The translations under genes and the position numbers were made by a program. Under the pieces are notes generated by a model. That model had not been told where the DNA came from. It searched no databases and saw only the letters and a program-made list of their open reading frames with translations. 64,000 nt of DNA, taken from contig CM119267.1 of assembly GCA_051294375.1 (NCBI GenBank), forward strand, positions 23,460,257 through 23,524,256. The letters run 5' to 3'. Source of the DNA: Paraspadella gotoi. Lineage: Eukaryota > Animalia > Chaetognatha. Below are positions 1 through 64,000 of the stretch, one piece after another (position 1 is the first letter of the stretch; each line of letters opens with the position of its first letter).

Positions 1-296
1 GGAGGGGGGGCGAGAAATGGCGGGAAATTCGGAAAACCATTACAAAGGATTTATGCCGCCTCCTATCGTCGCGTTTCGTCGTCGTCGTCATCGTCGTCGT
101 CGTCTTCGTCGTCGTCGTCGTCGTCGTCACCGTCGTCGTCGTCTTCGTCGTCGTCGTCGTCGACTCAAAGGACGTGAACTCACAAACGTCGCTTCATTTA
201 GAGAAGTTGAAAAACGTCATATGATGTTGTTGTTGTAGTTGTCGTCGTCGTCGTCATTATCATCATCATCATCATCATCATCATCAACATCTTTAT

Positions 297-325
<29 letters not shown>

Positions 326-327
<2 letters not shown>

Positions 328-604
328 GTCATTTTTCCCATTATTCGCTCCTGATTTCATAAAGTTTGTCCTGACTTCCCTTTGTCCTGACATCCTTTTG
401 TCCTGACATCCCTTTGTCCTGACATCCCTTTGTCCTGATCCGCCGTTGTCGTCCGGATCTTTTTATTGTCATCATCAGCATCGTCATTTTTCCCATTATT
501 CGCTCCTGATTTCATAAAGTTTGTCCTGACATCCCTTTGTCCTGACATCCCTTTGTCCTGATCCGCCGTTGTCGTCCGGATCTTTTTTTGTCATCATCAG
601 CATC
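326..604. repeat. Two ~156-bp direct repeats, each containing 17-bp TTTGTCCTGACATCCCT subrepeats
   Basis: TTCCCATTATTCGCTCCTGATTTCATAAAGTTTGTCCTGAC occurs twice, each time followed by 3-4 17-mers and TCCGCCGTTGTCGTCCGGATC. Confidence 0.85.
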
Positions 605-1019
605 GTCGACGTCTTCGTCGTCATAATTGTCATCGTTATAATTGTCGTCATTACTTTGTCATAATAAGTTTTTTTTTTACTTCGACATCGCATTTGTCAT
701 CTTCGTCTATTTTCTTCTTCGTCTTCGTCTCCATCTTCATCTTTTCCCTTCTCCTTTGTCGTCGTTGTCATNNNNNNNNNNNNNNNNNNNNNNNNNNNNN
801 NNNNNNNNNNNNNNNNNNNNNNNNNNNNNNNNNNNNNNNNNNNNNNNNNNNNNNNNNNNNNNNNNNNNNNNNNNNNNNNNNNNNNNNNNNNNNNNNNNNN
901 NNNNNNNNNNNNNNNNNNNNNNNNNNNNNNNNNNNNNNNNNNNNNNNNNNNNNNNNNNNNNNNNNNNNNNNNNNNNNNNNNNNNNNNNNNNNNNNNNNNN
1001 NNNNNNNNNNNNNNNNNNN

Positions 1020-1540
1020 ATCTTCTCCTTTTTTCTTCATTTTCATCTTCATCTTCATCGTCATCTTCATCGTCATCTTCATCTTCATCTTCATCTTCAT
1101 CTTTTCCCTTCTCCTTTGTCGTCGTTGTCATCGTCTTCGTCTTCAGTCATCGTCCTCATAATTCATCTTCTCCTTTTTTCTTCATCTTCATCTTCATCTT
1201 CATCGTCATCTTCATCTTCATCGTCCTCATAATTCATCTTCTCCTTTTTTCTTCATCTTCATCTTCATCTTCATCGTCATCTTCATCTTCATCGTCCTCA
1301 TAATTCATCTTCTCCTTTTTTCTTCATCTTCATCTTCATCGTCATCTTCATCTTCATCATCCTCATAATTCATCTTCTCCTTTTTTCTTCATCTTCATCT
1401 TCATCTTCATCTTCATCGTCATCTTCATCTTCATCGTCCTCATAATTCATCTTCTCCTTTTTTCTTCATGCTCATCTTCATCTTCATCTTCATCTTCATC
1501 GTCATCTTCATCTTCATCTTCATTGTCATCGTCATCGTCT
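1020..1540. repeat. Compound (TCTTCA)n minisatellite with a ~70-bp higher-order unit
   Basis: Recurrent CCTCATAATTCATCTTCTCCTTTTTTCTTCATCTTC. Confidence 0.85.
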
Positions 1541-1708
1541 TCTAAAAAAGAAGGAAACTTTTGACTTTCGGCTTTGAAACGTCAACTGCGTTATTGTCGT
1601 CGTAGTCTTAAATTACGTTGGCGCTTTGACGTCTATTCTTCGTCGTCGTCGTTTTCGTCGTCGTCGTCGTCGTCGTCGTTATTCGCATCGCTTGGTTCGT
1701 CATCAATA

Positions 1709-1751
<43 letters not shown>

Positions 1752-4700
1752 TGCCTACATTGCTGATGTCGTTGTCGTTTTCATTTGTCGTCGTTGTAAT
1801 CATCATCGTGTTGTTGATATTATNNNNNNNNNNNNNNNNNNNNNNNNNNNNNTGATATTAACGTCGATCTCGTCACTGTCATCGTCGTCGTTTTCGTCGT
1901 CGTTTTCGTCGTCGCTGTCGACTTCGCCGTGTGGTGTCTCTAGGAATAAAGGATGGAGACTAAATATTTAAGGTCGATGAGACACTCATGACTAGTAATA
2001 AGTTACGATGATGAGCGTGTGAAGTTCAAGACGACCATGACATTAACTAATAGATATGGAAAGTTGACAAGTTGATTGAATTTTATGGACTATTGACGAT
2101 AACTGACGATGATGTTTGACGACCGCATGATACGATGACTATGAGGAAAAAAACTGACGAGCGAAAGGATCTTACGCGACGCCAGTTTTCAGGAATGGCT
2201 TGCCATTCCTTAACTTTCATTTTTTAACCACTTCCATTTTCTAGCATCGTGTTATAATGATAGAAACAGCAATGATCTCTCAGTAAGCTCGGCCTAGCCA
2301 CTATTCAAATAACATTGATTTGAAACGCATAAAACCAAAACCATATAATAAAAAAAACCCCGTTACGATGGCCAAACTTAACATATAATGCGATCTGTAT
2401 GAAAAATAGAATCATGATTAATTCAAAGCATTGAAATAACATTGAAAACTGTTGGTTACTTGTTTATAATAAATATCGATTTTTGTTTATATTTCTAAAG
2501 GACTTTTTACAAAAATGGTAAATAAGGATCGACGGACCACGACAAGGAGTTTATGTCCAACTAATTCATCACTTTTCATTTCTTCATCTTCATCCCATAA
2601 CATCGTCAATCCTTCATCTTCATTCGTCGCTCATAATTCACATTCTTCTCCTTTATTCCCCCCCCTCCCCACCCCCACCCAAACTTGTTCATGGAGAAAA
2701 CAATACAAAAATACATTCACGGCGAATAATCTCAATACTAATCAATACATTCAAATCAAGTCATTCTTCAAAAATCATTAACCATTCCTTCATTGTCATC
2801 GTCATCTGTTCTTCTTAACACACCAAGGAAGGAAACTTTTCTCGGACTTCCGGCCCTTAATTTGAAGACGTCAACATGCCCAAAATACTTTGTTTCACCT
2901 TAGTCGTCCTGCATAACGTCCTAAGTTCTTCAGATATATATCACGTGGCGGCTCGGAAATCTTGTGACTGATATCTATTTCTTCAGTTCGTTCCGTCAGA
3001 CAGAAACTGACCCGTTTTCGTCGTCGTCGTCGTTCCGTCGCTCGTTATACGCATCGCTTGGTTCAGGTTATCCATATCAATATCTTTGTCGATCGTTCGT
3101 ACATGGTTTTGTGAACAAAGTCGTAACTTAGTTCGTTTCGTTTCGTTTGCCTACATTGCTGGATGTCGTGTGTTGTCGTTTTGTCTAACTTTTGTCGCAT
3201 ACATGCCTCCATTGTTGTGTTACGACATTAAATGTTAAATTTTCATCATTCGTCTCAGTCTGCGTCGAGCCTATTATATTTGTGTCTTTCATTGCCAATT
3301 TTACTCACATACCCACCGAGTCTGACCCGTCCTCGTCGTCGTCTGTACGTCCGTCTTGATATTATACCCGTGCGATCTCGTCGACTGTTCATCGTTCGTC
3401 GTTCGTGTTTCTGCGTTCACGGGTTTTCGTCGTCGCTGGTATACGAACTTCTCGCCGGACGACCCAAAACACCACAATACTCATGTGGACTGACTTTGTC
3501 TTCTTATGGGGAATACAAGTGATGGAGACTAAATATTTAATAAAATAATAAAAAAAATTAAGCAAAAAGAGAGAGGAGAGAAGAGAGAGATAGAGAGAGA
3601 GAGAGANNNNNNNNNNNNNNNNNNNNNNNNNGAGAGAGAGAGAGAGAGAGAGAGAGACTTTCACCAGCATCACATTGAGGGATTTAAATTTTAAAACCGG
3701 AACTTACGTGTTTACTTGTCCACTGTTTAATTGTCCAAGCTAAACACTTTTAGTACTATGCTGCTATAAGGAAGGCGAATTTTATTAAATTCTCATATCA
3801 TATCATTAATTCATTGTTGTTTAACATTAGTTGAGGTTCATGTAGACCTTGTGAAGATTTTATTGTTTCACTCTCACCCAAGAAGCAGATGGAACAAAAG
3901 GGCAACCAAACGACGCGAGGTTCCGGCCCAGCGACTCTTATTGTAAAAAGCGCCACCTGATGCCGTGGACTCATATGAACGTCGTCAAGTAGATTATGAT
4001 GAGACGTTGATATATGGACGGGGACATAATATGTGTATGACATGTGGCAGAGAGAGAGAGAGAGAGAGAGAGNNNNNNNNNNNNNNNNNNNNNNNNNNNN
4101 NNNNNNNNNNNNNNNNNNNNNNNNNNNNNNNNNNNNNNNNNNNNNNNNNNNNNNNNNNNNNNNNNNNNNNNNNNNNNNNNNNNNNNNNNNNNNNNNNNNN
4201 NNNNNNNNNNNNNNNNNNNNNNNNNNNNNNNNNNNNNNNNNNNNNNNNNNNNNNNNNNNNNNNNNNNNNNNNNNNNNNNNNNNNNNNNNNNNNNNNNNNN
4301 NNNNNNNNNNNNNNNNNNNNNNNNNNNNNNNNNNNNNNNNNNNNNNNNNNNNNNNNNNNNNNNNNNNNNNNNNNNNNNNNNNNNNNNNNNNNNNNNNNNN
4401 NNNNNNNNNNNNNNNNNNNNNNNNNNNNNNNNNNNNNNNNNNNNNNNNNNNNNNNNNNNNNNNNNNNNNNNNNNNNNNNNNNNNNNNNNNNNNNNNNNNN
4501 NNNNNNNNNNNNNNNNNNNNNNNNNNNNNNNNNNNNNNNNNNNNNNNNNNNNNNNNNNNNNNNNNNNNNNNNNNNNNNNNNNNNNNNNNNNNNNNNNNNN
4601 NNNNNNNNNNNNNNNNNNNNNNNNNNNNNNNNNNNNNNNNNNNNNNNNNNNNNNNNNNNNNNNNNNNNNNNNNNNNNNNNNNNNNNNNNNNNNNNNNNNN

Positions 4701-7700
4701 NNNNNNNNNNNNNNNNNNNNNNNNNNNNNNNNNNNNNNNNNNNNNNNNNNNNNNNNNNNNNNNNNNNNNNNNNNNNNNNNNNNNNNNNNNNNNNNNNNNN
4801 NNNNNNNNNNAACAAAAGATATAGAAAGAAAGCAAAAGAAAAGCAAATAAGATTTTTAATCGGACTGATAATAAATATAATTTTGGAAACTATATGATAA
4901 GAGTAATAAAAATGGGAATATCAGCTATATTTTTTAATTAGCGTTAAAAAACACTATGATGACACAATATCATCAAATTGACAGACAAGATTCAAAGGGG
5001 TATAAAAGCAACATAATAACTTGATCTAAATAAATGACATGACTTATAATAACAAACAATTAAGAGTAGAATAGAAAAATACTACCAGCCACATGAGAAA
5101 GCAGACCGGTGGTATAATAGTAGTTTAAAATAGCTATAAATGGACAATTTAAAATAATTAGACTCATTATTAAATCGGCAAGGAAAGAAGGCATAAGAGA
5201 AAAATACAGATAATAGTTTGCCTACCTTTTAAAAACAGATATATTCATGCCATATCTGAGAGAGAGAGAGTCACACAGACAGACGGAACATAAAAGAGAC
5301 AGACGAATAGAGACAGAGACATCGAGATGGAAGCGCATAAAATGAGGGACGCAGCTGAAGAGGCGGANNNNNNNNNNNNNNNNNNNNNNNNNNNNNNNNN
5401 NNNNNNNNNNNNNNNNNNNNNNNNNNNNNNNNNNNNNNNNNNNNNNNNNNNNNNNNNNNNNNNNNNNNNNNNNNNNNNNNNNNNNNNNNNNNNNNNNNNN
5501 NNNNNNNNNNNNNNNNNNNNNNNNNNNNNNNNNNNNNNNNNNNNNNNNNNNNNNNNNNNNNNNNNNNNNNNNNNAAAAGTTTTTTCTGCTCAGAATTTCC
5601 TTATTTTTTTATTTCGCAAATTTTTAAAATTTTCTTTTCAGGATTTTTTATTTTAAAAATTTTGTTTTTAGTTTTCTAAAAGTTATTTTTTTAAATTTAA
5701 AAAAAAATAAAGTTTTCAGTACATGTTTTTTTTTAAATAAATTTTTTTCATATTTTTCATAATTTAGTTTAAAAAATTTTTTTTTCGATTTGTACGACAT
5801 TTCCGTTCACAAATATCAGCCTCCACATCATTTTCACAAACGGTGAACTTACCCTTCGCACTCAGTCGTCATAATTCTCGTCATTCGTTTGCGATAATAA
5901 TTCATCACTGACCCTAAAATCCTCACCTCAATCTTAAACTCGTTCGTTCGTGATCGCCTCTACCACCTGTGAACGCGTCATTCACACGGCAAACCATCCG
6001 TTCACCATCCCTATCACCAACCCTATCACCNNNNNNNNNNNNNNNNNNNNNNNNNNNNNNNNNNNNNNNNNNNNNNNNNNNNNNNNNNNNNNNNNNNNNN
6101 NNNNNNNNNNNNNNNNNNNNNNNNNNNNNNNNNNNNNNNNNNNNNNNNNNNNNNNNNNNNNNNNNNNNNNNNNNNNNNNNNNNNNNNNNNNNNNNNNNNN
6201 NNNNNNNNNNNNNNNNNNNNNNNNNNNNNNTATCACTACCGATATCACCAACTCTATCACTACCGCTATCACCAACTCTATCACTACCGCTATCACCCAA
6301 TCTCAACGATTTTTCTCTCTTTTTTTAACGACGAAATAAAAGTCGTGAGTCTCAATAAATTCCTTTTATATAACAACAACAACAACAACAACAATAACAA
6401 CATCGAACCCGNNNNNNNNNNNNNNNNNNNNNNNNNNNNNNNNNNNNNNNNNNNNNNNNNNNNNNNNNNNNNNNNNNNNNNNNNNNNNNNNNNNNNNNNN
6501 NNNNNNNNNNNNNNNNNNNNNNNNNNNNNATCACTTTTTTTTACTACTCTATTTTCTCTTTTCTTTTCTTTTATCTTTTCTTTTTTCTTTTCTTTTCTCT
6601 TTTCTTTTTTTCTTTCCCTATCTTTTGCCCCAAAAACNNNNNNNNNNTTCTCTTTTCTTTTCTCTTTTCTTTTATCTTTTCTTTTTTCTTTTCTTTTCTT
6701 TTCTCTTTTCTTTTTTTCTTTCCCTAACTTTTGCCCCAAAAACTCTTTTATTTCCNNNNNNNNNNNNNNNNNNNNNNNNNNNNNNNNNNNNNNNNNNNNN
6801 NNNNNNNNNNNNNNNNNNNNNNNNNNNNNNNNNNNNNNNNNNNNNNNNNNNNNNNNNNNNNNNNNNNNNNNNNNNNNNNNNNNNNNNNNNNNNNNNNNNN
6901 NNNNNNNNNNNNNNNNNNNNNNNNNNNNNNNNNNNNNNNNNNNNNNNNNNNNNNNNNNNNNTCCACGAGATGATTTCGCATCCACTTCACATTGCTTCCC
7001 TTCTTCACATCCTCACGTTGTCTTCTCACTCAATCACCGGCTCCTTACTTTCCTTCTTTTTCCTTTCTTTCTTTTCTTTCCTTTTCCCTTTCCCATCTGT
7101 TTACTTTCCCTTATCCCTTCTCCTCTTTCTTTCTTCCATTTAATCTTCCATTTAATCTTCCATTTAATTCCTTCCGCTCTACTCTGCTCTACTTACTTGA
7201 ATCTTCCTCCGCATACATAATCTGCATTAGTCTATGAAGCAGCAAACGAAAGTAAGCTAAAATGCAAACTTTTCTCGAGAGCAAAAAGAAGAATCAAAAG
7301 TATAGTACAAAACAAACCTCTATTTCCGACCATCCTTAAAGAAATTGAAGAAGAGAAGTCACAATCCCACAAATCTCCTCTCACGTTCTGTTATGATGAA
7401 GAAAAAGTCCCTAATAAATGTCAAGTAGAATTCTACGGGTTTTCTTGTGTAGATCATGGTATATCTGTTTAGTACTACTATTTATATTCTCTGAAAAAAG
7501 ATAAAAGACTATTTAGAAATTAGAACCGATTAACTCTAATTGTAGCATTGACTATTGTTGTGGAATTAATAATTTTCCAATCTCGTTTTTCGTTTGATTT
7601 TTAGTAACAAAGCTTTTTACTAAAAGCAGAAAGCGTGCCCAGGGCCGTATCCTAAAGATTCATTCATTCATTCTCTTTCTTTTATCCTTTCCTCANNNNN

Positions 7701-8402
7701 NNNNNNNNNNNNNNNNNNNNNNNNNNNNNNNNNNNNNNNNNNNNNNNNNNNNNNNNNNNNNNNNNNNTCCCCTCTCCCTTCCCCTCTCTCAATCTTACTC
7801 AATCTGCCTCCTTACTTTTTTTTTTAACGTAAGAAAAAAATTAACATATTTATAGTGAAGTTTCCCTTCGGAAGCCGGAGACCTGGTATCCGCTCAGATT
7901 GTCGTCGTCGTCGTTGTTGTTGTTGTGTAAACCGGAAGCAGCAGCAACGACGACGATGACGACGACGACGAAGAGGATGACGACGAAGAAGATGACGACG
8001 ACGACGATGACGATGACGACGAGGATGATGAAGACGACGACGACGATGACAACTGTGACTATGACAACGACGATGACGACGACGACGACGATGACGAAGA
8101 AGAAGACGACGACAACGATCACCATTAGTCTTGTGAAAGTGAANNNNNNNNNNGCGAAGCAAAAAAAAAGTAAAGTTTTGGTGAAAAACAAATTTTCACA
8201 AAAAAATTCTGGAGACGAAAAAATAACGAAAAATATCACCCGAGTTTCACCGAGATCCGTTTGCTACGTACTTTACTGTAGGAAGACGACGATGACGACG
8301 ACGACGACGATCACGAGTTTTCGTTGTTGTTTTCGTCAGAGAAAAAAAAATAGGAACGACTTTGGTTTTATTCTTATATGTCGACATTTTGTCATTGTCA
8401 TC

Positions 8403-8491
<89 letters not shown>

Positions 8492-8634
8492 CCATAATAT
8501 TTCGGCCTGTCCCTTTTTCTTTTCCTTATTTTTAGCAATTTTTCCATTCCATTTTGCTTTATGAGGAGGTAAAAAAAGAATAGTACCATTGTCCTTTCTA
8601 TTTTCTCTCCTCTCTCTTCTCTCTCGTCTCTCTC

Positions 8635-8686
<52 letters not shown>

Positions 8687-9233
8687 GGACCGAAAAAGAA
8701 AGCAAACAAGAACGACAGACCCTCAGACTGACAGTTTCTACTTCAGTGTAAACTGTTTGAGAAATCGCTCTTTGACAACGAAAGGTCGCTAGTTCATGTC
8801 CCAAATACTTTAAACTTTCATAGAGTTTTTCATTTTTCCGTAGATTTAATTTGCCATTTCGTTATTAGCTTGATACAAAATAAAATTGTTAAAACAATAA
8901 CAGAATTGTGGCGGTATATTCACACCGCCTCACGTCCATCTTCTTCCGATGAGAAATCGAAATAAGCCTACGGGCCCACCTTGTTATGACTGTATATAAT
9001 TAATATATTTATTGTCAATTTTTTGGCATCTATTTCAGAACAACGAACCGAGCGACCGATCGAACATGAAGTCTAACTTTTGAGCCAAAAAAAAGGAAAT
9101 TAAAGAAAAAAAATGAAAAAAAGGAAAAGAAAAGGAAAAAAAAGGGAAAAAAAATGGCTGGTGAAAACTGCAAAGTCTACAGTCGACATTCACTCAGGTG
9201 AATCTAAGAAGAAAAGAGTGAAGTGAAGAGGAG

Positions 9234-9285
<52 letters not shown>

Positions 9286-10315
9286 ATAGAAAATAAGCAG
9301 AAAAAGATGGAAAGAAGGACGTTTTGAGGTCAAGAGTCAAGTTTGGCGGGAAATTCGCGTGCGGGAATATCTCTCTCCCTCTCCCTATCTCTATCTCGCT
9401 TTATCACCCTCTTTTTGTGCTTCTCTGTCTCTCTCTCTCTCTTTCTTTTTACCGGAAATGATGGAGAAAAAACCTTAAAGTTTTTTTTTTTCAGCCAATG
9501 AGGAGGAGGAGGAAGAGGAGGAGAAGAATGAGGTAAGAGGTGTTTAGAGCCATAGAGACTAAGAGAATAAGAGAGAGAGAGGGAGAGAGAGACAGAGAGA
9601 GCGAGAGAGAAAGAGAGAGAGAGGGAGAGAGAGAGANNNNNNNNNNNNNNNNNNNNNNNNNNNNNNNNNNNNNNNNNNNNNNNNNNNNNNNNNNNNNNNN
9701 NNNNNNNNNNNNNNNNNNNNNNNNNNNNNNNNNNNNTAGAGGAAGGGAGAAGAGGAGATTTAGTGGGAGAGATTTGGAGAAGAACAATTTGGGAAGGATT
9801 TGGTCAGAGAGGATGTTGGGATAAATGTGCCACTTGTGAGTAGAAATTGTTACTCAGAGAAAAAAAAAAATTAAGAAGGAAGAGAACAAGTTTGAGCAAA
9901 CNNNNNNNNNNNNNNNNNNNNNNNNNNNNNNNNNNNNNNNNNNNNNNNNNNNNNNNNNNNNNNNNNNNNNNNNNNNNNNNNNNNNNNNNNNNNNNNNNNN
10001 NNNNNNNNNNNNNNNNNNNNNNNNNNNNNNNNNNNNNNNNNNNNNNNNNNNNNNNNNNNNNNNNNNNNNNNNNNNNNNNNNNNNNNNNNNNNNNNNNNNN
10101 NNNNNNNNNNNNNNNNNNNNNNNNNNNNNNNNNNNNNNNNNNNNNNNNNNNNNNNNNNNNNNNNNNNNNNNNNNNNNNNNNNNNNNNNNNNNNNNNNNNN
10201 NNNNNTTAATTAATTAGATTCGAAATGTTTGTTTTTAGGTCTTTTCGTCTCTGACCACGACAAAAGCAACGACGATGATGATGGCGACGANNNNNNNNNN
10301 NNNNNNNNNNNNNNN

Positions 10316-10355
<40 letters not shown>

Positions 10356-10514
10356 TCTCTCTCTCACTCTCTCTCTGCTCTCTCTCTCGGTGTCGCGCAA
10401 AAAAAATTCCTAAAATATGATTTATTCTCTGAGAGGTGGAATTCCAAGGGAGGAAAAGGGAGAGAGGAAAAAAAGCGAGAAGGCGAAAATCATTCGGGCG
10501 GAAGAGGGGGGAGT

Positions 10515-10860
10515 TTAGTGGGAGGGAGGGAAAGATTTAGCGGGAGGGAGGGGGAGATTTAGTGGGAGAATGAGGGGGAGATTTAGTGGGGAGGGAGGGG
10601 AAGATTTAGTGGGAGGGAGGGGAAGATTTAGGCGGAAGGGAGGGGGAGATTTAGTGGGAGAAGGGGAAGATTTAGTGGGAGGGAGGAAAGATTTTAGCGG
10701 GAGGGAGGGGGAGATTTAGTTGGATTAAGGGGGAGATTTTATTGGGAAAAAGGGAAGATTTAGAAGGAGAGAGGATTAGATTTTGTGAAAAGAACGGGGA
10801 GATTCAAAGGGATTGAGGGTAGATTTAGAGGAAGGGAGAAGAGGAGATTTAGTGGGAGAG
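10515..10860. repeat. ~20-bp G-rich minisatellite (GATTTAGTGGGAGGGAGGGGA)
   Basis: More than 10 degenerate units. Confidence 0.8.
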
Positions 10861-11773
10861 ATTTGGAGAAGAACAATTTGGGAAGGATTTGGTCAGAGAG
10901 GATGTTGGGATAAATGTGCCACTGTGAGTAGAATTGTTACTCAGAGAAAAAAAAATTAAGAAGGAAGAGAACAAGTTTGAGCAACAAAGTCGGATCTGCC
11001 CACGATCATTAGCGGTAATTTAATTATTTATTAATTAATTCATGTTCATTAATTAATTAGGCAGTTAATTAATTAATTAGATTCGAAAATGTTTTGTTTT
11101 TAGGTCTTTTCGTCTCTGACCACGACACAAAAGCAACGACGATGATGATGGCGACGACGACAATATAAGCCAATAACGAATGTCTTACTTGATTGATTGA
11201 CTGAATAATTAATTAATTGATATTAAAAATTGATTGCTTGAATAATTAATTAATAGATTAAATAAATTTATTGATTAATTGACTGATTAATTAATAGATC
11301 TTGCATTTACATTTTAATATAAAAGAAAAAGAAGAAATAATCAATTAGTGAAACAGTTTTTTTGTTTTTTCTATTTAAACTCATTTTCAATTGCAGGATT
11401 CCATCGAAACTTCACATCCAATCCAATCCATCATCCAATCACGAGTAATTGGATTTTTTTGCTAAGGGGAGTCTGACTGACGGACTGACGCACGCACGGA
11501 CGGGACGGACGGACCAAAGGGAGGACATAATTTTTTTTTGCATAATTATCATAATTCAATGTTCTGACATGAAATAAGTTAATGCCCGACAAGATTGAGG
11601 GGGCGGACCGACGGACCGACAAAGTGGATTATAGAGTCGGGATCAGCTGATAAGCCGACTAAAAACAAATTTTTAACAAAATAAAGAAAAAGAATAAGAA
11701 AAAGGAAATGTTTTTTTAATTATAATTTCTTTTCAAACAGAGAAGTGAACTAACAGACGAAGAAGATCCACAG

Positions 11774-11807
<34 letters not shown>

Positions 11808-11936
11808 GAAGAGACAATAAAGGGAAAAAGAAAGAAAAAAGACGAAAGTAAGCGAGAGAGCGAGAGAAAAACCTTTTCGTTTTCCCCATAATTCTGATCA
11901 GCGATGACGGGAACAAGGAAGAAAGAGAGAGAGAGA

Positions 11937-11984
<48 letters not shown>

Positions 11985-12126
11985 AGAGAGCGAGAGAGAG
12001 AGAGAGAGAGAGAAACTGAGGCGGGAGAAAAAAACACCTTCGGTTAAAGCGACAGGGGAATCTTTTTATTTCAACGAAAACCTTGAAAAAGGTTATTTTT
12101 AAAGTTGTTTTAATAAAAGGAAAATT

Positions 12127-12174
<48 letters not shown>

Positions 12175-12175
12175 G

Positions 12176-12222
<47 letters not shown>

Positions 12223-12784
12223 ATGAGGCGAGAGAAGAAGAATTCCAAGAATTAAAATCAATTGAAACCATAATTTTGTGAATTAATATTTCCAGAGGGA
12301 CAGAGAGATAAAAGATAGAAAAGATAGAAAGAGAGAAATGACAAAAACAGAAAGAAATTAGAAGGAGAGAGTGAGAAATAGAAAGAAAGAAAGAAAGAAA
12401 GAAAGATTAAAAGAAAGAAAGATGGCAAGAGAAAACGATTTACTGACAGAGTGACCGATTTTGAATGAAGAAAAAACGCAAATGAACGACTTTGCGAGAG
12501 AAGCAAAGAACGACATCTGCAATAACAACAACAACAACAACCATAACAACAACGACTAATTTCCTTTGTAGAACCAAAAGAGAATTAAGGACAAACATCA
12601 CATTGTCCATCCATTCCACTCATTCCCCCTTTCGCCCCAACATCTTATGCCTTTCCATCCATCCATCCATCTATCCATCCATCCATCCATCCATCTATCC
12701 ATCCATCCATCCATCCTTCATCTCCTTCAAACACATGACCGTTAACTTCCTGGTTATCGATATGATTATCCTTAATTTTATCAC

Positions 12785-12820
<36 letters not shown>

Positions 12821-12821
12821 G

Positions 12822-12853
<32 letters not shown>

Positions 12854-14953
12854 GTTTTAAAATCAAACACAATTCCTCCCGGCTCTCTTTCCAAAAAGTG
12901 CCCCATTTCAGATTCTAAATCCCGAAACTTAATTTTAACCATAATATTTCACTAATGTCACAATCCCTAACCCTTTACCCTTTACCCTTTACCCTACTAC
13001 AATCCTTATCCCTAATCCCTAACCTATAACCATGACCTAAAATACTTAAAATATAACTTAATTACAAATATAAAAAAGAAACGGGCCGCTCTGGGAAAAT
13101 AAGGCCTTCCTCATTATAACCTCTTTAGTCTTCTATAGGTCATTGCTTACTTATCCCTTCTCTCTCTCCCGTTTGACTCCACCCACAATTCACATCATCA
13201 CATCATCATATCCCCTTTTTTTTTATCACACAATCACAGTTCCTCTTCTTTTCTTCCTTCAATCAACTTCAGCCTCCGACTTCTCAATTTCCCAAACAAC
13301 GACTAACGACGAACCCGCCTTAAATTCGATGACGATGACGACGATGACGACGACGATGACGACGATGAAGTCCGATCCGCCTTAAATTCAAAGGGAGGAC
13401 CACGACGACGATGATGATGATGACGACGAAGAAGATGACGACAACGACGACTAACAACCGACCCGTCTAAAATTCAAAGGAAGGACGACGACGACGACGA
13501 AGAGAGCAACAACGATCACAACGATGACGATCAAAACAACAACAATGACGACTATGACAACGTTAACCGGAGCTTCCACAACGACGAAAAAAACAAAGAC
13601 GACGACAACAATATTAATGATAACAACAACAACAATAATAATAACGATAACAACAACTACAACAAGTAGCGCCATCATTGACTCGTCCGCCGCATCTTGC
13701 GCCAATCATCTAGAGACTCGTCTTAACTTCTCTTCCTCTCTCATTCAACCAATCTCTCCTTTCCCTTCTTTTTTTTAAATTATTCTTCTCGTACACGCTT
13801 TGCTTGCTCAGGTATCGACTATTTTGCTTGTACTTTGCTTGCTTTTTGTTCGTAGAGAAGCTCTAAACCAATTTCAGCTTCGGTTCGATTTGATTAAATT
13901 TTTGGGAACTTTTTTCCCCCTCTAATTCTTAAACTTAATTTTAATATTGATATCTGGCTCTAATCTCTTTTCAAAAGTTTAATACAATCCCTAATCTTAA
14001 CCTAATCCCTAACCAAAACTCTAACAAAATCCCTAACCTTAATCCCTAACCTTAATCCATAACCTTAATCTCCCTAACCTTAAACTCTAACCATTTAACC
14101 CAAAAACAAATTTAATTCTGAATATAAATCAAAATGAATCGCTTTCGAAAAAGAGGGCCAATTATCATTGTCGCCTTTCGATCGTCCGATATTCACTTAC
14201 CCTCGGTTGTTTTTTATTCCAATCTCTCGATTAAACTTACCTTTCACGTCTTTCTCTCGCGCGGTGAGCTCGTTTGATATCACCTCGCTCACAGTCGTCG
14301 TCGTCGTCGTTGTCGTCATCGTGGTCGTCGTCAGCGTCGTCGAACGCGTTAATTGCATTAAGTTTTTCACTTTACATGCTGTTGTTGCTGCAGTTGATAC
14401 TGCTGTTGTTACTGTTGTTAATGTTGATTATGGTTGCCTCTGTCATTGCTTGTTGCTTCTGTTATCAGTATTTTTTTTGGTGTTTTTGTTGCTGCTGTTT
14501 AGTTTCTGCTGCTGTTATCGTTGCTGCTGTTTTTGGTTTTTGGATATGATGTTGTTGTTTCAGTGAGTGTTGTTGTTAGTTCCTGTAGCTGTTGTTGCTC
14601 ATGACGATTTTGCTGTTGTAAGGGTTATTGTTGCTGCTGCGATCGCTCTTGCTGTAATTGTGGCTGCTGTTGTAATCTTTCCTCTTGTTGTTCCGCTGCT
14701 GTTGTCCATGCTGGTGTAATTGTTTGTGACGTTACAGTTGTTGTTGTTGCTATAGTTAAATTAATTATTTCTATTGATATTTATTCTATCTCTGTTTTTG
14801 TTGTTGTTGTCGTTGTTGTCGTTGTTGCCATTTTGATCCCTCTTTCCTTTAAAACGAATCTGATTTTCCAATCAACCTCGTTGATTTTACGACTCGATCG
14901 ATCATCGTCGGCGTCAACAGTTTTATAGCGTCATCATCACATTATTCCTTTTC

Positions 14954-15300
14954 TATCACCGATTTTAATCCTTTTTTTATCACCGAATGTGATAGTCTGA
15001 TGGCTCATTTTATCACTAATCCATTTATCTCCGATTTTAATCCTTTTTTTTATCATCAATTGTGATAATCTGATGGCTCATTTTATCACTAATCCATTTA
15101 TCTCCAATTTTAATCTTTTTTTATCACCGATTGTGATAATCTGATGGCTCATTTTATCACTAATCCATTTATATCAGATTTTAATCTTTTTTTATCACCG
15201 ATTGTGATAACCCGATGGCTTATTTTATCACTAATCCATTTATCTCCGATTTTAATCTTTTTTATCACCGGTTGTGATAACTCATTTTATCACTGATCCT
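14954..15300. repeat. ~71-bp tandem minisatellite, about 5 units
   Basis: ATCACCGATTGTGATAATCTGATGGCTCATTTTATCACTAATCCATTTATCTCCGATTTTAATC-like units start near 14980, 15052, 15123, 15194 and 15264. Confidence 0.9.
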
Positions 15301-15497
15301 TTTCATGAGCGTTTTTAACTTTAGCTCTTTAATTACCGATTCTTATCACCTGTTGGCTCAGTTTATTATTCATTCTAAAGTTTTACTCTTTGTATTTTCT
15401 TTTGTTTAAAAAAAAAAATTAGCTGTTCGTTAACTGTTAGAATATACATATATATATTGTAGTTCACCCCGCCTATAAGCATGACACCAATAGTCGT

Positions 15498-15570
15498 GAC
15501 CCGGTGGCTCATTGAGTAAAGCAACCAGTTCATGACCACGAGGTACCGGGATCAATCCCCAATGGTACCT
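15498..15570 (+). mobile_element. tRNA-derived SINE-like head
   Basis: A-box-like TGGCTCATTGAG (15505) and B-box-like GGATCAATCC (15549) at tRNA spacing. Possible flanking direct repeat GTTAACT at 15429 and 15646. Confidence 0.4.
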
Positions 15571-16071
15571 ACCCCGCTGGTTCCAAGCCCAGGACTCGTT
15601 CAATTGCTGCCGAGGGGGCATAGAAGTTACGGATAGTAGTCTTTAGTTAACTTACCGGCTTAACAATAATATAAACTAACACCTAATATTAATCACCCTA
15701 ACATCCTTACCGCTACTTGATCACCACTCCCTCTCTCTCTCTCCTTTAATCACCTCCACCCGAATCACTTCTCCCCTTAATCAAGTTGGCTTTTAATCCC
15801 CCAAACGAGTAATTGACTGAGGCACTGATGCAGTGAAAGCGTCGACCCGTGACCGGATTTAAATAAGAGGGGGATTTAGAAAAGGAGGAAAGGGAGAAAA
15901 AGGAGAGAAGAAAGGAAAGAAGAAAGGAGAGAAGATAGGGAGAAAAGAATAAGAGAAAAGAAAGTAAAAAAAAAAAACAACAAAAAGGAATTATAGGAGA
16001 GAAAAGAAAATAAATGAGAAAAAATATGAGAAAAAAAGGATTGAAAATTAAGCGAGAATCGCTAATTGGTG

Positions 16072-16135
<64 letters not shown>

Positions 16136-16170
16136 GTAGTAGTAGTAGTAGTAGTAGTAGTAATAGTAGT
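16072..16170. repeat. (ATT)n-(AGT)n compound microsatellite
   Basis: Direct reading. Confidence 0.95.
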
Positions 16171-16379
16171 AACAAAATAGCAATAGAAAAGTATAGAAAA
16201 GTAAACTGCTCTCAACCAGTCAACTTTCATTCACTTTTCTCAAAAGCTTTCACTTACTTTCAATTTGTTTCCATTGCTTTAGCATCAACCGACTCCTTGC
16301 TAAAGCTATTTAAATACACTTTCACCCTCTTTCCATTCACTGCTTTTTGCTCCCTCTCATTCTCTCTCTCCTTCTCTCT

Positions 16380-16411
<32 letters not shown>

Positions 16412-17527
16412 CCTCTCTCTCCTCTCACTCTCTCACGCCATCTTCTCTCTCTTTTCTAACACACAACGTTCGCGAGCCCTTCGCTCTTGATCACAAACAC
16501 GATTCTCTCTCTTCTCTCTCACTCTCTCCTCTCCTCCTCTCTCTCCTCTCTCTCCTCTCTCTCTCTCCTCTCTATCTCTCTCTTCTCTCTTCATCTCTCT
16601 CTCTCTCGCGTCGTTGCCACGGGATAATTTTCGGAGTAAACACGGAGAGATGGAGGGAGTTGCCCGCCTTCAGCCCTTTACTCAGCCCTAGGGATGAAAG
16701 AAAGATTGAAAGAAAGAAAGATGGAAAGAAAGATGGACGAAAGTTGGAAAGAAAAGCAAAAGTTGAAAGAAACGTTGAAAAATAGGATAAAATTTCTATT
16801 AAATGTCAATTAAAGTTTGGAAAACAAAAATTAGCAAAAAAATAGAAAGTAATTAAAAAAAGTGAACAAAATATAAATTGAAAACACGAATAAAGAATAA
16901 GGCGTGGATTATTTTTTTGCTTCTGCGGTTCCATTTCGTTATTGGCTCATCAACAAAACGGACGACGACGACGATGACGGAGACGACGACGACGACGACG
17001 ATCTCATTTTCAACTTTAACGACAACAACAACAACAACAAAATCCGTCACCGGAATTGATATAAACGTGAATCATCACAACCACAACAACAACAACAAAA
17101 ACAGCCACATCANNNNNNNNNNNNNNNNNNNNNNNNNNNNNNNNNNNNNNNNNNNNNNNNNNNNNNNNNNNNNNNNNNNNNNNNNNNNNNNNNNNNNNNN
17201 NNNNNNNNNNNNNNNNNNNNNNNNNNNNNNNNNNNNNNNNNNNNNNNNNNNNNNNNNNNNNNNNNNNNNNNNNNNNNNNNNNNNNNNNNNNNNNNNNNNN
17301 NNNNNNNNNNNNNNNNNNNNNNNNNNNNNNNNNNNNNNNNNNNNNNNNNNNNNNNNNNNNNNNNNNNNNNNNNNNNNNNNNNNNNNNNNNNNNNNNNNNN
17401 TAGCGTTGAGTACAGTGGTAAGTGGTAACGGCTAACAGCGACCGATCGGACCTGAACGCTCCTAGTTTTTTTTGAAGAGGAACTAAGCGGTCGTTCAGTT
17501 TCGTAAAATGAAATGAGTTGTTCGTTT

Positions 17528-17559
<32 letters not shown>

Positions 17560-19914
17560 TTCGTCGTCGTCATTCTCGAGTTGGCCATAAACAGACAACT
17601 TAGTATTTAACTTGTAATTTGGCTTATATTTTAATTAATTTTTATTGATTACGCGTAAAATTATATTTAATGAACAACTTTTTCCATCGTTTACAGATCA
17701 CGCGATAATACTTTAATAGCCAGTGTAAATTATAATGGCTAACAACCAATTGAGTCATACCGCTCATCACTTATTGTCCAAGAAAAAGGCAGATAAATTT
17801 GAAGAAGCTGAAATAGGATATCTGCATCGACAGAATAACACTTAAATTCTCTCTCTCTCTCTCNNNNNNNNNNNNNNNNNNNNNNNNNNNNNNNNNNNNN
17901 NNNNNNNNNNNNNNNNNNNNNNNNNNNNNNNNNNNNNNNNNNNNNNNNNNNNNNNNNNNNNNNNNNNNNNNNNNNNNNNNNNNNNNNNNNNNNNNNNNNN
18001 NNNNNNNNNNNNNNNNNNNNNNNNNNNNNNNNNNNNNNNNNNNNNNNNNNNNNNNNNGCGCTTGGCACAGTTGGCCTTTTTTGGCTCATCAATTGGCACT
18101 TTTAGCCTTTTTTTTTGGTCAACGCCTGTCTCTGCTCGGTTATTGCCATTATTGGCCTCTCCTTGCTCATTACTTGGTACTTTTAGATTTTTTTGGGTCA
18201 ACGCTTAAAAACATTGGGCCTCTGCTGGATCGGTATCATTGGCCATTCTTTGTTCATCACATGAAACTTTTAACCTTTTATTTGCCAACACACAATGTGT
18301 TGGCATATCCTTGGTCAGTTATTTCTATAATTGGCCTTTCTTGGACCCCGATTGTCGATTTTGGCCTCTTTTCTTTGGCCTCATTTTTTTTTCTCAATTG
18401 ATGAATCGAAATGATGGTTTTTTTTTTCATGAAAATCCCGACGGTCAAATCGCTTACCTTTCCTCTTCTATTTCCTCACCTCCGCAGCCTTTTCTTTCCT
18501 GCGGATATCGCCGCCGCCGCCGCCGCCGCCGATTATTTCAATAAGATTCTTAGGGAAGATCATCAATTATTATCTTTTCTTTTTTTTACCATTTTTTTCT
18601 TTTTTTCTTTTCTTTTCTTTTTTTCTTTTATATTTTTATTCTTTTTCCCTCCGCCNNNNNNNNNNNNNNNNNNNNNNNNNNNNNNNNNNNNNNNNNNNNN
18701 NNNNNNNNNNNNNNNNNNNNNNNNNNNNNNNNNNNNNNNNNNNNNNNNNNNNNNNNNNNNNNNNNNNNNNNNNNNNNNNNNNNNNNNNNNNNNNNNNNNN
18801 NNNNNNNNNNNNNNNNNNNNNNNNNNNNNNNNNNNNNNNNNNNNNNNNNNNNNNNNNNNNNNNNNNNNNNNNNNNNNNNNNNNNNNNNNNNNNNNNNNNN
18901 NNNNNNNNNNNNNNNNNNNNNNNNNNNNNNNNNNNNNNNNNNNNNNNNNNNNNNNNNNNTTTTTTTTTCAAATGCGTCTAGGAAAAAACAAACATCTTTT
19001 GCGAGTCAACTTTGTATTTATAAGTTTTCAATTTTGAATTTAAATTTTAATAGTTTTTAAACATTGAAAATTGAGGTTTGATAAAAAGATAGAATTAGTT
19101 AGTGAATCAAAATCGAATTAAAAGTATACTTTTAGAACATTATAATTACAACTTGAATTTACAAACTTAAAATATTTTTTATTACCCCCTCAATTTTGAG
19201 TAAAAACCGAGTATTTCATCATTATTATTATTATCATTATTTTTATGAAATCTGTTTTTCATTTTCTTTCTTTTTCTTAACAAATATTCATCTTATTTTT
19301 TTCCCCTTTATTATCTAGATGACGAATGACGTTCCGACGCCTCCTCGCCGCCGCCGCCGCCGCCGCCGCTGCTGCTTCCGCCACCTCCGCCGCCGCTGCT
19401 GCCGCCACCTCCGCCGCCGCCGCCGCCTCAGCCGCGTCCTCATATCTATTGTCAGAAGATAATCGTCGTCGTCATCATTATTTCCTGATCGAATTTTTAT
19501 CTCTTTTGTTTCTTTCTTTTTCTTTTATTTCTTTTTTTCTTTCTTTTTTCTTGGTTTCTCTTGGTTTTTTCTTGTCCAGTGAAATAAGGCCTCGTGTAAC
19601 TTTGTGTAGAAAAGTTAAATATAAATTTATGGTATAATTACATCGTATTTAAAAAGGAATTATTTCTTTTTTTAGTGGTAAAAATGACATTCAACATATG
19701 AATCTCCCACGTTGTTCTTTTACTTTTCTCTCACTCTCCACGATTTCCCATTTCAGTCTCAAGACGGCGCTGCAGGTACCTTTCTTCGCTTTTCTATCTT
19801 AGTCTCCAGGACCTACTTTCGTTGTTTTTTTTCACGCAGTTTAAGCTTTTTCACTTTCGTCGAATGTTCACTTTTCACCCTCGAGTTTCTTTCACTGGTG
19901 AGTTTTAAGGTTCC

Positions 19915-19949
<35 letters not shown>

Positions 19950-21831
19950 TNNNNNNNNNNNNNNNNNNNNNNNNNNNNNNNNNNNNNNNNNNNNNNNNNN
20001 NNNNNNNNNNNNNNNNNNNNNNNNNNNNNNNNNNNNNNNNNNNNNNNNNNNNNNNNNNNNNNNNNNNNNNNNNNNNNNNNNNNNNNNNNNNNNNNNNNNN
20101 NNNNNNNNNNNNNNNNNNNNNNNNNNNNNNNNNNNNNNNNNNNNNNNNNNNNNNNNNNNNNNNNNNNNNNNNNNNNNNNNNNNNNNNNNNNNNNNNNNNN
20201 NNNNNNNNNNNNNNNNNNNNNNNNNNNNNNNNNNNNNNNNNNNNNNNNNNNNNNNNNNNNNNNNNNNNNNNNNNNNNNNNNNNNNNNNNNNNNNNNNNNN
20301 NNNNNNNNNNNNNNNNNNNNNNNNNNNNNNNNNNNNNNNNNNNNNNNNNNNNNNNNNNNNNNNNNNNNNNNNNNNNNNNNNNNNNNNNNNNNNNNNNNNN
20401 NNNNNNNNNNNNNNNNNNNNNNNNNNNNNNNNNNNNNNNNNNNNNNNNNNNNNNNNNNNNNNNNNNNNNNNNNNNNNNNNNNNNNNNNNNNNNNNNNNNN
20501 NNNNNNNNNNNNNNNNNNNNNNNNNNNNNNNNNNNNNNNNNNNNNNNNNNNNNNNNNNNNNNNNNNNNNNNNNNNNNNNNNNNNNNNNNNNNNNNNNNNN
20601 NNNNNNNNNNNNNNNNNNNNNNNNNNNNNNNNNNNNNNNNNNNNNNNNNNNNNNNNNNNNNNNNNNNNNNNNNNNNNNNNNNNNNNNNNNNNNNNNNNNN
20701 NNNNNNNNNNNNNNNNNNNNNNNNNNNNNNNNNNNNNNNNNNNNNNNNNNNNNNNNNNNNNNNNNNNNNNNNNNNNNNNNNNNNNNNNNNNNNNNNNNNN
20801 NNNNNNNNNNNNNNNNNNNNNNNNNNNNNNNNNNNNNNNNNNNNNNNNNNNNNNNNNNNNNNNNNNNNNNNNNCGCTCTTTATATCTCTCTCCCTCCCTC
20901 TCTCTCTCCCTCTCTATTTTAGATGCATTGCACTCGTGTTTTTAACTCATCATAATCTCTGATTTTTCTCTCTTCTCTCTTCATTGAGTTTTCCGTCGAA
21001 TTAATTGCCTCAATTTGGTCGACAACCGAAGGTCGATATTTTTTTTTTCTTCGAAGAAAATTCTGATGACTTGATGCTACGAACTGAATGTTCGCTGATT
21101 GCTCGCAGATTGTTCACTAATTGCTCAGTTAGTTTGTCATATTTATAACATACTGTGCTGGATTATTTTGGCATTTCTTTACTTTCTTGTTTTTCTTTTA
21201 TTTTATTTTCTTTTCTTCATTCTCGTTTTTCACCTTTCTCTTTCTGTCTTAGTTTTCTCACCGTTTTCCACATTCATTTTTCAACCTCTCTCTCTCTCTC
21301 TCTCTCTCTCNNNNNNNNNNNNNNNNNNNNNNNNNNNNNNNNNNNNNNNNNNNNNNNNNNNNNNNNNNNNNNNNNNNNNNNNNNNNNNNNNNNNNNNNNN
21401 NNNNNNNNNNNNNNNNNNNNNNNNNNNNNNNNNNNNNNNNNNNNNNNNNNNNNNNNNNNNNNNNNNNNNNNNNCTCTCTCTCTCTCTCTCTCTCTCTCAC
21501 ACCATTCCCCCCCACTCTCTCTCTCTCTCGCTCTGCGTCGTAAAACAAGGTTTTATTTTTAGCTGACAGGAAAATTTAAGCCCCGAATCGGAGGACCTTT
21601 TACTACAACCGCTGAGCAAGAAAAAAAAGTTTAAAATCTTATTTGCATATTGCAGTAGTTTTCTCGGTCGTTTTCTTTTCCTTCGATGCCGACGTCGTCA
21701 GTTTATATTTACAGTTTTTTATTTCGTAAAAGATGAAATTTCGTTTCGACCCAAAAAAAAATTGAAAATTCGAGAAATGTACGAATATTAAATGACGATT
21801 AAGAGCTATTTGGTTTATTGCCACATCGTTT

Positions 21832-21944
<113 letters not shown>

Positions 21945-22327
21945 AACCCTCGATTTAACAGATATTAAAAGTTTCAATCTCTTCAAAAAAAACCTTAACA
22001 AAAAGTGGAGGAAATTAAAAAAAATATTATAAACAAAAATCTAAACCAAAATAACAAAGAAAGATAACAGAAACCAAAAAGTAGATTTTAATTTCGCGTA
22101 ATAAAATTTACGAAACCAAAAGAAATATTTTTTGTTGAAAAGAGAAACGAAAATTAAAAGCGAATCAAATTTTCTCGCGCGAATAAAAAAGTCTTCTCTT
22201 CTTCCTGATAATTCGCAACTAAAATTGTTTTCTCCAATTTTGTTTTCTTATTGTTTTGTAGGTTTCGTCTAAAAAAAATNNNNNNNNNNNNNNNNNNNNN
22301 NNNNTATCTCCTCCTCTCTCTCTCTCA

Positions 22328-22360
<33 letters not shown>

Positions 22361-22478
22361 TTCTCTTCTTTCTTCATCTCTTGTCTTTTAATTTTGCAGG
22401 TTTCCCCGACAAAAAATCTCTGTGTCTCCATCGCTCTCTCTCTTTGTCTCTCTCTCTGCTTTCTTTTCTCTCACCGTC

Positions 22479-22555
<77 letters not shown>

Positions 22556-22730
22556 CTTGAACGACCATCGATGAAAGAGAAAGAAAAAAAATAATTATTT
22601 TCTTTTCTCCTGAATAAAATCAAATCGAGATTTAATAAAATTGAGGAAATGCAAATTTTTACGAGAAAATTTTTCTTTGAAAAACGAGAAAGAGAGAGCG
22701 AGAGCGAGAGAGGAGAGAGAGCGCGAAGAA

Positions 22731-22777
<47 letters not shown>

Positions 22778-24674
22778 ATTTCCTTATAAAGGAAAATCGG
22801 ATTCGTTCTCACGATTCCTCATTAAATTCTTTCACCAAGACTCAACTGTCCTATCAATTCATCACATTCACTCACCAACTCTTCCCTTCGCCGCTCTTAA
22901 CCTCACTTCATCTCACCTTATTTCACCAGAATCTGAAGGGACCTCGCAGGACCTGACCTGGTCCTTGTCACCTGACCGTACCTGTTCTTGTCTTATCTGA
23001 CCTGAAAGTGACCTCACCCAAACTTATCTGATCTGCCCCGACCTCCCCTTACCTGTATCTACATTCTAACTCATTCCTTCGAGAAGGATTCCATTTCCAC
23101 AACCTTTTCACTCATCGCCTCGAGTGGAAAAGCGACATTCGTACGTAAGTTTAACTTGAATTAATAGAAAAAAAACATTTCAATGACAAATTAATATCGT
23201 TAAGCGCCTTCATTTTAACCTGATGCCCTTTTCCCCCAAGGGCCATGCTTATCTTTCACAATTTCACCCTTGCCGTTAAAACACTGAAACTCAGCATTGC
23301 TACCATCCACCAATGCATTCAGAAACGCCATATCTACCATGCACATTCACAAATACCATTTCCACCAATGCCATTCCAGAATCGCCATTCTACCAATGCC
23401 ATTCCACAAATACCATTCCACCTATGCCATTCCAGAAACGCCATTCCACCAATACCATTCCACTAACTCCATTCAACCAGTGCCATGTCGAACTAACGCC
23501 ACTCTACAAATTGCATTCCACCGATGCCATTCTACCAATGCCATTACACAAATCCCATTCCACCAATTGCCGTTCCAGAAACGCCATTCCACAATAACCA
23601 TTCCACTAACTCCATTCAACCAGTGCCATTCGACTAACGCCACTCTACAAATTTCATTCCACCGATGCCATTCACCATGCCATTCCACCAATTCCATTCA
23701 CAAAAACCGCCATTCCCCCCCCGCTATTCAACATGAATTTTACCAGCCCAGCAGGACGCACCCCAATCCGCTTTTCCCACTGAGACCATCGAGTCCTCAA
23801 ACCCATTCTCCCCAACCAACTAAACCCTCCCATATTCACCACCAAGCCCACCTACCGCACTTACAAACCTATCTCCTAACCAGCACCAAATGCCACCAGT
23901 CCAGTGGCTCGTAAAGAATCGCCCACCCCCGGGGCCACCCTTAAGCTGAGCTCATCCCAATCAATCAATCAATCATCCCAATACAACTTGGCAAGAGGTA
24001 AAATTTACAAATATTTGTGTCCCTTAAAAAATCGCAGGAATGTTACGAGATTATTCTTTTTACCATATTTAAAAATTTTTTTGGGGGAAATTCATTAAAT
24101 AATTGACAATTTTATTAGGGTAATTACTTTTGTTTGAAAAAAAAGAATATTTTTTTAACAATATATTTTATGATGTCTAACAATTTATATTTGAATATTA
24201 TATACTTTTAACTTACTTTTATTAACATATTTTACGTATTTATATAATTTCCCAAAATAAACAAAGTATTTTTTTCATAAAGCTTTTTCCAGACCTTCCT
24301 AAGACTTTGTGAAGGTTGTCACAGTGTCACCCCCTCAAACCGCCCCCCTTTCACCGTTTTCCACCTTCCACCACCCCACCTCTTTCTTTCACTCCATCCA
24401 CCTCACGCCACCACCATCTCCCTCTAACGGCGAACATAAAAAAGGCTCGATCTCATCGCGAGACGTCGAACGCCAGTTGGAATTTCCCTTCCGACTCCAT
24501 CCGAGCGACGCCCGCCCGACGCCGTCCGACCGACCCCGCTGCAAAAATCTCATTTGCATATTAATATCGTTTCGAACCGCTCGTAGTCTCCGACGCTATT
24601 ATCATATCGCGAGAAACGCTGGAGAGAGAGAGAGAGAGTGAGGGAGAGAAGGGACTCTCTCTTTTTTATTCGCG

Positions 24675-24756
<82 letters not shown>

Positions 24757-26587
24757 TGTCCTGAGAAAATTAGAAAAAAGGAAAAAAAAGAGGGAAAAAA
24801 TCTGAGATTTTTTCCATTGTTATTTCTCTCTTCTTCTTTTCTCATTATATTTTCTTTCTCTGACTCTCTCCTCTCCTTTCCTTGCCTTTTCCCATTTCTC
24901 TCTCTCTCTCTCTTCTTCTCTCTCTTCTCTCTCTCTCTCTTCTCTCTCTCCTCTCTCCTCTCTCTCTACTCTCTCTCTCTCTCTCTCCCTCTCTATCCCC
25001 CCCCCCCCTCTCTTCTCCCCTCTAACTCCCTCCCTCTCGACGAAGCGCAAAAAGATTCCCCGTGTCAAATTGATGGGCAATCATCACGTTTGTAGTCAAT
25101 CATGTCGAAAGAATCGATGCAGTTATATCGTCTGAACTACCCGAACCAGAAACTGACACTCGCCTCTGCTAACCTCACCCGCCACGCCTCCTCACCTCGC
25201 ATCTTCCTCTCTCCCACCCAGAATTCGATTTTTCAAAGATGGCGCCGAGAACGATCGCGTCACTCGGGCTCACCCGACAGTGACGCCGGATTGCTCGACG
25301 CCGCGGATCACGTTGACGCGCGGTTGAAAAATTTTTTCCGACGTCGCGAAACGATGAGCGAGAATCCTTGAAATCTTTAAAAATCCTTGAGAGAGGAACG
25401 CGGGAAATGAATCGACCTTTTACGTATCGTGATACATGCCTAAAATAATGCCTCAGGTATCACCGAAACTCTCTCAGAACAGGTACTATCAGCAAAATTC
25501 GACCGAGCTTCTCCGGCGTAACGAAAATAAAAAAACAAATTTACTAAAATATCGTACGTATCACGGGAGTTCCAGAACCTCACTACGCCCCCTTTTCCCT
25601 TCTCTTTGGATCACTCAAAAAAACTCTTTGGAATGTCGTGAAATGATTGCGACAGTGTCACATTCGCCGCGTCTCTCTCTCTCCTCCGAACTCGATTCAC
25701 TGAGAAGTGATTCTCTCACGTCACCATATTATTTCAACTTCCTACTTCCAGTCACGCCACGTAGCGATGGTGGGAATTGCAGGGTTTTTCTTAAATGTCT
25801 TTTATCTTATCCTTTTGTCTCTACATCTGTTCCCATTTTTCTTTATTATCTCTTTTTCCCATCTTTATGTCCCATCTCTTCGTCCCATGTCCTGTGCCGT
25901 CGGGCGTCAATCTTCCATCTCTCGTCTATCTCTTTTTCCCATCCTTTTTCCCTATTTCTCGTCGCATCTCTTCCCATACTCCCTTCCCATTCTCTGTCCC
26001 CTTCTGTTCTACCATTCTCCCATCCCAAGTCTGTTCCATCCGCTATCTTCCCATCTCTCCCCATCTCTCCTCCAATCTTTTTCCCATCCTCTCCTCCCAT
26101 CTCCTCTCCTTTTTTCTCATCTCCACAATTCTCGACGATAAAATCTCTCCAATTTTCTTTCCTCCTTTCGACGCCGAAGAAGACAACGCTCCCCCTCCCT
26201 GCCCTAAAACCGCTTCAAACCTAAGGCCGTCCGCTTCAACTCATTGGTCCTCTTCTGCTCCTCCCTCCCTGCCTAAAACCGCTTCAAACCAAATCGCTTC
26301 CAAACTCATTTGTCCGCTTTCAGCTCTCCCTTCCCTGGCTAAACCGCTTCAGACCTAAGTCCGTCTCCTTTAAACTCGTTCGTCCACAGTCCTCTTACCG
26401 CTTCTCACTTGACTTTTTATTTTCTTGCTTAAAAACCGCTTCCAACTATTTCGTACCGCTTAAAACTCACATATTCGCTTTCAAAACTCCTCGCAGCTTT
26501 TGGTTTATCTTTGTCTCCTACAAAACTAACTTTCCGCATTCAATTCTCACTCGAAAAAATCCATCCAATATCAGCTCCGAGATTCAT

Positions 26588-26624
<37 letters not shown>

Positions 26625-27750
26625 CTCTCTTCTCCTCTCTCTCTCTCTCTCTCTCTCTCCTCCCTCTGCCCATCTCCGAATTTCCCCCTCCCTAATTAAA
26701 TTCTCTCCCGCACAAAGGATTTATAACCGCGCGAATTTTTCAATTCTTACCGCCATTTCTTCTCTTTTTATTTTCTAAAAGCGCGCCACGTTTTCGAGAA
26801 TTTTGTGTGCTTCAAACTCGTTGTGCTTGTTCAAAATTTTTTTTGCCGCCCACTTAAGAGCGATCGCTCGTCTTTTTGCGTCAATTCTTTACCCTTTTTG
26901 ATGTTAATGTTTTTTGCGCCTACTTTATATTTACGATTGCCCCGTCTCAAACTGAACGGCTTCCTACGTCATTTTTCAGGCTTATGAGTTTTATTTTTGA
27001 ATAATTAAATTGCCCGCAAAAAAATCCCTTTAAAAGTAAAAAAAAAAATTAAAATGAAATTAAATTTGAGGTGAAAAAAAAATTCCTTAATTTTTTTTCT
27101 AAATTTCATTAATGCTTTAGGTTCGCTTGTTTCGTTTTTCTCCTCTTCAGTGCTCCTGTCTAAAACAAAGAGGCATTTTAACTTTCGAAGCTCCACGCGT
27201 CAAACCGACTCGACTCGACCAGCGCCACCTGTCTCTCTTTCTCTTTCCGTACTCTCTGTTTTTTTCCATTTTTTCATGGTTTCTTTAAAGTACGGCGTTG
27301 AGCGGCGCGATTCGCGCCCGCGGTTTTGCGCTCTGTTTAAATTTTGGACACGATGAGACGTTAAACCGGAAATATCTTCGTCTTTAATTGCATCGAGAGT
27401 TAAGGTGATGGGACCTCTATTACTTTAATTTACAAACATTCTTTTCTGTGACTCTCCGTTTGGGATTTATTTTTTAAAATTTATTGATTTTGTATCATTC
27501 GATAATATTTTATTTATCTATTATCCATTTAGATAATCTATACTTTTATTTAATGTGTTTTTGTTTTGTATATTTGTTCTACTGAAAGGCAACCCACAAC
27601 CAACCAGCACCCCACACACAAAAAATCATGATTCTTTGACTTGTACTCTACTTCTTTCGAACGCTTCGTTCCCTCGATCCCTAGATCCCGTGCCCTCTCT
27701 CTATCTTCTCAGATTATCCCCCACTGCCCCTCTGGTTTCGGCAAGATTTC

Positions 27751-27794
<44 letters not shown>

Positions 27795-29791
27795 TCTCTC
27801 TCTCTCTCTCTTCTCTCTCTCCTCTCCTTCTCTCTCTCTTCCGCGGACTTCAATCCCGTGCGTCTCGACTCCGGATTAAAATAAAGCTCCAGATCGTCGA
27901 ACGCTCAACACTCTCTTTTTCCCTGGATTTTACACTCTCTTTTCAAGGATTTAACACTCTCGGTGCCAACGGCCTTTTACTCGCTCTGCGCCCTTCCTTG
28001 AATCGTTTAAACCTCTCTACGCCTAAGGATTTAATCAGTCTCTCTTTGGGTTTCAACTTCTCTCACATCTCACGAGTTTATTTGAGATTGTTTGATTGTT
28101 TAGATTTGTAGATTGTGATTTGTAGAATTTGCCTAGATTTATAGATCTTTTTAATTTTAAAATTTGCTAGATTTGGTAGGTTTTAGATTTTGCTAGATTT
28201 TGCATTGGTTTCCTCACTCTCGTTTTCTATATCCTGTAAATGTGCTTATAAATGGAATTGTTACTTAAGGACAAAGTTTAATTATTTTTAAAATCTCCTT
28301 TCTTCTCCCTCCCATACACATAACATATACATCTCTCCTCTTCTCTCCTCCCCTCGCCCGAAAATTCTTATCCATCTCCACCACCCGTTATTAACCAAAA
28401 AAAAAAAGTTTTTTCTAAAATCCCAGGCGGAGATCTCCTTCAAGGCGTGCCGAGAATTTCGTCCCTTTCGTCGGTTCTCTTCGACGTTCGTCGTGTCTTC
28501 CTTTCGACGTTCGTCGTTCTCCTTTCCACGTTCTCCCTTCGTCCCTTCCAATGCAGTCGCCTTTCTTTGTTCGTCGGTTGTTCATCATCGTCATTCATTT
28601 TACTCTTCTTTCTTTTTTTCTTTCTTTTGGAACTTTTGTTTTGTCTTGTCCTCCTCTCATCAACCTCGTCATCCCTTAATCTTCTCCTCTCCTTTTCTTC
28701 TTCCTCTTTTCTTCCTCTCCCTTTTCCCCTCCTATCTCCCTCCCCCTTCCTCTTCTTCCTCCTCTGTCTTCCCCCTCTTTGCGATCTCATATTTTCCTCT
28801 TCCCTGTCTCTTCCTCTTCGTTTTTTCTGGCCTTCTTCCTTCTCCCCTCGTCTCCCTTCCCTCTCTTCTTCCTCTTCCTGCTTTCCTTCGTCATCCCTCT
28901 CTCCGTTTCTCAGGTTTTCCGAACTTCGGTTTTCGGCTAAAGACCTCTTAAACTTTTTTAACACAACAACAGTAAAAAAACAACAACAACGGGAGACAAT
29001 CAACAACAACAACTTCTGCGTTCTTCTTAACGAAAAAACTTTCGGATTAAAACCGCCTTCACTTACTTCTCATAACTGATTCAACACTCAAAGTGGTGGA
29101 AAACAGCAAAGTAAAGCCTCTGAAAGTATCATGCGGTTACAATAAACTCTCAGCATAACGAATACTTAAACTAAAAACCGGATCCTGCCAAGTGGGGTCC
29201 GTGACCTGCCTGTAGCCAACTCAACAAAGTATTAGTTAAACTCCAGCAAAGTCTTCATCTTCATTCGACTCCTGTTGAAGTTTACTCCATCGGTCGCCTT
29301 GTTGGAACATCACCCCTTACCCCTCTTTTCTTTCTTCACCCCTACGACTAAACTTACCCCCTTTTTCGCGTTAATCGTCTTCAGTTCCGCAGCTTTAACT
29401 TTAACTTCAATCTCGACTTTTAAAATTCTTCTTCTCAAACGTTTTTTCAAGTTTAGTAATCGAAAAATTCCTCGATTTCGTTTTCTTCTCTGCTTGAAAA
29501 TGCCAAACCTTCAATCTCTTACATTTCCTCAAGAATCTCCTTCCCCCTGCCTTAATCTCTTTCCTTTCCCTTTCTCCTTTCTTCCTAAATCTCTTTCCCA
29601 TTCCTAAATCTCTTTTCTTACCTTATATCTCTTTCCTTTCCCCATCTCTTTCCTTCCTAAATCTCTTTTCCTTTGTAAATCTCTTTCCCCTTCCTAAATC
29701 TCTTTCCTTCCTAATCTCTTTCTTCCTAAATCTCCTTTCCCTTCCTAAATCTCTCTTTCCCTCCAAATGTCTCTCTCTCTGTCTTCCCTCT
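22778..29791 (+). repeat. Copy 1 of a ~6.5-7 kb near-tandem direct duplication
   Basis: Colinear with 32425-38920 from ATTTCCTTATAA..GGATTCGTTCTCACGATTCCTC to AAATGTCTCTCTCTCTGTCT. Differences are mostly small indels. Confidence 0.9.
23296..23715. repeat. ~14-bp minisatellite (GCCATTCCACCAAT-like); shorter copy at ~32950-33125
   Basis: Repeated ccattccaccaatg / ccattccacaaata units. Confidence 0.85.
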
Positions 29792-32387
29792 ACCGTAAAT
29801 AATGTACGAGAAATAATACATCTGCCCAAATTCATCACTTCGTTTCTAAACTCTCTAATACAGCTCTAATTATTACTCTACGTTATATATCACTTGTAAT
29901 CTACATGTCTCCTCATATAAAGAACTCTTCTTCTTACCACACCTCTTATTATTTACTGCAATATGATGCCTTTTTCACTAAATACGGTACATATTCTCTC
30001 TCTCTCTATATCGTTATTTCCTTTTCTCTTCCAAATCATTAGAACTTCTTGTCGTCGGTCAAAAATACTATAATATATTCACTTTTTAGTTCATTTACAA
30101 TCGTTTCTACTAACTCGATATTATAATCATCAATATTAACCACTTTCCTATATTTCTTATATTAAATGCATCTTTTCGCCCTTCATCTACGTCGCCCACC
30201 TCGAGTCTCCACTATCTCATATGCTCTCGACCCTGACTATAAGCATAGTACGCTATATGACAAAAATACTTGATGTTCAGAATATAACTCAGTGATGATA
30301 TCGCACAAGATGCAAGTCTCCATCATAGTACTCCCACCTATGCAGATTTAATCTCTCCTGCCTAAGTATCAATTATATCCCTGTTAATTCTCTCGCTCGA
30401 TCCAAATCCTCGTGTATATTCACTTATATTCTCCCGCTTTCTACGAGTGCGTCAGGATATTTGTTGTCTCACCAAACACCCCACATCCTCAGTACTATAT
30501 ATCCCTCTCTCATCACGCGCAGTCTCCGCTGAATCAACACGCTGCATCATCTCGATACTCACTGTATCCAGTTCCCTGCTCTTCTTCCGGACGCGCATAT
30601 GCGCGCATCTTAATACTCGGTCACGCACTGCCGTGATCCTCTCTTCTTGCTTGCGAGACGCAAGACAACTCTGTGCTTCTTTCGTAGAGCGGGCCTCATG
30701 CAGGGTTCGATCTCAGGACCTCGGTCGAAATGACTCTCTCGCTCACAGACGTCCTACACAGTATTAGGCTCTTTTATTATCAATTCAAAGAGTGTGATGG
30801 CATATATTCTGGTACTTTCCTCTCTTATGTCCCAATTAAACTGTCTCTCTCTCCAATGATCTGAATGGAACCAGCACTCCCACTGCTGGAAGCCTCGGGA
30901 GACCGGAGCTGTCCCAATACTGCGATATCTTCAATCTAAAACTGATTTGGCTTTTTCCACAAACTCTCCCTTCCAGATTCGAAATGTGGGGAGAGAAAAT
31001 CTCTTAGTCATTACAATGGCAATCCAGATACACTAATGCATCATCTGTAAGAAATCCGTCCAATCTCCAAAAATCCTACATTCCAACACCTCATGATCTG
31101 ACATGAACAGATAAGGCGACTCCCTTCTTCTGATGAGAAGTTGCAGTCCATTTGTTCTCTCCTTGTCGTGTTGAAAACCAGCTTCCTTTCGGATACGACC
31201 TGTCTCATTTCTTCTCTTGTTCTTGAAACTATCTCAATCAATCCTCTCTAATCTAACAGGTCACGCATTGTCCTTCCATCTGAGCTCTTGGCCTTACCAA
31301 GAAGCACCCCTAGGCTTTGCTGCTGGATCTTATCTCTCCATGATGTTCTCTACCCAGAACAAATCCTTTCTTTCGGCAATAGTGCGCAAACCTCTAGCAT
31401 TACCACTACTTTCATATGGGAATGATTTTCACGCGGAGTGTATCCACAGTGAGGACAGAAAAAGCAAAAAAAAAATTTTTTAGAGATAAATATCGAGACA
31501 AAGTAAAATGATGTGAATTTATTTTAGCATAACATCGAGCGAATAAAAAAACGACTTTTTATGAACTACCTTTGATTCCAAATGATCTGAAGGAAGTGAA
31601 AGGGAATGGAATTTAGGCGAGAATTCCATTATTGACATTTTTGCAATTTACTGAATTCTTTCCCAGCAATCTCACTCGGCTATGCTACTAAATTTCAAAA
31701 ACAAAATACATATTTCATAAATGATACATATATCAATTCTCTCATTGATAAAGAAATACACAAATCAGTTTTGAATGTTTTAATTAATGTGGAAATAAAA
31801 AATGATTAAAGCAGTAATTTGACGATTAAGGAAAATGATCGCACTATTGCGTCTTTTTTTTTTTCGGTCGACACAGTTGTGAATCACCCTTCACTCACCT
31901 TCTTCTTGAAGACATTATAAGTGTTGTTGTGTTGTCTCGTTAATCTTATAAAAACTGATAATGACCTCATGATGATTAGCCATAGAACCAATCAACGCCA
32001 TGAACATAACTATTCTTCACTCCACCTAGACCCCCTAAGAGCCTACAAACCAGCGCTTAATTCCTTCATCTAAAGTAGTATTCGCCTTCGAAGCATGAAC
32101 AACTTCACCATTCTCTTCCTTGATACTCTCAGTTCATCTGTGTTTTCAAGCACAGTTCCCTTGCTTAGCTGGGCACGTTTCCTCACTGTGGCTCTCCCAA
32201 CTTCTATCAGTCAGTCTATTGTACTTTTTATATCAGCAGCGTAACTTCAGCTGTAACCTCATGGGCAACAATGCCTTACACGTTGATCAAAAAATACATT
32301 CTCAAAATTCGAGTACTCATGGTTCAACCCATATTCCTCGACCAGTTTTAATACCTGCCACTTTAAGCAGAGCCAGGATTCCAAGGC

Positions 32388-38920
<6,533 letters not shown>

Positions 38921-39376
38921 CCAATGTTCTCTCCCATTCTCCTTCGTTTCTAAATCTCTTTCCGCCTAAAATCTCTTTTATACTTGAATACCTTTTCTCT
39001 TAAGATCTCTTTTAAACTTAAATATCTATCCTTTTCAAATCTCTTTCTTCCTTTCATTTTCTCTCTCCAAAATCTTATTCTTTCTCTCAAAAAATCTTTT
39101 TTCCTTTAATTTTCACTTTCCCGATTAAATCATAAATCCCTTTTCCCCCTAAATCTCTTTCCCCCTTCAATAATACCTTCCCCCTGATTCCATATCTCAT
39201 CCCGACAAACTTACTTTGAAATCTCCATCGAATCCGGATCATGCAGCAGCCTATAAACCCCCTGAGAAATTCCTCCCTGAAATACATTTACTTACCCTCA
39301 ACAAACCGGAATCGACTTTCCCGCGTGAGTCAGAATTGTTAGTCCAAACACCCCCTCTATCCCTCCTCTCCCCCAG

Positions 39377-40687
39377 CCCTCAAACCGACATCCGATCATG
39401 CTCCGATCCCGTCTCTTCCCGGCGAGCGCCTCGAGCTCTTCGGTCACGCAGCCGCTGACTTCGCGAGAGAGCGACTCGAGCCTCGTGAGCGGCTGCGGCG
39501 TCGTCGGCGGCGGAATGCCGCGTCCCGACTCCGGGTGTCAGTTGTGGAGTCCGGGCGGAGCGGAGAACGGCGCCTTCAAGAGAAGCTCGTCCGCGGATCT
39601 GCTGTGCAGGCGAGTGGAGATGGAGGAGAGGGTTGGGTTGAGGGAAGCGGTCGCAAAGGGTTCGAAGCGATTTACGATGGTGAGATAGTGCTGAAGGAAG
39701 TGATTGATTTAAAATCACGTGATCTCTTCTGTGAACTTTCCACAGTTTGCGTCACAGTCGATCAAATTTTTGAAAATATCTAAAAGCGTTTTCATTTCAC
39801 GCCATTTTTTTACTTTTCAATGATCAGCGATATTTAAAAATGAGTATTAAATGGAATTTTACTTTTAATTCAGTCGAACTTCGACTCCCGATCCTTTGGA
39901 TTCTCCCTACAGTCTCTCTCCGCTGCCGACGTCTCCCACGACGCCGCTCACAGGTCAATTCTGATTTTATTATTATCAGTTTATCACTTTTAAAAAAGTG
40001 GACCGCTAATGTCATTAGTAATGATATTTTTGTCATTTTATTGTCTTTTTTTTTTTTAAATTCATCGACCTATTTTCCTCGGCTTTATTTTCCCAGGACG
40101 CTCATTTTTATTTGGAGTTCAGAATTGAATTAATTTTTTGAATTTAATTTAAGATTTAAGTTTGTGTTTAAGGTTAGGGATTAGGGTAGTGTTTATGGTT
40201 AAAGATTTGGTTAGGGTTGGGGATTTGGGTTATTGACTTGTGTTTAGCGTTAGAGGTTACGGTTAGAAATTAGGGATAATGGTTTAGGGTTCAGGGTTCA
40301 GGGTTCAGGGTTCAGGGTTCAGGGTTCAGGGTTCAGAATTAGGTTAAGCCTTAACTTAAGGTTAAGGATTAGAATTAATCATTAGGGTAATGGATTCGGT
40401 TTAAGACTTAAATTTATTTTTAGGTTAAATATTAAGGTTAAAATTAAATTCTGGGATAAACCAACAAAAACGTTATTGTTGTTCCCCATCCCGATCCCCT
40501 TCCCCATTCCCCTTCCCCACCATTTTCACCCACCCACCTCACCACCTCCTTCCCCACTTCCAGGCGCGCCCCCGACGCGGCGTCGCCCCGCGGCGACGGC
40601 GGCGCCTTTTCTCGATCCAAATCGACGCCGGTGGATAAACTGGCGCTCTACGAACCGAAAGGGATGCTGAGATTCATTGTGCAAAAG
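39377..40687 (+). CDS. Three phase-compatible internal exons of an unidentified gene
   Basis: Exons 39377-39679 (ccccAG / GTGAGA, phase 0-0), 39913-39953 (ccctacAG / GTCAAT, 0-2) and 40564-40687 (ccacttccAG / GTGAGA, 2-0). They join into one open frame: ...AFKRSSSADLLCRR...KRFTM-SLSAADVSHDAAHR-RAPDAASP...LALYEPKGMLRFIVQK. They are GC-rich against AT-rich introns. Confidence 0.45.
40165..40450. repeat. Degenerate telomere-like tract with a (GGGTTCA)n core, part of a dispersed element family
   Basis: About 7 x GGGTTCA at 40287-40336 within TTAGGG-like degenerate units. Related opposite-strand tracts lie at ~12960-13040, ~13985-14100 and ~52530-52670. Confidence 0.65.
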
Positions 40688-41166
40688 GTGAGAGACGATT
40701 TGAGGGTGAGACGAAATCACTGTGCCGAAATAATAATTACAATAAAGTCAATACAATCAATTCAATGCTGTGAAAGGGAAAGTTAATTTCGATTCTTTAA
40801 TATACTTGCAAATCTATTATACACATATTAAATAATACATATATATAGTAACTTCTTCAAACAGAGCAGTCGCTTCATGCTTGGAACCACGAAACAAAAG
40901 ATTTTATCGCTTGCCTTATCCCCTCGGTTTGAGGAACGCTTACCAAGCAACGGGAAGAAAAACCAAGCAAAGCCGGGGCTCAGCCAATCAAAGCCAAGCT
41001 AAGGAAAGGCAAAGCGATGCGAAAGAAAGTTAGGCAACGCTAGGATTAGCCAATCAACGCCAAGCCAAGCTTGAAAGGCGCCAATGAACGTCAAGCAACA
41101 AGTAAATCTAAACCATAAATTCGTCAAGTTTTTCGTCACGTGACTCATGACGAGGATTCGTTATCA

Positions 41167-41203
<37 letters not shown>

Positions 41204-41271
41204 GATTCGAGAATCCGGATCTGGAGAAGTCGTTAAACGTCGACGTTTCTTGCATCATTCATATCTCTCTC

Positions 41272-41319
<48 letters not shown>

Positions 41320-41322
41320 CTC

Positions 41323-41367
<45 letters not shown>

Positions 41368-41472
41368 ATTTATGGCGGGTCAAAGGTGGTCTCGGTTACT
41401 CGGCATTTCGTCGGATATCACTTTTAGGAGCAGAAGGATTAAAGAAAAGAGAGAGAGAGAGAGAGAGAGAGA

Positions 41473-41515
<43 letters not shown>

Positions 41516-42264
41516 CCATTCTTTCGTTAATGATTTCGACGTGAAAAGTCAGCAATATTTTTATCGAATTCAACACATGGTAACACATCAGAAAATCCTT
41601 AAGAGTAGATTAAAATCGCTGTTATACCGAATGGTAATAACCATTAGTTTACAAATTACTTCTATAATATATCTTATATTCTTCTAACTTTTACATTCTA
41701 TCTAAGTTTATTTCTTAATTTGCTTTTAATTAATTAATTTAATTGTATTATAACTATTAATCAACGATCTCTTCACGGTCCAGTCACCTTTTGAACAACT
41801 GGAAGCAGCTTCTTTGCTCGATTTCAAATAAACATGAATTTATGTCAACAGCCGGGTTGCCTGTTATGCCCATGGGGATGGGACATCTCGCTGTTGGCTT
41901 TGGGGGCTTCCGACCCTCAGTGACGCCTCCAGTCACTGGCGCGGTTACCCCAGGATGGTCTCGCTTTGCCTTAAAATTTTCCGTCATCACCAGCAAATCT
42001 CTCGCCGTCCTAATCACCCGCCCTCTCGAGAATCACCGATCTCCCGCCGATAAATAGTCACGTGATCAACTTCGCCGCTGAATAATCGATGGAACTTCGG
42101 AGTCCCGACGTCGCGGTTTGTCGTCGTTGTTGTTCGTTCTGATCGGTAGATTTGGGTCGGTTTGACTCTTTTTCGCCGATCTTAATGTCGCTCTTTTGCT
42201 TATTCGTCGTTATCGTCGTCGTCATCGCCTTCTTTTTCGTCGTCATAACGATACTTATGACTGA

Positions 42265-42347
<83 letters not shown>

Positions 42348-44138
42348 AGGAGAAGAGAGAGAGAAGAGAGAGAGAAAAGAGTTCATAACCGCATAAACTG
42401 TTTTTTGTATGACAGTAAAAGTTCGAGCCGATCTTCATCCAAGATAGCTCGAATGCTTTCAAATTTATTAAGCAAATACGTAATAGTACTTCAATAGTAA
42501 ACAATCTTTACAAGTCTCCGCAACGTTCCTAATCAACTTCAGAACTCATCACAACTGACCACAACTTTACACTGAATGCAATGAATCGAGTGACTACAGT
42601 GACCAGTGATGAGGCCAAGCTGGCGATTTAATAATTCATCACTCGGTTATACGCAAAAGAAGAGCTGGAATCGATCCCGGCACGAAAAATCAAGAATCTT
42701 GTTCGAGGCGACCGCAGGGCCCCCACTGCGATAAGATTCATTAACATTTGGGTCGTCGTCGTCGTTGTCATTTTTCGATCCAAAACTGGAATTTTCTTTT
42801 CCAAATTTCAAAGTCGTAACTGTATTTTTAAAATTTAATTTTATCCAAAGACCTACATTTATATATATATATAATTATATCTTATATAGTATATACTCTA
42901 TACTACTTAGACGCTGGAATTAACTCGAGTTTTAACTTGAATTAACTGATATGTTGAGATTTCGAAATGAAATAATGCGCTTTAAATTAGCAAATTAAGC
43001 CTGACCAAATATCTATTATATAATTAAATTGCGCATTCAGTAGAATTTGTGTCGATAAAAACATTTTGTGACAAATTAAATCGACAACTTCAATCACCAG
43101 GTGCAATTTATTAACAGCTGATTTTAAATAACAAATTCAAAAAAAAATCCTCACCCGGCGTAAATGTATATTTGTATAACTATAAGCGATAATAATCTTA
43201 AAACCGCGATGAGATGCAAACAAATGATATGCAAGAGACGATAAACGACGAATTAATCAACAAGTGATAGAACCCCATGATAAATTATGACATAACCGGC
43301 GAGAAAAACCGGCGCCGTGAAGCCTCCTATCGGCGGAGAAACGAAATGCGAGAAGAAATGAAGTCGATGAAGAGGAAATAAATGAAACGCGCTAGTTTTA
43401 ATGAAGCGGAATGAAGGGGGGGGAGAAGCGATCGAAGCGGAAAATGAAGCGAATCAAAGGGGGGGGGTGGAGGGGGGGAGGGGAGAAGAAGAGGGGGGAG
43501 GGGGGGGAGTGGGGGGCGAGAAATTGACGATTAGGAAAAAGAGTTTAACGTGCACCAATGAGAAGAAAAAAAATAACAATGTGTATTTTTATAATGCGTT
43601 TCTCAAATAATAATTATCGTAAAATTAATATTTTTTATTCAGGTATTGATTGCTAATTTGACGCTCCATATTATTCAAGTTATTATTTAAGCTATTATGG
43701 TGGACTAAAATCCACCATACTATGTACATGATTTAAAATTATTTATTATTATTTAAGATTTGCGCAACAGAAATCATGATATAAAAAATATCGTCGCACC
43801 ATAATTAAACTAAGTTTAAACAACAAAACAAAAGAAATTTAGTATTATGCGAAAAAAATTATGATTATTGTAAAATAAATTTTTATTATTCATTTATTGA
43901 TTAAAAATATTACGCTCTAAATAATTTAAATTTTAAGCAACAATTTGAGCAATGTAATTTGATTTACCTTCAGCCGTTTATAATTTATAATTTGAGCTTG
44001 GCTACAAAAATCAAAATTTTGTCGCACCATTCGTCTATAGATACGTATAGAAAGAAAATTAGAAAAATTAAAAGAAATTTATCGTTAACTGACTAAAACC
44101 AAATAAAACCAAATCTATATATATCTATGATTAAAAAT

Positions 44139-46441
44139 TCAAACGCTTAACTCCTCAAACATATTTCCAAAATAATCATCCATTTGATCCGATTCAGCCT
44201 TCTCTTCTTCAAAGTCTTTCGGATCTATTTTTATCCAAAATGAATGAATATCATCCGTAAATTCAAGCTCCAGTTTACATCGAGTGGAGACGATCTGCTC
44301 TTCCAGCGTTTTGTCAGGATCCAGAAAATATTGATCCGAAAATTTTTTCAACCTCAAGAATTTCACGTTTGCGACGACATCGATGGGAAGTTGGTCGACT
44401 ATTTTCAGGATAAGGTCCTTGACTGTCGAGCTTCTAGTCATTTTTAATCTGATCTCGGGGTTCTCTGCAACACCAATTATGGTGATAATTTTCTTATGGG
44501 AGATGTCCCTAGAGTCTTTCAATTCTTCTGGAGCTGTGCAACCCTTATTGTCAACCTCAACCCAAAAAGAATCTATGTCATCCCTATATTCCATAACTAA
44601 CTTGCAACTATTGTTGACGTTTTGCTCATTCAGACTCTGTTGAGGGTCCAGCAAACAATGACCTTGCAATGTTTTCAATCTTAAAAACATCATCTTTTTA
44701 ACAAAATTCTCTGGGAGATGACTCACTGCTTTTCTCATAAGATCTTCAATTGTTGAGCTACCTATGGCTTCCAACTCAAGCTTTGGTGTCTGCTTAATAC
44801 TCATTATTGAAAATGTAATGTCATCAACTGTTTTAGCAGTGATAGTTTCATTATCTGAGATAAACTGATCATTATGCAGTTTATTCCCTTCACTATCATA
44901 AATGAAATAATCTATTTTCGTTTTTGAGTAGATATGGTTTTTTAAAGCATTGACTTGAATAAGAGCCAAGACTGCATGTTGCTTTATTTGACATTCCTCA
45001 ATTTTCAGATCTTCGCCTGATGATTCAGGTTCAATTTGAACCGATACAACATTATATTTCTGTAATGGTAAAATCTTAAATGTGTCGTCGTTCATGCACC
45101 TTTCCTCCAGTCTTTGTTGCACTTCTCCAAAGATATCTAGTGTATCAGTCAAAACTTGATCAAACCACAGATCGTGACAGTCAAGCCAAGGAAATATTTT
45201 GTTAAGGTGCTGATGAATATCAACTTCCGTTGGATACAGCTTGCCGATCACTTTTTCAATTCCTTTCTGGTGCATCGCGTGTGTGCTGATGTTTCTCAAA
45301 AGACGACGAAGATCCGAAGCTATGATTATAACATATCCATTTGAATTTCCTTTCTCTCCCCTTAAGTATGAATAAAATTCCCTGGGAAGATGTTTCAACC
45401 AGTTTCCTTTAGATCCTATGACCAAAGCAGAATTTTTGTTGTACTTTTCTAAAAGAATTTGATTTACTTGGTTGTTCTCCACGACTGCAGATTTTATATT
45501 TTTGAAGAACTGATTAACCCGGTTCGCTCTTCCAACACTGATGGAAGGAACTTTAAAGATGAAATGCTCCAAGCATTTTCCCGCTGTGGGCCTTTTTGAC
45601 GCAACTGGGTAAGTCATGGCCATTACTAAATTTGCAATACCAATTTTGGCCTCGTATGGAGAAACAAAAAAAGACTTTAAACAGATTTTGTCGCTCAAAA
45701 TATTTTGGATTACCATATGGGATGGTTCAACTGCTCCTAAAAAAGGATGTTTTCCTATTAACAACTCCCCTAGTGTACATCCTAGCGCAAATACATCTGA
45801 AGCGTGATGTTGTTTTGGTGTCAATTTTACTTTAGATTCGTCCTCGGCTTTTAACATTTCGGGCGATCTGTAACATTTATGCCCCTGAATGGCAGTAGTG
45901 TCTGCTTTAAACATATCCATCTCTTTGCTGACCCCAAAATCACCAAGTTTTCCTGAAATTAAACCATCTCTTTGGTTTATCTTGATAAAACAGTTGTCCG
46001 GTTTAATGTCTCTGTGAACAATTGGCCGTTCTCCTGTACGCAGGTAATCCAAACCTGTTAAGAAATCTTTTGCAAGATCTAAAAATTGTTTTTCTCTTTG
46101 GTGAGGATCACCCGGTAACGTAAATCCATTAATAACGTCACGCAAAATAGCATCACATTTTTCCATCAGGAGATAACCACTCGGCGGTCGACTTGGTCCC
46201 TCTTCCATTGCTTCCCCCAAAAAATGAATAAGATTCGGATGCCTATCAAAACGCCTAATTATCTCGCACTGAATATTAAATTGCATTTTTTTAAAATTAT
46301 TTGTTAATGTCAAAATCTTTATCGCCACCCTGTTTGGCTCTCCGTATAGTTCGCCCTCATAAACGACAGGATTGTCATGAGTTTTATCTAAAGGCGCTTT
46401 ATAATCAATACTAAAGAGTTGTCCACTAGATGTGACTGTAC
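44139..46441 (-). CDS. Terminal exon: Ser/Thr kinase domain, KEN (IRE1/RNase L-type) ribonuclease domain, and C-terminal ubiquitin-like repeats
   Basis: Kinase motifs VYEG, VAIK, QCEI (helix-C Glu), HPNL, HRDIKPDN, GDFG, YRSPEML, SDVFALG, GKHPF, KRPTA..CLEHFIF. Then W..HL...F..YL...Y....SDLRRLLRNISTH...HLNKIFPWL, matching KEN motifs (IRE1 DLLRAMRNKKHH/YFTSRFPHL; RNase L DLLKFIRNLGEH/YFQKTFPDL). Two ~90-aa internal repeats follow (SST.xDL...FLRLK...LDP..xL.EQ...CKL..E..DDI.SFW). Confidence 0.92.
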
Positions 46442-48083
46442 CTAGATTTGAGAAAAAAAATATTACTTAATTCTTTGGAAATAGTAGATGTGAATTCTCA
46501 AAACATAAACCGAAAAGTATAACTGTTGCGCCACAGTTAGCGGTAGCCGACCAAATTCAAATTTTAATGGTTGAGATTGAGTGACAGATCGACCGACCGA
46601 CCCAAAAGTGAAAGTTTTTATCAGTGGGCCACAAGCTTCGGATTGGGTGTGGCAATGCCAAAATTATTTTAATGATCAAAATTAATTTTTATTATTCATT
46701 ATCTTTAGAAATATATCTTGAGGCAAAATGGTATTAGTTCACAACGAATTTTATTTTTCATAGAAAACGTACATGTTTCGGCTTTGGATGCAAGCCTTCT
46801 TCAGCGTCAAATGAAGAAGGCTTGCATCCAAAGCCGAAACATGTACGTTTTCTATGAAAAATAAAATTCGTTGTGAACTAAAACCATTTTGCCTTAATAC
46901 ATATAACAACGAAAAAAGAAAGGTTATTACCACTAAGAAATATATCTTAAACTAAGTTTCACTCGCTCGTCCATACTTTAACCGTCCATCTTTAACTTAC
47001 CCGTTTTGATTGGATCTCCGTCGATCTGTTGTATCTTGAGATATTCCAAATATTTTCTGCATTCTTGCAGCACGTCATCGTTTAAATCAAGGAACATACA
47101 TTTACAAATATCTACTAGTTCGTCAAAGAACTGGTTGAATTCAGCTTCGTTAAGATCCTTTTCAATTCTAATTACTTTATTTCTCATTTCTGTCAAACGT
47201 CTCTTTTCATTTCCTTTTTTTGGCGCAAGTTTTAGAACTATATAACCAAAAAACGGAATATCAATATCTCCAAAAATTGGCACTTGTCTTTCTTCGTATT
47301 CGTCTTTAGCTTTGGAACGAAAAAAACTATAATTTTTCAAAAATTCATAATTCTCTGAACTCCATCGCAACCAAAGTTCGTTATCAAACTCTTTTCCATA
47401 TTTTTTCTCCAAGAGAATCTTTACCAATTTCTTTAACATATAAACTCCGCCATCTTGAATCGCGATAATGATCCTGAATAGTCGATACTGACTTAAGTTT
47501 AAAAATCTAAGAAATAGATTTTATTATTTAGTAATTCAAACCTTTTATTTTTTTAAGTAATATATTAATTTTACTCACCCTTTTCGGTTTCATCCAAAGG
47601 CTCATCCTTTAGTCTTTGAAAGTAAGTGAGCCATTTATCTCTTTGGACAGAGTCATAAATTAATTCTTTAACAATGCCTAATATCTTCTCAATTAAAGTT
47701 TCAAGTTTCTCATTGCTGATTTCAATGTCTGTCGAATGGGCAAACTCGTTGCGTATTTTATAGATACGATTGATAAAATTATATTTATCGAAAATACGTT
47801 TAGATAAATGATTGAGGAAACTTATATCGATCCTTTCTAAAACGGGAATCTCTTTATCCATATGAGTGAGTTTTTCTGTCTCCTTAAAATATTTACATTT
47901 CTTTACGAAGTCGTAATTCTCGACGCACCATTCCTTCCACATCTCATCCTCATATTCCCGCCCACAATTCTTAGCCAAAGTCTCTTTGACCAACTCCATC
48001 AACAGGACGCGCAACTGTTTCACCGCGATGGTCCATCGGAAATATCGTTTTCGACCCTCAGTGTAAATTTTCTGGCGCGGCAT
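44139..48083 (-). CDS. Spliced gene (~1105 aa): HEPN-like x2, IRE1/RNase L-like protein kinase, KEN ribonuclease, tandem ubiquitin-like repeats; no signal peptide or transmembrane segment
   Basis: ATG at 48083. Exons are ~48083-47575/47579, 47506-47001 and 46441-44139 (TGA). Intron 2 is clean: GTAAGT donor at 47000, ttttctcaaatctAG acceptor at 46442, phase 1, giving ...KTG-TVTSSGQLFSIDYKAPLDKTHDNPVVYEGELYGEPNRVAIK. Intron 1 phase is ambiguous by 1 nt (see findings). Confidence 0.8.
46720..46935. mobile_element. Palindromic Penelope-like element remnant (inverted partial pLTR) with 13-bp target-site duplication, in intron 2 of the kinase-KEN gene
   Basis: 83-bp inverted arms at 46721-46803 and 46812-46894 (one mismatch) around an 8-nt loop. 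Direct repeat AGAAATATATCTT at 46707-46719 and 46936-46948. A hammerhead core is followed by AATAAA, as in PLE pLTRs. Confidence 0.7.
46766..46808 (-). ncRNA. Minimal type-I hammerhead ribozyme
   Basis: Minus strand reads GACG-CUGAAGA-A-GGCUU-gcaucca-AAGCC-GAA-ACAUGU-A/CGUU: conserved core, 5-bp stem II, palindromic ACAUGU helix III, GUA cleavage triplet (cut between 46770 and 46769), and stem I GACG:CGUU. Confidence 0.75.
47001..47506 (-). CDS. Internal exon: second, degenerate HEPN-like repeat
   Basis: Acceptor tatttcttAG at 47508-47507 and donor GTAAGT at 47000. The open frame FLNLSQYRLFRIIIAIQDGGVYMLKKLVK...DIDIPFF...EMRNKVIR aligns by eye along its length with exon 1. Confidence 0.8.
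47575..48083 (-). CDS. First coding exon: DZIP3/hRUL138-like HEPN domain with intact Rx4H motif
   Basis: 170-aa helical ORF with RYFRW, IDISFL and KIRNEFAH (RNEFAH at 47753-47736), followed by EISNEKLETLIEKI. This is the motif order typical of animal DZIP3-like HEPN domains. A donor GTGAGT lies at 47578. Confidence 0.75.
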
Positions 48084-49120
48084 CCTGGCGTTGGAATTAT
48101 GAAATTCGTACTATTAGTATAGTATATTATATTACTATAAGAATAAACTTTTTTCTTATGTATCTGTGGATAGATCTCGGAGTATTTCTGAGTAAAATAT
48201 CGATTTAATTGTGCACAGGAAATTATTGGTATTAACAGCAAGGCGTTCGTAGGCCGATTTAGAAAATTTAAACGAAAGCTTAATTATCTTGATTTCTGCA
48301 GCTGTTGTTTTATTCGTCACTTGGAAACGATCGAGACTTTGATTCTTTTTTTTTCTTTCTTGCGAAAGATTTTTTTTTTTATGAAAGACAACAATTTAAA
48401 TATTCTTTCGAATGAAAGGGTAATGTAATTGTAAGTTGGTTATATACAGAGACAGAGACAAAGAAATTTATATTGAGATAGTAGATATCAGATATATACA
48501 TATATACACAGCAGATTTTAGACGCCGAAAGCATTTAATTAAGTTTAATTGAATTAAAGGGGAGATGCTGATGAACAAAATTTGATTTCGAGAGCGAACC
48601 ACGTTTTTATTCCCCACAGCCTCGAAACGAATTTTCGATAAAAATAGAAGTTAGTCGGACAAAAGGTCAAACCGAAATCAATCCCGAATTCCCGATACGT
48701 AATATGAAATTAAAAAGGCTCGTTGACGTTTTTGTCTTTTTGATTTGTCTTTTTTTTTATTTTGTTGTCATGTTAATGTACATTTAGAAAATAATGCTCA
48801 AACTTTAATCGTTGAAGTTTCTCTAATGAGAGGAGATTTTTGAATAAGTTAAAAAGGGAAAACTGAGCTTTACTTTAATCCATTTTTGGTATTAGTTATT
48901 GTGTTAAAGTATTTTTTTTTCAAAAATGTTCTGAACAATTCTGATCAATCATAACATGTCAGAATTTTTTTTTTTATTTTAAGTTTTTTAATTTATTTTT
49001 GATAAAGCTATTATTACTGTGTTTTATTACCAAAATTAGCAAAAACAGTTAAAATCATTGATGATAATGAATGATGATATTTTTAAGGTTTTTCTCAATT
49101 TTGACCTATTTATCATCAAT

Positions 49121-49248
49121 ATGAAATTGGTACAACCAATATAAAAATTATCCATTCATTTAATAAATAAGCTATCTTGCCCCTGACTTTGGACAGGCTT
49201 TGGTGGTTTAAGGCCTCCATCACTCTTACAAGATAATGACATAGCAGG
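49121..49248 (+). repeat. Dispersed repeat; inverted copy at ~63502-63627, fragments at ~50662-50702 and ~60552-60605
   Basis: CCCCTGACTTTGGACAGGCTTTGGTGGTTTAAGGCCTCCATCACT..ACAAGATAATGACATAGCA matches the reverse complement of 63502-63627. Confidence 0.8.
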
Positions 49249-49697
49249 TCACTGCAAGCTTTCAATCAAGACTCTCTCACAGTCGTTTATTCACTCCCAG
49301 AGTACCTCTGGCTTCCCTATCAATGAAGTGGTATAATATTTCATATATTCATATATTATAAAAAGAATTATACTTTTATAAGCTATCAGAATCTGCTTTT
49401 AAAAGTACAGAATTAAAAAAAATTCAAAAAAGTTCCTATCTATACATAAATATTAAAAATTAATGATAGTGCTTTGAGCCAATTTAGAAAATTGTGTTCC
49501 ATTGGAAGTTTTCTCAGAAATGTATTAAGTTTCATTGGGGAAGGTTCCTAAATCAAATTTCCGACCCGCCTCATTGACATAGATTGGTCCTATTTACGTT
49601 TCTTAAAGTTTTTAACTTTTGTGGTCCGACTGATTGTTTCTAATTCTATCATTCACGGAATGAATGAAAACGAGGGAGAACACTCCCGAAATGGCGG

Positions 49698-49748
<51 letters not shown>

Positions 49749-50069
49749 TCAACAAAATGGGCGTCGCGATATGAGAGGACGAATTAAGGGAAGAAGATTG
49801 GAATTTCGCAAAGTCGATGAGTTGAATCAAAATCTTTCGACGCCAAAATCGCTAATCTGAATAACGCAGTTTAATATAATGTAATATAATATAACGCAGT
49901 TTAATATAATGTAATATAATATACCGCATTATAACGATTAAGAATCACAACTTCACAATTTCACAACTTCACAACAATAACATTGTCAACGATTTTGTTT
50001 GAGGCTTTAGTTGATTGATTTGCAGCCTCATCTGTTGGCCGAGAGCGAGAGAGAGAGAGAAAGAGAGAG

Positions 50070-50102
<33 letters not shown>

Positions 50103-53066
50103 CAGCATTTTTCTGGGTGTTGCCTCATGTTGGATGACCTTCTGACTTAATCTTCATCAAGACGACGACTTCAAAGACTCGAACTCAGTTAATTCTCCTC
50201 CTCCTCTTTCTCCTCCTCCTCCTCGTCCTCTTGATATCTTCTTCCTCCTTCTTCTTTATCTCTTTCCTCCTTTTACTTTCTCCTTCTCTTATTTCTCTTT
50301 TTCTCATTCATCTTCCTCCCTTCTTACAACCTCGCCCCCTTAATCCTCCTCCTCCTCCTCCTCCTCCTCCTCCTCCTCCATGAATGCCAAGTCGATTATC
50401 CTCCCCTTTTTTTCCCTAAGATCAAAGAGGAGACGAAAGTCGGCGCCTCAGAGGCTCAACACTCAACAGGCTCGTCGACGTAGTCGTCTTCGTCATCGTC
50501 ATCATCGTGGTCTTTGTCGGCGACCTCTTTTATTTCCTCGTCGTTGTCCTCGTCGTCGTCGTCGTCGTCATTGTTTTAGTCGTCGCCTATTTTGTCGTCG
50601 GCATCATCAGTAGCGTCGTTGTTGTTGTTGTTGATTATGCACTTAATTAATTGACTTTGACTCTGACTTTGGACGGGCTACGGTAAATTGAGGCCTCCAT
50701 CCCAACCCTAAGAAAATTAAAAATTCAGTTATTTTTTTACCCTCACCGACCCAAAGCTCTGTACGACATTTTCCCAAGACCAATCGGGATTTTAGCGATG
50801 ACTTCGAAAAAAGTTTTAAGGTGATATTGAATCATAGTATCTGTGTTGGGCCGCGCGGTTCCCCTTCGCGTGGATTGGCCTCGACCAATCACCGTCGAAA
50901 GATTCGGAGAAAGAATTTGTTCCTTTTTTTTTTCCGCGCAATTCAAGCGAAGGAATCAGGGGAAAGCGTTGGTCCTTGATTTATTGAAGCACGATTGATT
51001 TTGCCAGGCGACGGCCAACCGTTTTGAAAAACCAGCGGAGTTATGTATATCAATGACTATTCTGTAGTTGATATGTCTCCTTTGTGCTGCTACAATCCGT
51101 TATTTCTACCGACTCTTGCAGCCATAGAATAGAGTCTTGGGCTGAAGAATATCTACTGTCGTTTCGATGGTCGTCTTTACGCTTCCCATGCCGGCTGTAG
51201 TAATATTTTTGTTTAACATAAAGGGAATAACTATTATGCTTTACGGAATCTCTTTCAGTATGAAATATGTTATAAAATATTATCGCGAGACCTACCGACA
51301 AGAAACTCTTCTTTAAGATGTGCAACGACGCATCGAAAAAGAAGAAAAAAGATCCAAACATTTGCCAGTTTTTACGCTCGGCATTACTTTCCGTTTTTTT
51401 GAAGGGGGAGAAAGAGAGAGAGAGAGAGAGGGAGAGAGAGAGGGAGAGAGTCCAACATAGAGAGAGAGAAAAAAAGCCACGAGGGACAAAGGAAGTGTGT
51501 TTAAACAAATCTATGACCGGCCAATTTTTTGCTACCCCAAGATATATTTAAAAAAAGTCATTTCTTTATTCACAACATGGTGATAATAAGTCTTATCTTA
51601 AGTAACACCTGTAAATGTAATTATTAAAAAAAAAAATTAAAATTAAGATTTTTTTGCATTTTTAAAATTTTAATCTCGTCTGTTGGCAAAGACGCGAAAG
51701 GGAATCATTTTTTGGAAAAGAAAAATGAAATTTTCTTTTATTTCATCACGTTACTTTTTTTATTCTTCCAATTATTATATATTATATTATATATATTATC
51801 TTATATATATTATATAATATCGTTAAAGGGCCTTGTATGTTTTCATAGGAAAAAATTGCAAGATTGATTAAATTTGATTAAATTTAAAAATAAAAGTAAA
51901 ATTTACTATATTAGATTTCGTTATATTCTTTATATAATGTATATTATTTTATAATGTAATGCGAAGAGGAATGTTAGTGTTGTCTTCTGGAAATAGAGGG
52001 AGTCTCTCTCTCTCTCTCACTCATTATCACTAACGTTTGATATGATTTCGATTTTACTGTCATACTCGCCGCCGTTACCTTCAGTCTTCGTAATTGTCGC
52101 TGTCGTCGTCATCATCGTCTTTTGAGTCATCTTTATATTTGAAAATATTTTTCGCGGTTTTGCACTTTCGAGTTTCGATCTTTGCGGTCGAAACTCACGA
52201 ATTTACGATTTTCGATCGAGAAATGCGGGCGAAGAAATCCACGGAAAAGCTTTTCTTGTGGCGAGAGTAATACATAACCCTCGCAGATGGCCTCCAGTGT
52301 AGCCCGCGCTCAATCAAATCCTAAGGATCTTGGTTCGCAGCCCTGTTGAGTCGTTCTAGAACAAAGTTACGCCAGTGTCACATACTTGGGATCGTCTAAT
52401 ATACTATTTAACAAAATCTGACTCAATTATTATAACAAAAACTAATAAATTGAATACTCCATTTCGTTTGCGCTTTATTTATATTCCTAATGTTTCAGTT
52501 TTAATATTCATTTACAAAAGTTTAATCTATTCCCTAACCCTAACATTTTTTTTAATCTTAAACCTTAAACCCTAAATCCTAAACCCTAAACCCTAACCAA
52601 AACTCTAATTAAATCCCTCGCCCTAATTCCTTATCTACTCCTCATCCTTTACATTTATCCCTTAACTTAATTATTAATTTAATTAATATAAGTTAAAATA
52701 AAGCGATTTCTGAAAAGAAGGCCCCATACTCTCCAATAACTGAGAAATACCCTGGTAACTCTGCCGAACACCCCTTCAGCAACTGCAGCCTGCAGTCCTT
52801 GCTACTCACTCGGGTTGTTCGGAATACTTGTAACAAACGTTTGCTGCAGGTGGCGAAGAGTTTGGCAATGAAGTCGGTGATAAAATGGCGTCGAAGATGG
52901 GACCGAGAGGAAAAAATGGGCGTGGCGAATCGGCGGGAAAGAGTGGCGGGAAAAGTGGCCATAATCTTGATCACTTTTTCGCCTCTAAGTGAAGCCATTG
53001 ACCCGAAGGAGAAAAAGAAAAAAAAAGCGTCTCTCTCTCTCTGTCCTTTCTTTTTGTACCCCTTTT

Positions 53067-53131
<65 letters not shown>

Positions 53132-54080
53132 ACAGTCCCTATTCATTGGGGGCATAAGTGAGACAAAAAGAAAAAAAAGGGAAAGCGGTGGTGATTCAGA
53201 AATCACGAGCGTGAATAAGTCGGGAAATGCAAAGAAGGTTGTGAAGAAATTCAAAGAAATTGTGAGAAAAGTTAAAGAGGGTGAGAAGTAGAAAAAAAGT
53301 GTGGCGGCGAACAACGTAAAGAAAGGAAAAGCAGGAGGAGAAAACCAAAATAGTTAGCGAGCAGCAGGCAGCGGGCAGGAGAGAGATGCATGGAGTAAGG
53401 GAGACAGAAGGGGGCAGAGGTTTGGAAGTAGTAAAAGGAGGAGGAGGAGGAGGAGCGTGGGAATCTTCACCGAATCTTTCTCTCGCGCAAATTCGGGTCA
53501 AAGTCGCCAAAAGACGAAATTGGAGAAAAAGGGAAAAAAAGTGTGAAAATGGAAAAGCGGAGAAAAGCAGAAAAAGTGTTGAAATCAAAATAGAAAAAAG
53601 TGAAAAAGGAAAAGTAGGAAATGGAAAAATGAAGATAAATGAAAATGGAAAAGTTAAAAAGTGTTGTGATGAAAATAGAGTAAAAGTGAAAATGGAAAAG
53701 TAGGAAATGGAAAAATAAAGAAAAACGGAGAAGTAGAAAAGTGTTGAAATGAAAATAGAATAAAAAAGAAAATGGAAAAGTAGGAAATGGAAAAATGAAG
53801 AAAAAATGGAAATGGAAAAGTGGAAAAGTGTTAAAATGAAATTAGGATGGAAAAGGATAAAGTTGAAAATGAAAAAAGTAAAAATTTATAAAAAGGAAAA
53901 GACGAAAAATGGACGTGATGTGAATAAACTGAATATAGGATTAAAGGACCTAGAAATTACTATCATTCCTTTCTATATCGTTTTTCGTTGATAATTAAAA
54001 TTTCTAATTAATAATACTAATTTTCTTTTTTTCCTGCTTCACGCTTCGTAGCAGGTAAGTGATTCCTTTTAGTGAGCCAC

Positions 54081-54126
<46 letters not shown>

Positions 54127-54823
54127 TGACTTAATTTGTTTACCATCGAAGGAAAACCAAAAACAAACAAGAGTCCACACGATTTGGCCAAAGACAAAAA
54201 AGAGAAAAAAAGAAAGAAAAAGAAAGATATAAAAGCAGTGAATTTTCTTGTTAACCTTTCCATGTTTTTGATTCTTAAATGAACCTACACTCTTTCTTTA
54301 CGCTTTTCGTCAAAATCTATTTCTAACTCAATTATCGTTGAATATATATATATAGACACATTAGACAATGCTAGTTTTGGTAAAACCGTTTCTGCTTTCT
54401 ATCCTTTCACAACTTATTACTGCTTTAAAAACAACAAAAGATAGGCTTGCCAACGAATTGTATTTATTTACATTTAAAGATTATTTTATTAACCGAAATC
54501 TAAAACATAACGATCGACTTTGCAAAATAGGGCTTCTCCATACCATACTCCATTACTGATGACAAAAATTCTTCAAGACTTTTGTTTTTCGAAGTACTTC
54601 ATTCTTTCGTTAGAGGTCGCCTATGCCAGAGGGAACTTCTTGAAAACAAAAGTCTACGCTGCTCGAATATAGACCGATTAAACCGATAGACGATTTTATA
54701 AAACTGGAAAACAGTCAGCTACGCTTTAAAAAAGAAAAATATTTTTATTTCAAGAATTACGAAAGAAAATACATTTAATTTCAAATAAAATTCCGATCAA
54801 GATATCCTCCAATATCATCGAAG

Positions 54824-55811
54824 TTAAAACTTTTGGAAAATCCAGTTGGGCAAATTTTTATGAATCTCGTTCATCTTCGGAACGACGTCCTCCAACCCGT
54901 TACAGTCGTTCTCCAAACACGCGCACTTCACGGACGGGACTTTGGTCAGATCGACGGCGGGAACGCCTCCCTTCACCGAGCCATCTTTGACGACGCCGGC
55001 CGTGGCCGTCCGAACGTCCAGCTGGTATCCGCTGCTGCGACGTCCAAGCGACAAAAGGCTCGAGGCTTCGTCGTCGTTGTTGTCGTCGTTAAGTCGTCGC
55101 CAAAGTCGGCGAGACGCTTCATTCTCTTTGACGAAAGAGTTTCGGATTTCTCGAAGTCGGCGACGGATTTGCTGGGGGGGGGAAGGAGGGGGGAGATGGG
55201 GGGGGGGAAGAGGGTGGGAAGAGAAAACGTAGAAAGAGAAGAGATATTGGAAGAATTAAAATGGAAAGGAGAAAAGAAAGGAATAAAGGAAAGAAAGGAG
55301 AAAAGGGGAAAGGAAAAAAAAAAAAAGGAAGGTAGGATTTTAGACAAATTTTCAAGTCGTGGAAAAAGAAAAGGATATTTTATCAGAAGGAAAAATAAAA
55401 ATAGAAATTTCCATAATTGATTTGTTTCTGAGACTTTCCTTTTGCTTAATCTCTTCCGAACTTACCTCTCTACCAACTTCTCTCCGGACAAACTTACCTC
55501 CCGCAAGACTGCAGATAATAAGTGTTGTTGTCCCTCAAGTTCGGGTCCACGCCCGCGAAAAAGACTTGAACGGTGCAAAAGTCGCAGGGTTGACCTCGAC
55601 CACCCTTGCTCCTCTGATCAGGAGTCTCGGGCTTTGTCTTCCTCATCGTCTCGTAGCACTCGACGGCGTCCGGCGCCCCGTTGGGCAGCTGCGGACGGAA
55701 GCTGCCCGTCGAGTCGCAGCAGGAGAGGCCAGTCGCGACAGCAGCTGCGGAAGAAGAGGAGGAGGAGGAGCCGGAAGTGGCGAGGAGGAAGAGGAAGAGG
55801 AAAGAAAACAT
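54824..55811 (-). CDS. Single-domain secreted three-finger-like protein, paralog of the 56-58 kb gene; 2 exons; apparent frameshift in exon 2
   Basis: Signal peptide MFSFLFLFLLATSG. Exon 55811-55498 ends at a GTAAGT donor; exon 2 starts at 55171 after a cccccAG acceptor. Cys pattern LSCC..EC..PCDFC..SC..FC..KCACLENDCN; the last part lies in a shifted frame (ORF 54824-55054). Confidence 0.65.
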
Positions 55812-56265
55812 GGCCGCCTTGTTTTCGTTTAGTTTTTTTGTTGTTTTATTTTGTGTTTTGTTTTTTCTGCGGTGGAAAGAAAAGCAGGAGAAGTGCACAT
55901 TAATAATACGATACAATTTAGATAAAGCATTGAAAAAGTTCAAATAGAAACCCGGAAGCTAAATATTTTTTAAATAATATTTAATATCAAAACTGGTAGC
56001 CATTATTCACCCTCGCCACAAAGACAAACAGACATAAACAAAATTTGAAATAAAAACCGAGATTCTAATTTTTATTCTGACGTATCGAGTAAAATAGTTT
56101 ATTAGTATTGTATGGTTAAATTCGTGGTTCTGTTTAAAATTTTATAAAAAATAAAGCTTTCAACATATTCTTACATCCTGTTTTTTTAAAACAATTTCTT
56201 TTCATCAAATACAGACAAATGTCGCAGAGACAGCGGCGACCAAAAGGGCGAAACGTTCCGCCTTT

Positions 56266-56476
56266 TTAAACGAGAACAAGGGCGAAGACAACGGCGATCG
56301 TCGCCGACATCGCCGTCGTCATCGTCGTCGCGTCGTTCGTCGTAGTCGTCGTCGTCCTCGCCGCCGTCGTCGTCGGTTTCGGCGCCATCGTTGTCGGCTT
56401 CTTTTTAGTCGTCGTCGTCGTCTTCGTCTTATCAGTTGATGTCGTCTTCAATGTCTTCGTCGTCGTTCCCGTCGGT

Positions 56477-56517
<41 letters not shown>

Positions 56518-56755
56518 TGGTGGAAGCAGCTTCTTCGTCTTCCATTTGATGTCCAGCTTGGCGAAGGACACCCATTGGTTGCACCTGTCCGCGTTGCATT
56601 TGCACCTGACGTAAGGCGCCCGATCATCTCGGACGAAGAGGGCGCAGGTGTTCATGTCGACGTCGTTGTCTTTGGCGTTGTAGGCGTCGGCGAGCTTAGG
56701 AGGCTTTGTAGGGGAAGTTGTGTCGCATATCTGTGGAGAGAGGAGAGAGAGAGAG

Positions 56756-56854
<99 letters not shown>

Positions 56855-57469
56855 AGTTAAAAATGACTCATGACTGTCGAGAAAAGCCAAGCTCCACATC
56901 CCCAGTCCTCCCCCGCCCCCCCTTATTTCCAAAACTCAAAAGAGCATCCCGTCACCTGAGTGAACTTCATGTTGGTCACATCGAAAACGAGGCTGCAGGA
57001 GGAGCATTAGATTCGTTCTTTTCGCATTTGTTTGCTGCGAATTCGTCGACGGATGTTGAGCTGCAGCAACTTTCGATCTTCAGGTTGGAGGCTCTGGAAA
57101 TTGGAAATTGAAGTTGTGTTGCATACATCGAGTAGTCGATGTGGAAGACTATGCCGAGAGCAGTTGGTGCTGATTCTCGGTCGATTAGCGGGGTATTAAA
57201 TATTAACGCTATATTGACTATAATGACTTACACCGGCATCGTCCACCGATAACTCTTGGACGGAATCACGTTGTTTTGATTCAAGCCCCAATTGCAGAAA
57301 TCCTCCTTGCAGGCGCAACGAACGCTCCACTCGCTCGATTCGTCGGGATCCACAGATTTGGGATCCTTGTGTGGATCGAGGACCGGAGAGCCGGACCCGG
57401 CTACGGCCTTGTGTTGTGGGGTTAGGGGGAGTGAGAGAGAGTGGGGGAGACGAAGAGGAGAGAAGAGAG

Positions 57470-57513
<44 letters not shown>

Positions 57514-58104
57514 CTCTCTCCTCTCTTTTCTCTCTCTCTTCCTATCAAAAACCTACCTGTAAATAGCAGGAATTATAACCGAAGGGGCGTGGATTATTTT
57601 GGTCGATTTTCCCGCAGCCTTGAACGAACGTTTTCTTTTTTATGTTGTAGTCGACGAAACAGTATTGACAGCGGTTTTCTGGCACTCTGATCGGAATAGG
57701 ATAAGTTATACAATATTCATTTTCGTAAATACAAACTTACGCTAAAAAAATGATATATATATTAAATCGAAAAGCCTAATTGATTTAATAATACTTTTTT
57801 TTGGAGATGTGAATTTGTCATAGATATTCCAGTAATTTGCAATGTTTTATAATATCCTTTTCAAATTAATTTTTATTTGATTAAAAGTCAAAGGTTAGTA
57901 TTAAAGCAAAAACCCTAACAGCAACTAAAACAACAACAGCATGAAAGCTCCTTACTCGAGGTATGATATCTGATAATAACAATCGCTCAAAGGAATCGTT
58001 TTCATATTTTCCGATTTGCAGCAAGACAAAATGCGGTCGGTCGTCGTCGAAGGAATGACGATTAAAGACGCCATCGTCAAAAACGACGCAAAGCGAAGAT
58101 TCAT
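56266..58104 (-). CDS. Two-domain three-finger (Ly6/uPAR/quiver-like) protein with signal peptide, Thr-rich stalk and GPI-type hydrophobic tail; 5 exons; apparent 1-nt frameshift in exon 4
   Basis: Exons 58104-57956, 57686-57557, 57407-57232, 57093-56956 and 56730-56266 have GT-AG ends and compatible phases. Domain 1: SCC..C..CQYC..GC..SC..CACKEDFCN. Domain 2: SCC..KC..CSSC..IC..TC..CKCNADRCN. C-terminus TTT...MSATIAVVFALVLV*. One base is needed near 57007-57010 to keep frame. Confidence 0.75.
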
Positions 58105-59379
58105 TGTTTTTTTTTGTTTTTTGTTTTTTGTTTTTTTAATTTCTGGAGTCAAAAATCTTGATTTGTTCAAACGCAAAATGGCCCCGAAAGTTTTACCACG
58201 GCTATTTTTTTATAAATTTAACTTTTATAAATAAAAGTAAGAAAGTTAATTCAAATGCGCTTTCGATCGTTAGTAAAAATTTAAATACTGTTCTCAGCCC
58301 ACTAAAATTTAAAAAAAAAAAATAAATTCCCGAAACGAATTATAAGACAGAAACTCCTCTGATCTAATGGCGAAATAAAATATTTTTCGTGGAAAAAGAA
58401 CGAATTTTTCGCGAGCGGTTAACCTCTATTTTTAGATTTCTAATTAATAACAAAAAACCTACTGCGTTATTGAATAAACGGGCCGCGCGGTAAACCGCCG
58501 GACGCACAGCGAAAGTACAGCGAAAGTACAGTGAAAGTGGGATTTCACCAACGATATTTTAGAAATTACGAAGATGGTATAGGATCGAAAATTTACAAAA
58601 AATACTAAGTAGTTTTTTTTTCAACGATAAAGAATACAGACTATGTCTATGTTATTAATATACAGAATAATGTGCTAAATGGCCTTAAGATAACTATTTG
58701 GAACCTCTTTAGCCACCTCGCCAGAAATGGTACGGGTCCTGGGCTTAGAATTGATTTTGGGGAATCTTTGGTTAACGTTCGTCCCCAGGGTTTCATGGGA
58801 AACCTGCAGAGATATACTTGAACTCTGGACCTTCTGATTGGGTTTCTCAATGAGACACTCCGTAACAATCGGCAAGAAAGATGTTCATCTACAGGGTAAT
58901 CCCAAAGGAGCGACGCAAAAAGTTTTCTCTTCTCTTCCTGAATTTCTTTTCGTTCGATAATTTCGAACGTTTTAACCTGACTTCCCTGTAGCCTCTACTG
59001 CGGTTCGTACGAAATTATTTGAAAAAAAAAGACAAATTTAAAAGAAAATGATGAATGTGCAAAAAATATTTAAGATTTATTGTACTTTGAAAAATGTTGG
59101 AAATTATAATTTATTGAATAATATTGAACATTGTATGGCGTCATTGTCATTGTCGTCTAACAAGAGCTTACATACATTGTCCATTAAAATGTTCCAGACG
59201 ATCTAATAAAGTCAGACACGTTCTTACGTTGCCTTTCAATGGTTTTAAACTATTTCGAATGCCGTTAAGAGAGCCCATCATTCGAAGTTTCGTTTAGTTT
59301 TTTTACTTTTCCTCTCTCTCTTTCTCTTTTTTTATCTAGTTTCTATTGCATTCTCACTCTCGGTCTTCATGACACGAAT

Positions 59380-60282
59380 AAAAATCTCATTTGCATATTG
59401 CAGTATATAACTTTAGTCATATTTACTCGGATAATATTGTTAGAATTTATCTTTTATTTTTATTTTCATAACGATTTTAACAGACAAAATTTAATGAAAA
59501 AGAAGTTTAGGGTTTCAAAATAGATCCATAATAATCTCTGGATCTCTTTTAACCTTTTTTAATTTTTTACAGACAGTGTCGCGACTCATTCTAAGCAGAG
59601 CGTATCAAAGGATTTCTGTAATTTGCGGTATTCCATTAAAATGATCCTATGGATCTAAAACATTAAATTATGCAAAGGCTTAAAGGCCTTCTCCTATTCT
59701 CGGCCTTATACTCATGTTAATTGTATTTAATTCCTTAAATTAAAGTTATAATAACAATTATCTCACCTTTAATTTTTGGACAAAATGATTTCGAGACTAG
59801 GCGAGGACATCGTTTTCAGAAAATTGTTATTCTCTCTTAGTAAGAGAGTCTTACTTGCTCTAATTCCCTATCTCTCTCATTCTCTTTCTTTCCTGCGATA
59901 TTTTTCTATCTCTCTCTCACTCACTCTGATTCCATCTATCCCTTTCCCCTTTATGTCTAACTCTTAGTAACAAAAATCTCATTTGCATATTGCAGTATGT
60001 CAATTTTGTCATTTTTTAACTAGTAATTCTTTTGAATATCGGCCATGTTATTTATTTTTATCATCTTTTGAAAAAATAAAATAAAACGAATTAATAAGGG
60101 CATGTCTTGATAAAAAATCTACGGTTATCCTTTGCATTTTTCTAAACATTTGTTACTTTTTTCTGACAGTGTTGCGACACATTCGTAGCATCCTTTATAA
60201 AATATTTTTTTTCTAGGTTGGCATTCCATTAAAATGATCCAATGGATCTAAAACATTAATTATGCAAAGGCTTAAAGGCCTT
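59380..60282. promoter_or_regulatory. Duplicated putative cis-regulatory module with octamer (ATTTGCAT) motifs
   Basis: Two copies (~59380-59690 and ~59972-60282) share AAAATCTCATTTGCATATTGCAGTAT, GACAGTGTYGCGAC and TTCCATTAAAATGATCC.ATGGATCTAAAACATTAA.TTATGCAAAGGCTTAAAGGCCTT, while the spacers are diverged. Confidence 0.4.
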
Positions 60283-60991
60283 CATCTGATATAACTGGTT
60301 AGCTTAACCTTAGTGAGGCTTAGATTACCATCGTGTTGAAGAAAAATCTTCCACACAAAACATTGTCCTGTCCATTAGTGTGAAACGATAACGGGACAAG
60401 GAGAAAGCTTGACTGTTTTCTTCAATTATTTGTTAAGTTAAATGATAACCAGAGATATATGAAACTTCATTTTTCTTCGTTTAGTGTTTATTCGTTGGCC
60501 TGCTTTCAAACTGAGCTCTGACCTTTTATAAAAGATATTTATCGAATAACGAGCTATCTTGCCCTCTGGTATTGAACTTTCGAACCTCTTACAAGAAATT
60601 GCCATCTTTCAATTCAAACTCTCTTTAATAAAGTCAAATATGTACATAATATGTAATCTTTAACAAATATGTTTCTCTTCATAAAAATTTGTCTTAATAG
60701 TACCCATAATTGGATGGCCTCAGCCCTCCAGCGGATTTCCTCATACGGAATATATAAAAAATATGACAATTGATGACTAAGGAAATTACGAGTCGGGGTT
60801 ATGTTGGGTTCTTTGTCAATCAGTCGGTCAGTGGGCTCATTAGTTTTTAGGCTAATAGGAGTACTTGGACACAAAAAGAAATACAATTTGAAATCGTTGT
60901 CGAAATATTATTATACGTACATAGTTCAAGGTAAGAATACCTCAAAGTCAGAATTAAAAGTCATACTTTTAAAAAATTAATTATTTCGACG

Positions 60992-61085
<94 letters not shown>

Positions 61086-62787
61086 GATCCAGGATCGAAC
61101 TTGAAAGGTTTTTGAAATTCCCATTGAGATCCTTTGGCGAGTTGACTTCGCTGTTGCAAAACGGAACTCTATCACTTTCTTTTGCAGGAGCAGACGACGG
61201 CCGGGAATTCTTAGGTGGTTCGTAGGGGAGGGGAAGGGGGTTTACAATTGGAAGGGGGTTTACAATGGGAAGGTGGTTTCCAATGGGGGAAGAAGGATTT
61301 GTAGAGTTAAAATCGGTGAATTTTCATTCGGTTTTGGAAAAACTACCAAAAATAATAATTCCAACGCGTTGCGCCGCATTGATTTCTCGTCACGCGATTT
61401 CCCGGGAGACCACTGGATTACATAACTCTGAACTATGTAATATTACACGAAATATGCTGCATTATATGCTGCAGAAGTATGTAACACTTGCTCAAGCATC
61501 ATTTTTAATACCTTCAAAAGTCGGACAACTCTGTATTTCATGAGTTATGCTGCATTGAATTTTGGATCATGTGATCGCTTTGTAAGGAGATCATGTGACC
61601 TCAAAAGTTAAAAGTCTCACGGCAAAAGTCTCATTGCAACTAATAAAACAACCTGTTAAGTCGGTAGTGAAATTGACATTCCAATGATGTCGACAGCTGT
61701 TGAGGCCTCCGCTCAAATTCTCGACTTTCCCGAACTTTTCCTTTTTCATGAGATCATCGTTATCTCTGCAAAAAAAAAAAAAAAAACCCAAAATAATAAA
61801 TTAATTTGCATAAGATAAATATATATACAGTTTGGTCGAGCTTTCGGTTCTATGGCTTCAAAAATATCAAAATATTAAGGTTATTATGGTATTGGGCTGT
61901 ACTATTTTTCGGAGGCGAGAAATTTAAGCTTTCTAATGATCGATGCTTCCACTTTATGACCAGTAGAGGCAGTTTTCATTTCTTATTTTATCTGATCTAT
62001 TCTCTTCTTTTTTCTTCTTCTCTTTCTTTCCCAGCTTCCTTCTCCTTTTCATCTTCCTCTTCCCTTCTCCCCCCCCCTACCGCTTCCCTTCCCTTCCTCA
62101 CTTGACGCATTTCTGATGGAACTTCTTCAATCTCAAATCGTAAGCGATGGCACAAAACTGGCATCCATCGTCGTACGAATGGCATTTTTCGGCTGCGGCG
62201 CCATGTAGAGCCCGAGAGGATATGCAACACCTGTTATTATTGGAACGAGATTGAATATTCGCTAAATAGTAAAAAGATGCGAAAATTATTTGACGTTTTA
62301 ATAAAAACAAAATGTACTAACTTGACTTTAGTTTGCTCGGGGTCCGCCAAACGCGCTGTCGCCACCAGAAAGGAAAACAAAGCGATTATACAAATGAACA
62401 TTCTGAAAAACGGGTAGACGGAGTTTGCAAAATATATATAAAAAATACTCCCGAAATTAGTACGTACGTAATAATGATTGAGTAAGTATTTAGTACAATA
62501 ATATCAACATTTAAAGCCGAAATAATTGTGATATTTTTTCACGGATAGGTAAGTAACAGTATATTAAGTAAATGTTTAGGTTTATAAAATAAAACAGAAT
62601 AAAAGTATTTCATTAAAAAAAATCGATAGAAGCGGCCAAAAATATTTTAATAAAAAATAGTTTGAAAATAGTTTGATTGATTAAGATTTAACTTCTACTA
62701 CTGTATTTATAGTGTTACAAGAAGCTGATGATATTGTCTAGATTAAAAAAAAAAGAAATTAATAATATCAAATGACTAATGACAAAA

Positions 62788-62891
<104 letters not shown>

Positions 62892-63703
62892 TATAACGAC
62901 ATTATCAATAATAATCTTCTTCATCATCGTATTATCAAGCAGGCACCAAATAATTTCATAAAAATAGTTACATGCGATGGATTATTAAAATAATATATTA
63001 AATGTGCATTAATTCGATATCAGCTATATAATTATTAACACCTCAATAAATAATTAAATAATAAAATGTTAAAGAAACCACATTATATCAAAATTATAAT
63101 AGTTTCTAAGTAATTAACTCAACATTGTCATTGATAGGCGTCAATTTCAGGAGAAATAAGAGACTTTCAACTCTCATTTAAAAAAAAAAAATTGGGTAAA
63201 ATTTAAGATAATCTAAACAAACAAACAGAAATAATACATGAGCTTCCAAACTCCAAGTAGCGAGGCGATGTATCCGGCTGAATTTTATTCAGTTCATTGT
63301 TTGAATTATCAACTGTCATTGACATCAAATGAATTCATACATTTTAAATAAAAGTCGGTCGGATAGATCAATTATCTTTTTTTAAAGCTGAAGTTCGTTG
63401 TGCTCCACATGTTTTTGAGATTAACAAAAAAAAAGACAGGTAATCTGGAAGTGAATAAACGAGACGGTGAGAGAGAGCCTTGATTGAAAGTTTGTAAGGG
63501 CCTTGCTATGTCATTATCTTGTTAAAGTGACGGAGGCCTTAAACCACCAAAGCCTGCCCAAAGTCAGGGGAAAGATTATTTATTGAATGAATAGCTAATT
63601 TTTATATTTTGATTGTACCAATTTCATAACTAAATTTAAATTTAAATATAATAAAATAGTCAATTTAACAACGCCAAATTTTTTAGTTTTTTCTTTTTCC
63701 TCG

Positions 63704-63807
63704 TTATGCCATCATGACCAAAACCGACGCCGCTGCCAGGACGCCGATCCACTTAAAGGCGGCGACGGTGGCGACGCCATTTTCCGGCGCCACGGTCGTA
63801 TTCGCCA

Positions 63808-63839
<32 letters not shown>

Positions 63840-63884
63840 GGCGTCGTCGTCGGGTTGAGATACGCCCATTTTCGAATCGGAAAT
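63704..63884 (-). CDS. Terminal exon of a probable further paralog: Thr-rich stalk and GPI-signal-like tail; the rest of the gene lies beyond the window
   Basis: Acceptor tcctcaatcAG at 63886-63885. Reads FPIRKWAYLNPTTTPV, then a poly-Thr run, then MANTTVAPENGVATVAAFKWIGVLAAASVLVMMA*, resembling the KW..LPPTTTT...hydrophobic end of the 56266 exon. Confidence 0.6.
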
Positions 63885-64000
63885 CTGATTGAGGACAGCG
63901 GCGGTTATAATTATGATGATAATGACGATGGGGATAAGATTAAAAAATAGATAGCTATTGTTTTATACTTGAATTACATCAGACATCACAGTTTTCTATC

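Follow-up and report, generated by a model that had tools for sequence, protein, structure and literature searches.

A minus-strand gene of the chaetognath Paraspadella gotoi joins two tandem HEPN domains to an IRE1-type kinase–KEN RNase unit and a C-terminal tail. Both introns are spliced, the predicted kinase–KEN fold is IRE1-like, and the KEN catalytic residues are kept. What is new is that amino-acid change is concentrated in the HEPN pair, with the kinase–KEN–tail conserved. From these sequence features, we suggest that the gene could specify an innate-immune RNase of the cytosol, in which the HEPN pair meets the pathogen and controls dimerization of KEN, a reading that we hold to be evenly balanced between right and wrong. 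The gene lies in a stretch of 64,000 nucleotides, called the window here.

Gene structure and transcripts

The three exons run from an ATG at 48083 to a stop codon at 44139 and encode approximately 1,104 amino acids. The domain order is HEPN1, HEPN2, IRE1-type kinase–KEN, and then two probable ubiquitin-fold repeats. An ORF scan recovers the three long minus-strand ORFs of the earlier note at the same positions, with RNEFAH, DLRRLLRNISTH, and HLNKIFPWL. The parts of the gene are:

47579..48083, minus strand: exon 1, with the ATG at 48083; HEPN1, DZIP3/CXorf38-like; 889-nt contig over 47578-48053
47507..47578, minus strand: intron 1, 72 nt, GT..AG; one base out of frame in the window
47001..47506, minus strand: exon 2; HEPN2, a duplicate of HEPN1 that lacks the catalytic His; most variable part
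46442..47000, minus strand: intron 2, GT..AG, phase 1; absent from a 3021-nt contig
46711..46904, no strand assigned: palindromic high-copy element in intron 2, MITE-like by shape, with 93-nt arms that are 96% complementary
43553..44138, minus strand: 3' untranslated region, within the 3021-nt contig
48171..48335, minus strand: short upstream contig, possibly 5' untranslated region, unjoined to exon 1

Contigs of one run, X1, cross both introns, which are spliced out, bearing out the proposal that the three exons form one mRNA. X1 is a run of transcript contigs; no run is recorded as RNA, and we treat X1 as RNA on the ground that both introns are missing from its contigs. Nothing of the gene was found in runs X2 and X3. 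Two differing 5' transcript versions merge with one 3' contig inside exon 2. Alternative first exons for the two versions were rejected because the merge point lies within exon 2 and not at its edge.

A single spliced frame had also been claimed. It exists in both transcript versions; in the window, the intron-1 junction is one base off. Specifically, the best GT–AG pair in the window (47578/47507) is out of frame and yields a stop after 170 amino acids. One more G at the donor, present in both transcript versions, puts the junction in frame, and a weaker alternative donor, 47574, is in frame in the window too. Conceivably, the frameshift marks a true null allele of a young chimeric or decaying gene, in which a HEPN gene became fused to a kinase–KEN gene and selection on the HEPN part relaxed. 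The stop that follows from the window's strong splice pair suits such a history, as do the loss of two kinase motifs and the fact that our searches found no relative with the full architecture. Against it, both transcript versions are in frame, and the window is gappy draft sequence (4,189 N) in which the missing base falls within a G run. Moreover, none of the 51 changed HEPN codons is a stop, the only insertions among the variants listed are of 6 and 3 bases, and relaxed selection predicts approximately 9 silent codons among the 51, where 2 are observed. We regard decay as very unlikely.

In 42500-50000, inspected with transposon carriage in mind, the gene has no flanking long terminal repeats. 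Rfam gave 0 matches in 42500-50500, and no paralogue of the gene occurs within the 64-kb window. Summed contig depth over the palindromic element of intron 2 is 566-699, compared to ~16 in exon.

The kinase–KEN unit

Profile, sequence, and fold matches place a kinase domain in exon 3 and, directly after it, a KEN domain, as the earlier note had it:

45561..46364, minus strand: IRE1-type protein kinase domain; VAIK, HRDIKPDN, DFG, and SPE kept
45150..45551, minus strand: KEN (Ribonuc_2-5A) RNase domain; Pfam 25.4 bits, cut-off 23.3 (KEN alone)
45279-45296, minus strand: RNISTH motif, within the KEN domain

The KEN catalytic set is kept as Y369, R382, N383, and H387 (exon-3 numbering), including, by alignment, the 13-residue spacing of the upstream Tyr. 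RNISTH aligns with RNKYHH of yeast IRE1, whose H1061 is the hydrolytic residue (PMC8104961). In a PDB sequence search, only three matches have E <1e-15, all to yeast IRE1 and with residues 23-417 aligned; KEN alone gave nothing significant. A model predicted from an alignment that included IRE1 sequences has a pLDDT of ~70-95 over residues 1-450 and matches human IRE1 with Z 34.1 and rmsd 3.4 A over 387 residues. The fold predicted from the single exon-3 sequence is poor (pLDDT 34) and has no Foldseek match below E 0.001.

The claim of a full kinase motif set did not survive. K41, HRD, and DFG are kept, but the glycine loop has no glycines, and Gln stands in the column of the alphaC Glu, where 18 of the 19 other aligned rows with a letter have Glu. 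The intact IRE1 kinase has a Lys–Glu salt bridge, K599–E612 (PMC4536996). Because both the glycine loop and the alphaC position have degenerated, the domain may be a weak kinase or a pseudo-kinase. In a kinase–KEN tree with long branches and a midpoint root, the protein clusters with P0001, P0002, P0004, and P0009 at 99/95, apart from the transmembrane (TM)-bearing IRE1s. Thus, on this placement, the protein is distinct from the ordinary IRE1 of the organism.

The absence of a TM helix and of ankyrin repeats, also asserted earlier, holds. The best 19-residue hydropathy is 0.95, 1.38, and 1.24 in exons 1-3, compared to 2.5-3.2 in six TM-bearing IRE1s, and no hydrophobic (TM-like) helix occurs in the three exons, nor were the signal peptide, ER-luminal sensor, and TM helix of IRE1 found there. 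No exon has an ankyrin match in a profile library that clearly reports the ankyrins of P0084.

Perhaps the anchor is supplied from elsewhere: the gene could encode an enzyme of stress response or RNA turnover, with no immune role and derived from IRE1 in this lineage, that carries out RIDD-like decay and is possibly membrane-tethered via an upstream exon. IRE1 is the closest protein in fold and sequence, contigs leave 48054-48170 unbridged, and two AG acceptors, at 48111 and 48085, immediately precede the ATG. Nonetheless, a stop codon is in frame 10 codons upstream of ATG 48083, a contig covers 48171-48335 directly upstream of the gene, and within 5 kb upstream there is no luminal-domain-like stop-to-stop frame, the longest being 165 aa and partly simple repeat. 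An unseen upstream exon is unlikely. Nor would a housekeeping role predict the ratio of 49 changing to 2 silent codons described below. We consider the stress-enzyme reading very unlikely.

The HEPN pair

The two HEPN copies differ at their motifs:

47736..47753, minus strand: HEPN1 Rx4H motif RNEFAH (R111, N112, H116)
47167..47184, minus strand: degenerate HEPN2 motif RNKVIR, with no catalytic His

Exon 1 combines the Rx4-6H motif with a profile match above cut-off, to HEPN_RiboL-PSP (E 1.4e-6). Below cut-off are DUF4559 (23.1 bits, cut-off 27), HEPN_Swt1, Csm6 HEPN, and HEPN_Apea; Pfam HEPN_DZIP3 does not match. In Atlas, exon 1 reaches 0.95-0.96 to DUF4559/HEPN_DZIP3 clusters with 199-208 shared features, those names applying to only 11-38% of cluster members. 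Exon 2 duplicates exon 1 (35% identity over 82 aa, E 1e-16). The tandem proposed earlier thus stands as a duplication, and its second copy reads RNKVIR. Since homology to HEPN1 is retained and the motif is lost, HEPN2 is likely an inactive copy. PDB sequence searches with HEPN1 and with the HEPN pair gave nothing significant, NCBIfam gave 0/3, PADLOC gave two weak matches, both on HEPN1, and HEPN1 matched no phage sequences.

In known animal proteins, DZIP3/CXorf38-type HEPNs are regarded as effectors, not sensors. They are fused to NACHT, DEATH, CARD, and dsRBD in animal immune proteins (PMC3710099, PMC13012124).

Variation between window and transcripts

Window and X1 contigs differ at 75 of 883 bases in the HEPN exons and at 10 of 2881 in exon 3 plus the untranslated region. 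Compared to one transcript version, the HEPN pair has 49 amino-acid-changing and 2 silent codons; the kinase–KEN–tail has 3 and 5 compared to X1 contigs. Variation is strongest in HEPN2 (30 changing, 1 silent), where changes cluster around residues 41-80. Both catalytic motifs are untouched, and the divergent transcript version has the same R111, N112, and H116 in HEPN1 as the window. The codon counts cover 24/26 exon-1, 40/49 exon-2, and 8/10 exon-3 sites, the variants having been selected on support and position without regard to effect; the 64 HEPN sites form 51 codons, a multi-hit codon being counted once, as changing. The HEPN excess has P 0.0024 when set beside the share of silent sites expected under neutrality, and the contrast with the kinase–KEN–tail has Fisher P 0.0002, values that would become 0.76 and 0.11, with the excess gone, if all 11 remaining HEPN sites were silent. 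The 889-nt contig may represent a paralogue rather than an allele.

This HEPN-restricted change is, as read from one run of one study and a partial variant list, an arms-race pattern. It gives the immune role suggested in the earlier note a strong excess of amino-acid change confined to the HEPN pair; the role itself we infer. The fast change could equally be escape from a pathogen inhibitor. One model builds on that: HEPN1 would be the main RNase, switched on by oligomerization of the kinase–KEN scaffold or the beta-grasp tail, and its rapid change would reflect inhibitor escape or a change of RNA targets rather than the sensing of a ligand. A parallel proposal exists for HEPN_DZIP3–NACHT receptors. 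The intact and invariant RNEFAH of HEPN1 is consistent with this model, as is the listing in PMC3710099, where most CXorf38 and DZIP3 HEPNs have an intact motif and stand at the N-terminus of immune architectures. The variation, however, peaks in the His-less copy, and the KEN site is intact within a constrained exon, so KEN is not a relic. HEPN1 as the main RNase is, to our minds, rather unlikely.

The C-terminal tail

Three domains follow KEN:

44820..45074, minus strand: tail domain A, common to the nearest relative, P0001 (26%)
44553..44828, minus strand: repeat B, probable ubiquitin-like beta-grasp fold
44226..44501, minus strand: repeat C, probable ubiquitin-like beta-grasp fold

Repeats B and C are 38% identical to each other. 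They match four ubiquitin-fold Pfam families, all below cut-off (best E 1.1e-4), reach 0.85 in Atlas, and, in a model of low confidence, resemble the MCU N-terminal domain (Z 5.8-6.0); the tail (456-766) of the alignment-based model is unreliable (pLDDT <50). Of the two or three ubiquitin-like repeats reported earlier, two are thus probable, with sub-threshold fold support, and a third is rejected for now (hhalign probability 0.1). Exon 3 contains no di-glycine, and PDB sequence searches with repeats B/C and with domain A gave nothing significant.

Proposed mechanism and significance

Under the immune-RNase reading, the fast-evolving HEPN pair would recognize a pathogen-made molecule, recognition would bring two kinase–KEN units together, and the dimerized KEN site would cut RNA broadly, by analogy with RNase L. 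The protein would reside in the cytosol, with a pathogen as the presumed source of selective pressure. The HEPN pair would replace the IRE1 luminal domain or the RNase L ankyrin repeats, the degenerate kinase would serve mainly as a nucleotide-bound dimer scaffold, and the beta-grasp repeats might attach the protein to its partners. HEPN1 may supply a second cutting site; HEPN2 would bind, not cut. A stricter version, possible although we lean against it, is a 2-5A-independent RNase L analogue: duplicated HEPNs in the sensor position, one copy cutting and the other offering a hypervariable surface that binds pathogens or acts as a decoy and thereby triggers KEN dimerization. If so, one chain would unite a sensor and two HEPN nuclease centers of unrelated lineage, and kinase–KEN would be a reusable immune effector that acquires new sensors in invertebrates.

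Little is known of how infected invertebrates shut down RNA in the absence of the 2-5A/RNase L route. The gene provides a single-chain, testable candidate, with point-mutable H116 and H387 and naturally diverged versions of the putative sensor. It suggests that recognition surfaces can be made from HEPN nuclease domains, and it draws attention to the TM-less kinase–KEN proteins in invertebrate data, a set so far unstudied.

Comparison with known systems

To our knowledge, the characterized kinase–KEN enzymes are two, IRE1 and RNase L, and the best reading sets the protein apart from both RNase L and IRE1 proper. With IRE1 (yeast Ire1, human IRE1alpha/ERN1), it shares the kinase–KEN sequence match, the fold (Z 34), and the Y/R/N/H spacing. 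Unlike IRE1, it has no signal peptide, luminal domain, or TM helix, it carries a HEPN pair ahead of kinase–KEN and a beta-grasp-like tail after it, and its kinase has lost the glycine loop and the alphaC Glu.

RNase L is a pseudokinase–KEN protein whose N-terminal module drives the dimer (PMC4536996). The gene product appears likewise to be soluble, with an N-terminal module, an impaired kinase, and KEN, and by analogy is likely a dimer-activated defense RNase (PMC4536996 and PMC8104961). In contrast to RNase L, it keeps HRD and DFG, has extra C-terminal repeats, and lacks ankyrin repeats and thus a 2-5A pocket of the known kind. No RNase L chain is among the top sequence or fold matches listed.

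Public kinase–KEN proteins of invertebrates that likewise have no TM helix include P0001, P0084 (ankyrin–kinase–KEN), and two from the springtail Orchesella cincta (ODM88445.1, ODM90435.1). The nearest relative, P0001, is 33% identical over 515 columns, tail domain A included, and starts at the kinase. None of 26 relatives scanned by Pfam has a HEPN match, and a HEPN-pair profile matched none of 158 proteins; many of these relatives are short and possibly partial. Protein, profile, and metagenome searches found no second HEPN–kinase–KEN protein, and we found no paper describing one. Word-based protein searches, weak negatives each, gave 0/6,562 candidates with exon-3 residues 280-766, 0/6,726 with residues 20-440 at E 1e-20, and 0/320 with HEPN1 among longer proteins. 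A metagenome scan (1/64 parts) gave 79 loci, which match the generic kinase core only and have 0 matches to the HEPN-pair and repeat B/C profiles. The term third architecture, used in the earlier note, therefore needs narrowing: a HEPN tandem–kinase–KEN protein was not found described, but TM-less kinase–KEN proteins and KEN+ubiquitin fusions (PMC3710099 Table 1) are already known.

Finally, HEPN1 appears similar to the HEPNs of DZIP3/hRUL138, CXorf38 (DUF4559), and HEPN_DZIP3–NACHT receptors, with Rx4H kept. The fusions listed for DZIP3/CXorf38 HEPNs are to TPR, RING, ankyrin, CARD, NACHT, DEATH, LRR, and dsRBD, not kinase–KEN (PMC3710099 Table 1). The gene product differs from DZIP3 and CXorf38 in having two HEPN copies, one of them without the His, and in joining them to kinase–KEN.

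A transcribed three-exon gene

The gene and the transcript contigs that cover it are arranged as follows.

Features of the locus
47571-48110, minus strand: open reading frame of exon 1 (ORF list), ATG at 48083
46978-47520, minus strand: open reading frame of exon 2 (ORF list)
44139-46466, minus strand: open reading frame of exon 3 (ORF list)
47000-46442, minus strand: intron 2, clean GT-AG
47129 to 43553, minus strand: 3021-nt contig of run X1, crossing intron 2
48053-47578 joined to 47506-47100, minus strand: 889-nt contig of run X1, spanning intron 1
47100-47507, minus strand: 416-nt contig of run X1, ending in eight exon-1 letters

The gene is real and transcribed. It lies in a gappy draft, rich in microsatellites and holding 4,189 N, and the locus was found in one run only, X1, whose contigs we take as RNA since they skip both introns. 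The earlier note proposed that the three exons form one mRNA with one spliced frame. Both introns are indeed spanned, although no single contig covers the whole message: the 5' contigs and the 3' contig share a 30-base overlap within exon 2, and a single message for the three exons is therefore strongly implied. The frame is continuous in the contigs but not at the window's best intron-1 splice pair (donor 47578, acceptor 47507), which is out of frame and runs into a stop codon once 170 aa have been read; with the weaker donor at 47574 the frame extends to 1,105 aa. At this junction, both 5' contigs carry one G more than the window's GT-AG splice, so the transcripts are in frame and encode about 1,104 aa (from exon lengths). 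This one-base difference, which lies in a G run of the window, is either a slip in the assembly or a null allele.

Bases 48054-48170 are without contig coverage, and thus an additional exon, though unlikely, could lie upstream of exon 1. Exons 1-3 contain no TM-like stretch, as the earlier note had it, and a non-immune or membrane-tethered IRE1 offshoot is an improbable reading of the protein.

The surroundings are repeat-rich. Intron 2 contains a near-perfect 194-nt palindrome (46711-46904) with high summed contig depth, and parts of the intron's left side (near 46562-46570) are joined in contigs to 48877-48890, which suggests a second repeat family common to intron 2 and the upstream region. 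A repeat of very high copy number sits some 1 kb ahead of the ATG (49120-49307), where the summed depth peaks at 92,570; close to the window end it recurs in inverted orientation with 85% similarity (63438-63628). On the minus strand, short cysteine motifs (CACLENDCN, CKCNADRCN, CACKEDFCN) recur in several exons at 54800-57600, together with a C-terminus that is hydrophobic and rich in Thr. These exons resemble a clustered set of small surface proteins of the three-finger/Ly6 type; their one Pfam match, DUF5354, is weak (E 0.024). Finally, the ORF list shows near-duplicate low-complexity stretches (about 23300-30000 and 33000-39000), which suggest that a segment of about 9-10 kb was duplicated in tandem, or that the duplication arose in the assembly.

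Kinase, KEN and tail

Exon 3 encodes a kinase (Pfam Pkinase, E 1.6e-29) followed by the KEN-type RNase that had been predicted. Specifically, Ribonuc_2-5A scores 21.5 bits in a scan of exon 3 as a whole and 25.4 bits in a scan of the KEN region by itself, against a cut-off of 23.3, and all three PDB sequences under E 1e-15 are yeast IRE1. A structure model built from 26 sequences, IRE1s included, is confident across residues 1-455 and, against IRE1 chains, reaches a TM of about 0.8 of target; IRE1 chains fill the first 28 rows of a fold search at Z 30-34, and kinase-only chains come after them (<=29.8). In the alignment, the KEN catalytic positions, the upstream Tyr among them, are occupied by Y369, R382, N383 and H387 (exon-3 numbering). 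H1061 of yeast is described as the hydrolytic residue in a section of PMC8104961, and roles for the Arg and for the Asn, as the polar residue next to it, are given in a section of PMC3710099.

The "full kinase motif set" survives in part: K41, HRD and DFG are kept, but the loop has zero glycines, and the alphaC Glu, present in 18/19 other filled alignment rows, is Gln here. A decaying chimera is a further reading of the gene, and an improbable one.

Ahead of the repeats in the tail lies domain A, which is common to the window protein and its nearest relative, P0001, and gave no significant PDB sequence match. Of the "two or three ubiquitin-like repeats" claimed for the protein, two were found (B and C; 92 residues each, 38% identical), but all four ubiquitin-fold Pfam matches are sub-threshold. 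A p47 match in the PDB sequence search (E 1.3) is not significant, Atlas ubiquitin clusters appear at 0.85, and a poor model resembles the N-terminal domain of MCU, a beta-grasp-like fold, at Z 5.8-6.0. These several leads weakly suggest that B and C are ubiquitin-like.

A variable HEPN pair

Exon 1 matches HEPN_RiboL-PSP (28.8 bits; cut-off 28.4) and, below cut-off, four further HEPN-type Pfam families. Exon 2 matches no HEPN profile; by sequence comparison it is a duplicate of exon 1, reading RNKVIR where HEPN1 has RNEFAH. Tandem HEPN repeats are thus upheld, but their DZIP3-like character less so, with DUF4559 and HEPN_DZIP3 on 11-38% of members among exon-1 Atlas neighbours (clusters 89-100% eukaryote, Mollusca commonest). 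This HEPN type, together with the named relatives of the kinase-KEN part, suggests that the DNA comes from an invertebrate animal. The HEPN fold works as a dimer.

Compared with the window as reference, the 889-nt contig has 26/476 bases changed and 6 bases inserted in exon 1, and 49/407 bases changed in exon 2. Differences number 14/408 for the 416-nt contig and 10/2,881 for the 3021-nt contig across exon 3 and UTR. Among the sites listed (24/26, 40/49 and 8/10 for exons 1, 2 and 3), amino-acid-changing to silent codons number 19:1 in exon 1 (rough pN/pS 0.049/0.011), 30:1 in exon 2 (0.133/0.020) and 3:5 in exon 3 (0.0016/0.0107). The HEPN excess of amino-acid changes has binomial P 0.0024, and Fisher P between regions is 0.0002; in the worst case, counting each of the 11 unseen HEPN sites as silent raises the two values to 0.76 and 0.11. 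Residues 41-80 hold 17/30 of the HEPN2 changes. Whether the contigs are alleles or recent paralogues, the HEPN pair is apparently under positive selection and the kinase-KEN-tail exon is constrained. R111, N112 and H116 of HEPN1 are the same in the contig version; that HEPN1 is the main effector, with its variation escaping inhibitors, is possible though rather unlikely.

Relatives

A full HMMER scan over 1.84 billion representatives gave 4 matches under E 1e-30, one a 15-stretch repeat artefact. P0001 (534 aa) consists of kinase-KEN and domain A, is 33% identical across 515 columns and has the motif RNVIQH. A 26-row tree places the window protein with P0001 and three further database relatives, P0002, P0004 and P0009 (99/95), on long branches and apart from the TM-bearing IRE1s. 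Among 26 Pfam-scanned relatives of 150 listed matches, 16 have Ribonuc_2-5A (one also with ankyrin repeats) and none has a HEPN family; a HEPN-pair profile run on 158 proteins had no match below E 0.01. Six KEN-bearing matches have a TM-like stretch and the others, several of which may be partial, do not, including two Orchesella cincta proteins (ODM88445.1, ODM90435.1). Therefore, TM-less kinase-KEN proteins recur, and the full HEPN-kinase-KEN architecture is found once.

Within the same clade, P0002 and P0151 carry a Cys-x2-Cys motif directly before the kinase, which hints at other N-terminal modules. Further TM-less kinase-KEN-like groups are P0014, P0063, P0069, P0081 and P0096; P0043 and P0067; and P0084. 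One of these groups has RD for RN in the KEN motif, another a long C-terminal extension, and P0084 has ankyrin repeats.

Comparison with known systems

We consider the most likely reading, at even confidence, to be a cytosolic immune RNase. Its HEPN pair would occupy the position of the dimerising N-terminal module of IRE1 and RNase L; that pair, the only hypervariable part, would face the pathogen and gate KEN. An immune role of either kind, KEN-gating or HEPN1-effector, is probable.

The earlier note did not recognise the architecture from characterised proteins, and we likewise found no paper on a HEPN-kinase-KEN protein in the full-text literature searched, outside which most subscription papers lie. 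In the sections concerned, PMC3710099 gives KEN fusions to kinase, ankyrin, CCCH, UBI and BRCT, and DZIP3/CXorf38 fused to immune domains; its Table 1 rows and section 16 do not place KEN together with DZIP3/CXorf38. HEPN_DZIP3-NACHT fusions are described in part of PMC13012124. The kinase-KEN kind is already known, and the HEPN-fronted version, from one locus and one run, is undescribed within the literature and data searched.

In IRE1 and RNase L, according to sections of PMC4536996 and PMC8104961, the N-terminal module drives the kinase-KEN dimerisation that forms the RNase site. A way of working similar to that of RNase L is proposed here, but the window protein lacks ankyrins and so falls outside RNase L. 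IRE1 proper has luminal and TM parts; the three exons of the window protein encode neither, which sets it apart from IRE1 as well.
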